Source: Acidobacteria bacterium 13_1_40CM_65_14 (GTDB lineage: Bacteria; Acidobacteriota; Vicinamibacteria; Vicinamibacterales; CAVVIG01). From it: DNA of 64,000 nucleotides. The notes under the pieces are model-generated. The model ran no database searches, had not been told where the DNA came from, and saw only the letters and a program-made list of their open reading frames with translations. The position numbers were made by a program, and so were the translations under genes. Below, piece by piece: positions 1-64,000 of the stretch; position 1 is the stretch's first letter; every line of letters starts with the position of its first letter. The DNA lies in contig MNEX01000136.1 of NCBI GenBank assembly GCA_001917905.1, positions 10,711 through 74,710 of the forward strand, given 5' to 3'.

Positions 1-212
1 ACGGCCGCGACGATCAAATCCTGCAGCATCTCCACGTCCTCTTTCGAGACGACCTCGGGATCGATCTTCAGCGACTGAATCTGCTTGGCGCCGTTGACGA
101 CGACGGTGACCATGCCGCCGCCGGCGTTGCCTTCGACGCGCAGCTCGGCCATCTGTTTCTGCAGGCGCTCCTGCATCTGCTGCGCCTGCTTCATCATCTG
201 TTGGATGTTCAC
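1..212 (-). CDS. ybaB: Nucleoid-associated protein YbaB/EbfC (3' end cut by window edge)
   Basis: Reverse translation from GTG at 212 gives [55 protein letters not shown]..., a typical YbaB. GTGA overlap with the dnaX stop (209-211). Classic dnaX-ybaB order. Confidence 0.85.
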
Positions 213-1915
213 ATTTCCTCGACGTCGCGGATTTCCGCGGGGAAGACTTCGAGCATCGTCTGGACGCCCGCGTCGGCCATCGCCTGTTCCCGAAGCGCGG
301 ATTTCTTGTCCGCGGATTTCTTGTCCGACGCTTTCTGCGCGGCATCGTCCACCGGGCTCGCCGGCGCCGCCGATCCGGACGGGTCGCTCTGCACGCTCGT
401 CACTGCGATCTTGCGGCCGGACACCTGTTGCGCCGCCGACTCGATCCACGCGCGATTCTGTTCGAACACGTCGCGCAGCGTGCGATGGTTCGGCGAAAAG
501 GTGAACGTGACGCGATCGCCGCCGACCTCAATCTTCTGCGCCTGCGCGACGACGGTGTTGTAGAACACGTTCTTCGATTTGCGGATTTCCGCAAGCAGCG
601 CGTCTTTCAGATTCGCGTCGGTCCGGCTGAAGCCGGGCCCCACAGGCGCAGGTGTCGAGGTTTTCGCGGCTGGCGACGGTGACGCGGCGGACTTCGAGCT
701 CGCTGACGCTGATGTCGCCCGGAGGGCGGGCCTTTCATCCCTCGACGCGCTCGGGATGCCCTGAGCCTGCCGAAGGGCAGGTCCGCCGGTACCGGCGATC
801 AGATCCTCGATCGGGACAAGTTTCCGCAAATAGATCCAACGCAGGAACGCCATCTCGAGGTGATAGCGCGGCTGCGCAGCGGTGCGGATGTCCGCTTCGG
901 CCTTCGTGAGCAAATCGAACGCGCGCAGCAGATCCTCGCGCGAGAAGCGGCCGGCGAGCGTCTTCAGCCGATCGCGCTCGCTCTCGCCGGCGATTTCCGG
1001 ATCGCTGATGCGCGACGGATCGACCGTGAGCACGAGCAGATCGCGGACGACCCGCGACAGCTCCCGGCACACCGCGCGCAGGTCGTAGCCCATTTCGACC
1101 GCGCGTGCCGTCAGCGCAAACGCCGCGGGCGCGTCCTCGTCGGCGACCGCTTCAACCGCATCGAGCAGGAGATCGCGGCCGACCAGGCCGAGCACCGTCG
1201 CGACATCGTCGGCGCGGATCGTCGTGCCGGTGAACGCAATCACCTGATCCAGCTTGCTCTGCGCGTCGCGCATGCTCCCGTCGGCGTCGCGCGCGACGAG
1301 CTGCAGCGAATCGTCGCTGACCTCGATGCCTTCCGCGTCGACGATGCGGCGCAGCTGCTCGGCGATCGCCTTCGTCCCGATCGTGCGAAGCTCGTACACC
1401 TGCGATCGCGACAGCACAGTATCGGGAATCTTGTCGAGCTCCGTCGTCGCCATCATGAAGATGACGTGCGATGGGGGCTCCTCAATCGATTTCAGCAGCG
1501 CGTTGAACGATTGCGGTGAGAGTTGATGGACCTCGTCGATAATGAACACCTTGTAGCGGTTGCGGACCGGACTGATGGCAAGGCCCGAGATGATGACCTC
1601 GCGGATGTTATCGATGCCCGTGTGCGTGGCCGCGTCAATCTCCAGCACGTCCATGTCGCGGCCTTCCGCGATCTCGACGCACGCGTCGCACGTGCCGCAG
1701 GGATCGGCCGTCGGTCCGTTCACGCAGTTCAGCGCGCGCGCCAGGATGCGCGCGGTCGTCGTCTTGCCGATGCCGCGCGGACCGGCGAACACGAACGCCT
1801 GCGCGAGCCGGTTGCTCTTCAGCGCATTGCGCAGCGTGCGCGTGACCGCCTGCTGTCCGACGACGTCGTCGAACTTCTGCGGTCTCCACTTCCGGGCGAT
1901 GACTTGGTACGCCAT
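209..1915 (-). CDS. dnaX: DNA polymerase III subunit gamma/tau
   Basis: 568 aa. [21 protein letters not shown]... [20 protein letters not shown] ... IIDEVHQLS. Clamp-loader AAA+ motifs and the Cys cluster CGTCDAC. Confidence 0.95.
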
Positions 1916-1960
1916 GTCAGGGCTGAGGGCTTAGAGCTGGTGCGACATTACCCGCAAACC

Positions 1961-2052
1961 TCTCCACCGCTGAGGACACGGAGGACAGGAGGTGCAAACC
2001 TGAAGAAAAAAGTACATTGCCTCTGTGTCCCCGTGTCCTCCGTGGTGGCGAG
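1961..2052. repeat. Intergenic hairpin repeat (GAGGACACG-type arms)
   Basis: ctccaccgctgaggacacggaggacaggagg ... cctctgtgtccccgtgtcctccgtggtggcgag inverted arms. Lies between the SRP RNA and the dnaX start. Same element type as 5461, 18978 and 49325. Confidence 0.8.
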
Positions 2053-2086
2053 TTGTAATTCTGCAACGCGCTTTTCGGGCTGATGG

Positions 2087-2218
2087 CTTGCGGATTGAAC
2101 CGCAGTCCGGAAAACCTGCGGCACATTACAGGATCTGCTTAGCGCTGCTGCCTTCCGGCCCTGACGCGGTTCGCAGTCTGGAATTGCACAGGTTCCGGAC
2201 CGCGGTGCAATCCGCAAG
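2087..2218 (-). ncRNA. ffs: Signal recognition particle RNA (small/4.5S type)
   Basis: Minus strand reads ...GCGUCAGGGCCGGAAGGCAGCAGC..AGCAGAU.., the conserved domain IV motif with a GGAA tetraloop. Long closing helix: cttgcggattg..ggtccggaacctg pairs with caggttttccggac..caatccgcaag. Usual position upstream of dnaX. Confidence 0.85.
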
Positions 2219-2229
2219 GGTCAACTTTA

Positions 2230-3060
2230 CTACACAGGCACGCGCGTCGCGAGCAGCAGATACTTCGCGAGCACCTCGCCGACGACGACGGTGAAGAAAT
2301 CGACATAGAGAATGCCGGTCGCCGATTGGGTCGAGCGGATCTTCGCCGTCTCCCACGTGAGATACGACAGCAAAGCCGGCCCTGCAAGTCCGAAGAGCAC
2401 GCGCTGCCAGAAAAAAATCCCGGCGACCGACGTGATGTAGTGGCGAAAGCTCGGTCCGAGGCCAGGCTGCCCTGGAGACGACGTCGCGATCGCGAGAAAC
2501 ACCGCCGCCCCGACGACCGCGACGCGGACGATCATCGACGCGATGTGGACCTTGACGATCGACTGCAGATGCGAGACCTGCATCGACGGCAGGATGAGAT
2601 ACCAGTGGCCGAGCATCATCGCCGTGCACGCGCCGCCGAGGAGCGCGGCGGAGCTGAGAAAGCTCGCGACCGTCAGCACTTGCATCGGCAGCGCGCGATC
2701 GGCCGCCAGCGCGAGCGCCTGAAGAACGACCGCGAGGAGACCGCCGCCCACCGCGATGACGACGAGCGCCGGCCGAACCTTGGCGAGCATGCGTCCGATC
2801 GTCGCCCAATAGAGAACGAGTGCCGCCTCGGCGGCGTCGAGCGTGAGCACGGCGAGTTGTGAGAGTCGTGTGGGTGGCGGATCGCCTGGATTGGCGCCGC
2901 CGTAATAGAACGCCAGCGCAATCGCGATGAGAATCGCGGCGAGCCCCGCGTTGAACCGAAAAAATTTCACGCCCGCGTCGCGCGAGACGAAGACGAGCGT
3001 GAACGCAATGCCGACGCCGAGGTGCGCGAGGAAGAGAAACAGAATCGTGGACAGAGACAT
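2230..3060 (-). CDS. Polytopic inner-membrane protein, function unknown
   Basis: 276 aa, about 8 hydrophobic segments (MSLSTILFLFLAHLGVGIAFTLVFV...). No family recognised. Confidence 0.6.
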   Translation of the reverse strand: MSLSTILFLFLAHLGVGIAFTLVFVSRDAGVKFFRFNAGLAAILIAIALAFYYGGANPGDPPPTRLSQLAVLTLDAAEAALVLYWATIGRMLAKVRPALVVIAVGGGLLAVVLQALALAADRALPMQVLTVASFLSSAALLGGACTAMMLGHWYLILPSMQVSHLQSIVKVHIASMIVRVAVVGAAVFLAIATSSPGQPGLGPSFRHYITSVAGIFFWQRVLFGLAGPALLSYLTWETAKIRSTQSATGILYVDFFTVVVGEVLAKYLLLATRVPV

Positions 3061-3127
3061 CTAGCGCAGATCCTGGATGACGGAATCCATTTCTCCTCCG
3101 TCTGATTTGGGGCTTAGACGGGGCAAC

Positions 3128-3230
3128 GGGGAGAAAGGATGGATGGTCAGGGCGGGATGGGCAGGATGGGCCGGAAAGAACTCGCAGCTTTCCATCCCGC
3201 GCCTATCCCGCCTTTCCTGCCCTTCCTGCC
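3128..3230. repeat. Intergenic hairpin repeat (GGGATGG-type arms)
   Basis: ggcgggatgggcaggatggg ... ccatcccgcgcctatcccgcc. Begins right at the SOD stop. Confidence 0.65.
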
Positions 3231-3832
3231 TATTTACCCAGCCGCTTGTTGATTTCGGTCCAGTTGACGACGTTCCACCACGCGTCGATGTAGTCCGGCC
3301 GGCGATTCTGGTACTTCAAGTAGTAGGCGTGCTCCCACACGTCGACGCCGAAGACGATCTTCTTGTTTTCCATCAGCGGGCTGTCCTGGTTCGCGCTGCT
3401 TTCGACCACGAGCTTGCCGCCCTGATCCAGCACCCACGCCCACCCGCTGCCGAAGCGGCCGACGCCCGCCTTCTTCACTTCGTCCTTGAACTTGTCGAAG
3501 CTCCCGAACGACGAGTTGATCGCGCCCGCGATCGCGCCGGTCGGCGCGCCGCCGGCTTTTGGTCCCATGATCTGCCAGAACATCGTGTGGTTGGCGTGGC
3601 CGCCGCCGTTGTTGCGGACGGCGGTGCGAATGTCCTCTGGCACACTGCTGATGCCGCGCAGCAGATCCTCAATGCTCTTCGACTGCAGCTCGGGATGCTT
3701 CTCGAGTGCGGCGTTCAAGTTGGTGACGTACGCCTGATGATGCTTGCCGTGATGAATCTCCATCGTCCTCGCATCGATGTGCGGCTCGAGTGCATCGAAG
3801 GGATATGGAAGGGGCGGAAGTGAGTGAGCCAT
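3230..3832 (-). CDS. Fe/Mn-family superoxide dismutase
   Basis: 200 aa. [32 protein letters not shown] ... [25 protein letters not shown] Shine-Dalgarno upstream. Confidence 0.95.
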
Positions 3833-3882
3833 CGAACGTCCTCCTTATGCGCGTCGTCGATCGTGAAAGACCGACGATCGTA

Positions 3883-4191
3883 CTATCGTTCGGGCTCCGG
3901 CTTCAATGACGCGAGCGCGCTCGGCGGCACGCGGCCGTGCTCTGACGAGAGGCACAATGTGCACCCGCGATCGGCGAACTGCTGCCACGCTCGGGCTTGC
4001 GCATCGGCGAGCGACGGCAGGTAGTCGGGCGAGGCTCGCGGCCACAGCGGCCGCTCTTCCTTGCAAACCGCGAGTCGGATCCACGAAGCGGAAAGGAAGA
4101 GATATTCGACGTGATCGGGGTCGTGTGGAAGGGAAACGAAGCGGCGCGACGCCATCCACGCGGACGTGCCGAGCAGCACGCCAAGCAGCAC
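3883..4191 (-). CDS. Hypothetical small protein (weak call)
   Basis: 102-aa ORF filling the SOD-nadA gap. G/C-rich third positions. No recognisable family. Confidence 0.3.
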   Translation of the reverse strand: MLLGVLLGTSAWMASRRFVSLPHDPDHVEYLFLSASWIRLAVCKEERPLWPRASPDYLPSLADAQARAWQQFADRGCTLCLSSEHGRVPPSALASLKPEPER

Positions 4192-4211
4192 GCCGCATTA
4201 TGCGGCGGCGG

Positions 4212-5372
4212 CTACTGGATCGACAACATGCGATCGAGCGCGACCTTCGTCCAGTGCTTGCGATCGTCGGGAACGACGATGCGGTTGTGAACCTCGCCGT
4301 CGACGAGGCCTTCGAGGACCCACAGCAGATGATTCGGAGAGACGCGGAACATCGTGGAACAGAGGCAGCCGAACTGATCGAGCGAGTGCACGGTCCGCTC
4401 CGGCTGGACTTCACGCGCGAGCCGGTTGACGAGATGAATCTCAGTCGCAACCGCCCACACCGAACCGGCAGGACTGTCCTTGACGGTCTTGATGATGTAT
4501 TCAGTCGACCCGGCATCGTCGGCCGCCTGCACGACCTCCCACGTCACTTCGGGGTGCACGATGACGCGGACGCCCGGATGCTGCGCGCGGATCGCTTCGA
4601 TTTGCCGCACGGTGAACCGCGTGTGCACCGAGCAGTGGCCCTTCCAGAGAATCATGCGCGCGGGCTTGACCGCGTCCGGTTCGAGGTCGCCCCAGATCTC
4701 GTTCGGATCCCACACCACCATCTGGTCGAGCGGGACGCCGAGCTTGTACGCGGTGTTGCGGCCGAGATGCTGATCCGGAAGAAAGAGAATCCGCTCGCCG
4801 CGCTCCCACGCCCATTTCAGCGTCGCCGCGGCATTCGATGACGTGCAGACGACGCCGCCGTGTTCGCCGACGAACGATTTGATGGCGGCCGCGGAGTTGA
4901 TGTAGGTGACCGGAACCACGCCGCCGATTCCCATCTGCTGCAGATCGTTCCAGCACTGCTCGAGTTGATCCGGATCCGCCATGTCCGACATCGAGCAGCC
5001 GGCCGCGAGATCGGGGAGGATCACCTGCTGATGATCCGCGCTGAGCACGTCGGCGCTTTCCGCCATGAAATGCACGCCGCAGAAGACGATGAAGTCGGCG
5101 TCGGGGTGCTTTGAAACCAGGCGCGCGAGCTTGAAGGAGTCGCCGGTGTAGTCGGCGAACTTGATCACTTCGTCGCGCTGATAGTGATGGCCGAGGATCA
5201 CGAGCCGGCGGCCGAGCTTCGCTTTCGCCGCCGCAATCCGCGCCTCCATCTCCTCGTCAGACAACCCGAGGTATTTCTCGGGGAGCGGCTGGCGCTCGGA
5301 GATGTGCTCCTTCTCGTACGCCGTCAGAAGTGGAATCAGCAAGGTTGTGAAACTTTTCGCAAGGCGCTCCAC
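4212..5372 (-). CDS. nadA: Quinolinate synthase NadA
   Basis: LVILGHHYQRDEVIKFADYTGDSFKLA ... FCGVHFMAESADVL ... CSMSDMA ... CTSSNA ... WKGHCSVH. Start set to the in-frame GTG at 5372, which is uncertain (TTG at 5342 is the alternative). The ORF-track N-terminal extension crosses a repeat. Confidence 0.88.
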   Translation of the reverse strand: MERLAKSFTTLLIPLLTAYEKEHISERQPLPEKYLGLSDEEMEARIAAAKAKLGRRLVILGHHYQRDEVIKFADYTGDSFKLARLVSKHPDADFIVFCGVHFMAESADVLSADHQQVILPDLAAGCSMSDMADPDQLEQCWNDLQQMGIGGVVPVTYINSAAAIKSFVGEHGGVVCTSSNAAATLKWAWERGERILFLPDQHLGRNTAYKLGVPLDQMVVWDPNEIWGDLEPDAVKPARMILWKGHCSVHTRFTVRQIEAIRAQHPGVRVIVHPEVTWEVVQAADDAGSTEYIIKTVKDSPAGSVWAVATEIHLVNRLAREVQPERTVHSLDQFGCLCSTMFRVSPNHLLWVLEGLVDGEVHNRIVVPDDRKHWTKVALDRMLSIQ

Positions 5373-5460
5373 CAGTATAACACCCGGCAGGGCGCCGCTA
5401 TTCCTTAAGGCTGGGCGCCGCCGCGCTCGACCGTTAGGAGCCGCATTGCAGGATTGAACT

Positions 5461-5551
5461 CTCCACCACGAAGGACACGGGGGACGCGGAGGAAAATCCT
5501 GTTTTGAACAGGTTTGAACCTCCTGTCCTCCGTGGCCCCCGTGGTGGCGAG
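5461..5551. repeat. Intergenic hairpin repeat (GAGGACACG-type arms)
   Basis: ctccaccacgaaggacacgggggacgcggagg ... cctcctgtcctccgtggcccccgtggtggcgag. Confidence 0.8.
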
Positions 5552-5568
5552 GTATTTTGAAACGCACT

Positions 5569-6669
5569 CTACAAGGCGTGCTCGACCACTCGATATAACG
5601 TGTCGCGCTCGACGGGTTCGCGCCCCGCCGCGCGGATGAGCCGTTCGATCTCGCGCGTCGACATCGACGTCGGCGTCCGCGACCCGGCCATGTGGTAAAT
5701 CTTCTCTTCCTGCACGGTGCCGTCAAGGTCGTCGGCGCCGAACCACAAGCAGGTCTGCGCCACCTCCACGCCGGTCGCAATCCAGAACGCTTTCACGTGA
5801 TCGATGTTGTCGCACATCAGCCGCGCGACGGCATGGACGCGCAGCGTGTCGGCCGCGCTCGGCGCCGGCAGCTGGCGCATCTGGTTGTTGTCGGGATGGA
5901 ACGCGAGCGGGATGAACGCCTGGAAGCCGCCGGTCTCGTCCTGCAGCGCCCGCGCGCGCAGCATGTGATCGACGCGCTCTTCGCTCGTTTCGATGTGCCC
6001 GTAGAGCATCGTGACGTTGGTGCGCATGCCAAGCCGATGCGCCGTGCGATGGATCTCGAGATAGCGTTCGGTGCCGCACTTGTCGTGCGCGATCTTCCGG
6101 CGCACGCGCTCGGCGAAGATCTCGGCGCCCCCGCCGGGCAGCGAGTCGAGCCCCGCGGCCATCAGCTCGCGCAGCACCTGCTCGTCGGTCATGCCGTAGA
6201 GATCCGCGAAGAACGCGATCTCGACCGCGGTGAAACATTTCAGATGAATGTCCGGCCGGATGCGCTTGAAGCCGCGCAGCATCTCCGTGTAATAGTCGAA
6301 CGGCAGATCCGGATGCAGGCCGTTGACGACGTGGATTTCGGTGAGCGGCTGATGGGCGCGCTGGCGCAGCTTGTCCCACACCTGCTCGAGCGTCATCGTG
6401 TAGGCGTCGGTGTCGCCGGGCTTCAGCCGCGCGAACGAGCAGAACAGACAGCTCGCGACGCACACGTTGGTCGCCTCGAGCCGGATGTTGTAGTTGTAGA
6501 ACGTGCGCGGACCGTGGCGCTTCTCGCGCTCGCGATTCGCCAGCCAACCGACCGCGAGGAGATCCGGTGAATCGAAGAGACGCCGGCCGTCCTCCAGGCC
6601 AAGACGAGCACCACGATCAAGTTTTTCAGCGATGTCTGCGAGGCCGGAGGACCGTAGACGGGACAGCAT
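5569..6669 (-). CDS. Radical-SAM menaquinone (futalosine pathway) enzyme, MqnE/MqnC family
   Basis: 366 aa. NIRLEATNVCVASCLFCSFAR (CxxxCxxC), GGGAEIF, FIPLAFHPDN. I cannot separate MqnE from MqnC by eye; the AFAR context looks more MqnE-like. Confidence 0.8.
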   Translation of the reverse strand: MLSRLRSSGLADIAEKLDRGARLGLEDGRRLFDSPDLLAVGWLANREREKRHGPRTFYNYNIRLEATNVCVASCLFCSFARLKPGDTDAYTMTLEQVWDKLRQRAHQPLTEIHVVNGLHPDLPFDYYTEMLRGFKRIRPDIHLKCFTAVEIAFFADLYGMTDEQVLRELMAAGLDSLPGGGAEIFAERVRRKIAHDKCGTERYLEIHRTAHRLGMRTNVTMLYGHIETSEERVDHMLRARALQDETGGFQAFIPLAFHPDNNQMRQLPAPSAADTLRVHAVARLMCDNIDHVKAFWIATGVEVAQTCLWFGADDLDGTVQEEKIYHMAGSRTPTSMSTREIERLIRAAGREPVERDTLYRVVEHAL

Positions 6670-6740
6670 TTGGTAATCGGGGAATTTGGGTAATCGAGTA
6701 ATTGAATGACCAGATTACCCGATTATCCAATTTCCCAATG
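6670..6740. repeat. Intergenic hairpin repeat (GGTAATC-type arms)
   Basis: ttggtaatcggggaatttgggtaatcgag ... cagattacccgattatccaatttcccaatgg. Confidence 0.6.
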
Positions 6741-6745
6741 GAGCG

Positions 6746-7252
6746 TCAGGAGGATATCCCCCAGACTTGTATTCGCAGCGATCGCGCGCGCGGGCCGTCG
6801 AGCTCCGCCATCAGGATCCGCTGCCACTGGCCGAGCACGACTTCCCCGCCGCTGACCTGCAGCGTGAGGCTGTGGCCGAGCAGCAGCGCGCGCAGATGCG
6901 AATCGGCGTTCATGCGATCGCAGTCCGAGTGGTCCGGGTTGTTATGCATCCATTCGGCGTCGCGCGCCACCATCTGTTCGAGAAAGCGTTTGATGTCGGT
7001 GAGCAGCGCCGTCTGGAATTCGTTGATGAAGAGCGCGCAGGTGGTGTGCATCGACCAGAGGCTCACCAGCCCTTCGCGGATGTTGAACAGCCGGACGAAC
7101 TCCATAATCCGGTTCGTGAGATCGACGAGCTCGATGCGCTGGTCGGTCTGAATCACGATCGTCTCACCGTGAATCGTCAGTCCGCCGGCCGTCGCGGTCG
7201 CCACCTGTTCGACGGGCTTTTCCCGGACGGTGACAGTCGAGCTCTTGCTCAT
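6746..7252 (-). CDS. YjbQ/UPF0047 family protein (secondary thiamine-phosphate synthase-like)
   Basis: LWSMHTTCALFINE ... NADSHLRALLLGHSLTLQV..GEVVLGQWQRI. Start chosen at MSKSS (7252), which has GAGAGG upstream. Confidence 0.8.
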   Translation of the reverse strand: MSKSSTVTVREKPVEQVATATAGGLTIHGETIVIQTDQRIELVDLTNRIMEFVRLFNIREGLVSLWSMHTTCALFINEFQTALLTDIKRFLEQMVARDAEWMHNNPDHSDCDRMNADSHLRALLLGHSLTLQVSGGEVVLGQWQRILMAELDGPRARSLRIQVWGISS

Positions 7253-7369
7253 GCGGTTCCTCTCGGATTGGGAGGTCTGGCGCGCGTCCCAGTTGCGGAC
7301 ACGAACGGACAATGTTACGCAAAAACTCCCGGTCGAGGCAACCCTGCTATACTCCGCGTTCGTACAACT

Positions 7370-7595
7370 TGACGTTCACCCCGGCGGCCACGCGAAGTGG
7401 GTGCGAAGCCCACACGGTCCCGCCACTGTAAGCGGCTAGCGACACGTCAGCAGACGTCACTGGGATGGGACGGTCTAAAGACCGTCCCCTACAACGCGTC
7501 GATATAAGACGCCGGTAGGCGACGGCCTTCAGGCCGTCGCGACTGGGAAGACAGACGTGCCGCGCTGATCCGCGAGTCAGGAAACCTGGCCATCG
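7370..7595 (+). promoter_or_regulatory. Cobalamin (B12) riboswitch
   Basis: GAAGTGGGTGCGAAGCCCACACGGTCCCGCCACTGTAAGCGG core, CACTGGGA...ACTGGGAAG, and B12-box-like GAGTCAGGAAACCTGGCC. Lies directly upstream of a TonB receptor and BtuCDF-type genes. TATACT at 7348 is a possible -10. Confidence 0.75.
7467..7540. repeat. REP-like double hairpin inside the riboswitch variable loop
   Basis: gggacggtctaaagaccgtccc ... gcgacggccttcaggccgtcgc, joined by ctac...gtag. Flanked by cACTGGGA (7458) and gACTGGGA (7541). Confidence 0.6.
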
Positions 7596-7638
7596 GGGGC
7601 GTCCTTTCTTCGGCGCGTGAGACGCCGGGAGGAACCCG

Positions 7639-9891
7639 ATGCGCACGTCCCGCCTCTGGCGGCTGGCTGCGGCCTGCCGTCCATCTCTTCACATCACACT
7701 CGTCACGCTGACACTGCTCGGTCACGCTGTTTCGACAGCCGCCGCCGATCGCGAGGCGTCAGGCACGGTCGTCGATCAATTCGGACAAGCGCTGCCGCGC
7801 GCGTACGTGCGGCTGCTGGATCAGCGCGGCTCGGAAATCACCGCGACGTTCGCCGACCAGACCGGTCGCTTTCGTCTGAACGCGTCGAGCACTGACTGCC
7901 GGATTGAAGCCTCGCTCACCGGCTTCGCGACGGCGAGCGTGCCGTGCGGCGCGCAACCGGCACGCATTGTCCTCGCCGTCGCCCCCGTGCGCGAGACGGT
8001 CGTCGTCAGCGCGACGCGGACCGAGGCGCCCGCCGATCAAGTCGGCGCGAGCGTGACGACCTTCACGGCCGACGATCTCGCGCACCGGCAGGTGCCGCTC
8101 GTCGCCGATCTGCTGCGCGCGTCGCCGGGCGTCATGGTCGTGCGAACCGGATCGCCCGGCGCGGTGACGTCGCTCTTCGTTCGCGGCGGCGAGAGCAACT
8201 ATAACAAGGTGCTGCTCGACGGCATCCCGCTCAACGAGCCGGGCGGCACCTTCAACTTCAGCAATCTGACGACCGACAACCTGGAGCAGATCGAGATCGT
8301 CCGCGGCGCGCACTCGGCGCTCTTCGGGTCGGACGCGATGGCCAGCGTCATCCAGCTCGTGACGAAGCGGCCCGATCGATCCGGCGGCCGGCCGCACGCG
8401 GCGTTGTCGTTCGAGGGCGGCACGTACGATACCTTTCGCGGCAACGCGTCGGTCTCCGGCGCCTCGGGCCGATTCGATTACGTGCTGGGCGCACAGCGGC
8501 TCAACACCGACAATCGTGCGCCGAACAGCCGCTTCGAGAACACGACGCTGTCGGCGAACCTCGGCGTCTCGCTCGGTCACGACGCGATCCTGCGCTTCAT
8601 CGGACGCGGCGAGCGGGAACACGTCGGGACGCCGGGGCAAACCGCATTCGGACGCCCGGATCTCGATGCGTTCTTCGCGCGACGTGACGGCGTCGGTGGA
8701 CTGTCGTTCGACCAGCAGCTCACGGCGTCGTTCCGCCAGCGCGCCGCGTACTCGCTGACCGCGTCGAACCAGCAATCGACGAATCTCCTGCTCGACCCGC
8801 CGTACACGCCGCGCTTCGGCAGCCGCGCGGCACCGTTTCAGTTCTCCGACTTCAGATTCGACAGCCGCACGAACCTCCATCGTCATCACGCCAGCTATCA
8901 GGGGGACTGGCGCGTGACCGGCGATGCCTCGTCTGGTCAGCATCTCCTGAGCGTGCTGGCGGACTGGGACGGCGAGCGCGCGACGCTCGAGAATCGGCTG
9001 ACGCCGACGCGCACCGACGCGGCGCGGAACAACTTCGGATGGTCCGTGCAGCATCAGGCGCTGTGGCGGCGCGTGTTCGCCACCGCCGGCGGCCGCATCG
9101 AGCGCAACGACAGCTTCGGGACCGCGGCGGTGCCGCGTGGATCGATCGTGTTCGTCGCGCGATCGTCGAACGGCGCGGTCGGTGAAACCAAGCTGCGCGC
9201 CAGCGCGGGACTGGGCATCAAGGAGCCGACCGTCCTCGAGTCGTTCAGCCCCTCGCCGTTCTTCCGCGGCAATCCGGATCTCGAACCGGAGCGGTCGCGG
9301 ACGGTTGACGCGGGAATCGAGCAACGCTTCGCGGCCGATCGCGCGAAAGTCGAGCTGACCTGGTTCGACAATCGTTTCGAGAACAAGATTTCGACGCGGA
9401 CGACCAACCCCGCGACATTCGAGGCGCAGTACTTCAATATCGGCTTGTCGCGCGCGCGCGGCGCGGAACTGTCGCTCGACGCTGCGCCGGCGAGGGGACT
9501 GCGCGCCCGCGCCGGCTACACCTTCCTCGCGTCGAAGATTCTCGAGAGCACCGCGCCGAACAACGTCGTGCTGCAGGCGGGCAACTGGTTGTTCAGGCGG
9601 CCGCGGCATTCGGGATTCGTCGGCGCGACGTGGGTCTGGAGCCTGTTGAGCGCCAACGTCGACGGCGTGTTCATCGGCCGCTACGTCGACAGCGACTTCT
9701 CGTCGCTGCAGCCGCCGATCCTCACGAACGACGGCTACACGACGTGGAACGCGCGCGTTGGCTGGAGAGTGTCGCGGCAACTGACAGGTACGGTGTCGAT
9801 CGACAACCTCGCCGACGCGGAGTACATGGAACCGCTCGGGTATCCGGCGCTACGCCGCGCAATCCGTGCGGGCGTCCGCGTCGCGTTCTAA
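7639..9891 (+). CDS. TonB-dependent outer-membrane receptor (BtuB-like)
   Basis: 750 aa. Signal peptide, plug domain (ETVVVSATR... DLLRASPGV.V), C-terminal barrel ending RAGVRVAF. Downstream of the B12 riboswitch. Confidence 0.9.
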   Translation: MRTSRLWRLAAACRPSLHITLVTLTLLGHAVSTAAADREASGTVVDQFGQALPRAYVRLLDQRGSEITATFADQTGRFRLNASSTDCRIEASLTGFATASVPCGAQPARIVLAVAPVRETVVVSATRTEAPADQVGASVTTFTADDLAHRQVPLVADLLRASPGVMVVRTGSPGAVTSLFVRGGESNYNKVLLDGIPLNEPGGTFNFSNLTTDNLEQIEIVRGAHSALFGSDAMASVIQLVTKRPDRSGGRPHAALSFEGGTYDTFRGNASVSGASGRFDYVLGAQRLNTDNRAPNSRFENTTLSANLGVSLGHDAILRFIGRGEREHVGTPGQTAFGRPDLDAFFARRDGVGGLSFDQQLTASFRQRAAYSLTASNQQSTNLLLDPPYTPRFGSRAAPFQFSDFRFDSRTNLHRHHASYQGDWRVTGDASSGQHLLSVLADWDGERATLENRLTPTRTDAARNNFGWSVQHQALWRRVFATAGGRIERNDSFGTAAVPRGSIVFVARSSNGAVGETKLRASAGLGIKEPTVLESFSPSPFFRGNPDLEPERSRTVDAGIEQRFAADRAKVELTWFDNRFENKISTRTTNPATFEAQYFNIGLSRARGAELSLDAAPARGLRARAGYTFLASKILESTAPNNVVLQAGNWLFRRPRHSGFVGATWVWSLLSANVDGVFIGRYVDSDFSSLQPPILTNDGYTTWNARVGWRVSRQLTGTVSIDNLADAEYMEPLGYPALRRAIRAGVRVAF

Positions 9892-9916
9892 TGCTTGTTT
9901 CTCGTCTGCGGCTTGC

Positions 9917-10000
9917 TTGATTCGGCACGCTGATCAAACACAATGGACACAAAGGACACAAAGGAAGGTGTGTTGATTCAGTGCCGCTACGCCGAATCGA
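9917..10000. repeat. Hairpin repeat (GGACACAAA units in the loop)
   Basis: ttgattcggcacgctgatcaaacaca ... tgtgttgattcagtgccgctacgccgaatcga. Lies after the receptor stop. Confidence 0.6.
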
Positions 10001-10692
10001 AAACCGTTTTCGCCGATGACGATGACAACAAACCTCGGGCCGCCGTTTCGTGGAGCGGCGGGAAAGACAGCTGCGCGGCCCTGCAGCGCGCCTGGCCACA
10101 CTTCGACGTCGTTGCCATGGTGACGATGTTCGACGAAGACGCCGCGCGCAGCCGCTCGCACGGATTGCGGCCCGAGGTGCTCGCCGCGCAGGCGGAGCGC
10201 CTCGGTCTAGGTCAGGTGATCGGCCGTTGCACGTGGCCAACCTACAACGACGCGTTCGGTGACGCGCTCGATCGACTGAAAGCCGACGGCATCACGCACG
10301 TCGTCTTCGGCGACATCCTGTTCGACGAGCATCGCCGCTGGGCCGAGGAGATGTGCGCGCCACGTGGACTCGTCGCCGTCGAACCGTTGTTCGGCGGGTC
10401 GACGCGCGAGCTGCTCGTGGATTGGATTCGGTCTGGTGGTGAAGCGGTCATCGTGACGGCGCGCGCGGAATTTCTCGATGCGAGCTGGCTGGGACGTCCG
10501 CTGACGCTGGACATGCTGGCAGAGCTCGAACCGCTCGGCGTCGACCCATGCGGCGAGCGCGGGGAGTATCACACCGTCGTCACCAACAGCCGTTTGTTTC
10601 GTCAGCCGCTCGTGCTCGAGTTCGGTGCACGCGTCGAGCGATCCGGTTGCTGGGCGCTCGACGTCAGCGTCAGCGAGGGCGTGACCGTATGA
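9943..10692 (+). CDS. DUF71 / Dph6-like PP-loop ATP pyrophosphatase, paralog 1
   Basis: AAVSWSGGKDSCAAL (SGGxDS PP-loop) ... VVFGDILFDEHRRW ... DPCGERGEYHT. The true start is probably GTG 9970 or TTG 9973, because the first codons are repeat-derived. Confidence 0.8.
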   Translation: MDTKDTKEGVLIQCRYAESKTVFADDDDNKPRAAVSWSGGKDSCAALQRAWPHFDVVAMVTMFDEDAARSRSHGLRPEVLAAQAERLGLGQVIGRCTWPTYNDAFGDALDRLKADGITHVVFGDILFDEHRRWAEEMCAPRGLVAVEPLFGGSTRELLVDWIRSGGEAVIVTARAEFLDASWLGRPLTLDMLAELEPLGVDPCGERGEYHTVVTNSRLFRQPLVLEFGARVERSGCWALDVSVSEGVTV

Positions 10693-10708
10693 TCAACGGC
10701 CCGCATAG

Positions 10709-10787
10709 CACGAAAGCACGAACCCGCGAAACCACGAAACGAAACCGGATATCTGTTTCGTGTTTTCGTGTTGTCGTCTTTTCGTGG
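10709..10787. repeat. Intergenic hairpin repeat (CACGAAA-type arms)
   Basis: cacgaaagcacgaacccgcgaaaccacgaaacgaaacc ... gtttcgtgttttcgtgttgtcgtcttttcgtgg. Confidence 0.75.
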
Positions 10788-10807
10788 CTGTTCTTGGGTG
10801 TCTTGTC

Positions 10808-11611
10808 GTGACGCCTGGCTCGCACGTCCTGCACGCCGCCGATGTCGCGTTCACCTACGACCGCCGCGGCCGTCTCGTCGTCGACGGCGTGACGCTCGGC
10901 GTTGGGCGCGGCGCGATTGTCGGACTGCTCGGCCCGAACGGATCCGGCAAGACGACGCTGCTGCGACTGCTGTCGGGGACGGTGACGCCGGTCAGCGGAC
11001 GAATCACTATCAACGGTGTGGCCATCGGGACGCTGTCACGGCGCGAGATGGCGCGGCGCATCGCGGTCGTCCCGCAGGAGACGCACTCGGCGTTCGATTT
11101 CAGCGTGCTCGAGATCGTCTTGATGGGACGCTATCCGCACCTCGGCGCGTTCGAGCTCGAGGGCGCAAACGACGTGGCCATCGCGCGCGAGGCGCTGGCG
11201 GCCACCGGCACGGCGGCGCTCGAGTCGCGCCGGTTCGCCACGCTCAGCGGCGGCGAGAAACAGCGCGTCGTCATCGCGAGCGCGCTGGCGCAGTCATCGG
11301 AGATTCTGCTGCTCGACGAGCCGACTGCGTCGCTCGATCTTGGATTCCAGTTCGACATCGCCAGGCTGCTGACGCGTCTCAACCGCGAGCGCGCGGTGAC
11401 GATGGTCGTGTCGACGCACGATTTGAATCTGGCGGCGACGCTCTGCACGGAGCTCGTGCTGTTGAAGTCGGGGCGCGTGCTCGCGCACGGACCGACCGAG
11501 CGCGTCTTGAACGCCGAAAGCGTTCGGGCGCTGTACGGCGTGGACGCAGACGTCGTGCGGCATCCGCGCGCCGGTCACCTCACGGTGGTGCCGCTTGCCC
11601 GCGCCGACTGA
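10808..11611 (+). CDS. ABC transporter ATPase, FecE/BtuD type
   Basis: GLLGPNGSGKTTLL, LSGGEKQRV, LLLDEPTASLD. Start set to the in-frame GTG at 10808, after the repeat. Confidence 0.9.
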   Translation: MTPGSHVLHAADVAFTYDRRGRLVVDGVTLGVGRGAIVGLLGPNGSGKTTLLRLLSGTVTPVSGRITINGVAIGTLSRREMARRIAVVPQETHSAFDFSVLEIVLMGRYPHLGAFELEGANDVAIAREALAATGTAALESRRFATLSGGEKQRVVIASALAQSSEILLLDEPTASLDLGFQFDIARLLTRLNRERAVTMVVSTHDLNLAATLCTELVLLKSGRVLAHGPTERVLNAESVRALYGVDADVVRHPRAGHLTVVPLARAD

Positions 11612-12611
11612 TGTGCGGCGGCGGCTCGTCGTGACGCTTGCCGCGTTCGGCGCGCTGACGATGGTGTGTGGCCTCGTGGCGCCGATCGTCGGCAGCACGC
11701 CGATTTCGCTGTCGCGCGTGTTCAACCGGACGATTCCGTTTGCCGACAACGTCGATGCGCAGGTGTTCTTCGTCGCGCGGCTTCCGCGAGTGATCGCCGC
11801 CGCACTCGTCGGCAGCGGGCTGGCGGTCGCCGGGGTCGTCTTTCAGGCGCTGCTGCGTAATCCACTCGCGTCGCCGGACACGCTCGGCGTGTCCGCCGGT
11901 GCGACACTCGGCGCGATGATCGCCATCACGTTTCACGTCGACGTGGCGGTGATGGGGATCACCGCGGTGCCGCTCGCGAGCTTTCTCGGCTCCGCCGGCG
12001 CGCTCGGAATTGTGTACTTGCTGGCCGCCGCCCGGAGGCGCGGCACCTCGAGCACGGTGCTGCTGCTCGCCGGCGTCGCCTTGTCCGCGTTCCTCGGCGC
12101 GCTGCTGCGCCTCATCCAGATCGTGGCGGACTTCACCGACACGCTGCGCAACGTTCGATGGATGATGGGATCGCTGGACGTCGCGAGCTACGCGCCGATC
12201 GTGGCCGCGCTCGTGCCGATGACATTCGCGTTCGCCGTCGCCGGCTCGCTCCCGCGTGTGCTCGATCTCATCAGCATGGGCGCGGAGGCGGCCGAATCGC
12301 GTGGCGTGGACGTGCGCCGCGCCGAGCGGATTGCGCTGCTCAGCGCGTCGCTGTCGACCGGCGCCGCGGTGTCGCTCGGTGGACCGATTCCCTTCGTCGG
12401 CATCGTCGTGCCGCACATCGTGCGGCTGCTCGTCGGCGCGGATCATCGCGTCGTACTGCCCGCGTCGGCGCTGTTCGGCGCGTCGTTCGTCATCATCTGC
12501 GACTTGGTCGCGCGAACGTTGTTTGGACCGGTGGAGCTTCCCGTTGGCACGGTCACCGCGATTATCGGAGGACCATTCTTTCTATGGCTGCTGTTCAGGC
12601 GACTCGCGTGA
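11595..12611 (+). CDS. ABC transporter permease, FecCD/BtuC type
   Basis: 338 aa, polytopic. RLPRVIAAALVG..LAVAGVVFQALLRNPLASPDTLGVSAGA. Confidence 0.9.
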   Translation: MPAPTDVRRRLVVTLAAFGALTMVCGLVAPIVGSTPISLSRVFNRTIPFADNVDAQVFFVARLPRVIAAALVGSGLAVAGVVFQALLRNPLASPDTLGVSAGATLGAMIAITFHVDVAVMGITAVPLASFLGSAGALGIVYLLAAARRRGTSSTVLLLAGVALSAFLGALLRLIQIVADFTDTLRNVRWMMGSLDVASYAPIVAALVPMTFAFAVAGSLPRVLDLISMGAEAAESRGVDVRRAERIALLSASLSTGAAVSLGGPIPFVGIVVPHIVRLLVGADHRVVLPASALFGASFVIICDLVARTLFGPVELPVGTVTAIIGGPFFLWLLFRRLA

Positions 12612-13537
12612 TCGGCGGTGCGGCGGCACGAAGAACGCAGAGGGCGCAAAGCTCGCAAAGAAACGCCTTTCTGTCACAGCAGAGTGAACCGTGCTTTGCG
12701 GTCTTGGCGGCCTGTGCGTTCTTCTTTCTATCGGCAGGCGCCGTGCACACCCAGGCGCGGCGCGTGGTGTCCATCATTCCCGCGACGACAGAAATGCTGT
12801 TCGCGATGGGTGCGGGTGATCGACTCGTCGCCGTCGGCAGCTACGACCGCTTTCCATCGGAGGTCGAGAAGCTGCCGCGCGTCGGCGCCCTGCTCGATCC
12901 GGCGGTCGAACGGATTATCGCGATGCGTCCGGATCTCGTGATTCTCTACGGCACGCAGAACGAGCTTCGGACGCAGCTCGACCGCGCGCAGATTGCGTAC
13001 TACTCGTACACGCATCGCGGGCTGACCGATATCACCGAGACCATTCGGTCGCTGGGCGCGCGCGTCGGCGTCGCTCCACGCGCAAACGCCCTGGCCGACA
13101 GCATCGAGCGGCAGCTCGCCGACATCAGGTCGCGCGTCGCCACGAGTCCGAGGCCGAAGACGCTGCTCGTGTTCGGACGCGAGCGCGGCACGCTGAGGAA
13201 CATCGACGCGAGCGGCGGCGTGGGATTCCTGCACGACATGCTCGAAACCGCCGGCGGCGCCGACGTCATGGGCGACGTGAAGCAGCAGTCGGTCATCATG
13301 ACGACGGAGCTGGTGCTGGCGCGGGCGCCGGAGGTGATCATCGAGCTCAGGTACGCGCGCGGCGACGACACCAACGCCACTGACCTGCGCGAGTGGAACG
13401 CGCTGCCGTCGGTGCCGGCGGTGAAGAACCACCGCGTATACATGCTGCGCGGTGAAGAATTCGTCGTGCCCGGTCCTCGCGTCGCCGCGGCCACCGAGCG
13501 CTTGGGCCGCCTCCTGCACCCCGAGGCGTTCAAATGA
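12584..13537 (+). CDS. Periplasmic substrate-binding protein, BtuF/FhuD-like
   Basis: RRVVSIIPATTEMLFAMGAGDRLVAVGSYDRFP ... PDLVILYG. The start is uncertain. The signal-peptide-like CFAVLAACAFFFLSAGAVHTQA is encoded by a repeat arm. Confidence 0.8.
   Translation: MAAVQATRVIGGAAARRTQRAQSSQRNAFLSQQSEPCFAVLAACAFFFLSAGAVHTQARRVVSIIPATTEMLFAMGAGDRLVAVGSYDRFPSEVEKLPRVGALLDPAVERIIAMRPDLVILYGTQNELRTQLDRAQIAYYSYTHRGLTDITETIRSLGARVGVAPRANALADSIERQLADIRSRVATSPRPKTLLVFGRERGTLRNIDASGGVGFLHDMLETAGGADVMGDVKQQSVIMTTELVLARAPEVIIELRYARGDDTNATDLREWNALPSVPAVKNHRVYMLRGEEFVVPGPRVAAATERLGRLLHPEAFK
12627..12725. repeat. Hairpin repeat (CGCAGAG/GCAAAG-type arms)
   Basis: gcacgaagaacgcagagggcgcaaagctcgcaaag ... ctttgcggtcttggcggcctgtgcgttcttc. 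Confidence 0.75.
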
Positions 13538-14217
13538 AAACGCTCGTGTCGTGGTCGAGCGGCAAGGACAGTGCGTGGATGGTGCACGTGCTCCGGCAGC
13601 GCGGCGATGTGCAGCTCGCCGGCCTGCTGACGACGATCAACGAATCGGCGCAGCGTGTGGCGATGCACGCGGTGCGCGTCGATCTGCTGCAGGCGCAGGC
13701 AGACGCGCTCGGACTGCCGCTGTGGCAGATCCCGATTCCGTCGCCCTGTCCGAACGACGTCTACGAGCGGGCGATGGCGGCGGCGGTCGCGCGTGCGGTC
13801 GCCGACGGCTTCACGCACATCGCGTTCGGCGATTTGTTTCTCGAGGACATCCGCCGGTATCGCGCAGAGAAGCTGGCGGGAACAGGACTGACGCCGCTGT
13901 TTCCGCTGTTTGACGCCGACACGCCGCGGCTGGCGCGCGAGATGGTGACGGCGGGACTGGGCGCGCGGATCACATGCGTCAACCCGAAGGTCATCGATCG
14001 ATCGTTTGCCGGACGCGAGTTCAACGCGTCGCTGCTCGACGACCTGCCACCGTCAGTCGATCCGTGCGGCGAGCGCGGCGAGTTCCACACGTTCGCCTAC
14101 AAAGGTCCGATGTTCGCGCGCGAGATTCCAATCGACATCGGCATCACCGTCGAGCGCGATGGGTTCGTGTTCACCGATCTGCAATGGCGACATACCCCGA
14201 GCGCATTGTCTGTCTGA
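13534..14217 (+). CDS. DUF71 / Dph6-like PP-loop ATP pyrophosphatase, paralog 2
   Basis: MKTLVSWSSGKDSAWMV ... IAFGDLFLEDIRRY ... DPCGERGEFHTF. ATGA overlap with the upstream gene. Confidence 0.85.
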   Translation: MKTLVSWSSGKDSAWMVHVLRQRGDVQLAGLLTTINESAQRVAMHAVRVDLLQAQADALGLPLWQIPIPSPCPNDVYERAMAAAVARAVADGFTHIAFGDLFLEDIRRYRAEKLAGTGLTPLFPLFDADTPRLAREMVTAGLGARITCVNPKVIDRSFAGREFNASLLDDLPPSVDPCGERGEFHTFAYKGPMFAREIPIDIGITVERDGFVFTDLQWRHTPSALSV

Positions 14218-14984
14218 CGGAAGAGACGACCGAGACGCTCTACCTCCTCGGCCAGGGCGAGCGGATCGTCGGCGTTTCCGGCTACACCGTGCGTCCGCCG
14301 GAGGCGCGACGGAAGCCGAAGGTCTCGGCGTTCATCAACGCGAAGTTCGACAAGATCGAGGCGCTGAAGCCGGACCTCGTGCTCGCGTTCTCCGATCTGC
14401 AGGCGGATTTGTCGGCGGAGCTCGTGCGGCGCGGCATCGCCGTCGTGACCTTCAATCAGCGGACCGTCGCCGAGATCCTGCAGATGATCCGGATGCTCGG
14501 CGGACTCGTCGGCTGTCAGGGCGAAGCGGAGGCGCTCGCCGATCGACTTGCCGCCGGCCTCGATCGCATTCGGGAATCGGCGTCGCACTTTCCCTCGCAG
14601 CCGCGTACGTTCTTCGAGGAATGGGACGATCCGTTGATCTCGGGGATCCGCTGGGTCGAGGAACTGGCGGAGATCGCCGGCGGCGCGCCGATCTTTCCCG
14701 AGCTTGCGCACGCCGGGCTCGCAAAGGATCGCATCGTCGATCCGGCGGAGGTCGCTCGACGCGATCCGCAAATCGTCTTCGCGTCGTGGTGCGGAAAGAA
14801 GATGAAGAAGGCGACGATCGTCGGCCGCGCCGGGTGGGACTCAGTGAGCGCCGTACGCGACGACGAGATTCACGAGATCAAGTCGACCTACATCCTGCAG
14901 CCGGGCCCGGCGAGCCTGACCGTGGGCGTCCAGCAACTTCACGACATGCTCTCGCGGTTCCACCGCGCGCGCTTGCGCCCGTAG
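14184..14984 (+). CDS. Cobalamin-binding / BtuF-like protein without signal peptide
   Basis: MATYPERIVCLTEETTETLYLLGQGERIVGVSGY ... KPDLVLAF (periplasmic-binding-protein type 2 fold signature). No N-terminal hydrophobic leader. Confidence 0.75.
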   Translation: MATYPERIVCLTEETTETLYLLGQGERIVGVSGYTVRPPEARRKPKVSAFINAKFDKIEALKPDLVLAFSDLQADLSAELVRRGIAVVTFNQRTVAEILQMIRMLGGLVGCQGEAEALADRLAAGLDRIRESASHFPSQPRTFFEEWDDPLISGIRWVEELAEIAGGAPIFPELAHAGLAKDRIVDPAEVARRDPQIVFASWCGKKMKKATIVGRAGWDSVSAVRDDEIHEIKSTYILQPGPASLTVGVQQLHDMLSRFHRARLRP

Positions 14985-15796
14985 CCGATTCGCGCCTTCA
15001 CGGTGCGGCCGATCTGCCGCACGGCGGCCGCCGCCGACGGCTGCCACACGAAGACGCTCTTGCACAACGCGCGCTCCTCGCCGATCGAGGCGCCGCGGGC
15101 GCGCGCTTCCATGAGCCGCGCGTAGTAGACGCACCACAGCGTGAAGTACCGATTGTCGACCGCCGCGAGATAGCCGTTGTAGTCGGCGAACGCGCCTTGT
15201 CCCCATTCCATCGGATGGCGCTCGTGCCGAATCTCGCCGCCGCTCGCAATCAGTCCGTCGCCGTGACACATCGCGATCGCGGCGTAGACGACGTCCCAGC
15301 ACGCCTCACCGATGATGTACGGCCGGAAGCGATGCTGGTTCGCGCGCCACCACCGCACGTCGAACGCGAACGCATCGAGGCCCGAGAGCGTCGGCTCGAG
15401 CGCGCGCCCCGTCTCGCGATCGACGTCGAGCCGCGAGAACGCGTACGTTTCTTCACTGCGCTCTTGAATGAGCGTAACGGCCGCCTGCGTCACGATGATG
15501 TCGGCGTTGGTGAGCATGAAGTATTGATGCCCGCCGCGCTCGGCCAGGTCGGCGAGCGCCCGCATCATGTCGGTGGTGATTGGCTTACGCCGGCCGCCGC
15601 AGCCGCTGACGCTGCGCGAGTCGAGGTGAAGATCGCAGACCGTCCGAATCCACGGCCGCCACGGCGGCGTCGGGTCCCACTGCAGATCGACGACTTCGAC
15701 TCCTTCCAGCCTGCCCAGCGCGTCCATGGCCTGCGCCTGACGCCGTTGGCTGTCGCCGTGTGCGGCGTAGAACTGCGTGCCGATGAGGATGCTCAT
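14939..15796 (-). CDS. Hypothetical protein (possibly GT-A-like fold)
   Basis: 285 aa. YFMLTNADIIV ... GLDAFAFDVRWW is reminiscent of glycosyltransferase-2-like proteins. Weak. Confidence 0.5.
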   Translation of the reverse strand: MSILIGTQFYAAHGDSQRRQAQAMDALGRLEGVEVVDLQWDPTPPWRPWIRTVCDLHLDSRSVSGCGGRRKPITTDMMRALADLAERGGHQYFMLTNADIIVTQAAVTLIQERSEETYAFSRLDVDRETGRALEPTLSGLDAFAFDVRWWRANQHRFRPYIIGEACWDVVYAAIAMCHGDGLIASGGEIRHERHPMEWGQGAFADYNGYLAAVDNRYFTLWCVYYARLMEARARGASIGEERALCKSVFVWQPSAAAAVRQIGRTVKARIGYGRKRARWNRESMS

Positions 15797-16293
15797 ACGT
15801 CGTCATCGGGATCGATGGCGATGTACGGCTGCGACGCGCGTTTGACGACAATCGTGAGGCCGAAGGCGACGAGCACCGCCGCCGCCGCGAGGCCGACGTA
15901 GATGCCGCTGCCGACGATCGCGTGGGCGTCCTGGACGGCTGACGCCGGCACGCCGTCGGCAATCGCGACCGCCTGCGCCCACGTCCGCGCGCCCTGCTCG
16001 GCCGATCGCGGCACGATGCGCCACGCGAGAAAAGTGATGCCGAGTGAAAAGAGGCCGATGACCAGCAGCGGGTGCCGCGAGTTCTTCCGCGTGATCATGC
16101 TCAGCGTCGCGAGCACGGCGGCCAGTGCGCCCAGGCCCGCCAGCCACAGCGCCCAGACGTCGGGCACGCCGCGCCGCGAATACTCGCCGATGATGACCCA
16201 GGGCAGGAATGCGCTCGTCGTCAACGCGACGCCCGCGGCAAGCGGAACGAGATAGCCCCGCATGCCGGGACGGAACATGCCTCTAAACCGCAT
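15793..16293 (-). CDS. Small membrane protein, unknown function
   Basis: 166 aa, 4-5 hydrophobic helices. 4-nt overlap with the downstream gene. Confidence 0.55.
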   Translation of the reverse strand: MRFRGMFRPGMRGYLVPLAAGVALTTSAFLPWVIIGEYSRRGVPDVWALWLAGLGALAAVLATLSMITRKNSRHPLLVIGLFSLGITFLAWRIVPRSAEQGARTWAQAVAIADGVPASAVQDAHAIVGSGIYVGLAAAAVLVAFGLTIVVKRASQPYIAIDPDDDV

Positions 16294-16466
16294 TCGCCCG
16301 AGTCTAGCATGCAGAACGAAGCACCCTGAGCTGACGATAGCGCTATCATGAACTTGGGAGCGTTCTGATGCGACGGATCAAGCTGACTGAAGATGTTCGT
16401 GATTTTCGCAGGGTTACCGGCAGCTGTTGAGAGTATGGAAACGGCAACGCTTCAAACGCAGATAGG

Positions 16467-16670
16467 CTATTGCACGTCTTTCCATTCTTCGTACCACGCC
16501 ATCTGGATCGCTTCGAGCTTCGGCTCGTTCGACGTCTTCGGATCGTCGTCGAAGTCGTCGAGCGCGATCACTTTCTCGCGCAGATCGGTGAAGCGGAGGG
16601 TCAGCGGATCGACGCCGGGAAATTTTTCCACGAGTGCAATGCCGATGTCTTCCGCGTCGGTCCACTTCAC
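16467..16670 (-). CDS. iscX: Fe-S assembly protein IscX
   Basis: MKWTDAEDIGIALVEKFPGVDPLTLRFTDL...DDFDDDPKTSNEPKLEAIQMAW closely parallels E. coli IscX/YfhJ. Confidence 0.88.
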   Translation of the reverse strand: MKWTDAEDIGIALVEKFPGVDPLTLRFTDLREKVIALDDFDDDPKTSNEPKLEAIQMAWYEEWKDVQ

Positions 16671-17077
16671 GGCGTGACCTCCTGGGCTTTGCGCTCCTTC
16701 TTGTCCGATTTCCCGAGCTGGATGCCGCCGCCTTCCTGGACGTAGTTCCGCGTGTACATCGGCAGCTCACAGACGACGTCACCTGTGATGACGGCCTGGC
16801 AGCCGAGCCGCGACTGCGGCGTCAGATCCCATGCGGTGTCGAGGCGATCTGCCTCGTCGTCCTGCATCTCGCTGAGGTTCTGCGCGCCCTCGCGGATGAT
16901 GACGTGACAGGTCGTGCACGCGCAGCTGCCGCCGCAGGCGTGCTCGAGCGGGACATGGAGGTTTTTGGCGACGTCGAGAAACGACTCCGGCTTGCCGTGG
17001 TGTGAGTACGGCAGCTGGCCGGTTTCGAACTCGACCGTCGTCGGTTCGCCGTCGATGATGAAAGTGACTTTGGGCAT
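16667..17077 (-). CDS. fdx: ISC-type [2Fe-2S] ferredoxin
   Basis: MPKVTFIIDG ... HACGGSCACTTCHVII ... SRLGCQ. Confidence 0.9.
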   Translation of the reverse strand: MPKVTFIIDGEPTTVEFETGQLPYSHHGKPESFLDVAKNLHVPLEHACGGSCACTTCHVIIREGAQNLSEMQDDEADRLDTAWDLTPQSRLGCQAVITGDVVCELPMYTRNYVQEGGGIQLGKSDKKERKAQEVTP

Positions 17078-17145
17078 ATTCTCTCGCTCGCCCTGAGCGC
17101 TCATCCTTCGACATGCTCAGGATGAGCGTCGAAGGGCTTCGCGCG

Positions 17146-18966
17146 CTACATTTCGTTGACGTTCTTGCCGGACAGCGCTGCGTGGACCGAGCGGTTCATC
17201 ATGACTTCGGCCAGATGCTGTGTCACGTCGTTCAGCGCATGGGTCCACTTCTGAATCGTCTCGCGGTCGTTTGAGTTCAGCACCATCTTCAGCCCGGCGA
17301 GAACCGATTCGATTTTCTGGCGCTCGCCCGGCGCGAGATCCGTCTTGTCGATTTCCGAGAAATCGGGCGAGCGGAGGGACTTCTCGGTCGCGGCCATCAC
17401 GCTCTCGGCCTCGTTGCGCGCCTCGATCAACAGGCGCGCGGCGAAATCGGCCTCGGCGTGCTCGAAGGAGTCGACGAGCATGCGCTCGACTTCCTCGTCG
17501 GTCAGTCCGTACGACGGCTTCACTTCGATCGTCTGCTCGACGTCGGTCCGCTCTTCGCGCGCGGTGACGCTGAGGATGCCGTTCGCGTCGATCTGAAACT
17601 GCACCTGCACGCGCGGCAGGCCGGCCGGCATCGGCGGGATGCCGCGCAGCTTGAAGCGTGCGAGCGATCGATTGTCGGCCACGAGCTCGCGCTCCCCTTG
17701 CAGCACGTGAATGTCGACCGCCGTCTGATTGTCGACCGCCGTCGTGAACATCTCGCTCCCGGTCGCCGGGATCGTCGAGTTGCGCAGGATGATCTTCGAC
17801 ATCACGCCGCCCATCGTCTCGATGCCGAGCGACAGCGGCGTCACGTCGAGCAGCAGCATGTCGCGGTTGCCGGTGATGAGGATGTCGGCCTGCACGGCGG
17901 CGCCGAGCGCGACCACCTCGTCGGGATTCAACTCGCTGTGCGGCGTCTTCCCGAACAGTTCTTCGACCTTGCGGCGCACGAGCGGAATCCGCGTCGAGCC
18001 GCCGACGAGGACCACTTCGTCGATCTGTGACGGCTGAAGTCCGGCGTCGGCGAGCGCCTGGCGGCACGGCTCGAGCGTACGATCGACGATCGGCTTGATG
18101 ATCGCCTCGAATTCGGCGCGCGTGAGACGCTTGCCGTTCAACGTCGTCTCGTCACGCTCGGAGAGATCCACCTTCGCTTGGATGACCGCCTTGCGGATCT
18201 CCTGAACGGCTTCCGAGGTCCGGCTAGAGCCGGACGCGACATCAGAAAGAACACGATCCATCAGCAGGACGTCGATGTCGTCGCCGCCCAGATGCGTGTC
18301 GCCGTTGGTCGACAACACCTGGAACACGCCGTCCTCGACACGGAGAATCGAAATGTCGAACGTCCCGCCGCCGAGGTCGTACACCGCGATGATGCCGGTG
18401 TGCCGTTTGTCGAGGCCGTATGCGAGCGACGCCGCGGTCGGTTCGTTGATGATGCGCAGAACTTCGAGGCCCGCGATCCGTCCCGCGTCGCGCGTGGCCG
18501 TTCTCTGCGCGTCGTTGAAATAGGCCGGGACAGTGATGACAGCGCGATCGACCTCGTTGTCCACCTCGCGGTGTTCCGCGAAGTGCTCCTCCGCGCGGCG
18601 CTTCAGCTCGCGAAGGATGAATGCGGAGATCTCGGGCGGCGTGAACTCCCGATCGCCGAGGCCGATGCGGACGACGCCCCCCGCCTCGCCGCTCACGCCG
18701 AACGGGAAATGTTCGGCTTCGTTCTGCACGTCCTCGCGGCCCTTGCCCATGAATCGCTTCACGGAGTATGCGGTCCGCTGCGCGTCGATCAACAGCCGCC
18801 GCTGGGCCTCGCGTCCGACGTGGACGGCGCCGTTCTCGGCGACCGAGACGACGGACGGCACGAGGCCGTCGCCGCTCTTGTCGCGGATGACGATCGGCAC
18901 GCCGTCCTTCACGTAGGCGACGAGCGAATTCGTGGTACCGAGATCGATGCCGACGACTTTGCTCAT
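17146..18966 (-). CDS. hscA: Fe-S cluster chaperone HscA (Hsp70 family)
   Basis: MSKVVGIDLGTTNSLVA ... VITVPAYFNDAQR ... DLGGGTFD ... LVGGSTRIP. Sits in the isc operon. Confidence 0.95.
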   Translation of the reverse strand: MSKVVGIDLGTTNSLVAYVKDGVPIVIRDKSGDGLVPSVVSVAENGAVHVGREAQRRLLIDAQRTAYSVKRFMGKGREDVQNEAEHFPFGVSGEAGGVVRIGLGDREFTPPEISAFILRELKRRAEEHFAEHREVDNEVDRAVITVPAYFNDAQRTATRDAGRIAGLEVLRIINEPTAASLAYGLDKRHTGIIAVYDLGGGTFDISILRVEDGVFQVLSTNGDTHLGGDDIDVLLMDRVLSDVASGSSRTSEAVQEIRKAVIQAKVDLSERDETTLNGKRLTRAEFEAIIKPIVDRTLEPCRQALADAGLQPSQIDEVVLVGGSTRIPLVRRKVEELFGKTPHSELNPDEVVALGAAVQADILITGNRDMLLLDVTPLSLGIETMGGVMSKIILRNSTIPATGSEMFTTAVDNQTAVDIHVLQGERELVADNRSLARFKLRGIPPMPAGLPRVQVQFQIDANGILSVTAREERTDVEQTIEVKPSYGLTDEEVERMLVDSFEHAEADFAARLLIEARNEAESVMAATEKSLRSPDFSEIDKTDLAPGERQKIESVLAGLKMVLNSNDRETIQKWTHALNDVTQHLAEVMMNRSVHAALSGKNVNEM

Positions 18967-18977
18967 ACGACGAAGCG

Positions 18978-19060
18978 CTCCACCACAGAGGACACGGGGG
19001 ACACGGCGTGGCAAACCTGTTTGGTGAGCAGGTTTGAACCTCCGCGTCCTCCGTGGTAGC
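18978..19060. repeat. Intercistronic hairpin repeat (GAGGACACG-type arms)
   Basis: ctccaccacagaggacacgggggacacgg ... cctccgcgtcctccgtggtagc. Between hscB and hscA. Confidence 0.8.
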
Positions 19061-19066
19061 TAGTTC

Positions 19067-19693
19067 TCACAGCGAGAGCTCCCGTTCAATTCCCGCCAAC
19101 AGATTCGCGATGTAGTTCCGCTCGAGAAATCGCTCGCGGAGCGACTGGAGAATCGCCCGGCGCTCCTCGTCCGGCGCGCCGCGATCGAGGGCGGCGTCCC
19201 ACCGTGTCGAGAGCTCCTGCAACTCCGCTTCGTGATCGGCGCGCTTGGCGTCAATCGGCAGACGGGCGCGTTCGAGGCGACCCTTCAACTGGTCGGCTGG
19301 TGCGCCGCCGGCGCGCATCTCGCGAACCTCGTCGAGCTCTTCGTTCAACGCGAACACTTCCTCGAGCAGCGCAGGCGGGACTTTGTTTACTCCGGGGGCC
19401 CCTGCCCCCCGGTCACGCTTCGCGGGGGCCCCTTCGCCCCGCTCCGCTGCGCCTTCTTCGAGCGTCAACAAATACTCGAGGCGCCGAATCGGGTCGCGAA
19501 GCGTGCGATACGCGTCGTTCAAATACGACGATTGTTCCAGGCTCGCGCGCCGCTCGGCCGCCGGTGCGTTGTAGAAGTAGTCGGGATGAAACTGCCGGCT
19601 GAGCGCGCGATACCGTTGCTCGAGATCGGCCATGTCGAGGTTCAGCTTGCGGGGCAGGCCGAGGAAGCTGAAAAAGTCCGCGCTACGCGCCAA
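19067..19693 (-). CDS. hscB: Co-chaperone HscB (J-domain), with repeat-derived insert
   Basis: FFSFLGLPRKLNLDMADLEQRYRALSRQFHPD (J domain, HPD). Operon position between iscA and hscA. Confidence 0.85.
   Translation of the reverse strand: MARSADFFSFLGLPRKLNLDMADLEQRYRALSRQFHPDYFYNAPAAERRASLEQSSYLNDAYRTLRDPIRRLEYLLTLEEGAAERGEGAPAKRDRGAGAPGVNKVPPALLEEVFALNEELDEVREMRAGGAPADQLKGRLERARLPIDAKRADHEAELQELSTRWDAALDRGAPDEERRAILQSLRERFLERNYIANLLAGIERELSL
19390..19450. repeat. GC-rich palindromic (REP-like) element inside hscB
   Basis: ccgggggcccctgccccccgg ... cgcgggggccccttcgccccgc. Encodes AAERGEGAPAKRDRGAGAPG in frame. Confidence 0.7.
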
Positions 19694-20009
19694 AGGAACT
19701 GCCGCAGCCGCACGTCGACTTGGCGTTCGGGTTGTTGAACACGAACCCCTTGCTGATCATGTTCGTGTCGTAGTCGAGCACCGTGCCGTTGAGATACAGC
19801 AGGCTCTTCTTGTCGACGTAGATCTTCGCGCCGTCGGGCCCCTCGAAGATTTCGTCGCCAAGACGCGGCTGCTTCTCCCACGAGAACGTGTAGCTCAACC
19901 CCGAGCACCCGCCGCCCTTCACGCCGACGCGCAGTCCGCCCTCGTCGATGCCCTGCTTGGCCATCAACGTGCGGATCTTGCGGGCTGCGGTTTCGCTGAT
20001 CTGAATCAT
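19683..20009 (-). CDS. iscA: Fe-S scaffold/carrier IscA (HesB family)
   Basis: LRVGVKGGGCSGLSY ... FNNPNAKSTCGCGSSF. Confidence 0.9.
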   Translation of the reverse strand: MIQISETAARKIRTLMAKQGIDEGGLRVGVKGGGCSGLSYTFSWEKQPRLGDEIFEGPDGAKIYVDKKSLLYLNGTVLDYDTNMISKGFVFNNPNAKSTCGCGSSFGA

Positions 20010-20075
20010 TTTTTACTTTGCGGTGGGGCCCCACCCCCACCGCCTGTCGCCGCTCGCCTTGTCGGCTCGCGGCGG
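20010..20075. repeat. GC-rich palindromic element immediately upstream of the iscA start
   Basis: Gene strand: GCGAGCCGACAAGGCGAGCGGCGACAGGCGGTGGGGGTGGGGCCCCACCGCAAAGTAAAAAATG. Confidence 0.8.
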
Positions 20076-20107
20076 TATATCCCAACGACTTTCTGCTTTC
20101 ACAAACG

Positions 20108-20533
20108 TTATGCAGTGGGTTGCGGCTGCTTCTGTTCAGCCCTGTTCGCGGCCGCCTGCTTTTTCTTGTAGTCGGCGATGGCGGCTTTGATCGCGTCCTC
20201 CGCCAGCACCGAGCAGTGAATCTTGACCGGCGGCAGGCTCAGCTCGGCGACGATCTCGGTGTTCTTGATCGCGAGCGCCTGATCGACGGTCTTGCCCTTG
20301 AGCCATTCGGTCGCCAGGCTCGAGCTCGCAATCGCCGAGCCGCAGCCGAACGTCTTGAACTTCGCATCATCGATGACGCCCGTGTCCGGGTTCACCTTGA
20401 CCTGCAGTTTCATGACGTCGCCGCACTCCGGCGCGCCGACGAGGCCCGTGCCGACGTTGACGTCGTCTTTTGGCAGCGAGCCGACATTGCGCGGGTTCTC
20501 GTAGTGATCGATGACCTTGCTCGAATACGCCAT
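20108..20533 (-). CDS. iscU: Fe-S cluster scaffold IscU
   Basis: MAYSSKVIDHYENPRNVGSL ... GAPECGDVMKL ... FKTFGCGSAIASSS ... LPPVKIHCS. Confidence 0.95.
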   Translation of the reverse strand: MAYSSKVIDHYENPRNVGSLPKDDVNVGTGLVGAPECGDVMKLQVKVNPDTGVIDDAKFKTFGCGSAIASSSLATEWLKGKTVDQALAIKNTEIVAELSLPPVKIHCSVLAEDAIKAAIADYKKKQAAANRAEQKQPQPTA

Positions 20534-20537
20534 GTTC

Positions 20538-21764
20538 TTAATGTCCTTCTGTTTGCCACTGCATCGTGGAGAGGTCGACGCCTTCTTTCGCCAGCTCATA
20601 GAGGGGCGACATTTCCCGCAGCCGCGTCACGACATGCGTCAGTTTGTCCGCGACGTAATCCACTTCCTCTTTCGTCGTCCACCGGCCCAGTCCGAAGCGG
20701 ATGGACGAGTGCGCGAGGTCGTCCCCCGCACCGAGCGCCTTGAGCACGTACGACGGTTCGAGGCTCGCCGACGTGCAGGCCGAACCCGACGAGACCGCGA
20801 CGTCGTTGATCCCCATCAGCAGCGATTCGCCCTCGACGTAGGCGAAGCTGATGTTCAAGTTGTGCGGCAGCCGGTGTTCCACCGAACCGTTGACGTAAAT
20901 CTCGTCGAGGTTCTTGTGAAGCTTGTCGTTGAGGTAATCGCGCAGCTTCCGCAGACGCTCACTCTCGCTCGCCATCTCCTGCCTGCACAGCTCCGCGGCC
21001 TTGCCAAAGCCGACGATGCCGGTGACGTTCAGCGTGCCTGAACGCATGCCGCGCTCGTGGCCGCCGCCATCGATGATCGGGGCGAGCAGCACGCGCGGAT
21101 TTCTGCGCCGGACGTACAGCGCGCCGACGCCCTTCGGTCCGTATATCTTGTGCGCGCTCAGCGAGGCCATGTCGACCTTCAGATCGTTGACGTTGAACGG
21201 CACCTTGCCAACCATCTGAACCGCGTCCGTGTGGAAGAGGATCCCCTTCTCTTTCGCGATCGCGCCAATCTCCGCAATCGGCTGGAGGACGCCGATCTCG
21301 TTGTTGGCCGCCATGATCGTGATGAGGATCGTCTTGTCGCTGATCGCCGCCTTCAGCTCGTCGAGGCTGATCCGGCCGTCCTTCTGCACCGGCAGATAGG
21401 TGACGCGGTAGCCCTCCTTCTCGAGGCGCTTGCACGTGTCGATCACCGCCTTGTGCTCGGTGACGGCCGTGATGATGTGATTGCCCTTCTCGCGATACAT
21501 CTCGGCGACGCCTTTGATCGCGAGGTTGTCCGACTCGGTCGCGCCGCTCGTGAAGACGATTTCCTTGGCGTTCGCGCCGATCAGATCCGCCACCTGCTTG
21601 CGCGCCTTCTCGACGGCTTCTTCCGCTTCCCACCCGAACGGATGATTGCGGCTGGCGGCATTGCCGAAATGCTCGGTGAAGTAGGGAATCATCGCCTCGA
21701 CGACGCGCGGATCGGCCGGCGTGGTCGCGTGATAGTCCATGTAGATCGGGAGCTTGATAGCCAT
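20538..21764 (-). CDS. iscS: Cysteine desulfurase IscS
   Basis: [16 protein letters not shown] ... [10 protein letters not shown] ... [15 protein letters not shown] ... SSGSACTS. Confidence 0.95.
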
Positions 21765-21769
21765 AGCGT

Positions 21770-22231
21770 TCAAATATGCGTGTGAAGCACCGCGGGTTGC
21801 GCGGTCGCCGGCGGCGGGGAATCCGCCGCAAGCTCCGCGATCGTGCATTCTCCGAGCGCGGTCAGAATCCGTTCACGCACGCGCCAGAGCGGGTCGCGTA
21901 CGTTGCATTTCGCGAACTGTTCGCAAAGTCCGTCCTCGGTCGAACAGGCCGTGACGGTCACCGGTCCATCGATCGCTTGAATGACGTCGGCAACCGAAAT
22001 CTGCGACGGAATTCGCGCCAGTTGATACCCGCCACGGGTACCCTGATGCGAAGCGAGCAGTCCGCGCCGAACCAGTCGCTGAAGCACCTTTGCCATGAGC
22101 TCTATCGGAATGTCGTACAGTTCCGCGATTTCCCGGGCTGACGATGACGCCTGGGAGCCCCGGTCGCCTCGCAGCGCCAGGTGTTTCATCGCGATCAAGG
22201 CGTAATCCGCCTTTTTTGACAGCCTCAACAT
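21770..22231 (-). CDS. iscR: Rrf2-family regulator (IscR-like)
   Basis: [19 protein letters not shown] ... [10 protein letters not shown]. Cys residues [14 protein letters not shown]. First gene of the isc operon. Confidence 0.85.
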
Positions 22232-22299
22232 GCCGGTCTTTCACGTATGCGATAGGAAACGTTCCGGCCGCGCGATCCGTACACGGCCTCGTGCTGACC

Positions 22300-22365
22300 C
22301 GGCTTTTTCTTGCTCGCGGGGCCCCGCTCGATCGGCGTCCTCGCGCCTCGCGCGGGCCGCAGGCG
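22300..22365. repeat. GC-rich palindromic element upstream of iscR
   Basis: Gene strand: GCGAGGCGCGAGGACGCCGATCGAGCGGGGCCCCGCGAGCAAGAAAAAGCC. Confidence 0.6.
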
Positions 22366-22413
22366 CATATCCGACCGCTATGGTCTTACTTTAACACACT
22401 GCAGCGGCGCGGT

Positions 22414-23877
22414 TTAGTATTTCGGCTGGGTCGGATCGACCTTGTCTATCCAATCCAGGACGCCGCCCTTCAGGTTCAGAACCTTCTTGAACCCGACCGA
22501 CCTCAGGAAATCCGCAGCTTTCGCGCTCCGCCCGCCCGTCTTGCAGTGCACGACGATCTCATCGTCAGGGTTGAGCTCGTTGACGCGCTTCGGCACGTCT
22601 CCGAGCGGGATGAGCTCGGACCCGGGGATGCGATTGATCTGGTACTCGTTGGGCTCCCGCACGTCGACGATCTTCAGCTTGTCGCCACGGTCGAGCCGTT
22701 GCTTGAGCTCGACCGACGTGATCTCAGTGGCACTGTTCACCGTGATCGGCTCCGGTGCGGCCGGCCTGACGCCGCAGAACTGTTCGTAGTCGATGAGCTG
22801 CGTCACGGTCGGGTGCGTGCCACACACCGGGCAGTCGGGATCCTTGCGCAGCTTCAGTTCGCGGAATCTCATCCGCAGCGCGTCGACGATCAGAAAACGT
22901 CCGATCAGCGGTTCGCCGACGCCGAGAATCAGCTTGATCGTTTCCGTCGCCTGAATCACGCCGATGATGCCCGGCAGCACGCCGAGCACGCCGCCTTCGG
23001 CGCAGCTCGGGACGAGTCCAGGCGGCGGCGGCTCGGGATACAAGCAGCGATAGCACGGACCGTCCTTGGTCGCGAATACCGACGCTTGGCCTTCGAAACG
23101 GAAGATGCTGCCGTAGGCGTTCGGCTTGCCGGTCAGCACGCTCGCGTCGTTGACCAGATAGCGTGTCGGAAAATTGTCCGTGCCGTCGACGATCACGTCG
23201 TACGGCTCGAACAGCTTGAGCGCGTTCTCTGACGAAATCGCGGTCTCGTGCGCGACGACGTCGACGTTCGGATTGAGCGCTTGCAGCCGATCTTTCGCCG
23301 ACGCGAGCTTCGATCGACCGACGTCGGGCGTTCCGTGGAGGATTTGCCGCTGCAAGTTGCTGAAGTCGACGACGTCGAAGTCCACGATGCCGAGCGTGCC
23401 CACGCCGGCGGCGGTGAGATACATGGCGACCGGCGATCCAAGTCCGCCTGCACCGATACACAGCACCTTGGCCGCCTTCAGCTTCCGCTGACCCTCGACG
23501 CCCACCTCCGGCATGATGAGATGCCGCGAGTAGCGTTTGATCTCGTCGTTTGTCAGTTCCGGTAAGGTCCGGCTGACACCGGACACCACATCCGTGACGC
23601 TTGGCGCGCCGCCCGCGACCGACGGGATGATGCTGACCGTGTCGTCCGCGGTCACCGGCGTCTGTTCCTTCTGCAAGTACCGGATGTCTTCGTCGTTGAC
23701 GTACACGTTGACGAAGCTGCGCAGCTTGCCCTGCTCGTTGTAGAGATGCGGCTTGAGACCGGCGTGCCGGCGCGTCAGATCGGCCAGCAGCTCGCCGACG
23801 GTCGCGCCCGACGCGTCAACCGCGTCCTGCTTGTCGGTGTACGGTCTGAGCGGAGTCGGAATGAGAATTTTCACCAT
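22414..23877 (-). CDS. Fusion: ThiS/MoaD/CysO-like ubiquitin-fold domain + MoeB/MoeZ-type E1 adenylyltransferase + rhodanese
   Basis: N-terminal about 90 aa, MVKILIPTPL...VSIIPSVAGG (beta-grasp sulfur carrier ending GG). Then RYSRHLIMPEVGVEGQRKL..VLCIGAGGLGSP, CxxC pairs (CYRC, CPVC), and C-terminal rhodanese VVHCKTGGRS. Confidence 0.85.
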   Translation of the reverse strand: MVKILIPTPLRPYTDKQDAVDASGATVGELLADLTRRHAGLKPHLYNEQGKLRSFVNVYVNDEDIRYLQKEQTPVTADDTVSIIPSVAGGAPSVTDVVSGVSRTLPELTNDEIKRYSRHLIMPEVGVEGQRKLKAAKVLCIGAGGLGSPVAMYLTAAGVGTLGIVDFDVVDFSNLQRQILHGTPDVGRSKLASAKDRLQALNPNVDVVAHETAISSENALKLFEPYDVIVDGTDNFPTRYLVNDASVLTGKPNAYGSIFRFEGQASVFATKDGPCYRCLYPEPPPPGLVPSCAEGGVLGVLPGIIGVIQATETIKLILGVGEPLIGRFLIVDALRMRFRELKLRKDPDCPVCGTHPTVTQLIDYEQFCGVRPAAPEPITVNSATEITSVELKQRLDRGDKLKIVDVREPNEYQINRIPGSELIPLGDVPKRVNELNPDDEIVVHCKTGGRSAKAADFLRSVGFKKVLNLKGGVLDWIDKVDPTQPKY

Positions 23878-24292
23878 GATCGAGACTGCCCTCTTCGAAG
23901 CTCGAACGATCGTTTTTGAGATACCACACCGTCATGTCCGCGGCGGCGCCGTTCATCACCGACACGATGATGTAGGCGAAGGTCGGCCACGCGTGATCGA
24001 GATCGTACTGCGACGGCCGCGATGGATGATCCGGGTGCGAGTGATAGAACCCAAGGAGCTCGCCGCCCATTTCGGTCGCCCGCCGCTCGGCCTGCCGGTA
24101 ATCGGACGGTCGCACCAGAAACCGGCGCCGCGGTCCTTCCTCGGTTGTGTTCGGGAGCGCGACGACCGTCGTCACGATATCGCCTTTGCCGACGAGCGCC
24201 CCGCAGCACTCGTGCGGATACGTCTCCTGACCGTGCGCGCGAATCGCGTGCTCCACGTCGCCTGTGATGATCAATCGCCGATCAGCTGCCAT
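23816..24292 (-). CDS. JAMM/MPN+ metalloprotease (Mec-like)
   Basis: YPHECCGALVG ... GFYHSHPDHPSRPSQYD (ExnHxHx7Sx2D JAMM motif). Confidence 0.85.
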   Translation of the reverse strand: MAADRRLIITGDVEHAIRAHGQETYPHECCGALVGKGDIVTTVVALPNTTEEGPRRRFLVRPSDYRQAERRATEMGGELLGFYHSHPDHPSRPSQYDLDHAWPTFAYIIVSVMNGAAADMTVWYLKNDRSSFEEGSLDHGENSHSDSAQTVHRQAGRG

Positions 24293-25235
24293 GTTGCTCC
24301 GCGGTCCAGAAGCTTTCTGTCAGGTACTTCTCGGCGCCGTCGGGAAACACGGTCACGACGATGCCGCTGTCGAGACGCTTGGCGACATCGAGCGTCGCGG
24401 CAATCGCGGCGCCCGACGAGATCCCCGCAAGCAGACCCTCTTCCCGGGCGAGACGGCGGACCATGCGATACGCGCGCTCGGTGTCGATCCGCAAATCCTC
24501 GTCGGCGAGCGTCGGATCGTAGATGCCCGGGACGATCGCCGACTCCATGTGCTTGAGACCTTCGAGTCCATGGAACGGCGAGTCGGGCTGAAACGAGATC
24601 AGCTTGATCGACGGATTGAACTTCCGCAGCCGGCGTCCGATCCCGATAAACGTGCCGCTCGTTCCCAGGCCGGCGACGAAGTGCGTCATGCGGCCGCTCG
24701 TCTGCTCGATGATTTCCGGTGCGGTCGTATCGTAATGCGCCTGCCAGTTCGCGTCGTTGTTGTACTGATCGGGATAGAAGTAGCGGTCCGGATCCGACGC
24801 GTACAGCCGCCGCGCTTCGCGAATCGCGCCGTCGCTGCCTTCGAGTGGACTCGTGAGCACGAGCTCGGCGCCAAGCGCGCGCAGAATCAGCTTGCGTTCG
24901 GGGCTCGCGTTCTCCGGCACGCACAACTTCACCTTGTAGCCGCGCGCCGCGCCGACCATCGCGTACGCGATGCCGGTGTTCCCCGAGGTCGCATCGAGAA
25001 TCGTGCGGTCAGGCGTCAGCGTGCCCTTCGCCTCGCCGTCGAGGATCATCCGCGCCGCGGCGCGGTCTTTCACCGATCCGCCAGGGTTTTGCCATTCCGC
25101 TTTCGCGTAGATCTCGACGCCGGGCGTCTCCCGCTCGAACTGGTGCAGCCGCACGAGCGGCGTGCGCCCGATCATGTCGAGCACGGACGAGCCGGGCGCT
25201 CGGTCCAGCACGGAAGACGCGTCTGATGAGGACAT
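24282..25235 (-). CDS. cysM: Cysteine synthase, CysM/CysO-dependent type
   Basis: AEWQNPGGSVKDRAA ... DATSGNTGIAYA ... GLGTSGT. PLP beta-replacement family. Confidence 0.9.
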   Translation of the reverse strand: MSSSDASSVLDRAPGSSVLDMIGRTPLVRLHQFERETPGVEIYAKAEWQNPGGSVKDRAAARMILDGEAKGTLTPDRTILDATSGNTGIAYAMVGAARGYKVKLCVPENASPERKLILRALGAELVLTSPLEGSDGAIREARRLYASDPDRYFYPDQYNNDANWQAHYDTTAPEIIEQTSGRMTHFVAGLGTSGTFIGIGRRLRKFNPSIKLISFQPDSPFHGLEGLKHMESAIVPGIYDPTLADEDLRIDTERAYRMVRRLAREEGLLAGISSGAAIAATLDVAKRLDSGIVVTVFPDGAEKYLTESFWTAEQHGS

Positions 25236-25291
25236 GGGATATATACGACCGACTGAGTCGGTGATTGTATCAACTATACTCCGGCCCGTCG

Positions 25292-25906
25292 ATGACCCAC
25301 CTCGGCGGTTGGTTGTTCCGCCACCGCACGATCATTCCGCTTCCGCTCGCGATCGCCGTGCTGCTGCTGCGGATCGGCGAGGCGCCGCCTTCCAAATGGC
25401 TCATCGCAAGCGGGATCGGCCTCACGTTGACGGGCGAAGCGATCCGGTTGTGGGCCGTTCACCACATCGGCGCGATCTCGCGGACGCGAAGCGATCGCCT
25501 CGGCCCGCTCATCGCCGCCGGGCCGTTCGCAGTGGTGCGCAATCCGCTCTATCTGGGGAACATCGCACTGTGGGCAGGGTTTGCGATGGCGGCCCGGCTC
25601 CTCTGGCTGGTGCCGGTCATCGTCGTGCTGCTCGCGGTGGAATATCACGCGATCGTGCGCTGGGAGGAGCAGGTGCTCGAAGCGCGCTACGGTGACGAGT
25701 ATCGTGCGTACGCCGCGCGCGTGCCGCGATGGTGGCCCACGTTCAACCGCGGAGCGCGCAGAACTCGCAGAGAAAACGTGTTCTCTGCGAACTCAGCGAA
25801 CTCCGCGGTTGCTTTCTCCTGGCGCGAGACGCTGTTCAGCGAGCGCGGCACGCTCATCGCCATCGCAGCTGGATTTTTCCTGCTCTGGCTCAAACTTAGA
25901 ACTTAG
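25292..25906 (+). CDS. Isoprenylcysteine carboxyl / phospholipid methyltransferase-family membrane protein
   Basis: GPFAVVRNPLYLGNIALWAGFA ... EEQVLEARYGDEYRAYAARVPRWWP. The C-terminal tail runs through two repeats. ATG at 25292 preferred over TTG at 25265. Confidence 0.75.
   Translation: MTHLGGWLFRHRTIIPLPLAIAVLLLRIGEAPPSKWLIASGIGLTLTGEAIRLWAVHHIGAISRTRSDRLGPLIAAGPFAVVRNPLYLGNIALWAGFAMAARLLWLVPVIVVLLAVEYHAIVRWEEQVLEARYGDEYRAYAARVPRWWPTFNRGARRTRRENVFSANSANSAVAFSWRETLFSERGTLIAIAAGFFLLWLKLRT
25749..25807. repeat. Hairpin repeat (CGCAGAG-type) inside the 3' part of the methyltransferase ORF
   Basis: gcggagcgcgcagaactcgcagagaaaacgtgttctctgcgaactcagcgaactccgc. Confidence 0.7.
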
Positions 25907-25982
25907 AACTTAGAACCTAGAACTTCGAACTCAGAACCCAACCGAGCACAGTTCTAAGTTCTGAGTTTTGAGTTCTTAGTTC
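25893..25982. repeat. Hairpin repeat (AGAACTT-type heptamer arms) between convergent genes
   Basis: acttagaacttagaacttagaacctagaacttcgaactcagaac ... gttctaagttctgagttttgagttcttagttc. Both flanking stop codons lie inside the arms. Confidence 0.85.
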
Positions 25983-26610
25983 CGCGCGGCGGAGTTTCGC
26001 GGAGCGTCTGCCAGAGATACCACGACGCGACCGATCGATACGGACGCCACGCTTCGCCCATTTTCAGGATGCGCTTCGGATCGGGACGCTTGCGGAGCCG
26101 ATAGAGGCGCTGAATCGCATTGACGATGCCGAGGTCGCCCGCCGGCAGGACGTCCGGGCGATGAAGCCGGAACATCAGAAACATTTCGGCCGTCCATCGG
26201 CCGAAGCCTTTGACCGACGTCAGCCGCTCGATGACCAGGTCGTCAGGCAATGCATCGAGCTCGTCGAGATTCAGCCGGCCATCGGCGATGCGCGCGGACA
26301 GATCGCGCAGATACCCGATCTTCTGTCCGCTCAAACCGACTCCGCGTAGCGTCGGGTCATCCAGCCCATCAATCGCCGCCGCGCTCGTGATTTGGTTGTC
26401 CGGAAACAACGCCGCGAACCTTCCGAAGATCGTCGCGGCCGCTTTGGTTGACAGCTGTTGACTGACGATCGCTCCGATGAGCGCGGTGAGATGGTCTTTG
26501 CGCTGGCGCTCCGCCATGCGACACGCCCCGATGCGCTTGATCGCTTCGGCAAGAATCGGATCGCGCCGCATCAAGAGACGCCGCGCGCGCTGGTAATCCG
26601 CCTCTGTCAT
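25954..26610 (-). CDS. DNA-3-methyladenine glycosylase II-like (HhH-GPD, AlkA family)
   Basis: IVSQQLSTKAAATIFGRF ... LTSVKGFGRWTAEMFLMF..RPDVLPAGDLG. Confidence 0.85.
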   Translation of the reverse strand: MTEADYQRARRLLMRRDPILAEAIKRIGACRMAERQRKDHLTALIGAIVSQQLSTKAAATIFGRFAALFPDNQITSAAAIDGLDDPTLRGVGLSGQKIGYLRDLSARIADGRLNLDELDALPDDLVIERLTSVKGFGRWTAEMFLMFRLHRPDVLPAGDLGIVNAIQRLYRLRKRPDPKRILKMGEAWRPYRSVASWYLWQTLRETPPRGTKNSKLRT

Positions 26611-27302
26611 TTCATCGACGCCGTCAAGGTCACGCGTGCGTGGATTTCGATGAGTCCGGGCTCGACCGGCGTCTGCGCCGGGCTCTCGGCCGTGCGGGCC
26701 ATCGTCATCATCGGCCTCGGTGGCATGATGCCGCTATCGCGCGAATCCTCGATGCGCAACACGCGATCGATGGCACGGCCCGCGCCCGATGCCGCGGCTT
26801 CGGCGCGTGCACGGGCGTCGGCGACGGCGAGTCGCAGCGCTTCGCGTTCGACGCTGTCGCGATCCTGCAGATCGAACCGGATGCCGCTGACCGACGTGGC
26901 GCCCGACTGTACGACCGCGTCGAGCATCTCACCGGTCCGCGCGATGTCGTCCACGCGGACTTCGATGCCGTTGCGCGCCACGAACTCGCGCAGCACGCGC
27001 CGGCCCTGCACGAAGTCGAACTCCTGCTGGAGGTCGTAGCCGGTCGTACGGATGGCGTCTTTCGCGATGCGCGCCTGCGTCAGCCGCTGCTGGACCGCGG
27101 TCATCGCCTCCGCGTTCAAGCGCTGCGCGTCACGCGGACTCTTCGAGCGCGTCTCGACGCTCACGGTGACGAACGCGCGGTCGGGCGCACGACGGACCGT
27201 CGCCTCGCCAACCGTCACGACGACCGGACCCTGTGGCTGCGCCGGCTCTTGAGCGGCGACGGCGCAGGCCAGGGCGATCCAAACGACTGCTATGAGCCGC
27301 AT
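26607..27302 (-). CDS. SIMPL/DUF541 periplasmic protein
   Basis: MRLIAVVWIALACAVAAQ signal, then VTVSVETRSKSPRDAQRLNAEAM ... GIRFDL.D......AL..AV.DARARAE. Confidence 0.8.
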   Translation of the reverse strand: MRLIAVVWIALACAVAAQEPAQPQGPVVVTVGEATVRRAPDRAFVTVSVETRSKSPRDAQRLNAEAMTAVQQRLTQARIAKDAIRTTGYDLQQEFDFVQGRRVLREFVARNGIEVRVDDIARTGEMLDAVVQSGATSVSGIRFDLQDRDSVEREALRLAVADARARAEAAASGAGRAIDRVLRIEDSRDSGIMPPRPMMTMARTAESPAQTPVEPGLIEIHARVTLTASMK

Positions 27303-28081
27303 ACGATCCGGAACCCGATGCTGTGCGCGTAGGTGTCCGGCGGAACCTTGTGACGATACGCACATCGAAGCATCGACACGTCGTCGTTCACCCAGGAACC
27401 GCCACGCACGATGCGCATGCTGCCGGTCGCGAGGCCCTGAGGGTCGCGCATCTCGCCGAGCCCATAGTAGTCCGCGCTGTACCAGTCGGACACCCATTCC
27501 CAGACATTGCCCGACATGTCGTAAAGGCCGTATGCATTGGGCGAATAGGTGCCGGTCGGACGCGTGCCGCGCTCCCGTTTGAACGACGGGTCCGTCAGGT
27601 AGTTGCACCGCGACGAATCGATGTCGTCGCCCCACGGATAGCGCTGACCTTCGAGGCCGCCGCGCGCCGCTTTTTCCCATTCCGCTTCGGTCGGCAGGCG
27701 CACGACGCGTCCCAGCGAATCGGACAGCCACCGACAGTAGGCCTGCGCATCGTCGTAGCGCGTGAGCACCACGGGATGACTGCCGTGACCGGCCGGCGGA
27801 TTGCCCTCCTCCCAGACGTACGGCGCCGCGAGCTCGCGGAACATCGAATCGCGGCCGCCGAGCGTCACGAGCGGCAGGCCGCGGATCGACGGCGCCGGAT
27901 AGCCGGTCTCGCGGATGAATCGCGCGTACTCGTCCTGCGTGACCGCGAAGCGGCTGATGAAGAATTCGCTGACGAAGATGCGATGAACGGGACGCTCGTC
28001 CTGTTCGAAGTCCGGCGCGCCCATCAGAAAGTCGCCGGCGGGAATCCGCGCGAGGTTCGGGGTTGTCGCGAGCGTCATCAT
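27290..28081 (-). CDS. Formylglycine-generating-enzyme family protein (SUMF1/FGE-sulfatase domain)
   Basis: IPAGDFLMGAP...ERPVHRIFVSEFFISRFAVT ... RLPTEAEWEKAARGG ... GNVWEWVSDWY ... RIVRGGSW. The start is uncertain (28081 versus 28159). Confidence 0.8.
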   Translation of the reverse strand: MMTLATTPNLARIPAGDFLMGAPDFEQDERPVHRIFVSEFFISRFAVTQDEYARFIRETGYPAPSIRGLPLVTLGGRDSMFRELAAPYVWEEGNPPAGHGSHPVVLTRYDDAQAYCRWLSDSLGRVVRLPTEAEWEKAARGGLEGQRYPWGDDIDSSRCNYLTDPSFKRERGTRPTGTYSPNAYGLYDMSGNVWEWVSDWYSADYYGLGEMRDPQGLATGSMRIVRGGSWVNDDVSMLRCAYRHKVPPDTYAHSIGFRIVCGS

Positions 28082-28157
28082 GCCTTCGGGCGCGGCCGTG
28101 GTGATCGCCCGTCTGTCTGCACTTGTGTCCAAAGCGGTGAGTATATAGTCTGCGCTC

Positions 28158-29342
28158 ATGAAACTCGAACAGTTTGCGATGGAACGCATGCAATCCACCT
28201 ATGAAAACCAGGTGGAGTTCAACCTGTCGGAGAGCGGCGTGCAGCCGCTGCGCCTCGCCGAGCTCGTCGACGATGAGGCTGCACGCAACGCGCTGATGAC
28301 TGAAGCGCTCCGTTATACACAGTCGAACGGCACTGTGCCCTTGAGGTCGGATATCGCCGCGCTGTATTCGGGGGCGGACGCGGATCGCGTGCAGGTCACC
28401 AACGGCGGATCGGAAGCCAACTACATCACGACGTGGCACCTCGTCGAGCCGGGCGATGAAGTCGTGCTGATGGTGCCGAACTACATGCAGACGTGGGGTC
28501 TGGCGCGCGCGTTCGGCGGCATCGTGAGAGAGTGGCCGCTCGTCCCCGCCGAAGCCGCACGCGGCGAAGGCGGGCGCTGGCGGGTCGACATTGATGCGCT
28601 CGCTCGTCTGGTGTCGTCGCGAACGAAGCTGATCATCATCTGCAATCCGAACAACCCGACCGGCGCACGCATCGACGCGGCGGATCTCGACGGCATCGCC
28701 GCGATTGCGTCACGGCACGGCACGTGGATTCTCTCGGACGAGATCTATCGCGGAGCGGAGCTCGACGGCCGCGAGACGCCGTCGATGTGGGGCCGCTCGG
28801 ATCGCGTCATCGTCACGAGCGGTCTGTCGAAAGCGTACGGACTGCCGGGACTCCGGATTGGCTGGATCGTCGGACCGCCCGCGACCGTCGCGTCGCTGTG
28901 GTCGTATCACGATTACACGACCATTTCGCCAGGCGCGCTCAGCGATTTCCTGGCGCGGCGCGCGCTCGCGCCCTCGCACCGCGCCCGCATCCTCGCGCGG
29001 ACGCGGAAGATTCTGAACGAGAACTTTCCCGTCATCGCGCAGTGGCTTGACGCGCACGGCGGCCTCTTCAGCTACGCGCCGCCCGACGCGGGCGCCATCG
29101 TGTACGTCCGCTACCACCATCCCATCAACTCGACGGATCTCGTCACCAGGCTGCGCGAGCAGAAAAGCGTGCTGATCGTCCCGGGCGATCACTTCGGCAT
29201 GGACGGCTATCTGCGAATCGGCTTCGGCGACGATGTCGAGTACCTGCGGAAGGGATTGAATCGGCTGGATGAGCTGTTGACGGAGCTGGTCCGGCTGAGG
29301 CCGGACACCACCGGAACCACGGCGCCAACCGTTGCCCGGTGA
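28158..29342 (+). CDS. Class I/II PLP-dependent aminotransferase
   Basis: 394 aa. NPNNPTG ... SGLSKAYGLPGLRIGW (PLP-lysine motif). Confidence 0.85.
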   Translation: MKLEQFAMERMQSTYENQVEFNLSESGVQPLRLAELVDDEAARNALMTEALRYTQSNGTVPLRSDIAALYSGADADRVQVTNGGSEANYITTWHLVEPGDEVVLMVPNYMQTWGLARAFGGIVREWPLVPAEAARGEGGRWRVDIDALARLVSSRTKLIIICNPNNPTGARIDAADLDGIAAIASRHGTWILSDEIYRGAELDGRETPSMWGRSDRVIVTSGLSKAYGLPGLRIGWIVGPPATVASLWSYHDYTTISPGALSDFLARRALAPSHRARILARTRKILNENFPVIAQWLDAHGGLFSYAPPDAGAIVYVRYHHPINSTDLVTRLREQKSVLIVPGDHFGMDGYLRIGFGDDVEYLRKGLNRLDELLTELVRLRPDTTGTTAPTVAR

Positions 29343-29460
29343 GGTTCGATCTCGTTCTCGTTTACTCGGGAGATCGCGATCGTCCAGCGCGGCGGGAACC
29401 TGACGCAGACGGCCTACGCGCTCGTCTCAGATTTAGTGGCTATTGCTAATCTGGTGGCCC

Positions 29461-29706
29461 CTACCCCCCGGCGTTCGCGCGCCAGTCGGCAATCGCGGTC
29501 ATGAGCGCCGGCTCGTCGAAACCTTTGATCGTGCGATCGCCGAATACCGTGACCGGAATCGTACGGAATCCGCGCGCGATGAGATCGCCGTACGCGCGAT
29601 CGTCCTCGTCGACGTTGTACGCCGTGAACGGCACACCTTCGCGTGAAAGCAACGCTTTCACCTGTTCGCAGCTGCGTCAGGCGCTGCCAGCGTAGACGAT
29701 AATCAT
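29461..29706 (-). CDS. Glutaredoxin-like (NrdH/YruB-type) protein with in-frame TGA at the first active-site Cys: candidate selenoprotein, or nonsense pseudogene
   Basis: ATG 29706 gives MIIVYAGSA-[TGA 29679..29677]-RSCEQVKALLSREGVPFTAYNVDED...TIPVTVFGDRTIKGFD, i.e. a U-x-x-C in place of C-x-x-C. The ORF track reports only the 66-aa part after the TGA. Confidence 0.5.
29643..29661 (-). promoter_or_regulatory. SECIS-like stem-loop downstream of the in-frame UGA
   Basis: mRNA: UGA-CGCAGCUGCGAACAG-GUGAAAGC-GUU-GCUUUCAC. Perfect 8-bp stem, 3-nt loop starting with G, loop 23 nt from the UGA. Confidence 0.4.
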
Positions 29707-29715
29707 CTGTTCATT

Positions 29716-31020
29716 ATGCCGTCACTCGATGGAATCACCGTGCTCGACCTGACGCGCGTGCTGTCGGGCCCGTACTGCGCGATGATGCTCGGCGACATGG
29801 GTGCGCGCGTCATCAAGATCGAACAGCCAGGTAAAGGCGACGACACGCGCGCGTGGGGGCCGCCGTTTCTGCACCCCAGCGCGCACAAACCGCGCGCTGG
29901 GGACCCCGGCTTCCACCCCAGCGCGCACAAACCGCGCGCTGGGGACCCCGGCTTCCACCCCAGCGCGCACAAACCGCGCGCTGGGGACCCCGGCTTGGAA
30001 GGCGAGAGCGCGTACTTCCTCAGCATCAACCGGAACAAGGAAAGCGTCACGCTCGACTTCAAGCATCCCGAGGGCCGCGCGATCCTCGATCGCCTCATCG
30101 CCAAGAGCGACGTCCTGGTCGAAAACTTCCGTCCAGGCACGCTGGCCAAGATGGGACTCGACTACGCGTCGCTGGCGCCGAAGCATCCACGGCTCGTGTA
30201 CGCGTCGGTGTCGGGCTTCGGGCAGACGGGCCCGCGCCGCACGGAGCCGGGCTATGACGCGGTGATCCAGGCGGAAGGCGGGCTGATGAGCATCACCGGC
30301 GCACCGGACGGTCCGCCGTATCGACTCGGCGTCGCGATCGCGGACATCGTGTCGGGCATGTTTGCCGCGTATGGCGTCGTCACGGCGCTCTTTGCACGCG
30401 AGCGCACCGGCCGCGGCCAGATGGTGGACGTCGCGATGCTCGACGCCGTCGCCGCGCTGCTGACGTACCAGGCCGGCAATTACTTCGCGAGCGGCAACGT
30501 GCCCGCGCGGCTCGGCAATCGCCACCCGAGCATCGTGCCGTACGAGACGTTCGCGGCCGAGGACGGCGAGTTCGTGCTCGCGGTCGGCAACGAAGACTTG
30601 TGGCGCCGCTTCTGCGAGGTGGCCGAGCTCGATCTCGGCGAGCGCTTCGCCACGAATCGTCAGCGGGTCACGCAATACGACGGGCTGCGCCCGCTGATTG
30701 CCGACGCGCTTCGGCGTCACACGCGGCAGTACTGGATCGAGCGGCTGACGGCAGCCGGCGTCCCGTGCGGATCGGTCCGCAATCTGCAAGAGGTGTTCGA
30801 CGATCCACAGCTCGGCGCGCGAGCGATGATCGCCGAGCTCGAACATGCGACGATCGGTCCACTGAAAATGCTCGGCGTGCCGGTGAAGCTGTCGGAAACG
30901 CCCGGCGCCGTGCGGACGCCGCCACCACGGCTCGGCCAACACACGGACAGCGTGCTGCAGCACGATCTCGGTTTCGACACCGACGCCATCACGCGGCTGC
31001 GCGCGCAGAAGGTTGTCTAA
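29716..31020 (+). CDS. Family III CoA-transferase (CaiB/BaiF)
   Basis: LDGITVLDLTRVLSGPYCAMMLGDMGARVIKIEQPGKGDDTRAWGPPF ... SAYFLSINRNKES ... VENFRPG ... SGFGQTGP. Confidence 0.9.
   Translation: MPSLDGITVLDLTRVLSGPYCAMMLGDMGARVIKIEQPGKGDDTRAWGPPFLHPSAHKPRAGDPGFHPSAHKPRAGDPGFHPSAHKPRAGDPGLEGESAYFLSINRNKESVTLDFKHPEGRAILDRLIAKSDVLVENFRPGTLAKMGLDYASLAPKHPRLVYASVSGFGQTGPRRTEPGYDAVIQAEGGLMSITGAPDGPPYRLGVAIADIVSGMFAAYGVVTALFARERTGRGQMVDVAMLDAVAALLTYQAGNYFASGNVPARLGNRHPSIVPYETFAAEDGEFVLAVGNEDLWRRFCEVAELDLGERFATNRQRVTQYDGLRPLIADALRRHTRQYWIERLTAAGVPCGSVRNLQEVFDDPQLGARAMIAELEHATIGPLKMLGVPVKLSETPGAVRTPPPRLGQHTDSVLQHDLGFDTDAITRLRAQKVV
29872..29997 (+). repeat. 3 x 42-bp tandem hairpin repeat, in frame within the CoA-transferase
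   Basis: caccccagcgcgcacaaaccgcgcgctggggaccccggcttc x3. Encodes HPSAHKPRAGDPGF x3. Each unit holds an 11-bp perfect stem, ccccagcgcgc/gcgcgctgggg. Confidence 0.95.
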
Positions 31021-31120
31021 GCGGGCGGACGGCATCGAAACGGCACACGCGCGAGCGGCGACAGGCGCCCTGGGCTTCTGGTACCGCGGACTGAGCGGAT
31101 AGACGTCGCGAGCAACCGGC

Positions 31121-31172
31121 GCGAGCCAAAGGCGAGCGCCGACAGGTGGCGGGGGTGGAGCCCCGCCACACC
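31121..31172. repeat. GC-rich palindromic element immediately upstream of a start codon
   Basis: GCGAGCCAAAGGCGAGCGCCGACAGGTGGCGGGGGTGGAGCCCCGCCACACCTAAGAAAACGATG. Near-identical in layout to the iscA copy. Confidence 0.8.
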
Positions 31173-31182
31173 TAAGAAAACG

Positions 31183-31608
31183 ATGGAAACCTCCAACGTC
31201 CGCCAACGACTGCAGCAAACCATCGAGCGCGCCAGGCGCAGCGCGGGCGAGCGGCGCGCGCGCAACGACGAAGCCACGCGCGCCTTCAACGACTTCCTCG
31301 ACCACGTGGCGGTTCCGCTGTTCAAGCAGATCGCCAACGTCCTCAAGATCGAGAACTACCCGTTCACCGTGTTCACGCCGGCGGGCAACGTCCGGTTGAT
31401 GTCCGACAGAAGCGCAGACGACTATATCGAGCTTGCACTGGATACGAGCGACGCAGAGCCGCGCGTGATGGCGCACATCAGCCACAGCCGCGGCCGGCGC
31501 GTCGTCGACGCCGAACAGGTGGTTGGAAGCGGCCGGCCGGAGACGCTCACCGAAGAAGATCTGTTCGCGTTTCTGCTGAAGGAACTGGAACCGTTCGTCG
31601 AGCGGTGA
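31183..31608 (+). CDS. Hypothetical protein
   Basis: 141 aa, coding-like composition. No family recognised. Confidence 0.55.
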   Translation: METSNVRQRLQQTIERARRSAGERRARNDEATRAFNDFLDHVAVPLFKQIANVLKIENYPFTVFTPAGNVRLMSDRSADDYIELALDTSDAEPRVMAHISHSRGRRVVDAEQVVGSGRPETLTEEDLFAFLLKELEPFVER

Positions 31609-31617
31609 CACAACGTC

Positions 31618-31680
31618 AAACGCAGAAACCGCAGAACACGCAGAGAAAGGCTTGCTCTGCGGATTCAGCGAGTTCTGCGT
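31618..31680. repeat. Hairpin repeat (CGCAGAA-type arms)
   Basis: aaacgcagaaaccgcagaacacgcagagaaaggcttgctctgcggattcagcgagttctgcgt. Confidence 0.8.
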
Positions 31681-31698
31681 CGAGCGGTGACACCACGA

Positions 31699-31770
31699 CG
31701 AACGCAAAGGTCGCAAAGGCCGCAAAGCAAGATTTTCTCTGCGGTCTTCGCGGTCTTTGCGTTCTTCGGT
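31699..31770. repeat. Hairpin repeat (CGCAAAG-type arms)
   Basis: cgaacgcaaaggtcgcaaaggccgcaaagcaagattttctctgcggtcttcgcggtctttgcgttc. Confidence 0.8.
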
Positions 31771-31772
31771 TT

Positions 31773-33950
31773 TTAGGCGAGACGCTCCGCAAACGACGTA
31801 TCGAGACCCTGGCGCTTGAGGAGCGCGAGGAAGCCCGGACGATCGCTCGAACGACGGTAGGCTTCGCGGCTGTCGACGGCGCCGCTCTGGACGAAGCCGA
31901 CGAGCGAATCGTTGAGCGGCACCATCCCGTGCCGCCGTCCGCCTTCGATGGCCATCGGCAGCTGCGACGTCTTGCCTTCCGCCAGCACGCTCGCCACCGC
32001 GGGCGTGTTCAGCAGCACCTCGCGCGCCGCCACGCGTCCGCCGCCCATCTTGTGCAAGAGCACCTGCGCGATGACGCCGCGGAGATTGTCAGCCAACGCC
32101 AGCTGCACCTGACGACGGTACTCCGGCGCGTACAGATCGATGATGCGGTCGATCGCGGCCGCGGCCGTGTGCGCCGAAAAGCCGCCGATGACCAGGCGGC
32201 CCGAGGCCGACGCTTCGAGCGCCACGTTCATCAGGGCGCCCGTGCGCAGATCCTCGATGATCAGGACGTCGGGATCCTCGCGCAGCGCCGCCCGCGCGGC
32301 CGCCAGCAGATCGTCGTCGTCGCCGCGCACCTCGCGCTGGCTGATGAACGAGCTGCCGCGATCGTGGACGATGTTGATCTCGCGCTCGATCGTGATCACG
32401 TGATCGCGCCGTGACCGGTTGATCAAGTCGACGTAGGCCGCCATCAGCGTGCGCTTCCCGCTCGACCGGGGACCGGCAACCACCACCAGGCCCTCCGGCT
32501 CGATGGCCAGCGCCTGAATCGCGCGCGGCAGACCGAGCTGATCGACCGACACCGTGCGCATCGGCATGAGGCGAAAGACGCCGCCGGGTCCGCGATGATC
32601 GCGGAAGCTCATGCACCGCACCCGACCGACATCCTCGATGTCGACGATCCATTCCGTCGTCGCGCCCGTCCGCAGCGCTTCGTGGCTGCGCTCCGGCATC
32701 AGCGTCAGCAACAGCGACTCGACGTCGCGCGCCGTCAGCTCCGCTTCGCCGTCAAGCCGCTGCAGCTCGCCGTCGACGCGGACCGACGGCTGGGCGTCCG
32801 ACGAGAGGTACAGTGTCGACGCGCCACGCGCGGCCGACACGCGCAGCAGGCGATCGAGGCCGAATACCGGCGGTTCGACGGTTGGCGACGCGGGCGCATC
32901 GCTCCGGATCGGATTCCGTGAGATCGGCAAGACGACCGCGGGCTGCGGCGGTTCGGCGCGCGGCGGCGGTTGCGCGGGACGCAGCGGCCGTGCGGCTCGC
33001 TCCTGCGCCACCGGCGGGGGCGGGGGGGCGGCCACGGGTGGTGGCGGCGCGGCGGCCATCGGCGGAGGCGGCGCGGCGGGAACGCGCGGCGACTCCTCAC
33101 GCGGCGTGAGCGGCGGTGTGTCGCGAACGAGCGGCTCGACGCGCGGCGGCGCCTCGCGCGGCGTGAGCGGCGGTGTGTCGTGAACAACAGGCGCGACGCG
33201 CGGCGGCGCCTCGTACTCCGGCTCGACGTGCTCCGGTTCCGGCTCGGCGTACTCCGGCTCCTCGGTAGCCGTTCGTTCGTACGCCGGCGAGTCCGCGTCC
33301 ACCGCGACGTCCTCCGACTCGAACGACGTCGTCGTCTCGCTTGGCCAGAGCTGGGTCGCGTCAGGCAACAAGAGGTCGTCGCCGTTGGCCTCGTCGAACT
33401 CTTGGACGGACGCGACCGCCTCTGCTTCATCAACAGCGCGAGCCTGGAGATGTTCGACGGCCTGCGCACGCTTTGTCTCCTCCAGCAATTCCAGCGGCAC
33501 GAGATCGTCATCGTGGTGTGGGAAGGAAGCGACCGTCGGCGGAGCGGCAACACCGGCCGGCTGCGCGGCCTGTGGCGCGGACGGCGCGCCGGGAGGCGGC
33601 GCAAAGAATTCCTCCGGCACGTGATCTTCGTCTGGCACACGTCGCCGGCGAATCTCCACCCAGACGTCGTCTCCACCGCGCGCCGCGACGACCGTGAAGT
33701 GCTCACCCGGAAACTCCGGCATCGCCTGCAGCTCGTACTGCACGGCGCCGAACTCGTCGAGGGCGCTTTGGAACTCCGGGGGCAGCAGCTGATTGACGAT
33801 GCCGTTGACGGCATCGAGCGTCAGACCACGGCTGGCGAGATCGGTCTGTCCCGTGGACCCGACCACGTACGGCTTGTCGCCGGCGTGCATCACCAAGGCC
33901 TCGCCATCCACGTGGATGACCGCCTGGAGCAGAGACGGAACGATACTCAT
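31773..33950 (-). CDS. PilT/PilU-like (type II/IV secretion ATPase fold) protein with degenerate catalytic motifs, duplicated N-domain and Pro-rich linker
   Basis: C-terminal half aligns to PilT (GLVVVAGPRSSGKRT, ITIEREIN, DPDVLIIEDLRT, GFSAHT). The N-terminal 105 aa resemble a second PilT N-domain. The central region is PPP-rich. Start at MSIVPSLL (33950). Confidence 0.75.
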   Translation of the reverse strand: MSIVPSLLQAVIHVDGEALVMHAGDKPYVVGSTGQTDLASRGLTLDAVNGIVNQLLPPEFQSALDEFGAVQYELQAMPEFPGEHFTVVAARGGDDVWVEIRRRRVPDEDHVPEEFFAPPPGAPSAPQAAQPAGVAAPPTVASFPHHDDDLVPLELLEETKRAQAVEHLQARAVDEAEAVASVQEFDEANGDDLLLPDATQLWPSETTTSFESEDVAVDADSPAYERTATEEPEYAEPEPEHVEPEYEAPPRVAPVVHDTPPLTPREAPPRVEPLVRDTPPLTPREESPRVPAAPPPPMAAAPPPPVAAPPPPPVAQERAARPLRPAQPPPRAEPPQPAVVLPISRNPIRSDAPASPTVEPPVFGLDRLLRVSAARGASTLYLSSDAQPSVRVDGELQRLDGEAELTARDVESLLLTLMPERSHEALRTGATTEWIVDIEDVGRVRCMSFRDHRGPGGVFRLMPMRTVSVDQLGLPRAIQALAIEPEGLVVVAGPRSSGKRTLMAAYVDLINRSRRDHVITIEREINIVHDRGSSFISQREVRGDDDDLLAAARAALREDPDVLIIEDLRTGALMNVALEASASGRLVIGGFSAHTAAAAIDRIIDLYAPEYRRQVQLALADNLRGVIAQVLLHKMGGGRVAAREVLLNTPAVASVLAEGKTSQLPMAIEGGRRHGMVPLNDSLVGFVQSGAVDSREAYRRSSDRPGFLALLKRQGLDTSFAERLA

Positions 33951-34060
33951 TTTCTTGACGAGCGCGGGGCCCCAGCCCCGCGCCTGACGCCCTCGAGGCT
34001 TTCTCCAATGCTCGCGGGGCCCCACCCCCGCTCGCCTCGCTCGCGCATTCGCACTCCCTC
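33951..34060. repeat. Two GC-rich palindromic elements upstream of the PilT-like gene
   Basis: gcgcggggccccagccccgcgc and gctcgcggggccccacccccgctcgcctcgctcgc. Confidence 0.7.
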
Positions 34061-34155
34061 ATGCCGCGGGCGCTGCGCTCGGCAGTATCCAGAACAGCAC
34101 GTCAGGTCAGAGTCCACCACTCGTCCCGTTGTTTCGGTACGAATACACGTGAGCA

Positions 34156-34590
34156 TTAGGCACGCCGTGGTGATCCGACCTCATAAATACGCACGAGCTC
34201 GACCAGCTTGTAGCCGCGCGTTTGATAGGGCGGGACAATCCGCTCGGTGCGCAGGTACTGGAGCATGCCTTCGTCGGAATAGTCCGGGCCGCCGATGTCG
34301 GCGACCGTGGTGAGCGCCTGCTCGAGACCCGCGACGTCGAGCGCCTTTTCCGTGACCGTACGCATGGTCGGCAAAAAGCCGAACCGCGTCGAGCGCTCCT
34401 GGCGATCCCTGGTCGCGAACCCCACGAACACCTCGTTGCTGATGAAGTTGTAGTCGGCCTCCGATCGGGTGGCCGGCGCGTCTTCGACACGGACGAACGC
34501 CACGCCGTCGATCTCGCGCAGCCGTTCGATCAAGAGCTGCGTGAACGTCCCCTCGCCCGACCACTTCGACGTGTCAAGTTCTGACGGCAC
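34156..34590 (-). CDS. Hypothetical protein
   Basis: 144 aa. Overlaps the ubiE stop by 17 nt. No family recognised. Confidence 0.5.
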   Translation of the reverse strand: MPSELDTSKWSGEGTFTQLLIERLREIDGVAFVRVEDAPATRSEADYNFISNEVFVGFATRDRQERSTRFGFLPTMRTVTEKALDVAGLEQALTTVADIGGPDYSDEGMLQYLRTERIVPPYQTRGYKLVELVRIYEVGSPRRA

Positions 34591-35317
34591 GATGGATCGC
34601 CATGAGACCGCCGAGCACCGGATAGTACCGCGCGCCGCTCAAGCCCTGCTCTTCGAGCAGTCGGACGACGGCCGCGGCGCCGGGATACTGGCGAATCGAC
34701 GCCGGAATGTACCGGTACGTATCCGGATCGCGATGCAGCATCCATCCGAGTGTCGCGCCGACCGTGTTCAAGTACATCAAGTACACGGCGCGCACGAGAC
34801 CGTTCGACGGCCGATTGAAATCGAGCGACAGCATTTGTCCGCCGGGCTTCAACACCCGATGAATCTCCCGGATGGCCAGCGTGAGGTCCGGCACGTTGCG
34901 CAGTCCATACCCGGTGGTGACGATATCAAATGACGCGTCGGGAAACGGCAGCGCCAGCATGTCGCCGACCACAAAACGTAGCGCGGCCCTTGTAGGGCCG
35001 CGATCGCGGGGCTGAAAGCCCGGCGCTACTTTTGATTGCGCCAGTTCGATCATCCGGTGCGTGACGTCGAGGCCGACCACGTTCGCGCCGCGCGCCGCGA
35101 GGGCAAACGCGATGTCGCCGGTGCCGGTCGCGAGATCGAGCGCTCGCGCGCCGGCCCGAGGCGACGCGAGATCCACGAGCCGCCGCTTCCATCGGCGATC
35201 CTGTCCGTACGACAGCGCCACCGTAATGAAGTCATAGCGGTCCGCGATCGTCGCAAACAGCACGCGCACGTAGCGGCGCTTGCCGTCGGGCGTCGCAATT
35301 GAATCCCGCAAGGGCAT
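34574..35317 (-). CDS. ubiE: Demethylmenaquinone/ubiquinone C-methyltransferase (UbiE/MenG)
   Basis: VRVLFATIADRYDFITVALSYGQDRRWKR ... ALDLATGTGDIA ... YGLRNV. Confidence 0.88.
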   Translation of the reverse strand: MPLRDSIATPDGKRRYVRVLFATIADRYDFITVALSYGQDRRWKRRLVDLASPRAGARALDLATGTGDIAFALAARGANVVGLDVTHRMIELAQSKVAPGFQPRDRGPTRAALRFVVGDMLALPFPDASFDIVTTGYGLRNVPDLTLAIREIHRVLKPGGQMLSLDFNRPSNGLVRAVYLMYLNTVGATLGWMLHRDPDTYRYIPASIRQYPGAAAVVRLLEEQGLSGARYYPVLGGLMAIHRAVRT

Positions 35318-35410
35318 TTTTTACTTTCTCGCGGGCCGCGCCATGCTCCATCGCGCTTGGGGCCCCACCCCCAAGCGCTTTCGCTCGCGCATCCGCGCTC
35401 GCTCAGGCTC
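35318..35410. repeat. GC-rich palindromic element immediately upstream of ubiE
   Basis: Gene strand: ...GCGCTTGGGGGTGGGGCCCCAAGCGC...CGCGAGAAAGTAAAAAATG. Confidence 0.75.
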
Positions 35411-35483
35411 ACGGCTGTCGCTCGCTGACGCCTCGCACGCGTCGCGCGAAGCGCTCGCGTGCTGGCGTGGCCGCAGGCGCTCG

Positions 35484-35489
35484 CATAAT
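35484..35489 (+). promoter_or_regulatory. -10-like hexamer CATAAT, 9 nt before the ATG (possible leaderless transcript)
   Basis: gctcgCATAATatcgtctgaATG. Confidence 0.3.
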
Positions 35490-35498
35490 ATCGTCTGA

Positions 35499-36176
35499 AT
35501 GCTTCCCTCGAGCACCGTCGAGAACTACCTGAAAGCGATCTACCAGGGCCAATCCGCGTTGCCGCGCGACCAGCGGCTCGTGTCGATGGGACAGGTCGCG
35601 ACCGCGCTGGGCGTCACGCCCGGCACCGCGACGACGATGGTGAAGGCGCTGGCCGAGTCGGGGCTGGCGGAGTACGAGCCGTACAGCGGCGTGCGGCTCA
35701 GCGCGGCGGGCGAAAAACTCGCGGGCCTCGTGCTCCGACGTCACCGTCTCGTCGAGCTGTTTCTCGTCAAGGTGATGGGCATGAGCTGGGCGGAAGTCCA
35801 CGACGAGGCGGAGCAACTCGAGCACGTCGTGTCGGAGCGATTAATCGAGCGGATCGACGAGATGCTCGGCCGCCCGACGCACGATCCGCATGGCGATCCG
35901 ATTCCGAACCCTGATGGCGCCATCAATGCGAAAGATCTCGACAGCCTGCTGACGTGTCCGGTCGGCACGCCGCTGAAAGTGACGCGTGTCGCCGACCAGG
36001 ACCCGGCGTTTCTCCGATTCATCGAGAACAACGACCTCAAACCGGGCCAGCGCGTCGAAGTCGAGACGCGCGATCCGGCCGCCGATTCCGTGATGCTGCG
36101 CGGCAAAGACCATCGTCGCATCACGATCGGCGCACGCGCCGCCTCGAAGCTCCTCGTCGAAGTCGAGCCCGCCTGA
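35499..36176 (+). CDS. DtxR/IdeR/MntR-family metal-dependent repressor
   Basis: STVENYLKAIY ... VTPGTATTMVKAL ... RRHRLVELFL ... HDEAEQLEH. C-terminal SH3-like/FeoA domain. Confidence 0.9.
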   Translation: MLPSSTVENYLKAIYQGQSALPRDQRLVSMGQVATALGVTPGTATTMVKALAESGLAEYEPYSGVRLSAAGEKLAGLVLRRHRLVELFLVKVMGMSWAEVHDEAEQLEHVVSERLIERIDEMLGRPTHDPHGDPIPNPDGAINAKDLDSLLTCPVGTPLKVTRVADQDPAFLRFIENNDLKPGQRVEVETRDPAADSVMLRGKDHRRITIGARAASKLLVEVEPA

Positions 36177-36180
36177 CTTG

Positions 36181-36333
36181 TGGCGTGTCTTCCGAATTAC
36201 GAGCGGGCCGCTCCGCTCGCACCCCACCGCGCAGGCGTGCGCGGTGGGGACCCCGCGCTCGCACCCCACCGCGCAGGCGTGCGCGGTGGGGACCCCGCGT
36301 TGTCGCGGCCCGAAAACCGCGATTGAAGGCTTG
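36181..36333 (+). repeat. Composite REP array (conserved ends + 2 x 42-bp hairpin units)
   Basis: tggcgtgtcttccgaat..cgggccgctccgctcgcac + (caccccaccgcgcaggcgtgcgcggtggggaccccgcgctcg)x2 + ttgtcgcggcccgaaaaccgcgattgaaggct. Second copy at 47258-47457, inverted. Confidence 0.9.
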
Positions 36334-36368
36334 TTGTGAATAGTACTTAATCAGCTCGTATGGACGAC

Positions 36369-37550
36369 TCAGAGTGACTTCAGGAAGGCCAGCAGCGTAT
36401 TGCGCTGTTCAGAGGAAAGCGACAGGAAGCGGCTCCGCGCCGACAAAGCCTCGCCACCATGACGGACGATGGCATCCTCAATCGTCGCGGCCGTGCCGTC
36501 GTGCAGGAGCGGGCGGCGCAACCGGAGACCCCACAGCGCCGGCGTCCTGAACTCCTGCGGTCCGGCGGCCTCCTGCCGAATACCGTCGCCGGTCTCAACG
36601 TCGTGCAGGAGCAGATCCGAGAAGAGCGGTACTGTCTTTCGGTGGAAGACAGGGTTCGAGCTCGGACCCGTCTGCAGCGAGGGAACGTGGCACGCGGCGC
36701 AGCCAACGGCGCCGAACACCGTCTCGCCCGCGCGTACGGACTCGTCAATCACGCCGCGCCCGACGGGCGCCAGAAACTTCATGAACGATTCGAAATTGTC
36801 GATGCCGCGGCGCCGAGTTCGAGGGTCAGGGCGATCTTCGGGATCGGGGATCCGGTCGCACAGCTTCATCTGCTCTTTCGAAATCCCGAACGCGAGCTCC
36901 TCGGGGAAGAGATCGTTCGTAATGCCCATTTCATTCCGGTAGGCATCGGCGCCGAACGCGAGCAACGTCGCGTGTTGGGCCTTCCAGCCGAACCTGCCGA
37001 CGCGGCGGTGGCCGGTCGCGATATCGACGATGATGGCAGCGCGTCCGCTCACGCCGTCGCGATCGCGGTCGTCTGCATCGTCGAGCGCGATCAGGACTTC
37101 GTCGGGAATCGCTTCCACCAGACCGGCCCCAAACAACGGGATCGGCACGCGCCGGGAGATGACGTTCGCCTCGGGCGGAATAGTCGGCTGGCACGTGTGG
37201 GTGGGAATCGAGAAGATCTGAAACAGCGAACCTGAGGTGGGCGCCAACTCCACGAACTCGCCTCGTTCGTCGCGACGCGCGGCCCTGACCTCGGCGACCA
37301 CGCCGGCGCCGCCGATGGCCGGCACGCTGTGGCAGACGGCGCAGCTCGAACCGTTGAAGGCCGGACCGAGCCCATCCTCGGCGGTTTCAACTTCTGTGAA
37401 GTCCTTGAGTCCGAGCCTGAATTCCTCGAATTCCGACCCGTTGATGCCCGGCAAGGGATCTCCCGGCAGTGGCCGGCCGTTCTGGCCTGCCACGTCGATC
37501 CACAGCAACGCGACGTACGCGCAGGTTGTCAACGCAATCAGGCGCTTCAC
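36369..37550 (-). CDS. Di-haem c-type oxidoreductase (DUF1111 / putative thiol oxidoreductase-peroxidase family)
   Basis: Signal peptide. Two CxxCH motifs (CAVCHSVP, CAACHVPS). Family-typical FGWK and LLHD motifs. Confidence 0.85.
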   Translation of the reverse strand: MKRLIALTTCAYVALLWIDVAGQNGRPLPGDPLPGINGSEFEEFRLGLKDFTEVETAEDGLGPAFNGSSCAVCHSVPAIGGAGVVAEVRAARRDERGEFVELAPTSGSLFQIFSIPTHTCQPTIPPEANVISRRVPIPLFGAGLVEAIPDEVLIALDDADDRDRDGVSGRAAIIVDIATGHRRVGRFGWKAQHATLLAFGADAYRNEMGITNDLFPEELAFGISKEQMKLCDRIPDPEDRPDPRTRRRGIDNFESFMKFLAPVGRGVIDESVRAGETVFGAVGCAACHVPSLQTGPSSNPVFHRKTVPLFSDLLLHDVETGDGIRQEAAGPQEFRTPALWGLRLRRPLLHDGTAATIEDAIVRHGGEALSARSRFLSLSSEQRNTLLAFLKSL

Positions 37551-37554
37551 CGTT

Positions 37555-37926
37555 TCACTCTCCTACGGTAATCGTCCCGCGCATGAAGGTGTGTCCCGCG
37601 CCGCACATCTTCGAGCATTCGAACGTGTAACGGCCAGGCGTATCGGCGCGGAAAATCAGCGTCGCCTCACCGCGGCCGCGCTTCGGGATGATCGCGTTGA
37701 AGCCGGAGCCGACGATGCGAAACCCATGGTTCGTATCCTCGCTTCGCAACCGGAGCTCGACGATCGTCCCGCGCTTCACTTTGATGTGCGACGGTGTAAA
37801 GGTGAACCGCTCGGCGGTCACTCGAATCACCGTCGGATCCTGAGAAAAGCTGGAAGGCGACACCAACACCACGAGCAGCGCCGCACAGGCGAGCGAGCCG
37901 CCGCGCAACCATGTTGTCCTGGTCAT
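37555..37926 (-). CDS. Secreted cupredoxin-fold protein with CuA-like ligand pattern
   Basis: MTRTTWLRGGSLACAALLVV signal ... TNHGFRI ... YTFECSKMCGAGHTFM (C-x3-C-x3-H-x2-M). ATGA overlap with the upstream porin gene. Confidence 0.75.
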   Translation of the reverse strand: MTRTTWLRGGSLACAALLVVLVSPSSFSQDPTVIRVTAERFTFTPSHIKVKRGTIVELRLRSEDTNHGFRIVGSGFNAIIPKRGRGEATLIFRADTPGRYTFECSKMCGAGHTFMRGTITVGE

Positions 37927-39272
37927 CAGAACCACCAGCCGAGACCGATGTTGAGACTGTCGACGCTCCGAAACAGGGAGCTGCGATTCCGGATGATCGA
38001 GTAGTCGATCTTGAAGACGACGTCGGGATCGGGAAAGTACGAGCCGCCAAACACCCAGGCGGCCCGATCGAACTGCTTCAACGGGAGCACGCCTTCCGGC
38101 ATTTTGAATTGTGTGTCGAAGTTCTCGTAGCGCACGAACGCTGCAACGTCGTGCCGGATCCACGGCAACGGCCGAATCGAGGGCTCGACGTAAAACCCAC
38201 GCATCTGCCGCGCGATGTTCGGACTCACGCCGGCCGTCCGCTGCAAAAAATCGTTCAAGTCGGCCGCGCCATCGATGAAGACCTGCGCGAACTCGCCGCG
38301 CGCCGCAAAACGTCCGGCGCGGTAGCGACCGTCGAATTCGAACAGGCCGACGCGCGAATCGACGCGGCGAAAGTTGAAGCCGGTCTTGCCCCGCCAGAAG
38401 CTCGTTCCGAGGTTCAATCCCGGGACACCGACGTACTCCAGCCGCCCCGTGTGCGCGACGTTGCGGACGTTCGAGGCGAAGCCTTTCTGTGTCGCCTCGT
38501 GCAGCCCCTCCTCGGCGGTAATGCGTGTGGCGTCGAGTGGCGCCATGAGGTACGCGCGGTACTGCCAGCCGGCTCCGACCGTCCCATGAACGCCCACGCC
38601 GGCATCGAACCATGTCGTCGGGATGATGAACGTGTCGACGAACGGCCGCTCGACGCCGTGGAACGACGGCGGTTCGTGCCGCTCGTTGATGATCCCAACG
38701 GGCGCCAGCACCATTCCCGCGCGAAAATTGAGCTCCGGTTTCACCTTGAAGTCCAAGTACGCCTGCTCGAGCTCCACCTCGCCTGACGCCTCGAGACCGC
38801 TCACGAAGGCGTGCTCCAGTTCGAGCTCGCCGACGAAGCGAAGCCTGTCGCTGAAGCTGTGGTTGAACAGGAGCACGAACCGGTGGAAATCGAGCTGGGC
38901 GTCCTCGTGCTCAGGTTTGTTGAGATGAAAATCCATGTACCCAGAAATCGGCCCGGTGCGCGAGACCGTCGAGCTCTCTTCGACCGACGTGGGTGGCCCC
39001 AGCGACGGCGGCATCTGTTGGGCAGGGGCCGGCTCGCGCGGTGCCGGCGGCGGCGCGAGCGGCTTGGTCGCCGCAGCTTCCAATTCGCGGAGCCGCGTTT
39101 CGAGCTCTCGGACACGGCGCTCGAGCTCCTCGATTCGCGTCTGGCCCGGGGAGGCGACAGGACTCTGCGTCGCGGGAGGATCAGGGGTCTGCCCCGACAC
39201 CGGGCCGCCGACCAGCAGCACGATTGAGATTGCGACCAACACCGCAATGCGTCGCCTCATAGCGTTCATCAC
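37926..39272 (-). CDS. Outer-membrane porin-like beta-barrel with N-terminal coiled coil
   Basis: Signal peptide. RIEELERRVRELETRLRELE. Alternating beta-strand pattern. C-terminal ...NIGLGWWF. Confidence 0.7.
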   Translation of the reverse strand: MMNAMRRRIAVLVAISIVLLVGGPVSGQTPDPPATQSPVASPGQTRIEELERRVRELETRLRELEAAATKPLAPPPAPREPAPAQQMPPSLGPPTSVEESSTVSRTGPISGYMDFHLNKPEHEDAQLDFHRFVLLFNHSFSDRLRFVGELELEHAFVSGLEASGEVELEQAYLDFKVKPELNFRAGMVLAPVGIINERHEPPSFHGVERPFVDTFIIPTTWFDAGVGVHGTVGAGWQYRAYLMAPLDATRITAEEGLHEATQKGFASNVRNVAHTGRLEYVGVPGLNLGTSFWRGKTGFNFRRVDSRVGLFEFDGRYRAGRFAARGEFAQVFIDGAADLNDFLQRTAGVSPNIARQMRGFYVEPSIRPLPWIRHDVAAFVRYENFDTQFKMPEGVLPLKQFDRAAWVFGGSYFPDPDVVFKIDYSIIRNRSSLFRSVDSLNIGLGWWF

Positions 39273-39553
39273 TCGTCAAAAGCGTATTTTTGACTACACG
39301 AAAACTACGCGAAAACGCATTCTATATCAGGACGGGGGCTCTTGGAGGCGGGCTTTGCGGCTGAGCGGTTAACGCGCGACGAGTTGGACGTGATCGCGAA
39401 AATCAGGCGTGCGCGCGTTCGAGGACGTCGCTTATTACTTTCCAACGCGCATTCGTGATCCGCGACCGGGCGGCGTCGTCTGCTCGCAGCCCTAAGGGCT
39501 GCGCCACATCACGATCGAGGCAGATGAGCGCGGCGCTATAAGATCGACGCTCA

Positions 39554-40414
39554 ATGATTCGGGCGCTGGCGGCTGCATCGCTGTGCGTGATCCTCGCCGC
39601 GGTTTCGGCGCACGCGCAGGAGACCATCGAGCCGGATCGGCCTGACGTCACCAACGGCACGCACATCGTCGACATCGGTCTTCTCCAGATCGAGATGGGT
39701 GTTCTGTTCACGCGCGCCACACCCGGTCAGCGCGCGTTCGGATCGCCGTTCACGGCACGCGTCGGTCTCACCGATTGGCTCGAAGTGCGGTTCGGCACCG
39801 ATGGTCTGCTGACCCAGACCGACGGCTTCACGCACGTCACCGGCATCGGCAACATGCAGGTCGGCGGTAAGCTGCGCCTGTGGGCTGATCCAGGAGGCGC
39901 GCCGGTGGTGTCCATTCTGCCGACGGTCAACGTGCCAACGGCGAGCGCCGAAAAGGGCCTCGGTTCGGGCTCGGCGGACTACACGCTGGCGATGCTGACC
40001 GGCGCGGACATCGGCCGGCATGGACACGTCGACGTCAATTATGGGATCGGGAGCATCGGCGTCGGCGACGGCAAATCGCACTTCCTCCAACACGTCGTGT
40101 CGGTCTCGGCGAGCGCGGCAGCTTCGGATAACTGGAATCCGTACGTCGAATCGTTTTGGTTTTCGCGTGAGGAGTCGGACGGCGGGGCGGTGACGGCGAT
40201 TGACGCCGGCGCGATCTACCAGATCGGCGCGCGCTACGCGCTCGACGGCGGAGTGCAAGTTGGCGTCAGTGACAACGCGCCCGCCATCGCCGCATTCGGC
40301 GGCGTGTCGGTCATCGTCGGCGAGATTCTTGGCAGCCACGGCGCTCGCGGGCGTCAGAGGCAGATTCAACGACGAGCGGCGCGCAGAGCGCCGCGTTCTT
40401 CGACGAGCAAGTAG
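39554..40414 (+). CDS. Outer-membrane protein, MetA-pathway (phenol degradation)-like transporter family
   Basis: MIRALAAASLCVILAAVSAHAQE signal. IEPDRPDVTNGTHIV... is typical of this family. The basic C-terminal tail overlapping czcA is doubtful. Confidence 0.6.
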   Translation: MIRALAAASLCVILAAVSAHAQETIEPDRPDVTNGTHIVDIGLLQIEMGVLFTRATPGQRAFGSPFTARVGLTDWLEVRFGTDGLLTQTDGFTHVTGIGNMQVGGKLRLWADPGGAPVVSILPTVNVPTASAEKGLGSGSADYTLAMLTGADIGRHGHVDVNYGIGSIGVGDGKSHFLQHVVSVSASAAASDNWNPYVESFWFSREESDGGAVTAIDAGAIYQIGARYALDGGVQVGVSDNAPAIAAFGGVSVIVGEILGSHGARGRQRQIQRRAARRAPRSSTSK

Positions 40415-43400
40415 AGCGTCGGCAGCACCAGCAGCGTCAACAGGGTCGCCGATACGAGTCCACCGATCACGACGACCGCCAGCGGCTTCTGCACTTCCGA
40501 TCCGATGCTGTGCGACAGCGCCATCGGCATCAACCCGAGCATGGCGAGCAGCGCCGTCATCAGCACCGTCCGGAGACGAACCGTGGCGCCCGTCGTCACG
40601 GCGTCGCGCGGCGACAGGCCCTGCGCACGCAGGTCCGCGAAATAGCTGACCATCACGACGCCGTTCAGGACCGCCTGGCCGAAGAGCGCGATGAACCCGA
40701 TGGCCGCCGACACGCTCACGTGGATGCCGGTGAGATAGAGCGCGACGATGCCGCCGATCGAGGCGAGCGGAATGTTGACGAGGATGATCGACGCGTTCTT
40801 CACAGAGCCGAACGCATCGAACAGCAGGATGAAGATCAGGAACACGCTGACCGGCACGATGACGGCGAGCCGCGTCATCGCGCGCTGCTGGTTCTCGAAC
40901 TCGCCGCCGAACGTCGCGTAGTAGCCGGGCGGAAAGGTGATGCCGCGGGCAACCTTGTCGCGCATCTCCGCGACGATCCCCCCCATGTCGCGGCCCCGGA
41001 TGAAGACCCCGATGGCGGAGACGCGCAACCCCGCCTCGCGGCTGATGTTCATGCTGCCGCCGCGCACCGAGATGTCGGCGACATCGGCGAGCGGCACGCG
41101 TGCGCCCGAGGGCGTGTCGACGAGCACGTCCCGAATCGCCGCCATGTTCTTCCGATCTTCTTCGCGCAGCCGGACCGCGACGCCGTAGCGCCGGTCGCTT
41201 TCCCAGATTTCGGTCGCGACTTTTCCGCCGATCGCCGTTTCGATGACGTCCTCGACATCCGCGACGTTGAGGCCGTAGCGGGCCGCGCGGCCGCGATCGA
41301 CCTGAATCTGGAGCTGCGGCACTTCGCCGGCGCGGTCGATGAACGCCCGCGACACGCCGCGCACGCCCGACACGGCGTGGAGCACGTCGTTCGCCTTCTG
41401 CCGGAGCGTCGCCGCGTCGTCGCCGAAGACCTTGATGACGATCTGACCGTCGATCTGCGAGATGCTCTCGAGCACGTTGTCGCGGATCGGCTGCGAGATC
41501 GCGGGCTCGAGGCCCGGAATCTCGTTGATCGCGTCTTCCATTTGCGCCGCGAGCTCCTCACGGGTGATGTTGCGCGTCCACTCCCCCGGCGCCTTCAGGT
41601 CGACGAAGAACTCGCACATGTTGATCGGCTTGGGATCGGTTCCATCTTCCGGCCGTCCCGCCTGGGAGATCACCTGCGTGACTTCTGGAAACCGCCGGAG
41701 CAGGCTCCTGACGCGGCCGACAATGCGTGACGCTTCAGAGACCGACACGCTCGACGGAAGCGTCAGGTTCACCCACAGCGTCCCTTCGTTCAGTTCGGGA
41801 AGGAACTCGGTGCCCAGGCGCGGCACGAGCGCCAGCGCCGCGACCAATCCCGCCACCGCGGCGCCGATGACGAGCGCCGGGCGCCGCAGCGAGCGATCGA
41901 GCGCTCGACGGTAGACGCGCGTGAGGAACTCGACGAGCCGATTGTGCTCGTGCTTCGCGCCATGACCGAGCAGCCAGAAACACAAGAGCGGCACGAGCGT
42001 CAGCGAGAAGATGAGCGACCCGACGAGCGCCGACGTGACCGTGTACGCCATCGGCGCGAAGATCCGTCCCTCGTGCCGCTGCAGCGTGAAGATCGGAATG
42101 TGCGCGACGATGATGATGAGCATCGAGAACAGCGTCGGCCGTCCGACCTGCACCGTCGCATCGAGGATCGCGCCACGCACCGACTCGCGATCGTCGGTGC
42201 GGCCGTGCTCGGCCAGCGTACGGAACACGTTCTCGACGACGATGACCGCGCCGTCGACGATGATCCCGAAGTCCATCGCGCCGAGCGAGAGCAGGTTCGC
42301 GGGAATGCCGCGGATGCGCAGGCCGATGAACGTCGACAGCAGCGCGAGCGGAATGACCGCCGCGACAATGCCGGCCGCGCGGCCGTTTCGCAGAAAGATG
42401 TACAGCACGAGCGTGACGAGCAGCGCGCCTTCGAGCAGATTGCGAAACACGGTCGTCAGCGTCGTCGCGATGAGGCGAGAACGGTCGTAGTACGGCACAA
42501 TCCGGACGCCTTCGGGCAGGACCGACGCGTTGAGATGCTCGACGCGCGATTTCACTTCATCGAGCACCTCCGATGGATTCTCGCCCTTGCGCATCAACAC
42601 GATGCCTTCGACGATCTCGTCCTCGTCGTTGCGGCCGACGAGACCCTGACGAGGCACCGCGCCGATCCGGACGTCGGCGATATCGCGAATCAGCAGTGGC
42701 GTACCTCCGTGTTCGGCGACGACGATCGAGCCGATGTCGTCCGCCGATCGCAGCAGTCCGACGCCGCGAATCAGGTACTGCTGCTCTCCTTGTTCGAGGT
42801 AGTTGCCGCCGGCGTTGGCATTGCCGCGGCCGAGCGCCGTGAACACCTGCTGCAGCCCGACGCCGTACGCGCGCATGCGTGCGAGATCGACGTTCACCTG
42901 GTACTGCTTGATGAAGCCGCCGCGACCGACCACGTCTGCGACGCCCGGCGCCATCTTCAGATTCCGTTCGACCACCCAGTCTTCGATGCCGCGTAGATCG
43001 GTCGGACTCGCGGTGTCGGAGACCAGGCGGTAGCGATACAACTCGCCGACCGGCGTCGACAGCGGCGCGAGCTGCGGCTGAGTGTCCGGCGGAAGGTCCG
43101 CCTGCTGGAGCCGTTCGAGCACACGCTGACGCGCGAAGTAGTCGTCGACCTGATCGTCGAACGTGACCGTCAGGTACGACAGTCCGAATTGGGTGTGCGA
43201 GAACATGCGCACCGAGTGCGGCACGCCAGCCAGCGCGATCTCGAGCGGAATGGTGACCTGCTTTTCGACTTCTTCCGCCGCGTGTCCCGGCACGAGTGTG
43301 ATCACCGTGGCCTGCACGTCGGCGACGTCGGGAAACGCTTCGACCGGCAGCGATCGAAACGCGACGATCCCGCTGGCGATGAAGAGCACCGTGATGAGCG

Positions 43401-43449
43401 CCAGGAAGAGCGGCTGATACAGCGCGAACGACACGAGTCGGCGGACCAT
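40366..43449 (-). CDS. czcA: Heavy-metal efflux RND permease (CzcA/CusA family)
   Basis: MVRRLVSFALYQPLFLALITVLF..VEAFPDVADVQATVIT ... 1027 aa, 12-TM RND pattern. Confidence 0.93.
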   Translation of the reverse strand: MVRRLVSFALYQPLFLALITVLFIASGIVAFRSLPVEAFPDVADVQATVITLVPGHAAEEVEKQVTIPLEIALAGVPHSVRMFSHTQFGLSYLTVTFDDQVDDYFARQRVLERLQQADLPPDTQPQLAPLSTPVGELYRYRLVSDTASPTDLRGIEDWVVERNLKMAPGVADVVGRGGFIKQYQVNVDLARMRAYGVGLQQVFTALGRGNANAGGNYLEQGEQQYLIRGVGLLRSADDIGSIVVAEHGGTPLLIRDIADVRIGAVPRQGLVGRNDEDEIVEGIVLMRKGENPSEVLDEVKSRVEHLNASVLPEGVRIVPYYDRSRLIATTLTTVFRNLLEGALLVTLVLYIFLRNGRAAGIVAAVIPLALLSTFIGLRIRGIPANLLSLGAMDFGIIVDGAVIVVENVFRTLAEHGRTDDRESVRGAILDATVQVGRPTLFSMLIIIVAHIPIFTLQRHEGRIFAPMAYTVTSALVGSLIFSLTLVPLLCFWLLGHGAKHEHNRLVEFLTRVYRRALDRSLRRPALVIGAAVAGLVAALALVPRLGTEFLPELNEGTLWVNLTLPSSVSVSEASRIVGRVRSLLRRFPEVTQVISQAGRPEDGTDPKPINMCEFFVDLKAPGEWTRNITREELAAQMEDAINEIPGLEPAISQPIRDNVLESISQIDGQIVIKVFGDDAATLRQKANDVLHAVSGVRGVSRAFIDRAGEVPQLQIQVDRGRAARYGLNVADVEDVIETAIGGKVATEIWESDRRYGVAVRLREEDRKNMAAIRDVLVDTPSGARVPLADVADISVRGGSMNISREAGLRVSAIGVFIRGRDMGGIVAEMRDKVARGITFPPGYYATFGGEFENQQRAMTRLAVIVPVSVFLIFILLFDAFGSVKNASIILVNIPLASIGGIVALYLTGIHVSVSAAIGFIALFGQAVLNGVVMVSYFADLRAQGLSPRDAVTTGATVRLRTVLMTALLAMLGLMPMALSHSIGSEVQKPLAVVVIGGLVSATLLTLLVLPTLYLLVEERGALRAARR

Positions 43450-44618
43450 CAGCTCGACCGTTGTTGTTCTTCCTGCCGGAGCAGGAGCACGCCGTCCACG
43501 ACCACGCGGTCTCCAGCGCGGAGACCCGACAGCACGCCGCGCTCTGTCCCTCCACCGCTCACCACCTCGATCGGCCGTCGCGCGAATCGTCCCGGGCTGA
43601 CCTCGACGTACACGTACGAGCGGCCCGTCTCCATGAAGATCGCGGCGGTCGGAACCGTCAGCGCGCGCTCGTGCGCGTCGACGTGGAGGTCGATGGCCGC
43701 GAACATCTCGGGCTTGAGCCGTCCCCGGGGATTGTCCACGCTGACGCGGACCTTTGCCGTACGCGTCGCCGGATCGATCGCAGGGCTGATGTAATTGACG
43801 CGGCCCTGAAACCGATCGCCCGGATACGCGGCCGTCGTAATCGACGCCGTCTGCCCGACGGTCACCAGACGGAGATCGCGCTCGAACACATCGCCCACGA
43901 CCCACACCGTGTCGAGATTTCCGACGGTCAGGATCGGTGTGCTGTCGCTCTGCACGAACTGCCCTTCGGTGACCTTCCGCTCGATCACGACGCCGGCGAT
44001 CGGCGACACGATTGGCACGCGGCCCCTGACGGCATCGACGGGGGGGAGGTCGTCGTGTCCGGCCAGTCCGAGCATGCGCAGCGCCTCCTCGGTGCGCGCC
44101 ACCCGCGCGCGCGCCTTCGCGAGATCGTTTTGCGCCTGCTGCAGAGCCATCCTCGATGCGGCTTCATGTTCGAACAGATCCTGCGTCATCGCGGCGTTCT
44201 TCTCAGCGAGCTCGAGGTCCTTGCGGCCCTCGATGTGCTCGCCGACGACCGCGGCCGCTTCCCGGCTGCCGATCGCACACAGCATCTGCCCTTTGCGAGT
44301 GGTGTCGCCGACTTTGACGCGCAGGTCGACGACGCGACCGGCCAGCGGCGCCAGCACGTGCGCGACGCGGTCTTCGTCGAACTGGACCTTGCCCGCGATG
44401 GCCAGCGCGCTGGCCGTGTCGCGCTCGGCGATCGTGTCGACCCTGATCGAGGCGCGCATCTTCGGGTCGAGGGCAATCGTCCCGTCGCCCTCGGTCGGCG
44501 CGGCCACGACCCCTGTGTCGGGCGCGGCGCGTCCCGTCTCGGGATGCCCGCTGCACGAAACAGCGACGAGCGTGGCGGCGAGAACCGCCGCGCGTGCGTG
44601 CGTGTCAATCGTGCTCAC
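43449..44618 (-). CDS. RND efflux periplasmic adaptor (CzcB/CusB-like)
   Basis: GTG start gives VSTIDTHARAAVLAATLVAVSC (lipobox). ...VSPIAGVVIERKV.EGQFV... GTGA overlap with the upstream gene. Confidence 0.85.
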   Translation of the reverse strand: MSTIDTHARAAVLAATLVAVSCSGHPETGRAAPDTGVVAAPTEGDGTIALDPKMRASIRVDTIAERDTASALAIAGKVQFDEDRVAHVLAPLAGRVVDLRVKVGDTTRKGQMLCAIGSREAAAVVGEHIEGRKDLELAEKNAAMTQDLFEHEAASRMALQQAQNDLAKARARVARTEEALRMLGLAGHDDLPPVDAVRGRVPIVSPIAGVVIERKVTEGQFVQSDSTPILTVGNLDTVWVVGDVFERDLRLVTVGQTASITTAAYPGDRFQGRVNYISPAIDPATRTAKVRVSVDNPRGRLKPEMFAAIDLHVDAHERALTVPTAAIFMETGRSYVYVEVSPGRFARRPIEVVSGGGTERGVLSGLRAGDRVVVDGVLLLRQEEQQRSS

Positions 44619-45874
44619 GGCGCCACCTCCGTGCCGATCGCGGCGTTCAACCTCGCCGCCGCGCGACGCAGGCTCGCCTGCGCGTCGACGTAGCTCTGCG
44701 TCGTCTCGTTGAACGCCCGCTGCGCGTCGAGAAACTCGAGCAGCGTCGCGCCGCCGGCTCTGTACGTGTACGCCGAGATGTCGCGGGCGTGCGCCGCAGG
44801 TTTCAGCAGGTCGCGCTCGATGGCCGCGACCAGATCGCGGGTCGTCGTGTACTCGTGAAGCGCGCCGCGGACGTCGGCGGCGATCTGCGCCTTGCGCGCG
44901 GCGATCTGGCGCTCCACCTGCTCGCGCTCGGCGCCGGCGCGCGCGATTTCGCCCTGATTGCGATTCGAGATCGGCAGCGGCGCGCTGACGAAGAACCCGA
45001 GAGAGTTCGAACGGCCGGAGGTCCCCTGCTGGCGCCGGTACTCGGCGCCGACGGCGTAGTCCACGCGGCCGAGCGCTTCCTGTAGACGCAAGTCGGCAAC
45101 CGATCGCGCCTGCGCGAGCTGCAACGCACGCAGGTCGGCCCGCGCGCTCATCGCCATCGATTCGAGCGCGGCGCCATCGGGCACGGCCGTTCCGCCGGCC
45201 GACGCCAGCGAGTCGGCGATCGCGATCGGATCGCCCGGCGGACGTCCGAGCAGCACGCGCAGTTTTGCCGTCGCCGCCGCGAGCTCGAGCTCGGCGCGCA
45301 CGACGGTCGCACGGAACTGCAGCATCGCAACCTCCGAGCGCGTCGCCTCGAAGGATGCAATCGATCCGGCCGTGACACGCGCCCTGTTGACGCGGACGAG
45401 ATCGTCGTAGGTTCGGAGCGTGTCGGCCGCTAGCGCACGCGTCGCTTCGGCTGCCAGGACATCGACGCACGCCAGCGTGACCTCCTGGCGCAACGTTCTC
45501 ACGGCATCCGCGAATTGCGCCTCCGCCGCGGACCGCACAACTGACGCAAGCGCGATCCGCGCGTCGCGCTTGCCGCCGCGCTCGAACGGCACGTCGATCC
45601 GCCAGGCGATTTCCGGCGGACCGCCGTTGTTGGTGTCGTCGAAGCCGGTGCCGAGCAGGTCCAGATGGTCGGCGCTGAAACTGACGACGGGATTCGGGCG
45701 CAGCCGTGCGCCGACCATTTGCGCTTCGGCGACCGTCAACTGGCTGCGCTCGGCGTACAGCGCGAGATTGTGCTGCAGCGCTTCGTCGATCGCCTGCGCG
45801 ATCGTGAGCGGCTGCGCGGCCGCGGGCGCCGCCAGTGCCGACAGCACGACGGCGAACGAGAACACTCGTGGCAT
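44615..45874 (-). CDS. Outer-membrane efflux protein (TolC/CzcC family)
   Basis: MPRVFSFAVVLSALAAPAAAQPLTIAQAIDEALQHNLAL ... Two OEP repeats. Confidence 0.85.
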   Translation of the reverse strand: MPRVFSFAVVLSALAAPAAAQPLTIAQAIDEALQHNLALYAERSQLTVAEAQMVGARLRPNPVVSFSADHLDLLGTGFDDTNNGGPPEIAWRIDVPFERGGKRDARIALASVVRSAAEAQFADAVRTLRQEVTLACVDVLAAEATRALAADTLRTYDDLVRVNRARVTAGSIASFEATRSEVAMLQFRATVVRAELELAAATAKLRVLLGRPPGDPIAIADSLASAGGTAVPDGAALESMAMSARADLRALQLAQARSVADLRLQEALGRVDYAVGAEYRRQQGTSGRSNSLGFFVSAPLPISNRNQGEIARAGAEREQVERQIAARKAQIAADVRGALHEYTTTRDLVAAIERDLLKPAAHARDISAYTYRAGGATLLEFLDAQRAFNETTQSYVDAQASLRRAAARLNAAIGTEVAP

Positions 45875-45895
45875 CGATCCACCTTGTCCGAAGTT

Positions 45896-45931
45896 GGGAC
45901 TTAGAACTTGGAAGTCAGAACTTAGAACGAG
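45896..45931. repeat. Tandem heptamer tract (AGAACTT-type), single arm
   Basis: gggacttagaacttggaagtcagaacttagaacgag. Confidence 0.6.
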
Positions 45932-46461
45932 ACGGCGGGCGGAGCACGAGGGGCGCAACCAGCGTGCGCGAAGGGCGCGCACAACGGAATGTCAGTGGAG
46001 GCGGCAGGTTGAGAGATCGAAACCGGCGGGGCGTGAGTAGATTCATCCGGCAGCTGCAGCGACCGTAAGCCGTTCTGAACGGTTTCATGGTCGCGCGGCT
46101 CGGAGCCGTTCCACGTGTCGGCTGGCGGGTCGCCGTCGAGCGCCGGATGCGGCTTCGGCGCTTGTGACGTGAGCCGGCCATGTCCATCGTTGACCCAGAC
46201 GAGGAACCCGCGATCCGTCGAGGCAAGGACGTCGAGGTCGCCGTCGCGATCGATGTCGGCCGCCACGACGCGCTGCAGCACGACGTGATAGCGAATGGCG
46301 ACGGCTCGCGCGAACGCTGTGACGTCGATCGGCCGATCGACGCGGACGATCGAACCGCTGGGCACCGTCGCCGCGCGTGCCGGCACCGCGACGGACGCGA
46401 CGCAGCCGATCGCGATCGCGAGCGCCGCCCTCAGCGGTCGATGTCGTTCAGAAACACGCAC
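45922..46461 (-). CDS. Secreted protein with one FG-GAP/VCBS-like repeat
   Basis: Signal-like N-terminus. AADIDRDGDLDVLASTDRGFLVWVNDGHG. Confidence 0.5.
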   Translation of the reverse strand: MRVSERHRPLRAALAIAIGCVASVAVPARAATVPSGSIVRVDRPIDVTAFARAVAIRYHVVLQRVVAADIDRDGDLDVLASTDRGFLVWVNDGHGRLTSQAPKPHPALDGDPPADTWNGSEPRDHETVQNGLRSLQLPDESTHAPPVSISQPAASTDIPLCAPFAHAGCAPRAPPAVSF

Positions 46462-46506
46462 GTTCGGGATGATACCGCACTTGGGTCGTTTCGATTTTCC
46501 TTATGC

Positions 46507-46971
46507 CTACATCAGCTTCATCGCACCAAGATCAAGATTGAGATCGTCTGGCGTGAGCCCGAACTTGTCGCCGATCTCGCGAATGGTGCGTTCGAGCTGC
46601 ATCAGCGCCGTGCCGACCGCTTCCACTTCTTTCCGCGTCAGCGTCTTCTGCTCCATGCGCCGGATCGCTTGGCGCTCCATCAGCTTGCGGAGGAACTCGA
46701 CGATGGTCAGCACGAGCTGCGCCACCGACTTCTGCACGTCCTCTGGTTCGGGATTCCATCGCATCGGCGCGGCTCGGCGGCGTGTCGCGCCTTTCATCGA
46801 AGTCCGCTGTTTGCCGACGGCGATGGGGTTGGTCACCTGCATCCGACGCTGAAGCTCGTCGCGCAGCGTGCGGAGCTCCGCCGCCGTCACCGGCACTGCC
46901 GCGACGGCTGTGCGAGATTTGGTGCGCGGCGCCGCGCGCCGGCGCCTTCGTGCGGGCTTCCGTTTGTTCAC
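46507..46971 (-). CDS. gvpK: Gas vesicle protein GvpK
   Basis: SVAQLVLTIVEFLRKLMERQAIRRMEQKTLTRKEVEAVGTALMQLERTI.EIGDKFGLTPDDLNLDLG is the characteristic GvpK core. Confidence 0.85.
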   Translation of the reverse strand: MNKRKPARRRRRAAPRTKSRTAVAAVPVTAAELRTLRDELQRRMQVTNPIAVGKQRTSMKGATRRRAAPMRWNPEPEDVQKSVAQLVLTIVEFLRKLMERQAIRRMEQKTLTRKEVEAVGTALMQLERTIREIGDKFGLTPDDLNLDLGAMKLM

Positions 46972-47225
46972 TTGAGCAGCTGCGAGCCAGGCGGACGATG
47001 GCGCCTCCGGCGCTTCGGCGTGTCCGGATCCCGAGGCATGATGCGATCGGCCGCGCAGAGCAGTGCTGACAGCCGCAAGTAGATCAGATCGATGCCGGCG
47101 ACGCCGAGCGTCACGTCGCCGTCGGCCATCACGCCTTTGTTCAGCAGCTCGTCGATCAGATCGAGCACGGTCGATTCGGGCGTCTCGAGCACGACGTCGG
47201 CGACGCTTCGATCCCGTTTTGCCAT
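46968..47225 (-). CDS. GvpA/J-family small gas vesicle protein (GvpS/M-like)
   Basis: TVLDLIDELLNKGVMADGDVTLGVAGIDLIYLRLSALLCAA. 4-nt overlap with gvpK. Confidence 0.75.
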   Translation of the reverse strand: MAKRDRSVADVVLETPESTVLDLIDELLNKGVMADGDVTLGVAGIDLIYLRLSALLCAADRIMPRDPDTPKRRRRHRPPGSQLLK

Positions 47226-47257
47226 CTAGTGGACCGTATCCGCTGAAGGAGTACTAG

Positions 47258-47457
47258 TCACAACGAGCCTTCGACCGCGATTTTCGGGCCGCGACAACGC
47301 GGGGTCCCCACCGCGGCAGCCGCGTTGGGGTGCCGTCGCGGGGTCCCCACCGCGGCAGCCGCGTTGGGGTGCCGTCGCGGGGTCCCCACCGCGCACGCCT
47401 GCGCGGTGGCGTGCGAGCGGAGCGGCCCGGTAGTCATTCGGAAGAGACACGCCACTA
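47258..47457 (-). repeat. Composite REP array (conserved ends + 3 x 39-bp hairpin units), inverted copy of 36181-36333
   Basis: The reverse complement starts tggcgtgtctcttccgaat..cgggccgctccgctcgcac and ends ggggaccccgcgttgtcgcggcccgaaaatcgcggtcgaaggct. Period 39 (ggggtcccc at 47301/47340/47379). Lies between gvpL and the gvpS-like gene. Confidence 0.9.
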
Positions 47458-48240
47458 GTCCTGCACGAAGGTGTACGGCGGCCACGGCCCGGTGAGCGTC
47501 AGGCCGTAGCCGTGACGAGAGAGCGCGCGCGCCTCGCGCGCCGCGAGCGCGCGAAACGTCTTCGATCGCGATCGCGGCACGAGAAACGCCGCGTCGAGCA
47601 GCGGCGGACCGCCGTGCGCCGGCAGCTCGGTCGCCGCCCGGCGCCGTGCGACGCGCGACTGGGCCGACAGTCGATCGTACAACGCGGCGACCGCTTCGCG
47701 TGCTCGCTCGGCGAGCTCGGTCGACGCGTCACGCTGAGCTTTCTTGCGCGACAAGTACGCGACGCCGGACGCGCCGGCCGCTCTCGTTCGAGCGGGCACG
47801 GCCGCCTCGGCGGCACGTGTACGATCAAGCACCACGCGGACGCCCCACTCGTAATGATTCGCGACGCGCTTCACCAGTGCGTCGATCCGCGATCGATCGG
47901 CGCGGATGTGCTCGAGCGCCCGTTCGTCGCTGTTGAAGATCGTCAATAGCTTCATCGGGAGCACGGCGGTCGCATCGATGAACGATTCGACGACGACTTC
48001 GTGCGCCACCGCCGCGCGCGAGACCCACTCGAGATCCGACAGGCCGCGATGAATCGCCGCCTCGCCGTATCGAGCGAGCGGCACGTCGGCGACGACGAGA
48101 TACCGGCCGCGCTCGAGATCGAGCAGCCGTACGCGTCCGGCGCCGGGCAATCCAGCCGGCACGCGCGACACGGTCGACAGCCGCGGCGCGCGCGGCGCCG
48201 CGACCACGCAATACACGTACGTGCCCGTCCCCTTAGCCAT
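47455..48240 (-). CDS. Gas vesicle protein GvpL/GvpF family (intact)
   Basis: MAKGTGTYVYCVVAAP ... AVLPMKLLTIF ... YEWGVRV ... LLDAAFLV ... LTGPWPPYTFV. Confidence 0.85.
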   Translation of the reverse strand: MAKGTGTYVYCVVAAPRAPRLSTVSRVPAGLPGAGRVRLLDLERGRYLVVADVPLARYGEAAIHRGLSDLEWVSRAAVAHEVVVESFIDATAVLPMKLLTIFNSDERALEHIRADRSRIDALVKRVANHYEWGVRVVLDRTRAAEAAVPARTRAAGASGVAYLSRKKAQRDASTELAERAREAVAALYDRLSAQSRVARRRAATELPAHGGPPLLDAAFLVPRSRSKTFRALAAREARALSRHGYGLTLTGPWPPYTFVQD

Positions 48241-50371
48241 CAGCCTGAGCCCTGTCGAGCGTCCACCATCGCGCCCAGCGATCGAGCGCGCGCACACCGC
48301 GCGGCGGCGGCGCCGACAACGGGGTTTGGATGATAACGCACTCGCGCGACCGCGCGCCGCAGCGCCGGCGCAGCGCCGCGAGCGACCGCCGCTCCGTCGC
48401 CGCGGTGGCACGGCACCGCGTGCAGCGGCCCGGGGCCAGCGTCATCGCGTTGACGATGACGGCGGGCGCGGCGAGCGTCAGACGCCGCAGGCGGGTCAAG
48501 AGACGCTCGGTTTCGAACCGCGGGACTTCGGCTGCGCGCGTGACGACGAGGAAGCGCGTGTGCGACGCGTCGCGGAGGATCGTCTGCAGTTCGCGAATCG
48601 ACTTCGACACGTCGACCAATTCGGCCGCGAGCTGTCCCGGGCGAACGAGCGATTTGTATTTCAGCAGCATGCGCAGCAGCACCTGGACCCACTCGCGCGC
48701 CGCGTCGGGCAGCTCCAGCAGTCGTAAGGCGTGACCGGTCGGCGCGGTGTCGACGATGATGACGTCGTATTCACTGGCGCGTGGGGCCCCACCCCCACGC
48801 GCTGAAGACCTCGCGCTCGAGCGTAGACTCTCGCGCTCGGGTGTGAGAAGCCGGGTCACCTCGAGGATGCCGAAGAGCTCGTCGACACCCGGCGGTGCGA
48901 GATCCATCAACTCGGCCGCGCCGCGCGGGCCGCCGGCGCTCGCGTCGGCGCCGAACGAGTGGGCGATCTCATCGAGCGCGTGCTCGAGATCGACGCGTCG
49001 TGCGGCGAGCGCCCGCGCCGCGTCGAGCTCGCGGATGAACAAGTTCGCTGGGCCGCCGCGGACGGCCTTCGGCGTATCGCCGATGGCCTCCTTTCTCGCA
49101 TCGAGTACATCCGCGATCGAGTGCGCGGGATCAGTCGACAGCAGCAGCATCCGCCGATCCGGATGCGCGCGCGCCAACCGTATCGCCGCCGCCGTCGATA
49201 CCGTCGTCTTCCCGACGCCGCCCTTGCCGCCGACGAAGAGCAGCTTCGCGCCGCGAAGGACGTCAAGCGATTCGGGCGAAACGGTGCGCTCGCCTTTCGG
49301 GGCACTCAGCGCGAACGGAACCCTCTCTTCACCACGGGGGCGACGGAGGACACGGAGGGCCAAACCAGTTTTTTTCTCCGTGTCCTCCGCGTCCTCCGTG
49401 GTGGAGAGTGTCGTACCGATCTTGGCGAGCGCAGCCACGCCTCGCGGCTCGCGCAGACTGGCCGGGATGATGCGCAGCGTTCGCCCGCGACCGAGACGGC
49501 GTGTGATCCGGGCGATGACACGCTGTTCATCGGCGCGCCGGCGATCGCAGATGGGACACGGTCCGGCCGCGGGCAGCACCCGGTTGACGATGATCTCTGC
49601 GGCGTGCATCCCGTTGGTCTCGAGCGCCGCGAGACCGTCTTCACTCTCGGCGAGCGACAGCGCTTCGGGCAGCGTCACCCAGCAGAACGTCGTGCGCTGC
49701 CGATCGCGGAGCGTCTCGCCGGTCTCACGCGCCTGCTCGGCGAGCCGTGCGATCAGTCGATCGGCGGCTTCGGGCCGGCCGACACGCGCGAGCTGCTCGC
49801 GAATCAGCCGATGCTCCGCCTGCAGCGCATCGAGGATGCCGGCGACCACCGCCACGGTCTGCGGTGACGCGAGCAGCCGGAGGGTGTGACCGGTCGGCGC
49901 GGTATCGACGACGATGTGATCGTAGCGACGCGAGTCGGCGAGCCTCGCGATTTCGAGGATGCCGGCGAGCTCGTCGACGCCCGGCAGCGACAAATCCAGG
50001 AGCGTGTCGACGTCGGCGCGATCGAGCCAGGTGCCGTGCTCGAGCGCCTCGCCGAGCGCCGCGCCATGCTCACCAATCCACCGCGCGAAGGCGCGCGGCG
50101 CGTCGAGCTCGACGGCCGTCAACCCGCGCCGGATCGCGCGCGGTGACGCCGCGAGCTGCACGCCCAGCGCGTCGCCGAGGGAATGCGCGGGATCGGTCGA
50201 CACCACGAGCACGCGTGCGCGCTTGCCCCGCCGAAGCGCTGAAAGCGCGCAGGCGGACGCCGCCGCGCACGTCGTCTTCCCCACGCCGCCTTTCCCGCCA
50301 TAGAAGATGAATCTCGGGAAGCTCGAAAAGTTTGAAGTCTGAAGTTTGAAGTCTGAACGGCGAGATCTCAA
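48233..50371 (-). CDS. Tandem (fused double) ArsA/Get3-family ATPase with CxxC in each half
   Basis: Two halves, each with GGKGGVGKTT, STDPAHS and DTAPTGH(T/A)LRLL, plus IVNRVLPAAGPCPICDRRR / IVNAMTLAPGRCTRCRAT. 8-nt overlap with the gvpL start. Confidence 0.85.
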   Translation of the reverse strand: MRSRRSDFKLQTSNFSSFPRFIFYGGKGGVGKTTCAAASACALSALRRGKRARVLVVSTDPAHSLGDALGVQLAASPRAIRRGLTAVELDAPRAFARWIGEHGAALGEALEHGTWLDRADVDTLLDLSLPGVDELAGILEIARLADSRRYDHIVVDTAPTGHTLRLLASPQTVAVVAGILDALQAEHRLIREQLARVGRPEAADRLIARLAEQARETGETLRDRQRTTFCWVTLPEALSLAESEDGLAALETNGMHAAEIIVNRVLPAAGPCPICDRRRADEQRVIARITRRLGRGRTLRIIPASLREPRGVAALAKIGTTLSTTEDAEDTEKKTGLALRVLRRPRGEERVPFALSAPKGERTVSPESLDVLRGAKLLFVGGKGGVGKTTVSTAAAIRLARAHPDRRMLLLSTDPAHSIADVLDARKEAIGDTPKAVRGGPANLFIRELDAARALAARRVDLEHALDEIAHSFGADASAGGPRGAAELMDLAPPGVDELFGILEVTRLLTPERESLRSSARSSARGGGAPRASEYDVIIVDTAPTGHALRLLELPDAAREWVQVLLRMLLKYKSLVRPGQLAAELVDVSKSIRELQTILRDASHTRFLVVTRAAEVPRFETERLLTRLRRLTLAAPAVIVNAMTLAPGRCTRCRATAATERRSLAALRRRCGARSRECVIIQTPLSAPPPRGVRALDRWARWWTLDRAQADG
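48775..48840. repeat. GC-rich palindromic element in frame inside the ArsA-like gene
   Basis: gcgcgtggggccccacccccacgcgc..ctcgcgctcgagcg..ctcgcgctcgg. Encodes ESLRSSARSSARGGGAPRAS just before YDVIIVDTAPTGH. Confidence 0.75.
49325..49409. repeat. GAGGACACG-type hairpin repeat forming the inter-half linker of the ArsA-like ORF
   Basis: ctcttcaccacgggggcgacggaggacacggaggg...ctccgtgtcctccgcgtcctccgtggtggagag. Translated as LSTTEDAEDTEKKTGLALRVLRRPRGEE. Confidence 0.85.
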
Positions 50372-50420
50372 GGCCGGAAATCTTCAGGCTTCATACTTCA
50401 GACTTCAGACTTCATACTTG
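50327..50420. repeat. Hairpin repeat (TGAAGTC heptamer arms) between gvpG and the ArsA-like gene
   Basis: aaaagtttgaagtctgaagtttgaagtctgaa ... ttcatacttcagacttcagacttcatacttgaa. Covers the ArsA-like ATG (50371). Confidence 0.85.
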
Positions 50421-50422
50421 AA

Positions 50423-50713
50423 TCAGCCTTCAGACTTCCAACTTTCGACCTCGACGCCGGAGATCTTGTCCTTGGAGGACATCGTGATGGCGCCCTGCTG
50501 CTGACCCTTGATCTCGCGGATGCGCGCGAGCACGTCCTTTTCGATCTGCGCGAACTCCTCATCGGAGATCTCGCCGAGCTCCAGCCGCATCTGCGCTTCG
50601 AGCAGCTGCTCGCGCAGCGCCGTGTCGTCGTTCATCTCCGCCTCCGCGGCGGCGACGACCTTGTCGAGGACGAAACGCAGGCTGCCAATCAAGAGCGTGT
50701 CGAGGATGAACAT
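50423..50713 (-). CDS. gvpG: Gas vesicle protein GvpG
   Basis: MFILDTLLIGSLRFVLDKVVAAAEAEMNDDTALREQLLEAQMRLELGEISDEEFAQIEKDVLARI. Confidence 0.8.
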   Translation of the reverse strand: MFILDTLLIGSLRFVLDKVVAAAEAEMNDDTALREQLLEAQMRLELGEISDEEFAQIEKDVLARIREIKGQQQGAITMSSKDKISGVEVESWKSEG

Positions 50714-50726
50714 GACAGGAACATGA

Positions 50727-50810
50727 GATTGCAGAGTTCAGAGTTCAGATTTCAGATTGGATTTCAGATTCAATCTGCAATCTGCAATCTGCAATCTGAA
50801 ATCTGAAATG
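50727..50810. repeat. Hairpin repeat (CAGATTT / CAATCTG heptamer arms) between gvpF and gvpG
   Basis: gattgcagagttcagagttcagatttcagattggatttcagatt caatctgcaatctgcaatctgcaatctgaaatctgaaatg. Confidence 0.85.
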
Positions 50811-51744
50811 TCACGCTCGCTCGAGCTTCAGCCGGATGTTCACGAAGTTGTACGGCGGCCACGGCCCCGTGTACTTGAACGTCAGCTTGTCGAGGCGGCC
50901 GGCGATCGATTTCACCTTCACGTCGAACGCCGTTTCCTGACGCGACCGACACTTCCTTGAGCTGCTCGAGGATGTCGGCGACGTAGCGCTCGGACCGGGC
51001 CTGCAGCGCCGAATCGATCAGGCGGCCGTACTGCATGCGCGCGAAGTAGGTCGGACCCTTCTGGCCGGAGATCTCCTTCTTCAGCCGGCTGATGTCCTCG
51101 TCCTCGTGCTCGACCTCGCGAATCGCCTGATCGCGATCCCAGAGCACCTTCAAACCGAACTCGAGCTTGTTCTGCATCTTGTCCAGCACGTCGCCGAACG
51201 CTACGGCCGCCGATCGCAGCAGCTCGACGATGTCTTCACGCGTCTTGAAAATCGTGCCGAACGACATCGGGATGACGGTGTGCTCGCGCATCACGGTTTC
51301 GTTCACGCGCTCGTGCGCGAGCACGTTTTCACGCGTCGAGTCGAGGACCTCGAGTGGCGCATCAGAGACGACGGCGGCGAGGCTCTTGTAGTGCACCGTG
51401 TACACCTCGGAAGGATCGGCCCCGATGCCAACCGGGCCGAAGCGCAGCGCATCGGGCGCTTCGATGATGCAGTACACGTATTTGCCGCGGCTCGCGCCCG
51501 TGGCCGCATCGGTCGACGGCGACACGCGGCCGCCGTGCAGGACTTTCTCTGACGCGCGGCGCTCGATCCGCCTCGCTTCGCGCGGCGCCGCCTTCGCCGC
51601 GCGCACGGCCCCGTTCGGCCTCGCCGGCCGGGCGACCGGCGCCGCGGATTTCTTTCGGCCCGCCTTCACGCCCGTTTTCACGCCCGCCCCGACGGCACCG
51701 CGCCCTCGCTCGCCCTTCGGCGCGCTACCCGATGCTTTTCGCAT
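50811..51744 (-). pseudogene. GvpF/GvpL-family gene with frame disruption near 50935-50950
   Basis: The N-terminal and middle parts (GKYVYCIIEAPD...VIPMSFGTIF...LEFGLKVLW...DILEQLKEVSVA) are in one frame. The family C-terminus RQETAFDVKVKSIAGRLDKLTFKYTGPWPPYNFVNIRLKLERA* (stop 50811-50813) is in another. The start is ATG 51744 or GTG 51525. Confidence 0.75.
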
Positions 51745-52192
51745 ATTTGCCGCTCCTGCGGACTTTTCTGTCAGCCGATCCCTGCGCGTCCAGAATCTTC
51801 CTGATCTCCTTCACGAGATCTTCCGGCAGGCACGGCTTCGTGACGAAGGCGTCGCATCCCGCCTTCTTCGCGCCCTCGGAGATCCCGGCCAGCGCGTGGC
51901 CGGTCAGGGCGACGACGGGAATCGGCGCGGTTCGCTTGTCGGCTTTGAGGCGACGCGTCGCCTCCCACCCGTCCATCACCGGCAGGGACAAGTCCATCAG
52001 GATGATGTCGGGCGAGGTCTCCACCGCGCGTTGCAGCGCCTCCATACCGTTCTCGGCTTCGACGACCTCGAAGCCCGAGAACTCGAGGTACTCCGCGTAC
52101 ATCTCGCGGGCGTCGGGGTAATCGTCCACGAGCAGCACGCGCGGGCGATCGCCCTTCTTGGTGTCGGTGTTCGAATCCGTCTTAGTATTCAT
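51725..52192 (-). CDS. Stand-alone response-regulator receiver (CheY-like)
   Basis: [17 protein letters not shown] ... [14 protein letters not shown] ... PVVALTGHA ... DAFVTKP. No output domain. ATGA overlap with the kinase stop. Confidence 0.9.
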
Positions 52193-54474
52193 CTCCGTCC
52201 CTTGGTCGGCAGCGTCAGCGTGAAGGTCGATCCGTGGCCCATCTGACTCTGCACAGAAATGCGGCCATCGAGCATCTGCGCCAGGCGCCGGCAAATCGAC
52301 AAGCCGAGGCCCGTGCCGCCGTAGGCGCGCGTCGGAGAGTTGTCGAGCTGACGGAAGTCCTCGAAGATTTTTTCCTGGTCGGAAGGTGCGATGCCGATGC
52401 CGGTATCGGTCACCGACAGCTGCACGATCCGATCCCGTTTGTCGGCATGCGCGCTGATGGTCACGGCGCCGTGATGCGTGAACTTCAGCGCGTTGCTCAG
52501 CAGGTTCAGGAGAATCTGCTTCACCTTCTGGCGATCGGTGAAGAGCGATGGCAGATCCCGTGCCACGTTGAGCGTCACCGACAGCTTCGACCGGACGATG
52601 ATCGGCTCGAGCTCCGCTTTCACTTCGCCGACGAGCTCAGGGATGCGGAATTTCGAGACCTGCAGCGGCATGCGGCCGGCCTCAATGCGCGAGATGTCGA
52701 GAATCTCGTTGATGATCGTGAGCAGATGGCGGCCGTTCGACTCGATGCGCCCGAGCTGCCGTTTGACCGGCGCTTCGATGGGCCCCCCCACACCCTGCAG
52801 CAGCATCGACGTGTAGCCGAGCATCGCATTGAGCGGCGTCCGGAACTCGTGCGACATGTTCGCGAGGAACTGCGACTTCAACGCCGACGCCTGTTCCAGT
52901 TCGATCGCCTGGCGCCGGAGCAGCTCGTTCTGCTGCGCGATGTCGGCGGTGGCCAACTGAATCTTGCGCTCGAGCTCGTCGGACGCCTGCTTCAGCTGCT
53001 CGTACAGCTTCGCCTTCTCGATCGCCTCGCGCCGGTCGTGCAGAATGGTGACGACGGCGGTCAACTCGCCATGCTCGGAGAGGATCTTGCCGGCGATCGC
53101 TTCGACCGGCATCGGCTCGCCCGTCTTGGCATCCACCAAGCCGATCTCGCCGACGCGCCGCTGGTCGGCGCTCACGAGCATGCCGGCGATAAACGACGAG
53201 AAGTGCGCGTCGTTGGACTGGACCCACCGCTGCTCGATGGAGCTCGCTCCTTTCGGGATCGTGAACAGCCGCTCCGCCGGCTCGTTCATCAGCGAGGTCG
53301 CCCCGCCGGCGTCCGTCACGACGATCGGGTCGGCGACCGAGTCGATGATCAGGTTCAGGCGATCGCTCTCGGCGCGCGCCTGCACCTCGGCGACGCGCAT
53401 CTTGCGGTAGTTCTCTTCGATTTCCTCGCTCGCGCGGCGCAGGTCGGTCACGTTGCGCAGAATGGACACGACGCCGCTGCCCTGCCGCGGATCCTCGGTG
53501 ACGGTGCTGAGGAGCTCGAACACCAAATCGGATCCGTCGATCGGATTCACGAGCAGCAGCTCGCGGCGGGCGGCGCCGGTTTCCTCAATCGCCTTGCTCG
53601 ACAGCGCCGACGACAACAGCATGTTGTTCATCCGGACGGCGCTGCGGCGGCCTTCGCTCTCTTCTTCGGTCGCGGTGAACAGCGTCAGCGCGCGGCTGTT
53701 CGCGATGAGCAGCCGGCCTTCGGTGTCGGTCAGCAGAATCGGATCGCTGACGGCGTTGATGATGCTGTAGAGCAGCGAACGCTCCCGTCCCTGTTTGCGA
53801 TCGCCTTCGGTCAGCGCGTCCTGACGAAGAATCTGATCGAGCTTCTGGCCGAAGATCGACGTGAACCAGTGCAGCTCGGAGGGCAGCGGCGCGCTGCCGC
53901 CGAGCAGCAGCAGGCCGAACGGCTCGTCGGAAAAGCCGCTGACGCCGAGCGGCACGACGTGGAACGCCGCGTCCTCGAACGGCGTCGACGGCCGGCGTTT
54001 GCGGTCCGCGGCGGCATGCGGCTCGGGAAAGAAGATTTGCTTGCGGTCGTTCAGCGCCGTGACGAGTGGATTGTTCCAGTCCTCGAGCGAGATGCTGAAC
54101 GACGGGGCCGCCGAACCGGCGAGGCCGTAGGCGCCGACCACGAAGAGCGACGCTTCACCCGAGAGCCGGACCAGACAGATTGATTGCGTGATGCCGATCA
54201 CCTCGCCCAGCCATTGCAGCGCGATCTGCGCCGAGTCCGCGATTTCGGCCCGGCCGACGAAGCCCTCGAGGAGACGGACGCGTGCCGCGAGCTGGTCCGC
54301 TTCTTCGCCCGCGTCTTCGACGGCGACGCGAACGCGCGGAACGCCGGTGTAAGGGGCGGAGCCGTTACGCTTTGTCGCTGGCCTGCGTGCGGCGCCGACT
54401 GCTACCAGCGCGGCCCTTGGACCGAGTCTGGAGCTGAGCCCGGAGGGCGGCGTTTTCAGCAATGACTTCCTCAT
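52189..54474 (-). CDS. Cytoplasmic sensor histidine kinase (GAF-like + PAS + HisKA + HATPase_c)
   Basis: [19 protein letters not shown] (H-box), [43 protein letters not shown]. No TM segment. The only in-frame start upstream of the sensor domain is ATG 54474. Confidence 0.88.
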
Positions 54475-54703
54475 ACCCCTTGCCCTCGATCGCGGGCTTC
54501 GACACTGGAGTGATCTGGCCGACCGCTTCCGAATACTTCAAGTACGTCTCGATCGACGCGACGACGACGCGCGCTTCGACGGTGATCAGGTCGATACCGA
54601 CCAGCGAAACGCGAACCCATGCGTCGATGACGATCCCCTTGTCGAGTACTCGATCGAGGACGTCGATGAGACTTGCGCCGCCTGCGGCTCGTTCAACGGG
54701 CAT
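54365..54703 (-). CDS. gvpA: Major gas vesicle structural protein GvpA (with C-terminal extension)
   Basis: [52 protein letters not shown] is a near-canonical GvpA core. AAGGAG Shine-Dalgarno. Confidence 0.92.
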
Positions 54704-54739
54704 CGGACACTCCTTGCGTCGCGACTGCGTGCGGTCTTG

Positions 54740-55072
54740 CTACCTCATGGCCGGAGCCGAACGCTTCCGCGTCAATGACGCAAGTTGCCGTTCGAGCGCT
54801 CGTACTTGCTTCTTCAACTCTTCGTTCTGGGCCGACAACATCTGCTTGCCGGGTGAAAAATGGTGATCGAACTTCCACCAATCGAGGCCGATCTGCTCCG
54901 CCTTGTCGATCGAGCAGATCAGCAGCCGAATCCGGATCGTCAGCAGCTCGACTTCGGCGAGCGAGACCTTGATGTCGCCCGCCACCACGAGGCCCTTGTC
55001 GAGAATGCGGTCGAGAACATCGACCAGACCCGTGGATCGTCCATGCCCCCCTTCAGTCAGTGACGTCGGCAT
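54740..55072 (-). CDS. gvpJ: Gas vesicle protein GvpJ-like (GvpA/J family)
   Basis: GLVDVLDRILDKGLVVAGDIKVSLAEVELLTIRIRLLICSIDKAEQIGLDWW. Confidence 0.85.
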   Translation of the reverse strand: MPTSLTEGGHGRSTGLVDVLDRILDKGLVVAGDIKVSLAEVELLTIRIRLLICSIDKAEQIGLDWWKFDHHFSPGKQMLSAQNEELKKQVRALERQLASLTRKRSAPAMR

Positions 55073-55081
55073 AGGTTCGGT

Positions 55082-55087
55082 ATTCTA
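55082..55087 (-). promoter_or_regulatory. -10-like hexamer TAGAAT, 9 nt before the gvpJ ATG
   Basis: Gene strand: gttgcgTAGAATaccgaacctATG. Confidence 0.3.
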
Positions 55088-55142
55088 CGCAACTTTTTCG
55101 GACGCTCGCTTGGCTTGACGGGGGCGAGGACTGGCTTATCTC

Positions 55143-55158
55143 AGCAATGGTCGTACCA
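55143..55158 (-). promoter_or_regulatory. Sigma-54-type -24/-12 promoter candidate upstream of the gvp cluster
   Basis: Gene strand: TGGTACGACCATTGCT versus consensus TGGCACG-N4-TTGCW. One mismatch, correct spacing, about 70 nt upstream of the gvpJ ATG. Confidence 0.35.
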
Positions 55159-55243
55159 CAAATGTTACGGAACAAATTCGCGCCGGCCATCAGATGCCCG
55201 CATCAAAGCCCGACGGTAGCGCGAGGCTCATCGTACTGATTCC

Positions 55244-55951
55244 TTACAGCTCGATGAGTTGGGCGGGCTCATCGATGACGTAGTCGCCGGGCCGCAGTTC
55301 TTCGAGCGGAAATCCCTCGAAGCCAAATCCATAACGCGCAACACAAATGGACGAGGACGCGCGTCGCGCTGTCTGCCAATCGATGATCGAATCGCCGACG
55401 AGCAGAGTGTCGCCCTGTGCAGTTCCGGCGCGCGAGACGAGATGGTGAAGGCCGGTGGGATCGGGTTTGCGCGGAAACGGTCCATCGCCGCCGACGATCG
55501 CGTCCTCGTCGAAGAACCGCGCGAGATCGAGACCCGCGAGAATGCGCCGTGTCGACGCGAGCGGTTTGTTGGTCAGCACCGCCAGCGGCGCGCGAGAGGC
55601 GAGCGCCTCGAGGACGTCGGGAATGCCGTGGTACGCGCGCGTGTGATTCAGCAGCCCGCGGCCATAGATCGCGAGAAACCGTTCAAGCGCATCGGGCGGC
55701 CGCTCGATTCCGCTCGCCGCGAACGCGCGCGCGACGAGCGTCGCGGCGCCGGCGCCCACCATGCGACCGATGCGATCTTCGGCCAGCGGCTCCGCGCCGC
55801 AGTCACGCAGCAGCAGATTCGCGGCGTCGGCGATGTCCTTGCGCGAATCGATGAGTGTGCCGTCGAGGTCGAACACGATGAGGCGAAAGGAACCCGTCAC
55901 GACGGTAGTGTCCCGACTCCGAAGTTCGCTGACATTTTCCGGGCGGGGCAT
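55244..55951 (-). CDS. HAD-superfamily phosphatase (phosphoglycolate phosphatase-like)
   Basis: LIVFDLDGTLIDS ... LTNKP ... LLVGDSIIDWQTA. Confidence 0.85.
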   Translation of the reverse strand: MPRPENVSELRSRDTTVVTGSFRLIVFDLDGTLIDSRKDIADAANLLLRDCGAEPLAEDRIGRMVGAGAATLVARAFAASGIERPPDALERFLAIYGRGLLNHTRAYHGIPDVLEALASRAPLAVLTNKPLASTRRILAGLDLARFFDEDAIVGGDGPFPRKPDPTGLHHLVSRAGTAQGDTLLVGDSIIDWQTARRASSSICVARYGFGFEGFPLEELRPGDYVIDEPAQLIEL

Positions 55952-56068
55952 CCCGGCGGGCTGCGTTGCTCGTCGCTCACATATTCCCGATATGCTCGCT
56001 CCTCGCGCCTTGCCGGCCGGGCGCCGCGCCCGGAAAATTTGTCACCGAACTTCGAAGTCGGGACACTA

Positions 56069-56123
56069 GAACGCAAAGCCCGCGAAGACCGCAGAGAGAA
56101 TTCTCTTTGCGTCCTTTGCGACC
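56069..56123. repeat. Hairpin repeat (CGCAAAG/CGCAGAG-type arms)
   Basis: gaacgcaaagcccgcgaagaccgcagagagaattctctttgcgtcctttgcgacc. Confidence 0.75.
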
Positions 56124-56130
56124 TGTGGGT

Positions 56131-56538
56131 TCAATCGTTGGTCCGGTATTCGGCGAAGGATGTCGGTGTTTCCCAGACGGTCACGCGGACGACAGGCAAT
56201 CCGTGCTCCGCCGCCTTGTCGAAGATCAGCCGCGCAATGCGCTCGACCGTCGGGTTGCTGTCGACGATGTAAATGGGCTCGCCCAGCGTCTGCAGCGGCG
56301 CGACGAGCGGATCGTCCTGGCGCAGGATCATCTTGTGGTCGAGCTCGCGGTCGATCCACCCCTTGACCACGCGCTTGATATCGCTGAAATCGCAGACCAT
56401 GTTGCGGTTGTCGAGCGTCCCGGTCCGCACTTCGATCTCGGCCACCGCGTTGTGGCCGTGGGGATGCTTGCAGATGCCGTCGTAGTCGAGCAGCCGGTGG
56501 CCGTAGCAGAAATCTATCCGTTTCGTGACGGAGTACAT
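56131..56538 (-). CDS. queD: 6-carboxy-5,6,7,8-tetrahydropterin synthase QueD
   Basis: MYSVTKRIDFCYGHRL...CKHPHGHN ... WETPTSFAEY. Confidence 0.9.
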   Translation of the reverse strand: MYSVTKRIDFCYGHRLLDYDGICKHPHGHNAVAEIEVRTGTLDNRNMVCDFSDIKRVVKGWIDRELDHKMILRQDDPLVAPLQTLGEPIYIVDSNPTVERIARLIFDKAAEHGLPVVRVTVWETPTSFAEYRTND

Positions 56539-56605
56539 TTTTTCTTTCTCGCGTGGGGCCCACCCCCACGCGCCGCCACGCCTCGCCTTCGGCTCGGCGC
56601 GCTGG
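56539..56605. repeat. GC-rich palindromic element immediately upstream of queD
   Basis: Gene strand: GCCGAGCCGAAGGCGAGGCGTGGCGGCGCGTGGGGGTGGGCCCCACGCGAGAAAGAAAAAATG. Confidence 0.8.
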
Positions 56606-56659
56606 TCAGCAGCGACTTTCCGCTCAGTCAACTTCTGCCGGACGCGGCCGATTGTGTCA

Positions 56660-56665
56660 TAGAAT
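56660..56665 (+). promoter_or_regulatory. -10-like hexamer TAGAAT, 9 nt before the queC ATG
   Basis: tgtgtcaTAGAATcgccgtcacATG. Confidence 0.3.
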
Positions 56666-56674
56666 CGCCGTCAC

Positions 56675-57349
56675 ATGAGCGTGACGGCGGTGCTGTTGTC
56701 GGGCGGATTGGACAGCGCGGTCCTCGCCGCGGAAGAAGCGGCGCGTGCTGAGATTCAACCGATCTACGTGAGCGTCGGGCTGGCCTGGGAAGACGCCGAG
56801 CGCGCGATGCTGTCGCGACTGCTCGCCGCGGATCGGTTTCGCGCGCGCGTGCGGCCGCTCGTCGCGCTGACCGTGGACATGCGCGATGTGTATGCGGCGA
56901 CGCACTGGGCCGTGCAGGGGACGCCGCCCGCGTATCACACGCCCGACGAGGACGTGTACCTTCCCGGCCGCAACGTCATCCTGCTCGGCAAGGCGGGGGT
57001 CTTCTGCGCCGCCGTGCGGATCGATCGCCTCGCGCTCGGCACGCTCGGTCACAATCCGTTTCCTGATGCGACACCAGCGTTCCGATCCGCGATGGCGGAG
57101 GCGTTGTCGCTCGGCCTCGCGCACGCGCTGGCCATCGACGCGCCGTTTGCGGACATGAGCAAAGGTGACGTCGTTCGCCGCGGCGCCGCGCTCGGCGTGC
57201 CGTTCGAGCTGACGCTCTCCTGCATGAGCCCCGTCGATCTCACCCACTGCGGAACGTGCAGCAAATGCCGCGAGCGACACGACGCATTCGTCGAGGCGGG
57301 CCTCGCCGATCCCACCGGGTACGCAGATGAACGGTACGTCCACGCGTAA
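56675..57349 (+). CDS. queC: 7-cyano-7-deazaguanine synthase QueC(-like)
   Basis: AVLLSGGLDSAV (PP-loop) ... LPGRN ... C-terminal CMSP...CGTCSKCRER zinc-Cys cluster. Divergent from queD. Confidence 0.8.
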   Translation: MSVTAVLLSGGLDSAVLAAEEAARAEIQPIYVSVGLAWEDAERAMLSRLLAADRFRARVRPLVALTVDMRDVYAATHWAVQGTPPAYHTPDEDVYLPGRNVILLGKAGVFCAAVRIDRLALGTLGHNPFPDATPAFRSAMAEALSLGLAHALAIDAPFADMSKGDVVRRGAALGVPFELTLSCMSPVDLTHCGTCSKCRERHDAFVEAGLADPTGYADERYVHA

Positions 57350-58193
57350 CCGGTTGGCGCTGTCGGCCGCGATCGGCCTGCTCGCTGCCGCCGCGGCGGC
57401 GCAGTCGTCTGCGACCGTCGACGAGATCGTCGCGCGCGTCGGCGCGCGCGTCGACGAATACTTTCACCGTGCCGAGAGCATCGTGTGCCTCGAGCGCGTC
57501 ATGGTGCAGCCGATTCGCAGCGACCTGACGCCGGAAGGATTCGCGCGGGTGCTCGAATACGATCTGCGCGTCACCTGGGAACGATCCGCCGGCGGCGAGA
57601 CGCCTGAAGCCAAGGTGCTGCGGCAGCTCAGAAAGATCAACGGCCGCGACGCGCGTGCCGGGGCGGAACCCAAGTGTATGGACCCCAAGGCGGTGTCGCC
57701 GGAACCGCTCGCGTTCCTGCTGCCGTCCAAGCGCGACGACTACGTCTTCGCGCTGTCTGGCGCGGGCCGCGACCGCAACCGCGCCGCGCTGATCCTCACC
57801 TACAAGGCGCGAGCGTTCGGCAAAGCCGAAGTGACGCACAAAGACGACTGCACCAACATCGAGCTGCCAGGCTGGATGAAGGGGCGCATCTGGGCGGACC
57901 CGGCCACGCACGACGTGCTGCGGCTCGAAGAAACGCTCGCGAGGCGCTTCGATTTCCGGACGCCGATCGAACACGCGCGCTTCGGAGGCGACGACACGGC
58001 GGTTCTGGAGCGGGCTGACACGTCGATTCGCTATCGGCCCGTGACGTTCACGGATCCCGAAGAAACGGTGCTGCTGCCTGAATCGATCGAGTCGCTGACG
58101 CTCGTGCGCGGCGGCGGACGAATCGGGAATCGAACGGTCCAGACCTTTTCCGGATACAAACGCTTCGTGACCGCCGGCCGCCTCGTGAAATAG
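57327..58193 (+). CDS. Secreted hypothetical protein
   Basis: Signal-like LALSAAIGLLAAAAAAQS. No family recognised. Confidence 0.5.
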   Translation: MNGTSTRNRLALSAAIGLLAAAAAAQSSATVDEIVARVGARVDEYFHRAESIVCLERVMVQPIRSDLTPEGFARVLEYDLRVTWERSAGGETPEAKVLRQLRKINGRDARAGAEPKCMDPKAVSPEPLAFLLPSKRDDYVFALSGAGRDRNRAALILTYKARAFGKAEVTHKDDCTNIELPGWMKGRIWADPATHDVLRLEETLARRFDFRTPIEHARFGGDDTAVLERADTSIRYRPVTFTDPEETVLLPESIESLTLVRGGGRIGNRTVQTFSGYKRFVTAGRLVK

Positions 58194-58303
58194 GGCGCCT
58201 GCGGCCACGCTGAGCCGCGGCCATGCGATGCCGCGGCGAAGCGTCAGCGTCAGTTCGCGCCGGGGGTACAGGGGCCCGGCGCCAGTGCAATGAAGGAGGT
58301 CCG

Positions 58304-59662
58304 ATGTCCCGCGTCGTCCCGCGTCGAGTGATCCTGTTCATCGCCGGAGCGCTCGCCGCCGCGGCGGCGTCGCTCTCGGCGATCACGCCGCCGTCGGTCA
58401 AGTTCACCGACACCAAACTGAAGAACGGCCTGCGACTCATCGTCGCCGAGGATCACGTCGCGCCGGTCATTTCCGTCGCCGTGGTCTACAACGTCGGGTC
58501 GCGCGACGAACGCGCGGGCCGCACCGGGTTCGCGCATCTCTTCGAGCACATGATGTTCAAGGGATCGGAGAACGTCGGACCGGGCGAGCACTTCTACACG
58601 GTTTTCGCCAACGGCGGGACGATGAACGGCACGACGAGCAAGGAGCGCACGCTGTACTTCGAGACCATGCCCGCCAATCAGCTCGAGGCGGCGCTGTTCC
58701 TCGAGGCCGATCGCATGCGGTCGCTGGCGATCGTCAAGGAGAACCTCGACAACCAGCGGAAGGCGGTGCAGGAAGAGCGGCGTGAGAGATTGGACAACCA
58801 GCCGTACGGCCGCACGAACGAAGCGATCGACGAGCTCGCGTTCGACAATCCCGCCTACAAACACTCGGTGATCGGATCGATGGACGACCTGACCGCCGCC
58901 TCCGCGCAGGACGTCGCGTCGTTCTTCCAGACGTACTACGCGCCGAATAACGCGATCATGGCGGTGACCGGAGACGCCACGGTGGCGAAGGTCCACGAGC
59001 TCGCCCGCAAGTATTTCGAGTCGATTCCCGCGCAGCCCGCACCGCCACCGGTCGACATCATTCAGCCGCCGCAGAACGGCGAGCGGCGGCTGGCGCTCGA
59101 GGATGCACTCGCGCGGCTGCCGCGGCTCGACGTCAGTTATCGCATTCCGTCCAGCCTGTCGGCGGACGACTATCCAGTCGAAGTGCTGACACAGATTCTG
59201 TCCGGTGGACACAGCTCGCGGTTCTACGAGACCATCGTGCGGCAGAAGCAGCTCGCCGTGTCGGCCAGCGCGTTCGCTCCGGACAGCCGCGGTCCGCGCC
59301 TCCTGCGCATCGTCGCGACTCCGACGCCGGGCAAATCGATCGACGATCTCGAGGCCGCGGTGTACGCCGAGATCGAGCGCGTGAAGACCGGAACGATCGA
59401 GCCCTGGGAGATCGAGAAAGCCCGCAACACCGCGCAACGTCAATTCGTCGGGCGCCTCGGTCAATCGTTGTCGCGCGCGATCGATCTTGCGGAGTACGCC
59501 GTCGCCTACAACGACCCCGGGCTCATTAACACCTGGTACGACAAGCTCGCGAAGGTGACGGCGGCCGACGTGCAGCGCGTGGCCAGGCAGTACCTGACGC
59601 CAGATAATCGCAGCGTCATCATCACGCGTCCCAAGGCCGGACCGGGAAGAGGAGGGCTGTGA
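58304..59662 (+). CDS. M16-family zinc peptidase (insulinase/pitrilysin type, active subunit)
   Basis: GAAGGAGG SD + ATG. Signal peptide. GFAHLFEHMMFKGS (HxxEH). Confidence 0.9.
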   Translation: MSRVVPRRVILFIAGALAAAAASLSAITPPSVKFTDTKLKNGLRLIVAEDHVAPVISVAVVYNVGSRDERAGRTGFAHLFEHMMFKGSENVGPGEHFYTVFANGGTMNGTTSKERTLYFETMPANQLEAALFLEADRMRSLAIVKENLDNQRKAVQEERRERLDNQPYGRTNEAIDELAFDNPAYKHSVIGSMDDLTAASAQDVASFFQTYYAPNNAIMAVTGDATVAKVHELARKYFESIPAQPAPPPVDIIQPPQNGERRLALEDALARLPRLDVSYRIPSSLSADDYPVEVLTQILSGGHSSRFYETIVRQKQLAVSASAFAPDSRGPRLLRIVATPTPGKSIDDLEAAVYAEIERVKTGTIEPWEIEKARNTAQRQFVGRLGQSLSRAIDLAEYAVAYNDPGLINTWYDKLAKVTAADVQRVARQYLTPDNRSVIITRPKAGPGRGGL

Positions 59663-61185
59663 TGGGTACGCGGGCCGACGTCGTCGCGCTGAATCAACTA
59701 TCTTCTTTCCTTCGCGTGCTTTGTGTCCTCTGTGTCCTTTGTGTTCCGTCAGCCCTGGCGTCAGGCATTACCGCCGCCGTGCAGGACCAGCCGTCGCCGA
59801 CGAAGGGCGTCGTCAAGAAGGGCAAGGTCCCGGTCTCGAACGAGATTCTGAAAATCAGGCTGCCCAAGCCAGTGGAAGCCGATCTGCCGAACGGCCTCCA
59901 CCTCATGGTCCTCGAGGATCATCGGCTGCCGCAGGTCTCGTTTCAGATCTTCATTCCGGGTGCCGGCGGCTATTATGACCCGGCCGATCAACCCGGCTTG
60001 GCCTCGTTCGTGGCGGCGCTGATGCGCGAAGGCACCGTGTCGCGTCGCTCCGAACAGATTTCGCAGCAGCTCGAAGTGATGGCCGCGAACTTGACGCTCA
60101 CGGCGGGAGCCTCGAGCGTCGAGGCGACGATCGCCGGCTCGAGCCTCAGCGATCAAATCGATCGGCTGCTCGACGTGACGGCCGACGTGCTGCTCCACCC
60201 ATCGTTTCCCGAAGAGGAGCTCGCGCGGTACAAACAGCGCACGCGCGCGCAGCTGATGCAGCAGCGTGCGAATCCCAATTTCCTCGCGGCCGAGATGTAC
60301 AGCCGCGTGGTGTACGGCGCGCATCCAGCCTCGCGGTTGTCGTCGTCGGTCGCCGCGCTGGATCGCGCGACACGAGACGGGCTGACGTCCTTTCACCGCG
60401 CGCACTACGTACCGGATCACGCCGCCATGGCGGTGGCGGGCGACATTTCAGTGGCGGAGGCGCGCAAGCTCGTCGAGGCCAAGTTCAGTGCCTGGACGAA
60501 AACCGGCGCCGCTGCGCCGGCCGTCTCCGATCCGTCGGCGCTCGCCGGCTCGAAGATCCACTTCATTGGGCGGCCGAATTCCGTGCAGACGACATTGATC
60601 GTCGGCACCCAAGCGATCGCGCGGACCAATCCGGATTACGACGCGCTGCAGGTGATGAATCGAGTGATCGGCGGCGGGCCGACCGGCCGGTTGTTCATCC
60701 ACTTGCGCGAGGAGAAGGGCTACACCTACGGGGCGGGCAGCGCGCTGAACGCGGCCATGTTCCGCGGCGACTGGTCCGCGTCGACCAGCGTGCGCACCGA
60801 AGTGACCGAGCCGGCACTCAACGATCTGCTCGCGGAAATCGGTCAGCTTCGCGATCAGCCGGTGTCGGATCAGGAGCTTGCCGACGCCACACGCGCGATG
60901 GTTGCGTCCTTCGCGTTGTCGCTCGAGTCGCCGGCGCAGTTGCTGAACTATCACGTCACGCGGTGGCGGTACAAGCTGCCGGCGGATTACTGGGACAAGT
61001 ATCCGGACCGGATCTCGGCGGTGACGACGGCGCAGATCCAGGCGGCCGCGCGAAGGTACCTGCTGGCCGAGCGGATGCAGATTGTCGCGGTCGGCGACCC
61101 CGCGAAAGTCGCCGACACGCTCAAGAAGCTCGGTGAAGTGGAGATTTACGATGCCAACGGAAAACGCATCTCGTCGTCGTTCTGA
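59659..61185 (+). CDS. M16-family peptidase, second (HxxEH-less) subunit
   Basis: 508 aa. M16 fold pattern (NGLHLMVLEDHRLPQVSFQIF...) without HxxEH. Overlaps the stop of the upstream M16 gene. Confidence 0.85.
   Translation: MMGTRADVVALNQLSSFLRVLCVLCVLCVPSALASGITAAVQDQPSPTKGVVKKGKVPVSNEILKIRLPKPVEADLPNGLHLMVLEDHRLPQVSFQIFIPGAGGYYDPADQPGLASFVAALMREGTVSRRSEQISQQLEVMAANLTLTAGASSVEATIAGSSLSDQIDRLLDVTADVLLHPSFPEEELARYKQRTRAQLMQQRANPNFLAAEMYSRVVYGAHPASRLSSSVAALDRATRDGLTSFHRAHYVPDHAAMAVAGDISVAEARKLVEAKFSAWTKTGAAAPAVSDPSALAGSKIHFIGRPNSVQTTLIVGTQAIARTNPDYDALQVMNRVIGGGPTGRLFIHLREEKGYTYGAGSALNAAMFRGDWSASTSVRTEVTEPALNDLLAEIGQLRDQPVSDQELADATRAMVASFALSLESPAQLLNYHVTRWRYKLPADYWDKYPDRISAVTTAQIQAAARRYLLAERMQIVAVGDPAKVADTLKKLGEVEIYDANGKRISSSF
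59708..59747. repeat. Tandem 9-nt tract (GGACACAAA-type, single arm) inside the M16B signal peptide
   Basis: ccttcgcgtgctttgtgtcctctgtgtcctttgtgttcc, encoding LRVLCVLCVLCV. Confidence 0.7.
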
Positions 61186-61195
61186 AGACAACAGG

Positions 61196-61259
61196 CAACG
61201 CAGAGACCGCAGAACCCGCAGAGAAAACCAGCTCTGCGTGTTCGGCGTGTTCTGCGTTG
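61196..61259. repeat. Hairpin repeat (CGCAGA-type arms) between convergent genes
   Basis: caacgcagagaccgcagaacccgcagagaaaaccagctctgcgtgttcggcgtgttctgcgttg. Confidence 0.8.
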
Positions 61260-61270
61260 TACGTTCGTGA

Positions 61271-62167
61271 TCAGAAGCGCCGGAGCGTGATCGAGCCGTC
61301 ACCCGTGCGGACGCGCACGTTCGGGCCACCGGAACCGAGCCGGCCGCGGACATTGTTCCGGCTAATTTTTCCGCTGACGTTCGACAGCGTGATGTCGTTC
61401 ATGCGGATGCCGCCATCGCCGGTGTGCGCGTCGAGCTCGCCGTTGAAGCCGTCGGGCAATTCCAGCGTCACCGATCCGTCGCCGGTCACGATGTCCCAAT
61501 CGGACTCCGGCGCGCTGCCCGCGTCGGCGTGAATCGTCACGTTGCCGTCGCCAGACCGCGCGCGGACGCTCGTCATCTTTCCGCTTGCGGTCACGCTGCC
61601 GTCGCCCGTGTCCACGTCGAGTGCGCCGTTGACGCCCTCCAGTTTGATGGGGCCGTCGCCGGTATGCGCTCGCACGTCTCCGGCGAGGTTCCGGCCTCGA
61701 ATGCTGCCATCGCCCGTCCGCAGCTCGAGGCGGCCGGAGATGCGGTCCACGTCAATTGAGCCGTCGCCGCTCCTGGCCGCGATGTTCGCGGTCGCCGGCA
61801 CGGAGACGATGAGCTTCGCCGATCGCGAGTAGTTGAAGTGGATGCCGAAGCCACTCGTCTTCTGCGTCTTGACGTCGACGGTCACCTGATTGCCCTTCTG
61901 GTCCGCGTGAATCTCGATCGTCGCGGCCGCTTCCTTCGAGGTCGCGCGCTTCTCGATGATCACCTCGACCTCGGGCTTGTCCCACGCACGAATCTCAATC
62001 GCGCCGTCGAAGGTCGACAACACGACGTCCGGCGTCCCGCTGGTCGAGAAGCGCTTTTCCTCGCGCTCGACGTACTTGTTGAAGTCGGCGCCGTCCAGGT
62101 TGATGCAGCCAGGGCCGACGAGCAGCAGCACGAAGGAGCCAACGACGAACGTTGAGCGCAAAGCCAT
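61271..62167 (-). CDS. DUF4097-type beta-helical repeat protein (putative adhesin-like), lipoprotein-like leader
   Basis: Repeated (T/S)GDGS(I/V) every ~20 aa: SGDGSIDV, TGDGSIRG, TGDGPIKL, TGDGSVTA, SGDGNVTI, TGDGSVTL, TGDGGIRM, TGDGSITL. Confidence 0.75.
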   Translation of the reverse strand: MALRSTFVVGSFVLLLVGPGCINLDGADFNKYVEREEKRFSTSGTPDVVLSTFDGAIEIRAWDKPEVEVIIEKRATSKEAAATIEIHADQKGNQVTVDVKTQKTSGFGIHFNYSRSAKLIVSVPATANIAARSGDGSIDVDRISGRLELRTGDGSIRGRNLAGDVRAHTGDGPIKLEGVNGALDVDTGDGSVTASGKMTSVRARSGDGNVTIHADAGSAPESDWDIVTGDGSVTLELPDGFNGELDAHTGDGGIRMNDITLSNVSGKISRNNVRGRLGSGGPNVRVRTGDGSITLRRF

Positions 62168-62209
62168 GACGACAGCCTCCCGCCGCTTAGACGGCCATTC
62201 CGAACCGCG

Positions 62210-62259
62210 AGTTCTCAGTTCAACGTTCTCAGTTCAAAGCGCTTAGTTCTCAGTTCTCG
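62210..62259. repeat. Tandem GTTCTCAGTTC tract
   Basis: gagttctcagttcaacgttctcagttcaaagcgcttagttctcagttctcg. Overlaps the nagA stop. Confidence 0.65.
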
Positions 62260-63442
62260 TGTACACGAGCTGCCCGCCGATGTACGTTTGGACGACTGAA
62301 AACATCGCGTCCAGGATGACCAGATCGGCGGCTGCCTCGGGCGCGAGCACGCCGTGACCGACGAGCCCGAGCTCGCGCGCCGGCGTCGTCGCGCAGAGCG
62401 TCACGGCGTCGATGAGCGAGAGACCGATCCGCCCCACCAGCGTCTGAAACGCGCCCTCCATCGTCAGCGTGCTGCCGGCGAGCGTCCCGTCGTCGAGCAT
62501 CGCGGCCGAGGAGCCGGCGGTGATCGTCTGGCCGCCGAGCCGTGCGCGCGACCCGACCGGTAGACCGGAGACCGCCGTCCCGTCCGTAATGGCCAACACA
62601 CGCGCGGGGTGCTTGGCGGCGATGGCGGTGCGCACCATGGCCGGATGCACGTGATAGGCGTCGCAGATGATTTCCGCCGCAATCTCGTCGCTCTGCAGGA
62701 CGGCGCCCGCGAGCCCCGGCGCCCGATGACCAAGCGGCGGCATGCGATTGAAGAGATGCGTGGCATGCTTCGCGCCCGCGCCGATCGCTTCGAGCGCCTG
62801 ATCGTAGGTGGCCGCCGAGTGCCCGAGCGAGACTCGCGAAATTCGCGCCGCGAGCCATCGAATCAGTTCGAGTCCGCCGTCCAGCTCCGGCGCGACGGTG
62901 ACGATGCCGACGTCGGGTGCGGCGCGCTCGATCTCGCGAAGGATGTCGACCGCGGTGAACTCGCCGTCTGGACGCGAATCCTCAGTCGGCGCGCGCAGGC
63001 AGCGCGGCGGCTGCGCGCCCGCGTATGCCGGATTGATGAAGTTGCTCTCGAGATGCGCCGGCAGCACGCGCGCACCACGCGGCTCGGGATTCTGGCGCGC
63101 GCGCCGCACCTGATCGAGCACGCGACGCAGAGCCTCCGGTGCGCACGCGACGGTCGTCGGACAGAACGCCGAGACGCCGTAGCGCGGGAGCTCGGCGGCG
63201 ATCTTCGCGATCGAGTCCCCGCCGGGCCGATCGTCGAGCGTGTCGATGCCGTCGACGCCGTGGACGTGCACGTCGATGAACCCCGGCACGATGTAGTGGT
63301 CGTGGAACGCGAAGTGCGAGTGCGATCCGACCGACGGCGCATCGGGCCGAATCTCGGCGATGCGCCCGTTTTCGACGACGAGCGTCCCGGGTGAGAGGAT
63401 GCGGTCGGGCAGCACCAGCGCGGCGCCCGACAGGACGATCAC
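62243..63442 (-). CDS. nagA: N-acetylglucosamine-6-phosphate deacetylase NagA
   Basis: GTG start gives VIVLSGAALVLPDRIL...PGFIDVHVHG ... LGHSAATY ... THLFNRMPPLGHR ... DAYHVHP. Confidence 0.88.
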   Translation of the reverse strand: MIVLSGAALVLPDRILSPGTLVVENGRIAEIRPDAPSVGSHSHFAFHDHYIVPGFIDVHVHGVDGIDTLDDRPGGDSIAKIAAELPRYGVSAFCPTTVACAPEALRRVLDQVRRARQNPEPRGARVLPAHLESNFINPAYAGAQPPRCLRAPTEDSRPDGEFTAVDILREIERAAPDVGIVTVAPELDGGLELIRWLAARISRVSLGHSAATYDQALEAIGAGAKHATHLFNRMPPLGHRAPGLAGAVLQSDEIAAEIICDAYHVHPAMVRTAIAAKHPARVLAITDGTAVSGLPVGSRARLGGQTITAGSSAAMLDDGTLAGSTLTMEGAFQTLVGRIGLSLIDAVTLCATTPARELGLVGHGVLAPEAAADLVILDAMFSVVQTYIGGQLVYTRTEN

Positions 63443-64000
63443 TGGAGCGCCGCGGCGGCGAGACGCGCCGCACCGATGGCAGGCGCTTCGTCGCCGAGCG
63501 CCGCCGGGACGATCGCGAGCGCGTCCATCATCGCGCGCGGCAGCCGGCGCGCGATTTCCGCGCGCAGCAGCTCGAGCAGCAGATCGCCGGCGGACGCCAT
63601 GATGCCGCCGAGCACGAGCATGTCGGGATCGGCGACGACCACGAGATTGGCCGCCGCCATGCCGAGGTACTTCGCCGTATCGCGCACAACCGAAATCGAC
63701 ACGCCGTCGCGCTGGCGCGCGGCGTCGAGCACGTGGTCGATGGTGATGCGCGAGAGATCGTCCTCGACGATCTCCTGGATGCGCGACCGATCGCCCGACT
63801 TGATGCGCCAGATCAGGCGGCGCACGATGCCGGCGGCGGCGACTTCGGCCTCGAGGCAGCCCATCTTGCGATAGTCCTCGCGCTCGACCGGGTTGAGCGC
63901 GAGCCACGCCACCGACCCCGCGCGTCGGCGCGTCCCGGTCATCGGCGCGCCGCCCCGAATGATGCCGCCCGTCGTGTGTTCCCCGACTGCGAAGTAGACA
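63439..64000 (-). CDS. ROK-family sugar kinase/regulator (5' end outside window)
   Basis: ...LVLGGIMASAGDLLLELLRAEI...PAALGDEAPAIGAA, a typical ROK C-terminus. The frame stays open to the window edge. GTGA overlap with nagA. Confidence 0.75.
   Translation of the reverse strand, partial: VYFAVGEHTTGGIIRGGAPMTGTRRRAGSVAWLALNPVEREDYRKMGCLEAEVAAAGIVRRLIWRIKSGDRSRIQEIVEDDLSRITIDHVLDAARQRDGVSISVVRDTAKYLGMAAANLVVVADPDMLVLGGIMASAGDLLLELLRAEIARRLPRAMMDALAIVPAALGDEAPAIGAARLAAAALQ

Follow-up and report, generated by a model that had tools for sequence, protein, structure and literature searches.

Sulfur carriers of the ThiS/MoaD/CysO family are expected to be translated with a free C-terminal Gly-Gly (GG). 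At the locus described here, which lies in a 64-kb stretch of DNA from a soil acidobacterium (the window), the carrier is instead the N-terminal domain of its own E1 activating enzyme and the GG is internal. How could such a carrier be activated, and which pathway would it serve?

Gene order and products of the locus

Three overlapping ORFs on the minus strand make up the locus. A cysM-like gene for a PLP-dependent cysteine synthase (24282..25235, 317 aa) is followed by a gene for a Mec+-like JAMM/MPN+ metalloprotease (23816..24292, 158 aa) and by a single ORF of 487 aa (22414..23877) in which carrier, linker, E1, a further linker and rhodanese are joined. The order cysM - JAMM - [beta-grasp::E1::rhodanese], put forward in an earlier note on this DNA, is borne out by the ORFs and the Pfam domains. 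In the ORF listing, cysM and JAMM overlap by 11 nt (24282-24292) and JAMM and the fusion by 62 nt (23816-23877), in agreement with the overlaps given there. A sigma-70-like promoter match on the minus strand (25264..25292; TCGACG-17-TACAAT with TG) lies directly upstream of cysM; it is weak evidence, with 2 promoter-like sites found in the region against 0.7 expected. Immediately downstream of the fusion, iscR-iscS-iscU-iscA-hscB-hscA (17146..22231, minus strand) was recognised from the ORFs and an Rrf2 domain. The isc block begins 182 nt past the fusion stop on the same strand, and no minus-strand terminators were found in the interval from the fusion to iscR. No Rfam match to an RNA element or riboswitch was obtained near the operon, in positions 16000-30000. 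Linkage to iscR/iscS was seen only in the loci nearest the window (L001-L022, L052, L066). The labels of these loci are mostly Vicinamibacteria/Vicinamibacterales.

The cysM product is matched by Pfam PALP PF00291 (E 3e-70). It belongs to the cysKM subfamily by NCBIfam TIGR01136 (348.8, above the cutoff of 344.15), and with TIGR01138 cysM it scores 354.8, below the cutoff of 394.2. Its top PDB matches are the CysM/OASS-B structures 2jc3 and 2bhs; M. tuberculosis CysM 3dki (E 1.5e-57) ranks under the enterobacterial CysM chains. The JAMM product is matched by Pfam Prok-JAB PF14464 (E 1e-24; 87.1 bits against a cutoff of 25), with 2kcq as its top PDB match. Its catalytic motif, E28 ... H-S-H-x7-S-x2-D, is present (HSHPDHPSRPSQYD), and across 69 loci the conservation of the elements E-CCG and HSHPD..A..S..D is 90% or more.

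The carrier, a beta-grasp domain of the CysO/ThiS/MoaD type, occupies residues 1-90 of the fusion (23608..23877, minus strand) and ends in PSVAGG, with G89-G90 at 23613-23608. Pfam ThiS PF02597 covers residues 4-90 (56.1 bits against a cutoff of 22.5). The best PDB matches are CysO chains, with which the domain aligns end to end: 4n6e_B (2-90 to 3-90 of 90, E 7e-19) and 3dwg_C (2-90 to 3-93 of 93, E 5.5e-18). CysO is its closest characterised relative, and with cysM and JAMM genes as neighbours it is classed with CysO. The junction DNA, TCG GTC GCG GGC GGC GCG CCA AGC, reads S-V-A-G89-G90-A-P-S with no stop and no change of frame, which confirms a carrier of about 90 aa ending SVAGG and running on into the E1, as had been described. 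Since the GG is internal and no stop follows it, a free GG would need proteolysis. Among 18 fused proteins of 41-96% identity, V27, G89 and G90 are the only invariant carrier positions. A carrier HMM searched against the 868 ORFs of at least 40 aa in the 64-kb window matched only the fused domain (E 1e-45; next matches E > 1), and no second carrier gene was found there.

Residues 91-105 (23563..23607, minus strand) form the linker (APSVTDVVSGVSRTL), in which G90|A91 is the predicted scissile bond. In the relatives compared, 13-45 residues separate GG from the RYSRH motif, and the sequence of this segment is hypervariable too. The AF2 model of the fusion has a confident N-terminal domain of mixed strands and helices; pLDDT falls below 50 at residues 87-101, which are flanked by confident domains. 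The linker after GG is modelled as disordered and accessible.

The MoeB/ThiF-type E1 adenylyltransferase domain spans residues 106-369 (22771..23562, minus strand), with Pfam ThiF PF00899 on residues 116-351 (E 2e-83). Its alignment with E. coli MoeB (1jw9_B) spans that protein from end to end, MoeB residue 2 corresponding to fusion residue 106; of the PDB matches of this domain, 1jw9_B and Uba4 (6yub), the latter is the best. The GxGxxG nucleotide loop and the N-terminal Arg finger of E1 enzymes are both present, and R115, Y116, GAGGLG and C292 are invariant in the 18 fused proteins. The rhodanese domain follows at residues 383-487 (22417..22731, minus strand; Pfam Rhodanese PF00581 on residues 390-478, E 1e-21). 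In its active-site loop, C445-KTGG-R450, C445 and R450 are invariant in the same set.

Fused and split carriers among relatives

The identical 487-aa protein is present in NCBI (Acidobacteria bacterium 13_1_40CM_65_14). The earlier note had named a stop or frameshift after GG as the finding that would undo the fusion. For this lineage the outcome is in effect negative, the three-domain architecture being present in 120/120 of the closest protein clusters (independent assemblies, 85-100% identity). The note also called for a survey of relatives. The fused form was found in 58 of 80 species-level acidobacterial loci, carrier and E1 being separate genes in the other 22. Among informative metagenome loci anchored on the JAMM, 55 of 56 are fused. 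The 80 loci come from a tblastn ranking of more than 586 genome loci with the fusion as query, a ranking that favours in-frame loci. Fused loci carry the clade labels Vicinamibacteria, Thermoanaerobaculia, Bryobacterales, Blastocatellia and Terriglobales. Fusion prevails across Acidobacteriota, and the arrangement is less exceptional than had been implied, MoaD-MoeBR fusions having been catalogued as well (PMC11237513).

A sequencing or assembly artefact, or pseudogene-like read-through, was considered as the origin of the fusion. Errors of this sort do occur in such data, as seen in L005, a long-read MAG with a frameshift inside the carrier. However, the same in-frame fusion is found in more than 230 independent sequences with all catalytic residues conserved. 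This explanation retains practically no probability and was rejected.

The order cysM-JAMM-carrier/E1, with cysM directly upstream of JAMM, is kept in about 75 of the 80 loci; cysM is fused to JAMM in at least three, and the conserved block is without any moa or thi gene. An intact-motif JAMM adjoins the carrier in essentially all informative loci, and in about 80 near relatives the JAMM ORF lies directly upstream of the carrier with an overlap of 47-65 nt. At one split locus (L071), neither a JAMM gene nor cysM lies within 6 kb, which counts against the operon type proposed below. In two proteins (P0166 and P0146), JAMM, carrier, E1 and rhodanese are all within one polypeptide.

In the 22 split loci the carrier gene takes the same operon position, no other carrier is found nearby, and the product still extends 1-25 residues past GG. 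The reading frame is continuous across the stop in 20 of the 22, a count from the tblastn-ranked set that favours in-frame loci; the single split locus in the unbiased JAMM-anchored sample is out of frame. That most split loci keep the frame past the stop might reflect some functional read-through, a distinctly doubtful reading. A stop directly after GG was seen in 0 of 140 distinct junctions. The motif PS[VI]AGG is present in 139 of these, with PAIAGG in the remaining one. The residue that follows GG (P1') is Ala in 55, Val in 39, Ser in 29, Thr in 5 and Cys in 3, so that Ala, Val or Ser is found in 88%. As none of the 140 junctions ends at GG, the carrier is always made as a capped precursor, of which fusion to the E1 is the extreme case.

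The fused beta-grasp domain might never be released. It would then be an accessory part of the E1, structural or regulatory, with a free carrier encoded elsewhere as the real carrier. A precedent is the Campylobacter-type ThiF, whose N-terminal Ub-like domain co-occurs with a stand-alone ThiS and was concluded to have another role (Iyer et al. 2006, PMC1779556); the part of the genome visible here is 64 kb, and a second carrier may be encoded outside it. Against this stand the GG, which is invariant in the fused forms and for which a non-carrier domain offers no rationale, the end-to-end alignment with bona fide CysO, the small separate gene for the orthologous domain in 22 species and the absence of a second carrier from the 64-kb window. 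Such a permanent appendage is highly improbable. An in-cis mechanism without cleavage, raised in the earlier note, is chemically implausible and found no support. The requirement for a free GG and the release that the fusion implies, both argued in that note, are supported by the invariant G89/G90, the hypervariable low-confidence linker and the extended split orthologues.

Proposed carrier release and pathway assignment

The locus is probably an operon of the CysO/CysM/Mec+/MoeZ type for protein-thiocarboxylate cysteine synthesis, in which translation joins the carrier to the N-terminus of its own E1-rhodanese and the JAMM releases it. The observed ORF would be translated into a precursor of 487 aa. 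The adjacent JAMM would then hydrolyse G90-A91 in the disordered linker. The products would be a carrier of 90 residues with GG at its C-terminus and an E1-rhodanese that keeps a short piece of the linker at its N-terminus. By homology, Gly90 would be adenylated by the E1 and converted to the thiocarboxylate through a persulfide on rhodanese Cys445. CysM, whose substrate may be O-phosphoserine, as for M. tuberculosis CysM, or O-acetylserine, would add this thiocarboxylate to its own aminoacrylate, and an S-to-N shift would yield carrier-GG-Cys. A second cut after GG by the same JAMM would free cysteine and recycle the carrier.

To judge from the sequences, the neighbouring JAMM probably cuts the carrier free. 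Its hydrolysis after the carrier GG would parallel that by Mec+, QbsD and DRJAMM. The candidacy of this protease, proposed in the earlier note, is supported by the intact-motif JAMM found beside the carrier. What that proposal lacks is the point that cleavage after GG, at CysO-Cys, is already part of each catalytic cycle for Mec+-type JAMMs (PMC3227635), so that processing of the precursor needs no new activity. The P1' residues resemble in size the Cys of this CysO-Cys intermediate, the substrate of Mec+-type JAMMs, which likewise suggests that the adjacent JAMM probably needs none. The presence of a JAMM is not specific evidence for precursor processing, because Mec+ is needed even where CysO ends at GG.

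Another protease could cut the exposed linker, or the E1 could be made from an internal start, with cleavage mattering only for the carrier. The protease for M. tuberculosis MoaX is still unidentified (PMC4326299), the linker is modelled as disordered and accessible, and the split loci show that internal E1 starts can work. However, it takes a specific endopeptidase to leave exactly GG at the C-terminus, and JAMMs of the same clade do just that; the JAMM gene moreover lies directly upstream of the carrier and overlaps it in the near relatives. Release by such a route is very unlikely, and release by the JAMM is preferred.

A pathway protease that cuts after GG every cycle would make anything encoded past GG tolerable, and loss or gain of the stop would be close to neutral. 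This would explain why every carrier in this phylum bears a cap, be it of 1-25 residues or a whole E1, and why fused and split forms interconvert repeatedly. The cap may also be used and not just tolerated. Before cleavage, the E1 would be occupied or blocked by the carrier within the same dimer, in a zymogen-like manner, and JAMM cleavage would be the on-switch with a fixed 1:1 stoichiometry of carrier to E1. Such a use of the cap is distinctly doubtful; if true, P0166 and P0146 would be self-processing polyproteins.

The module might serve mainly molybdopterin synthesis, tRNA thiolation or SAMP/TtuB-like conjugation, with the JAMM as maturase and deconjugase and the cysM linkage secondary. 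The best NCBIfam models for the E1 part are MoeB models: PRK08762 scores 482.5, above its cutoff of 449, PRK07411 scores 556.9, below its cutoff of 633, and MoeZ PRK07878 scores 535 against a cutoff of 647. In the MoeZR subtype, the first CxxC is replaced by NYRD and the second is missing (Voss et al. 2011, PMC3227635). The fusion E1 has CYRC and CPVC. As both CxxC motifs are present, it is MoeBR-type by the definition of Voss et al. and not MoeZR-type. This weighs against the proposed cysteine operon, since in M. tuberculosis CysO was activated by MoeZR alone, and so do the NCBIfam equivalog cutoffs missed for cysM, MoeZ, SAMP1 and desampylase. MoaD-MoeBR fusions have been discussed under MoCo biosynthesis (PMC11237513), M. 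tuberculosis MoeZR is dual-function (PMC3227635), and sub-threshold matches to the SAMP system were obtained (SAMP1 53.4 against an equivalog cutoff of 60, UbaA 349.9 against 450, desampylase 70.6 against 130). The conserved place of cysM beside JAMM, and the fusion of the two in some loci, speak against a main role of this kind, as do CysO chains as the best solved relatives of the carrier, a conserved block free of moa and thi genes and the lack of an E2-like gene. It is unlikely as the main role. One E1 may possibly be shared by several carriers, and these functions would then be more an addition to cysteine synthesis than an exclusive rival of it.

With cysteine synthesis as the preferred reading, the locus would be a clean natural case of a ubiquitin-like carrier whose precursor is joined to the enzyme that activates it, parallel to eukaryotic ubiquitin precursors and their maturation by JAMM/DUB enzymes and set inside a plain metabolic pathway. 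It suggests an evolutionary rule, that possession of a protease cutting after GG each cycle makes C-terminal carrier extensions nearly neutral. Free interconversion of capped, split and fused forms is then expected, and the species comparison agrees with this. For annotation, 'MoeB' proteins of 480-500 aa in Acidobacteriota would conceal a cysteine-pathway carrier; metabolic reconstructions built from genomes would overlook CysO and wrongly place the operon in molybdenum cofactor synthesis.

Relation to known systems

The CysO-CysM-Mec+-MoeZR system of M. tuberculosis has the same four activities as this locus: a GG beta-grasp carrier, a PLP cysteine synthase, a JAMM hydrolase and an E1-rhodanese. 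There, CysO is thiocarboxylated by MoeZR, the only enzyme to activate it, and Mec+ hydrolyses CysO-Cys (PMC3227635). M. tuberculosis CysO is a separate protein of 93 aa ending at GG and moeZ is unlinked (PMC3227635), whereas in the acidobacterial locus the carrier is fused to the E1 and its GG is internal. The E1 enzymes differ as well, MoeZR having NYRD and no second CxxC where the acidobacterial E1 has both motifs. In the eukaryotic Uba4/MOCS3-Urm1 system, the E1 with a C-terminal rhodanese is shared with the fusion, and Uba4 (6yub) is the best PDB match of the E1 part. Urm1, in contrast, is separate, ends at GG, undergoes no JAMM maturation and serves tRNA thiolation and urmylation.

Operon class 4c of Iyer, Burroughs and Aravind (2006, PMC1779556) combines ThiS/MoaD, E1-rhodanese, JAB and a cysteine synthase, and Solibacter usitatus is among the organisms listed. 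In the class 4c description, gene content and phylum are the same as here. JAB cleavage of fused ThiS/MoaD was predicted in the same paper (PMC1779556). The class 4c passage notes the E1-rhodanese fusion, leaves a carrier-E1 fusion unmentioned and offers its prediction without experiment (PMC1779556). In Campylobacter-type Ub-like::ThiF proteins, too, an E1-like Rossmann domain is preceded by a beta-grasp domain. Their Ub-like domain is distinct from ThiS and a stand-alone ThiS is present in the operons, from which a non-carrier role was inferred (PMC1779556). The acidobacterial domain, unlike that of Campylobacter, is orthologous to CysO; its GG is invariant, and no further carrier is encoded close by.

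A 2024 catalogue in mSystems covers MoaD-MoeB and MoaD-MoeBR fusion families and reports more than 55% identity between archaeal and acidobacterial proteins (PMC11237513). The architecture is the same, a carrier joined to an E1 with or without rhodanese. These proteins were treated as MoCo biosynthesis fusions; no link to cysM or JAMM was made, and the need for cleavage of a carrier-E1 fusion was not discussed (PMC11237513). In the literature search, this comparative-genomic catalogue entry was the one report found, and no experiments on a carrier::E1 fusion accompanied by a JAMM came to light.

Capped or fused carriers have extra residues or a partner past GG and undergo proteolysis before adenylation, and the protease, where known, is a JAMM. 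HcyS-Ala/HcyD, attributed to Krishnamoorthy and Begley in 2011, is reportedly another case of a capped carrier matured by proteolysis. QbsE (GG-CF) is trimmed by QbsD, and trimming of CxnE (GG+10 aa) by CxnF has been proposed (PMC5925218). MoaD-MoaE is cleaved by DRJAMM (PMC8832034), and MoaX requires cleavage after Gly82 (PMC4326299). In these carriers the partner is the sulfur acceptor enzyme MoaE or a short peptide, whereas in the acidobacterial fusion it is the activating E1, and the same JAMM would also be needed in each catalytic cycle. The locus is thus a variation on known systems and not a new kind, its parts being already described: the operon type (2006), the MoaD-MoeBR fusions including acidobacterial ones (2024), and the JAMM trimming of capped or fused carriers.

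The cysM-JAMM-fusion locus and its relatives

Three ORFs follow one another on the minus strand of the window. The first (25235-24282, -) encodes a CysM-like PLP-dependent cysteine synthase of 317 aa (Pfam PALP, E 3e-70; NCBIfam cysKM, 348.8 against a cutoff of 344.15), and the second (24292-23816, -) a Prok-JAB/JAMM protein of 158 aa that scores 87 bits (cutoff 25) and contains the HSHPDHPSRPSQYD motif as well as E28. The third (23877-22414, -) is the carrier::E1::rhodanese fusion, 487 aa in one frame, with Pfam ThiS (residues 4-90), ThiF (116-351) and Rhodanese (390-478) domains. The gene order and the three-domain single ORF claimed in the earlier note were thus borne out in every detail by the ORF listing and Pfam. 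The overlaps of 11 nt and 62 nt were recovered from the ORF coordinates, and at the carrier/E1 junction, which had been described as free of stops, the DNA gives S-V-A-G-G-A-P-S with the stop absent. Within the 64-kb window, the fused carrier is the only one of its family.

A protein identical to the fusion is deposited under 'Acidobacteria bacterium 13_1_40CM_65_14'. An assembly artefact was ruled out by the same three Pfam domains in all 120 of the best protein clusters (85-100% identity; JGI, ENA and NCBI assemblies) and by the many fused genome loci. Scanning one genome per GTDB species gave at least 586 relatives, the best 80 of which (59-84% identity) carry the labels Vicinamibacteria, Thermoanaerobaculia, Bryobacterales, Blastocatellia and Terriglobales/Acidobacteriaceae; many of the loci come from MAGs, whose taxonomic labels are uncertain. 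Carrier and E1 are fused in frame in 58 of these 80 and separated by a stop in 22, and one locus (L005, long-read MAG) is frameshifted; since ranking by tblastn with the fused query favours in-frame loci, a second sample was anchored on the JAMM gene alone (55 fused, 1 split, 24 contigs too short for judging). The earlier note had raised how common the arrangement is in related genomes, and by both samples the fused form is common. About a dozen more distant fused families, all with a carrier part ending in GG, are present among the best 150 matches from 1.84 billion 50%-identity cluster representatives.

The frameshift of L005 lies within the carrier C-terminus (6160-6400; ...KEQTPCRRRRHDQHHPVGRWRR...) and is probably an indel error rather than a true variant. 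In L074 (JAGVSJ010000009.1, labelled Candidatus Sysuiplasma superficiale) a fused gene of 60% identity has cysM directly upstream and JAMM about 4.5 kb downstream. The name of this MAG suggests an archaeon and, unless it reflects a binning error, the locus fits the Acidobacteria-to-Archaea transfer suggested in PMC11237513, where archaeal and acidobacterial MoaD-MoeB/MoeBR fusions share >55% identity.

Carrier, linker and E1 of the fusion

The carrier part matches the solved CysO chains 4n6e_B and 3dwg_C end to end, and both chain sequences terminate at GG. As residue 2 of E. coli MoeB pairs with residue 106 of the fusion in the alignment, residues 91-105 are an added linker. In 120 close homologues 'SIIPSVAGG' never changes; the 8-35 residues after it are free in length and sequence, and conservation returns at 'LPELTNDEIKRYSRH'. 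Some linkers hold recurring modules between GG and the E1 N-terminus, such as 'VRSVRLQPDR', sometimes duplicated, and 'EKGYGPLSTxAVAEKGPY' (L001, L081, L096, L104, L111, L156; L004, L094, L105, L114, L118-L120, L136, L137, L149). An AlphaFold2 model of the fusion (mean pLDDT 82.6) contains three confident domains, with pLDDT <50 at residues 87-101, 289-298 (taken to be the E1 crossover loop) and 370-382. The low confidence at 87-101 predicts that GG lies in an exposed, flexible segment.

Among 18 aligned fused proteins with identities down to 41%, the carrier part has just three invariant positions, V27, G89 and G90. Also invariant are R115/Y116 (the Arg finger), GAGGLG and C292 in the E1, as well as C445/R450 in the rhodanese. 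A non-carrier role of the fused domain, as in Campylobacter-type ThiF, is contradicted by the invariant GG and by the existence of split orthologues.

The E1 domain (22771-23562) has both CxxC motifs, CYRC and CPVC, and is MoeBR-type in sequence by the published MoeBR/MoeZR distinction, although it lies within a CysO-type operon; in M. tuberculosis CysO is activated by MoeZR only (PMC3227635). This E1 type, together with the missed NCBIfam equivalog cutoffs for MoeZ, cysM, SAMP1 and desampylase, would suit an operon that mainly serves MoCo synthesis, tRNA thiolation or protein conjugation. Such a role may be an additional function, but the phylum-wide cysM linkage favours cysteine synthesis as the core function.

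Split relatives and fluid gene boundaries

The order cysM-JAMM-carrier/E1 is kept in about 75 of the 80 genome loci, and conservation of the catalytic JAMM motif reaches 90% or more in 69 loci. The sole exception among loci with enough flanking sequence is L071 (CAWCEA010000004.1; split, carrier end GGAA), where JAMM and cysM were not detected within 6 kb either side. A complete iscR-iscS-iscU-iscA-hscB-hscA cluster (17146-22231, -) starts 182 nt downstream of the fusion. This linkage, which would set a cysteine source beside the cysteine-consuming Fe-S assembly machinery, is confined to the window and its closest relatives (L001-L022, L052, L066; labels mostly Vicinamibacteria/Vicinamibacterales).

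In all 22 split species the carrier continues 1-25 residues past GG, ending for example in GGV, GGR, GGK, GGMY, GGARK, GGARDRV, GGCVNRAG, GGLRGENIGD or GGCCPCGCCCCPR before the stop. A stop immediately after GG was found in 0 of 140 distinct junction sequences, the next residue being Ala (55), Val (39), Ser (29), Thr (5), Cys (3) or one of a few others. It follows, from extra residues after GG in split and fused forms alike, that this family always makes its carrier as a precursor, with the E1 fusion as the long extreme in a continuum of C-terminal caps. Fitch parsimony on a quick neighbour-joining tree of E1 domains gave 'fused' as the root state and at least 11 state changes. Of the 22 split loci (e.g. 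L006, L019, L046, L064, L072, L078), 20 have carrier and E1 in one reading frame. This excess is uncertain because ranking with the fused query favours in-frame loci, and the two out-of-frame loci stand lower in it than their identity would predict. Stop position varies, and the spacer from GG to the RYSRH motif measures 39-234 nt. The split loci look like nonsense mutations within an ancestral in-frame linker.

Gene boundaries elsewhere in the operon are also fluid. In at least L022 (1-1467), L026 (4375-5967) and L031 (57-1457), cysM and JAMM form a single stop-free ORF in which the CysM C-terminus (...DGGEKYLSERFW...) continues directly into the N-terminus of JAMM. Some acidobacterial lineages apparently have a CysM::JAMM fusion. 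A single ORF is possible in L012, L017, L045 and L055 too. Among distant homologues, single proteins join JAMM::carrier::E1::rhodanese (P0166, 619 aa), JAMM::carrier::rhodanese::E1 (P0146, 634 aa) and carrier::rhodanese::E1 (P0127, 486 aa), each with GG kept at the carrier end; in the first two the protease would be joined to its own substrate. Near relatives keep a long overlap between the end of the JAMM gene and the start of the carrier gene, of 47 nt (57 loci), 62 nt (15), 50 nt (6) or 65 nt (2), and in these about 80 loci the carrier is always in the +1 frame (23816-23877 in the window). A conserved gene overlap is rarely so long; in distant acidobacteria it gives way to short gaps or overlaps of 8-16 nt.

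Proposed maturation of the carrier and known systems

Adenylation by MoeB/ThiF-type E1s chemically needs a C-terminal carboxylate, as established for MoaD, ThiS and CysO (PMC3227635), so a cut of the precursor precisely behind G90 is required. The JAMM protease Mec+ of M. tuberculosis hydrolyses the CysO-Cys adduct, a peptide bond after GG, at every turnover (PMC3227635). By analogy, the carrier-GG-Ala/Ser/Val precursor would closely resemble the CysO-Cys intermediate, and the adjacent JAMM could mature the precursor with its existing specificity. What the sequences and the model establish is the gene content, conservation, the invariant GG, the disordered linker and a cap throughout the family; each chemical step of the following scheme is an inference. 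The JAMM would cut the precursor after G90 and free the carrier, Gly90 would be adenylated by E1, and the rhodanese persulfide would give the carrier thiocarboxylate; CysM would then form carrier-Cys, from which the JAMM would release cysteine. Another protease could also do the cutting, though this would be the less parsimonious reading. The interpretation put forward in the earlier note, proteolytic release with the adjacent JAMM as candidate protease, is well supported by the comparative evidence. Because anything beyond GG would be removed, gain or loss of a stop codon after it would be nearly neutral, and fused and split forms would therefore interconvert.

Literature searches for experiments on a carrier::E1 fusion gave none; a 2024 survey catalogues MoaD-MoeB and MoaD-MoeBR fusions and treats them under MoCo synthesis (PMC11237513). 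The fused arrangement is the common state across the whole phylum, and there are precedents for all of its elements. The locus offers a tidy, testable case of a bacterial ubiquitin-like carrier for which maturation from a precursor is proposed to be obligatory. HcyS-Ala is trimmed by HcyD. MoaX requires cleavage after GG (PMC4326299), MoaD-MoaE is cut by DRJAMM (PMC8832034), and QbsE is trimmed by QbsD, with trimming of CxnE by CxnF proposed (PMC5925218). The operon class of ThiS/MoaD, E1-rhodanese, JAB and cysteine synthase, Solibacter usitatus included, was described by Iyer, Burroughs and Aravind in 2006, who also suggested JAB domains as the means by which fused ThiS/MoaD moieties are released (PMC1779556).

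Follow-up and report, generated by a model that had tools for sequence, protein, structure and literature searches.

A probable selenocysteine-encoding glutaredoxin/NrdH-like gene with a SECIS-type hairpin in a Vicinamibacterales (Acidobacteriota) bacterium

A short minus-strand gene (29461..29706) in Acidobacteria bacterium 13_1_40CM_65_14 very probably encodes a selenocysteine (Sec)-containing glutaredoxin/NrdH-like protein of 81 residues and carries a SECIS hairpin within its coding sequence, the host being a member of the Vicinamibacterales (Acidobacteriota). The gene was encountered in a 64,000-nucleotide stretch of DNA, referred to here as the window, where a first-pass annotation had read it as a candidate selenoprotein gene. 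That reading is now strongly supported by a TGA shared by 49 of 49 homologous genes, by protein-coding evolution upstream of this codon, by conservation of the hairpin at the RNA level, and by a control set of Cys-encoding homologues in which the hairpin is absent.

Reading frame, fold, and database annotation of the redoxin gene

Translation of the minus strand from an ATG at 29706 yields the frame MIIVYAGSA-TGA-RSCEQVKALLSREGVPF...WRANAGG-TAG, in which RSCEQVKALLS follows the internal stop, RANAGG precedes the terminal TAG (29463..29461), and 81 sense positions are obtained if the TGA is decoded. The TGA is codon 10 (U10, 29679..29677) and opens the active-site motif U10-R-S-C13 (UxxC, 29668..29679), as placed by alignment to the CxxC of solved structures. 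When Cys is substituted at this position, the product matches the Pfam Glutaredoxin family (PF00462) over residues 2-58 and from model position 1 onward (E = 3.5e-11, 43.6 bits, cut-off 22.9), and in alignments the TGA takes the place of the first active-site Cys in both 7c10, a glutaredoxin, and 1h75, the NrdH of E. coli. Coordinates, the PF00462 match, and the 7c10/1h75 alignment therefore agree with the original claim of a TGA at the first Cys of CxxC in a glutaredoxin/NrdH-like frame, and codon periodicity is seen on both sides of it. That the UGA occupies the catalytic Cys position is shown computationally. Because the Pfam and PDB alignments both start at residue 2, the complete fold needs the N-terminus. 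A T49-I-P51 loop (29554..29562, minus strand), which we take to be the cis-Pro loop of the thioredoxin fold, lies opposite the active site and corresponds to the xVP motif in 7c10 and 1h75; R48, T49, and P51 do not vary across the protein alignment.

The product was also scored against curated family models. The best of them, the YruB-type TIGR02196, gives 50.8 against a cut-off of 88.55, followed by the NrdH model TIGR02194 (44.6 against 85.75), NF007657 (36.2 against 131), and the Uxx-star models NF041212 and relatives (33.1 against 66), all below cut-off. The Clostridium Grx1 structure 4tr0 is also matched (E = 5.7e-6), more weakly than NrdH or 7c10.

The mechanical ORF list for the locus holds a single entry, a 66-aa ORF (29461..29661, minus strand) starting at GTG 29661, so that the gene had indeed been missed by the ORF track, as first proposed. 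This ORF lacks strand beta-1 and the active site, and as judged from the alignments it is a truncation artefact of gene callers, predicted to be a catalytically dead fragment. The same truncation pervades public databases. A search of 5.8 billion proteins retrieved at least 562 relatives (clusters at 90% identity), of which the best 120 were inspected. Among these 120 of 562, with lengths of 56-94 aa, none extends upstream of the V/M-K-x-x-L-S point, most begin exactly at the internal GTG point and a few slightly downstream, and none contains the N-terminal segment or a U. A representative search with the 66-aa ORF as query returned 87 representatives of 50%-identity clusters; most of them, down to ~40% identity, likewise start where the truncation lies, and a minority are full-length Cys forms. 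More distant, Cys-type homologues with CxxC at this site (P0138, P0160, P0183, and others) complete a Sec/Cys pair. All of the best 120 of 562 relatives are mis-annotated as a catalytically dead fragment of 61-76 aa. The family counts at least 562 clusters and belongs to a bacterial group that is among the most abundant in soil; correcting its annotation would reveal a selenoprotein, and thus selenium dependence, in Vicinamibacterales.

Several variations on the architecture were observed in passing. Glutaredoxin-PDZ fusion proteins (P0186, P0194, P0197, and P0203; ~150-166 aa, from other metagenomes) start at (M)VKEFLS and are probably TGA-truncated Sec forms of the fused architecture. In-frame runs of DVV/NVV triplets, up to ~9 copies, occur in close relatives of the redoxin, namely in L006 (~3150-3200) and in P0014, P0015, P0039, and P0066, where they sit in the loop before I-R-G-F-D; the window gene has none. 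These runs look like a 9-nt repeat expansion in a surface loop. At its C-terminus, the window gene stops at a TAG (29461-29463) where close relatives read CAG and run on for ~7 residues (GGQGPPDSQ). The frame past this TAG (29440-29460, minus strand) still reads GPPD, and the C-terminus looks like the product of a recent shortening.

Conservation of the UGA codon and of the hairpin downstream

The comparison set comprised the window and 42 species genomes (43 sequences) together with six distant metagenomic relatives, 49 genes in all. The 42 loci came from a scan with one genome per species, and nearly all are labelled Vicinamibacterales or Acidobacteriota MAGs; two Vicinamibacterales MAGs share ~85% DNA identity with the window locus. 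Two contigs with the same gene and synteny bear other labels, Betaproteobacteria for L029 (JBLMXQ010000032.1) and Solibacteraceae for L037 (CAYQRM010000115.1), and have probably been mis-binned or mis-labelled, which is preferred here to a transfer of the gene.

All 49 genes have TGA at the aligned codon, and none has TAA, TAG, TGC, or TGT. Orthologues, for which the first-pass annotation had considered both Cys and TGA, therefore carry TGA in the window, the 42 genomes, and the 6 relatives alike, and Cys in none. The six distant relatives share the TGA at 40-60% identity, in unrelated metagenomes and on contigs of 57-71% GC. The second Cys of UxxC is invariant in 43/43 genome sequences and present in all six distant relatives, and the two middle residues vary (RS, RA, RP, QS, and others). 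In 42 of 49 sequences the UGA is followed by C; UGA-C is the weakest termination context in bacteria.

Evolution of the codons ahead of the TGA follows a protein-coding pattern. Over codons -8 to -1, variability (entropy) amounts to 0.73, 0.51, and 1.05 at codon positions 1, 2, and 3, and single-base differences divide into 1663 synonymous and 1017 non-synonymous ones, a pattern shared with the sequence beyond the hairpin. Strand beta-1 (IIVYAGSA), which is covered by the Pfam and PDB alignments, is encoded by these codons, and they do not overlap the divergent neighbor gene, whose ATG lies 9 nt beyond. It is shown computationally that the nine codons upstream of the TGA are under protein-coding selection in the same frame and that reading continues through the UGA.

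A genome-wide reassignment of TGA was considered and excluded: TGA ends 29 of the 52 other modelled genes in the window, and no coding signal is found beyond those stops. Further TGA-interrupted genes were sought in the window with a codon-usage gene model, which replaced a GC3-based screen because antisense frames pass the latter, making it too permissive; no convincing second candidate emerged from the 64-kb window.

Downstream of the UGA, a 15-nt spacer (CGCAGCTGCGAACAG, 29676..29662, minus strand) leads to a perfect 8-bp stem closed by a GTT loop, GTGAAAGC-GTT-GCTTTCAC (29661..29643, minus strand; as RNA, GUGAAAGC-GUU-GCUUUCAC), with the 5' arm at 29661..29654, the loop at 29653..29651, and the 3' arm at 29650..29643. 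These coordinates were verified and bear out the stem, loop, 15-nt spacing, and UGA-to-loop distance of 23 nt initially described. The element is encoded by codons V16-K-A-L-L-S21, and its first base is that of the GTG at 29661 from which the 66-aa ORF starts. The length of the spacer is constant, with no indels, across all aligned homologues.

Folding yields a dG of -8.6 kcal/mol for the window hairpin and -5.9 to -7.1 kcal/mol for the bare hairpin in most orthologues. Because the 76-nt region of the window alone folds no better than GC-matched dinucleotide shuffles (z = -0.42), the case rests on comparison with other sequences. In the 43 genome sequences, the Val, Leu, and Ser of the hairpin arms are encoded by GTG, CTT, and TCA, respectively, in 43/43 cases each, and the arm Lys is AAA or AAG (36/7), which turns an A-U pair into G-U; elsewhere in the protein, invariant residues each draw on 3-4 synonymous codons. 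Two of these arm codons are rare in the window's genes (CTT, 4.6% of Leu; TCA, 5.6% of Ser), and the probability of the combination, given the amino acids, is ~3e-4 per single genome. Across 33 diverse sequences, 97% of stem cells are paired, and the closing pair is A-U in 18, C-G in 7, G-C in 1, and unpaired in 7. The covariation score was matched in 0 of 500 shuffles, and slid registers pair far worse. The seven core pairs are invariant save for one column with an A-U to G-U wobble and one U.C mismatch in a distant relative (L045). They never change on both sides, i.e., they are frozen without covariation, so classical covariation is limited to the one closing pair. Evidence at the RNA level comes mainly from the freezing of synonymous sites together with the Cys-form control. 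The G-U of the loop is invariant in 49/49. No lower helix around the hairpin was supported, RNAalifold recovering the hairpin only; a fuzzy search of the window and the loci for further copies matched only the palindrome's own reverse strand; and no Rfam model covers the element.

The Cys-form control is provided by three homologues (P0138, P0160, and P0183; loci L051-L053) that have TGC at the aligned codon. At the hairpin site they encode V-K-Q-Y-L-S (TTG TCG), V-K-Q-H-L-S (CTA TCC), and V-K-H-Y-L-N (CTC AAC), and the homologous 19 nt fold with a dG of 0, -0.8, and 0 kcal/mol, compared with -5.9 to -8.6 kcal/mol in the TGA forms. The protein sequence therefore does not by itself give rise to the hairpin, since Cys-type genes encoding V-K-x-x-L-S/N are unstructured here. 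With the TGA in 49/49 genes, the frozen synonymous sites, and its absence in Cys forms, the putative SECIS element shows itself to be far beyond chance. Selection of the 19-nt candidate element as RNA, in strict co-occurrence with the TGA, is shown computationally; the stem-loop, whose conservation in orthologues had been at issue from the outset, is kept there at the RNA rather than the protein level.

The published bacterial SECIS consensus specifies an upper stem of 4-16 bp, a loop of 3-9 nt with the pattern N1-G-[G|U]-N-N2, a UGA-to-loop distance of 16-37 nt, and an MFE of at most -7.5 kcal/mol (PMC13188914). Stem length (7-8 bp) and UGA-to-loop distance (22-23 nt) in the family lie within this model, as does the loop, which is GUU or N-G-U-N-N with N1:N2 being A-U, C-G, or G-C. 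The earlier claim that distance and loop fall in the bacterial range thus holds for the family as well as for the window gene. By free energy, the window hairpin (-8.6) lies below the -7.5 limit, and the bare hairpins of most orthologues (-5.9 to -7.1) are slightly weaker than it; this limit may have been meant for a longer element. Overall, the hairpin agrees with the bacterial SECIS model as published, with a free energy that is borderline for the family.

Decoding of the UGA and competing explanations

A mechanism modelled on the bacterial pathway summarized in PMC13188914 would begin with SelB-GTP, loaded with Sec-tRNA(Sec), binding the apical hairpin with its invariant loop G-U. Once the UGA enters the A site, the hairpin would be positioned at the mRNA entrance, and SelB would hand in Sec at position 10 ahead of release factor 2, with the weak UGA-C termination context presumably helping insertion. 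In the folded product, the U-R-S-C active site would face the conserved T-I-P cis-Pro loop. The attacking nucleophile is expected to be the U10 selenolate, with C13 in the resolving role, and the redoxin would cycle between selenolate/thiol and selenenylsulfide states while reducing disulfides or mixed disulfides.

Components of the Sec machinery were sought in the window and in 42 loci of 6 kb each. Neither tblastn with E. coli SelA, SelB, and SelD nor, for tRNA-Sec, ARAGORN and Rfam returned a match in this material (the window plus ~250 kb of related loci), a sample that is uninformative for genomes of several Mb. No second selenoprotein gene was seen in the window or the related loci. Sec use has precedent in some Acidobacteriota: three selenoprotein families were described in Acidobacteria in 2006 (PMC1794560), Occallatibacter riparius served as a Sec-utilizing test genome (PMC12013277), and Sec-type hydrogenases occur in Acidobacteriota MAGs (PMC13582414). 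For Vicinamibacterales, our literature search found no report of selenoproteins or Sec machinery.

The hairpin GUGAAAG-NGUNN-CUUUCAC could be more than an ordinary SECIS element because it is almost invariant across proteins of ~40% identity and contigs of 57-71% GC. It might represent a sequence-specific recoding module that travels with the redoxin gene between lineages, or the UGA might be decoded by an allo-tRNA or a tRNA(Sec)-like tRNA-Cys rather than by SelA/SelB/SelC/SelD. We regard this idea as very unlikely; if true in either form, a dominant soil phylum would be using a recoding route not yet described for that phylum.

A rival reading, in which the hairpin directs recoding of the UGA to a residue other than Sec, is very unlikely in our estimate. 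The inserted residue might be, for example, Cys brought in by a tRNA(Sec)-like tRNA-Cys together with SelB, or else Ser/Cys from an allo-tRNA of Acidobacteria acting as an opal suppressor. Candidate tRNAs of this kind exist, as the tRNA(Sec)-like SelC* tRNA-Cys has been discussed as a possible opal suppressor, and 8/4 and 9/3 allo-tRNAs, maybe acting as nonsense suppressors, are known from Acidobacteria (PMC5389517). The empty search for Sec machinery in the window and related loci and the literature, with no Vicinamibacterales report, would also suit such a reading. However, the phyla from which SelC* genes were reported are Firmicutes, Thermodesulfobacteria, Nitrospirae, and Proteobacteria, and Acidobacteria are not among them (PMC5389517); a general opal suppressor conflicts with the use of TGA as the main ordinary stop (29/52 window genes). 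Were the product a Cys protein, TGY would serve equally well, leaving no reason for a TGA and a costly hairpin in 49/49 genes. It is because TGA otherwise behaves as a normal stop, and because the TGA and hairpin are kept instead of a TGC, that recoding to a non-Sec residue is rated low.

That the real gene is the 66-aa ORF from GTG 29661, with the upstream segment and the hairpin forming a 5' leader that masks the start and regulates translation, is highly improbable. It is true that the invariant GTG falls within the hairpin's 5' arm and that the ORF is called by every pipeline, but the ORF product would be devoid of strand beta-1 and of the whole active site. Nor would a leader account for nine upstream codons that evolve as coding sequence in the same frame or for the x-x-C kept after the TGA, and the Val-Lys at this point is a family feature found also in Cys forms that have no hairpin. 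A pseudogene, the alternative initially offered, in which a recent one-base change turned TGC or TGT into TGA in an ordinary glutaredoxin gene, is compatible with the window sequence alone but carries a negligible probability and is refuted by the comparative data: the same TGA (49/49) recurs in 42 other species genomes and in six relatives of 40-60% identity, the sequence on either side of it is under purifying selection, and the best 120 of 562 database proteins start at or past the internal GTG, 15 nt beyond the TGA.

Genomic context and comparison with known systems

Neighboring genes give a few clues to the role of the probable Sec redoxin. A divergent family-III CoA-transferase gene adjoins it in 42 of 43 loci, its start codon 9 nt away, and in 36 loci an aminotransferase gene of class I/II is found in convergent orientation. 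Further downstream, the redoxin strand also carries an FGE-sulfatase-family gene in 27 loci, as well as a SIMPL/DUF541 gene; in the window, this FGE-sulfatase/SIMPL region spans 26610-28198 (minus strand). The FGE-family gene comes directly after the redoxin gene in L030 and L031 (from ~3260 on), and the SIMPL gene (1300-2016) does so in the Cys-form locus L051. The FGE-sulfatase/SIMPL pair may be a functional partner, which is a hint and not evidence; the pair and the divergent CoA-transferase are the only contextual hints to function. No nrd genes occur among the conserved neighbors. The start codons of the redoxin (minus strand) and CoA-transferase (plus strand) genes stand back to back, 9 nt apart (29706-29716), and both promoters must therefore sit inside the opposite gene; a search around the redoxin gene found neither a sigma-70-type promoter nor an intrinsic terminator.

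Other features of the window were recorded as well. The CoA-transferase gene (29716-31020, plus strand) contains a 42-nt unit repeated 3.0 times at 100% identity and in frame (29872-29996), which adds three copies of HPSAHKPRAGDPGF to the family-III CoA-transferase. The unit is a palindrome, CCCCAGCGCGC-ACAAACC-GCGCGCTGGGG, and resembles the insertion of a REP or miniature mobile element into a coding region. Elsewhere, the window holds a small bacterial SRP RNA (2102-2200, minus strand, 78.7 bits) and a cobalamin riboswitch (7394-7584, plus strand, 59.4 bits) upstream of a 750-aa ORF (7639-9891).

The finding leaves knowledge of how selenocysteine is encoded unchanged and will not surprise a specialist. 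It can serve annotation and the study of selenium biology among soil Acidobacteriota, and the very simple, sequence-constant SECIS would offer an easy key to more selenoprotein genes, and to the cognate SelB, in such genomes. Like the E. coli fdhF element and the bSECISearch consensus, it is a stem-loop within the ORF, immediately 3' of the UGA, with an apical G-U and with sizes and distance inside the model. It differs from the fdhF type in being short and simple (7-8 bp), with neither a conserved lower helix nor a bulged U. The minimal SECIS element of E. coli starts 11 nt after the UGA, and the window hairpin begins 15 nt past it. A further departure from the E. coli/bSECISearch paradigm is that the window-type sequence is near-constant across proteins of ~40% identity.

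At the protein level, the window product shares with NrdH (1h75; TIGR02194), the YruB family (TIGR02196), and 7c10 a size of ~80 aa, the fold, a CxxC that corresponds to UxxC, the V-K-x-x-L-S helix, the xVP cis-Pro loop, and a G-F-D/R motif. Relative to NrdH and YruB, it has Sec in place of Cys, scores under the family cut-offs, and has no ribonucleotide reductase genes nearby. Resemblance in sequence to NrdH and YruB would favor a partner of the thioredoxin-reductase type over glutathione. Uxx-star glutaredoxin-like proteins (NF041212, NF041114, NF041211, NF047338) likewise combine Sec with a glutaredoxin-like fold, at weak similarity (33 bits); as their family names indicate, their Sec sits at the C-terminus, three residues ahead of the stop (U-x-x-stop), whereas that of the window protein is residue 10 of 81.

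The closest precedent in kind is the Sec-containing glutaredoxin (PF00462, UxxC), an experimentally verified selenoprotein family (PMC13188914) represented by a Geobacter sulfurreducens protein listed in PMC13188914 and PMC1794560 and by the characterized Grx1 of Clostridium oremlandii (Kim et al. 2011; PDB 4tr0/4tr1). By its PF00462 domain and UxxC motif, the predicted window product belongs to this family. With the C. oremlandii and G. sulfurreducens proteins it has in common the Pfam family, a Sec placed first in UxxC at the N-terminus of helix 1, and a UGA followed by a SECIS hairpin just downstream inside the coding sequence. It is distant from them in sequence, with U-R-S-C rather than a CPYC-type motif, and stands closest to YruB-type/NrdH glutaredoxin-like models instead of classical GSH-dependent glutaredoxins. 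Known Sec-glutaredoxins come from anaerobic Clostridia or Deltaproteobacteria, whereas the window clade resides in Acidobacteriota of aerobic soil. The putative selenoprotein gene thus represents a new, large, and unannotated clade within an already known kind of Sec-glutaredoxin.

Follow-up and report, generated by a model that had tools for sequence, protein, structure and literature searches.

The present analysis suggests, with a probability that we put at roughly 70%, that a REP/RPE-like palindromic module was tolerated in a loop of a metabolic enzyme and amplified there as an in-frame VNTR. The module is a 42-bp hairpin unit that occurs in three copies inside a family III CoA-transferase gene of the window (the whole stretch of DNA that was analysed, 64,000 nucleotides).

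Three hairpin units lie in frame in a family III CoA-transferase gene

TRF detected a tandem repeat at 29872-29996 (period 42, 3.0 copies, 100% matches, score 250, consensus CACCCCAGCGCGCACAAACCGCGCGCTGGGGACCCCGGCTTC), and direct reading resolved the array at 29872-29997 into three head-to-tail 42-bp units (Table 1). Each unit comprised a perfect 11-bp stem (CCCCAGCGCGC / GCGCGCTGGGG), the 7-nt loop ACAAACC and the tail ACCCCGGCTTC. When compared to dinucleotide shuffles, the array folded with high stability both as RNA (-88.5 kcal/mol, z = -8.3) and as DNA (-57.2 kcal/mol, z = -9.0). It was in frame with the ORF at 29716-31020 (+) and coded for two copies of HPSAHKPRAGDPGF followed by HPSAHKPRAGDPGL (residues 53-94), flanked by GDDTRAWGPPFL and EGESAYFLSINRNK. 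Since the last base of unit 3 was G, this unit encoded ...PGL; its 3′ end was that of the single ancestral copy (GGCTTG before GAAGGC), which was also found in the single copy of L165. The peptide AGDPGFHPSAHK is an example of what would be read across the unit junctions. A second gene of the window also carried an in-frame hairpin. A CRISPR array was discarded, as the units abutted without spacers and the array was translated in frame. The promoter and terminator scan gave nothing relevant and no terminator-like T run at the units, which were therefore rejected as intrinsic terminators. An Rfam search of all arrays produced no match.

Table 1. Positions of the hairpin units and related elements in the window, and copy number of the array in closely related contigs
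Feature	Coordinates	Strand	Details
Family III CoA-transferase gene (SUGCT/FCT-like), host of the insert	29716..31020	+	434 aa; ORF and Pfam
Hairpin unit 1	29872..29913	+	5′ arm 29874-29884, loop 29885-29891, 3′ arm 29892-29902, tail 29903-29913; encodes HPSAHKPRAGDPGF; covariance model score 60.6 bits
Hairpin unit 2	29914..29955	+	same sequence as unit 1
Hairpin unit 3	29956..29997	+	last base G rather than C
Intergenic composite element, with convergent genes (Fe-dependent repressor, DHOR) on either side	36174..36372	+	left flank, hairpin units 36220-36256 and 36262-36298 (40.9 bits each, model R1), right flank
Second composite-element copy, inverted, between convergent genes	47225..47457	-	three family hairpin units: 47377-47413 (36-kb type, 37.2 bits), 47338-47371 and 47299-47332 (39-bp type, 28 bits each)
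Array allele, L165			1 copy
Array allele, L164			1 copy and 12-bp footprint
Array allele, window and L161			3 copies each
Array allele, L163			3 copies and footprint
Array allele, L162			4 copies

The host protein, identical to OLC47547.1 from Acidobacteria bacterium 13_1_40CM_65_14, matched CoA_transf_3 (PF02515) over the full profile (E 1.7e-136, positions 1-366 of 366), and its nearest solved structures were 10uh (E 1e-97) and human SUGCT 9br6. Across 75 homologues 106 residues were unchanged, and D181 of the GYD motif (...EPGYDAVIQAEGG...), which we take to correspond to Asp169, the catalytic residue in formyl-CoA transferase, was invariant in 104 aligned sequences. An AF2 run with the 75 close homologues gave a pLDDT of 57 and was discarded; the final alignment, to which a more distant subfamily was added, gave 79.4 overall. 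This model had the fold of the family (TM 0.79-0.86 against Brucella FCT and human SUGCT), while residues 53-95 fell below 50 and presented no secondary structure, with confident elements on either side. The insert departed from the fold 5 residues past the conserved GDDTRAW motif and rejoined it before the ESAYFLSxNRNK helix. The 42 inserted residues are predicted to leave the confidently folded part of the protein as an unstructured excursion and to return to it, and the surface loop proposed in the earlier note gains support from a model, not from a measurement. The repeat appears to be translated as a Pro/Gly/His-rich stretch of 14 residues per copy that the enzyme puts up with, and tolerance, rather than benefit, is what we infer.

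An apparently ancient insertion at a short variable link

More than 60 of the 80 species genomes presented a 4-residue link (FLEG, FLDG or FVEG) at the insertion site, in agreement with the previous proposal of an in-frame insertion at a short variable link. A single copy of 13-14 residues occupied exactly the same site in 3 of the 80 species genomes and in 106 of 144 close homologues (Vicinamibacterales). The insert-bearing genes and that of the window are orthologues, since the order of the locus (glutaredoxin-like gene, CoA-transferase, 141-aa gene and T2SSE) was conserved. A metagenome scan with insert-bearing segments recovered at least 5 insert-bearing loci among the 80 loci listed, and the DNA of the other variants was retrieved protein by protein. 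The insertion is of ancient date and as a rule present as one copy, and only the triplication is recent.

The empty site read TTTCTC directly followed by GAAGGC, and the filled site TTTCTG, then CACCCC...GGCTTG, then GAAGGC. Comparison of empty with filled sites revealed no target-site duplication; at most the 2-nt TG was repeated, and it was absent from other orthologues. Among the 144 homologues the insert underwent at least 12 gain or loss changes. P0129, included in the comparison of excision with recombination, was clearly a mosaic or chimeric assembly.

Copy-number polymorphism within one species

The tandem expansion is species-specific and polymorphic. Contigs with 98.3-99.6% nucleotide identity to the window carried 1, 3 or 4 copies, in some cases together with a 12-bp footprint (CACCCCGGCTTC), and all of these alleles were in frame. 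The repeat therefore has the properties of a coding VNTR, since its period can be divided by three and its copy number differs between strains of one species, and the range of 1 to 4 copies bears out the earlier expectation of a frame-neutral length polymorphism. One stem pair segregated among the copies as A-T, G.T and G-C, with the G.T intermediate on the sense strand.

These copy numbers derive from short-read metagenome assemblies, and it could be argued that the triplication arose during assembly or that the repeat has turned the gene into a broken pseudogene, the more so as the 341-aa products P0121 and P0133 of the same protein cluster start directly after the array, as if assemblies or gene calls broke there. 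We consider this hardly credible: L161, an independent JGI assembly with 99.6% identity to the window across 13.2 kb, contained the identical three-copy array, the sequence-distinct copies in L162 and L163 are incompatible with a simple collapse or expansion, all variants kept the frame, the codon pattern of the flanks (identity of 0.93, 0.96 and 0.67 at the three codon positions) indicates that the flanking protein sequence is under strong purifying selection, and 106 residues were invariant across the homologues.

In the history that we propose, a single copy would have entered the CoA-transferase gene between the ...PPFL and EG... codons in an ancestor of a Vicinamibacterales subgroup, where it was retained as 14 extra codons. 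In the window species this copy would then have been duplicated head to tail. The array would grow and shrink in 42-bp steps by replication slippage, the mechanism that we favour, or by unequal recombination among its units. Loss of the hairpin core between the flanking direct repeats ACCCC(GG) may also occur, which would leave the 12-bp footprint. Because all steps of the array are multiples of three, the enzyme would stay in frame throughout.

Related hairpins lie between genes

Two further arrays were present in the window, at 36214-36299 (2 x 42 bp) and, on the opposite strand, at 47298-47393 (2.5 x 39 bp). A covariance model built from the in-gene units alone (R1) recovered both of them with scores of 28-41 bits and E values from 1.7e-8 to 4e-5, so that the family relationship proposed in the earlier note holds; the G:C versus C:G difference between the in-gene stem and its counterpart at 36 kb was also present as quoted there. 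The 10-mer GGGGACCCCG occurred 8 times in the window, always within the three arrays, against 0.14 expected occurrences. R1 also found two intergenic hairpins in the relative L012 (342 kb searched), 62 nt apart and in inverted orientation, in a gap that both neighbouring genes border with their 3′ ends; the CoA-transferase of L012 carried no insert. In 552 kb of related, distant loci R1 gave no further match. The copy density outside the species was low, and the term dispersed repeat family therefore rests on few loci. The members shared one layout, which consisted of CACCCC, a variable upper stem of 6-7 bp, a loop, the complementary stem and GGGG(A/G)CCCCG. Altogether, the sequence comparisons indicate that the 42-bp unit belongs to a family of short palindromic, G+C-rich repeats that is otherwise intergenic in this organism and its relative.

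The stem appears to be held at the nucleic-acid level

Conservation analyses of the orthologues showed that an 11-bp stem was retained while its sequence changed. The upper stem read GCGCGC/GCGCGC, TCGCGC/GCGCGA (L166), GCGGGC/GCCCGC (L083), CCGGCC/GGCCGG (L167) or GCGGAC/GTCCGC (L169), and these changes altered the peptide (PSA..RAG, PIA..RDG, PTG..AGG or PSG..PAG). Pairing was kept in 88.5% of the stem cells and 4 of the 11 pairs presented double changes. The covariation score was 0.160, compared to 0.066 in shuffles (none of 500 reached the observed value) and at most 0.055 with slid partners. At the peptide level, reverse-complement-compatible paired codons occurred in 65 and 64 of the 70 distinct inserts, when 43.6 and 58.1 were obtained in shuffles (none of 2000 reached the observed values). 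Among 14 orthologues, the identity at the first, second and third codon positions of the stem was 0.86, 0.74 and 0.79, and third positions of the loop drifted freely (0.29). As the stem does not follow the codon-position pattern of its flanks, the constraint acts at the nucleic-acid and not at the peptide level. Covariation, the non-coding type of codon pattern and the peptide-level test thus agree with the previous claim that the hairpin itself is constrained, although selection is not the sole possible cause.

Homogenisation among family copies was rejected as a source of stem conservation, given that every copy had its own stem sequence; for the same reason the encoded peptides differ too. 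A palindrome can be kept in other ways than by selection, and hairpin-templated repair would also yield paired changes. A purely passive passenger is nevertheless not obviously expected, because the stem remained paired while the flanking third positions were only 67% identical, and the hairpin may have a function. We would rank hairpin-templated correction, or a residual interaction with the mobilising machinery of the family, first among the causes of stem maintenance, and selection on folded mRNA or single-stranded DNA second.

The strongest alternative to a tolerated module, which we nonetheless hold to be rather unlikely, is that the hairpin is a selected cis-acting element, either a fold in the mRNA by which ribosomes are slowed or mRNA half-life is set, or a protein site on RNA or single-stranded DNA, with the peptide as a by-product and the copy number tuning the effect. 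The compensatory changes, made while the loop and the peptide drifted, speak for it, as do the individual stem of each family copy, whose pairing homogenisation leaves unexplained, the sense-strand G.T intermediate that segregates in the population and the position of the intergenic members at the 3′ ends of convergent genes, which resembles that of transcribed REPs (PMC3733652). However, the insert is dispensable, since many close relatives do without it, as the repeated gains and losses and its absence from more than 60 species attest. In addition, 11 of 19 sequences carried an A.C mismatch on the sense strand at one stem position, and neither an Rfam match nor a terminator-like T run accompanied the units. 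Similarly, we regard it as doubtful that long-term purifying selection acts on the hairpin as a nucleic-acid element within coding sequence, and that the hairpin belongs to an undescribed Vicinamibacteria family (CCCC/GGGG-clamped stem base, ACCCCG tail) whose members are recognised by a dedicated mobilising enzyme, with precise insertion and excision, or by an RNA- or ssDNA-binding regulator. Such a selected, protein-recognised hairpin would explain stem covariation with drifting peptides, at least about 12 clean gains or losses and the in-frame hairpin of the second gene.

Far less probable is an ordinary functional protein loop of the subfamily, with the palindrome and its intergenic likeness as by-products of G+C-rich codons. 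The segment is kept in most members of a large subgroup, its Pro 2, Gly 10 and Pro 12 are nearly fixed, and it lies 5 residues past a Trp that aligns, by a presumed alignment offset, with Trp48 of formyl-CoA transferase, a residue mutated in solved structures. Against this, amino-acid identity among the 14 orthologues fell from 0.90 in the flanks to 0.59 in the insert, second codon positions of the stem were less conserved than third ones, residue changes occurred as reverse-complementary pairs and AF2 gave the insert no structure; the fixed Pro, Gly and Pro coincide exactly with the CCCC/GGGG/CCCC stretches that typify the DNA family and are found in non-coding copies too.

A tolerated and amplified module would mean that the shaping of enzyme sequences by small palindromic repeats extends beyond Rickettsia and a few Proteobacteria to a soil phylum that is abundant but uncultured. 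Variants with 0, 1, 3 and 4 copies, together with the footprints, constitute a natural series for loop tolerance near the CoA/substrate-binding N-terminal motif of a family III CoA-transferase. The insert is also a clear example of a coding stretch that evolves by nucleic-acid pairing rules, not protein rules, which bears on telling selection from palindrome-templated repair. In metagenomes, the array could serve as a strain marker; it may equally be a break point for short-read assemblies and gene callers, as the 341-aa truncated products of the same protein cluster suggest.

Comparison with known systems

REPs often exceed 100 copies per genome, and the associated RAYT is an IS200/IS605-like tyrosine transposase; the 64-kb window contained 3 family loci. 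The two inverted L012 hairpins recall a REPIN doublet, and the family appears to be vertically inherited within the lineage, as in REPIN-RAYT systems. A REPIN population, in contrast, consists of numerous near-identical copies that depend on a single RAYT, and here the few copies differed in their stems and the arrays were direct rather than inverted tandems.

Bacterial coding VNTRs and minisatellites likewise have a period that is a multiple of three, a strain-variable copy number and a preserved frame. They differ from the present array in that its unit is a strong hairpin whose family also lies outside genes, and in that its host, instead of being a surface protein, is a cytoplasmic metabolic enzyme. 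MITEs (Correia, ERIC, BOX and RUP) are likewise short and non-autonomous, have inverted ends and can form in-frame fusions with host ORFs, but the insert showed no target-site duplication, its 42 bp are below the usual MITE size and head-to-tail tandem arrays are atypical of MITEs.

The unit also resembles the intragenic GTAG/CGTC REPs of Opitutus terrae, Thauera, Thioalkalivibrio and R. conorii, which are G+C-rich stem-loops of 20-40 bp located mostly between convergent or co-directional genes and, in a minority, in ORFs (Di Nocera et al. 2013, PMC3733652). The placement was the same here, with both intergenic arrays between convergent genes and the L012 copies bordered on both sides by the 3′ end of a gene. 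By definition, the stem-loop of these REPs carries the tetranucleotide GTAG or CGTC at one of its ends (PMC3733652). Neither was present at the unit ends, which read CACCCC.../...GGGGACCCCG on one strand and CGGGGTCCCC.../...GGGGTG on the other; the conserved parts were instead the CCCC/GGGG clamp at the stem base and the ACCCCG tail, and the upper stem varied between copies.

Intragenic REPs and RPEs have both been described, and in-ORF REP copies are single or clustered, with clusters encoding 20-82 residues (PMC3733652, PMC10969869). RPEs are small palindromes inserted in frame in unrelated housekeeping genes, where their translated segments are compatible with the fold, and they also occur in non-coding DNA (PMC10969869, PMC3733652). 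They are mostly about 100-150 bp long, belong to Rickettsia and bear a CGTC tag on the short ones, whereas the present unit has 42 bp, different termini without a CGTC tag and a host from the Acidobacteriota (Vicinamibacterales), and thus falls outside the RPE family. Two further features set it apart from RPEs, namely an array of in-frame tandem units whose number varies within a species, and an orthologue-wide compensatory pairing of the stem; of the latter we found no account for RPEs in PMC10969869 and PMC3733652.

Results

The earlier note had described a hairpin array in frame within a CoA-transferase gene, and direct reading, TRF (score 250, 100% matches, 3.0 copies, period 42) and the host ORF bore this out. 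The sole difference among the three units was the last base of the third, G instead of C. Within each unit, a perfect stem of 11 bp (CCCCAGCGCGC / GCGCGCTGGGG) closed a 7-nt loop and preceded a tail of 11 nt; the whole array folded at -88.5 kcal/mol as RNA (z = -8.3 against dinucleotide shuffles) and at -57.2 kcal/mol as DNA (z = -9.0). The encoded peptide, (HPSAHKPRAGDPGF)x2 followed by HPSAHKPRAGDPGL, corresponded to residues 53-94 of a family III CoA-transferase (Pfam PF02515 full-length, E 1.7e-136). This protein was identical to OLC47547.1 from the MAG 'Acidobacteria bacterium 13_1_40CM_65_14', and the closest species-level genomes were Vicinamibacterales MAGs (best 84%). Alignments with the nearest solved structures, Brucella formyl-CoA transferase (10uh) and human SUGCT (9br6), ran to ...WGPP/WSVP and restarted at ESAYF/ASTYF, the insert being unmatched in both.

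At the insert site, more than 60 of the 80 species-level genomes matched presented a four-residue link (FLEG, FLDG, FVEG or similar), in agreement with the short variable loop that the earlier note had given for homologues, and only three presented 13-14 extra residues. One insert copy was the majority state among the closest metagenomic homologues (106 of 144, e.g. YPSAHSPRAGDPDV). These genes shared their order with the window (a glutaredoxin-like gene on the opposite strand, the CoA-transferase, a gene of 139-142 aa and T2SSE) and are therefore orthologues. The insert always lay between the same two codons; its length was 42 bp except in one subgroup, where it was 39 bp. The economical reading is one old insertion. 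A neighbour-joining tree with the insert masked needed at least 12 presence/absence changes, indicating that it was also repeatedly lost or exchanged. P0129, an insert-free homologue, was a mosaic allele in which 32 of 36 differences from the window protein fell in the first 155 residues; thus, either the insert can be removed through recombination or the assembly is chimeric. Precise deletion is possible in other insert-free alleles.

The triplication is a recent event and was polymorphic among closely related contigs. Five contigs of the same species, all independent, matched the window at 98.3-99.6% identity across 4-18 kb and differed in their arrays: one copy (L165), one copy plus CACCCCGGCTTG (L164), three copies as in the window (L161), three copies plus CACCCCGGCTTC (L163) and four copies, the first two diverged (L162). 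The reading frame was intact in all variants, as expected from the frame-neutral length polymorphism that the earlier note had foreseen; 1, 3 or 4 copies, with or without a 12-bp piece, were found in the species and 0 in many relatives. This piece equalled a unit minus the 30 bp between the hairpin-flanking direct repeats ACCCC(GG), and a similar remnant, CACCCGCG, was present in an intergenic copy (L163, 13750). All internal junctions read GGCTTC-CAC and the last unit terminated in GGCTTG-GAA, so the arrays derive from one duplicated ancestor. A single stem pair segregated as A-T, G.T and G-C in the population. Protein lengths in the 90% cluster were 406 (represented by a 398-aa call that starts later), 410, 434, 438 and 448 aa. 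Two 341-aa products (P0121 and P0133) began directly 3' of the array, indicating occasional breaks of assemblies or gene calls at this point.

The stem alignment drew on the DNA of 14 orthologous single-copy inserts and of variant copies found in the species of the window itself. Most orthologues carried the upper stem GCGCGC/GCGCGC (peptide PSA..RAG), and others TCGCGC/GCGCGA (L166, PIA..RDG), GCGGGC/GCCCGC (L083, PSG..PAG), CCGGCC/GGCCGG with three compensated pairs (L167, PTG..AGG) and GCGGAC/GTCCGC with two (L169, PSG..SAG). In the 19-sequence alignment, 88.5% of the cells were paired and both-sided changes affected 4 of 11 stem pairs (9 cells). The covariation score was 0.160 compared to 0.066 in shuffles, none of 500 shuffles being as high, and slid partners gave at most 0.055. 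At the peptide level, two inner codon pairs were reverse-complement compatible in 65 and 64 of 70 distinct inserts (43.6 and 58.1 in shuffles; 0 of 2000 matched the observed values). Pairwise identity in the flanks (36 + 36 codons) was 0.93, 0.96 and 0.67 at codon positions 1, 2 and 3, a signature of purifying selection on the protein, to which the enzyme remains subject. The stem values were 0.86, 0.74 and 0.79, devoid of coding periodicity, identity at third positions of the loop was 0.29, and amino-acid identity was 0.59 in the insert versus 0.90 in the flanks. As judged from these alignments, it is the hairpin, rather than the peptide, that is conserved. In 11 of the 19 sequences, one stem pair read A.C on the sense strand; this mismatch corresponds to a synonymous GCT to GCC change in an Ala codon toward G+C-rich third positions, and the pair was restored in some copies through AGC (Ser) to GGC (Gly). 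On the antisense strand this pair becomes a G.U wobble, so either strand could be the one that matters.

The earlier note had placed the insert in a loop, and an AlphaFold2 model, whose alignment was enriched with a second subfamily, agreed (mean pLDDT 79.4, pTM 0.79; TM 0.79-0.86 to the Brucella enzyme and human SUGCT). Residues 53-95 showed pLDDT below 50 and lacked secondary structure, so the insert is predicted to be a disordered excursion from the link that has four residues in relatives. It was flanked by a short helix (43-46) and another helix (99-104), and the adjoining 10-residue blocks scored 92 and 90. From the 10uh/9br6 alignment offsets, Trp47 is presumably equivalent to Trp48 of Oxalobacter formyl-CoA transferase, which we take to lie near the active site. 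According to the titles of 2vjp and 2vjq, Trp48 was mutated in those solved structures.

R1, a covariance model built from the in-gene units alone, matched both intergenic arrays full-length and in consistent orientation, and the 10-mer GGGGACCCCG occurred eight times in the window (0.14 expected), confined to the three arrays. The unit thus belongs to the same family as the intergenic arrays, as the earlier note had held. In L012, a related locus, R1 detected two inverted hairpins 62 nt apart between two genes (2568-2706; CACCCCACGGCGC-ACAATCC-GCGCCGTGGGGGCCCGG and its partner), which resemble a REPIN doublet; the CoA-transferase of this species carries no insert. R1 had no match in another 552 kb from more distant loci. 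Family members shared CACCCC, an A/T pair and a GGGG(A/G)CCCCG end, and frequently also the loop ACAAxCC; the upper stem was individual to each. Both intergenic arrays sat between convergent genes, in inverted copies of a composite element of ~200-230 bp (84-90% identical).

Further repeats and elements were observed in the window (see table). Contig L163 (99.3% identity to the window) carried a tandem duplication of the whole plus-strand composite element (13661-14018), with a single hairpin unit plus a footprint in one copy and two units in the other, so the polymorphism extends to the intergenic arrays. The DHOR-cupredoxin part of the block between the composite elements aligned reversed in L166 and both flanks were collinear, which suggests that the inverted repeats recombined and caused an inversion. 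A second family of small hairpins resembles two first-family units at their junction, read in the other register. For two of its copies, a minus-strand start codon followed ~30-40 nt downstream, and a shared motif, AAAGTAAAAAATG, preceded these start codons.

Features of the window with their positions and strands
Feature	Position	Strand	Description
Hairpin array	29872-29997		CACCCCAGCGCGCACAAACCGCGCGCTGGGGACCCCGGCTTC x3, head-to-tail
CoA-transferase ORF	29716-31020	+	434 aa; array in frame
Composite element	36174-36372	+	
R1 matches	36220, 36262		40.9 bits, E 1.7e-8
Block between composite elements	36372-47225		11 kb; DHOR, cupredoxin, 448-aa protein, Phenol_MetA_deg, AcrB/OEP efflux, 300-aa protein
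Composite element	47225-47457	-	
R1 matches	47299, 47338		28 bits, E 4e-5
R1 match	47377		37.2 bits
ArsA-like ATPase gene	48233-50371	-	
Second in-frame palindromic insert	48775-48860		in ArsA-like gene; hairpin GCGCGTGGGG-CCCCAC-CCCCACGCGC plus adjacent short repeats; ~23 residues (..TPERESLRSSARSSARGGGAPRAS..), missing in L166 orthologue and in first half of same protein
Second small hairpin family	20020-20043, ~34016-34040, 35356-35381, 48779-48804		variable 5-6-nt stem + GGGG, loop CCCCAC, CCCC + complementary stem
Intergenic long hairpins	3150-3230, 10709-10786, 25893-25982, 45896-45928, 50328-50438, 50726-50809, 62210-62258		arms are tandem arrays of 7-9-bp units (e.g. AACTTAG x6 facing AGTTCTG x5); A+T content above the genome's
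Dispersed ~97-nt palindromic family	1958-2054, 5457-5553, 18978-19064, 49325-49409		9-bp sub-repeats, GGACACGGAGGA-like
Dispersed family of CGCAGAGAC/CGCAGAAC 9-mers	12636, 25748, 31596-31759, 56068-56132, 61199-61265		includes a tandem 82-nt pair directly downstream of the next gene after the CoA-transferase (141 aa)
T2SSE ATPase gene	~31785-34037	-	mapped by coordinates from L163
Tandem repeats in T2SSE gene	33005-33261		several, with periods 24, 57 and 21 bp, each divisible by three; possibly another in-frame VNTR
Bacterial small SRP RNA	2102-2200	-	78.7 bits
Cobalamin riboswitch	7394-7584	+	59.4 bits

Discussion

Altogether, these results confirm the observation of the earlier note and support its interpretation, with corrections. 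We propose that a hairpin module of this family was incorporated into the CoA-transferase gene in a Vicinamibacterales ancestor and would have been tolerated because of its location in a loop. In the window's species the module would then have duplicated, and the array would now change in two ways, in whole units and through deletion of a hairpin core flanked by short direct repeats, probably by slippage or unequal exchange aided by the hairpins.

Persistence of the stem could have two sources. One is a known mutational process (e.g. PMC7202029), intra-strand templated correction of quasi-palindromes, which would generate paired changes without selection. We give more weight to the insert being a passenger with such structural self-maintenance, because many close relatives can do without it and most orthologues retain a mismatch at one stem position. 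For these same reasons we assign less weight to selection on the folded RNA or on single-stranded DNA. Thus, of the earlier claim that the hairpin is under selection, the compensatory upkeep of the stem stood, and selection itself became one of two candidate sources. Exchange between family copies is ruled out as the cause of pairing by their copy-specific upper stems. The significance would be greater if the hairpin were itself under selection, or if a protein dedicated to mobilising or binding it existed.

In-frame palindromic repeats have been described within genes of Rickettsia (RPE), and GTAG/CGTC REPs, two superfamilies defined by these tags (PMC3733652), occur inside genes of Opitutus, Thauera, Thioalkalivibrio and others, where clusters encode 20-82 residues (PMC3733652, PMC10969869). 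The CoA-transferase case works alike. However, its unit falls outside those sequence families: neither the GTAG nor the CGTC tag was present in the hairpin family, and the termini and the phylum differ. The family had no Rfam match, and comparison of empty and filled sites revealed no target-site duplication. To the known systems, this analysis adds a new hairpin family in Vicinamibacteria, a tandem array in frame for which footprints and copy-number variation within a species are documented, and quantitative evidence for stem maintenance in a coding context.
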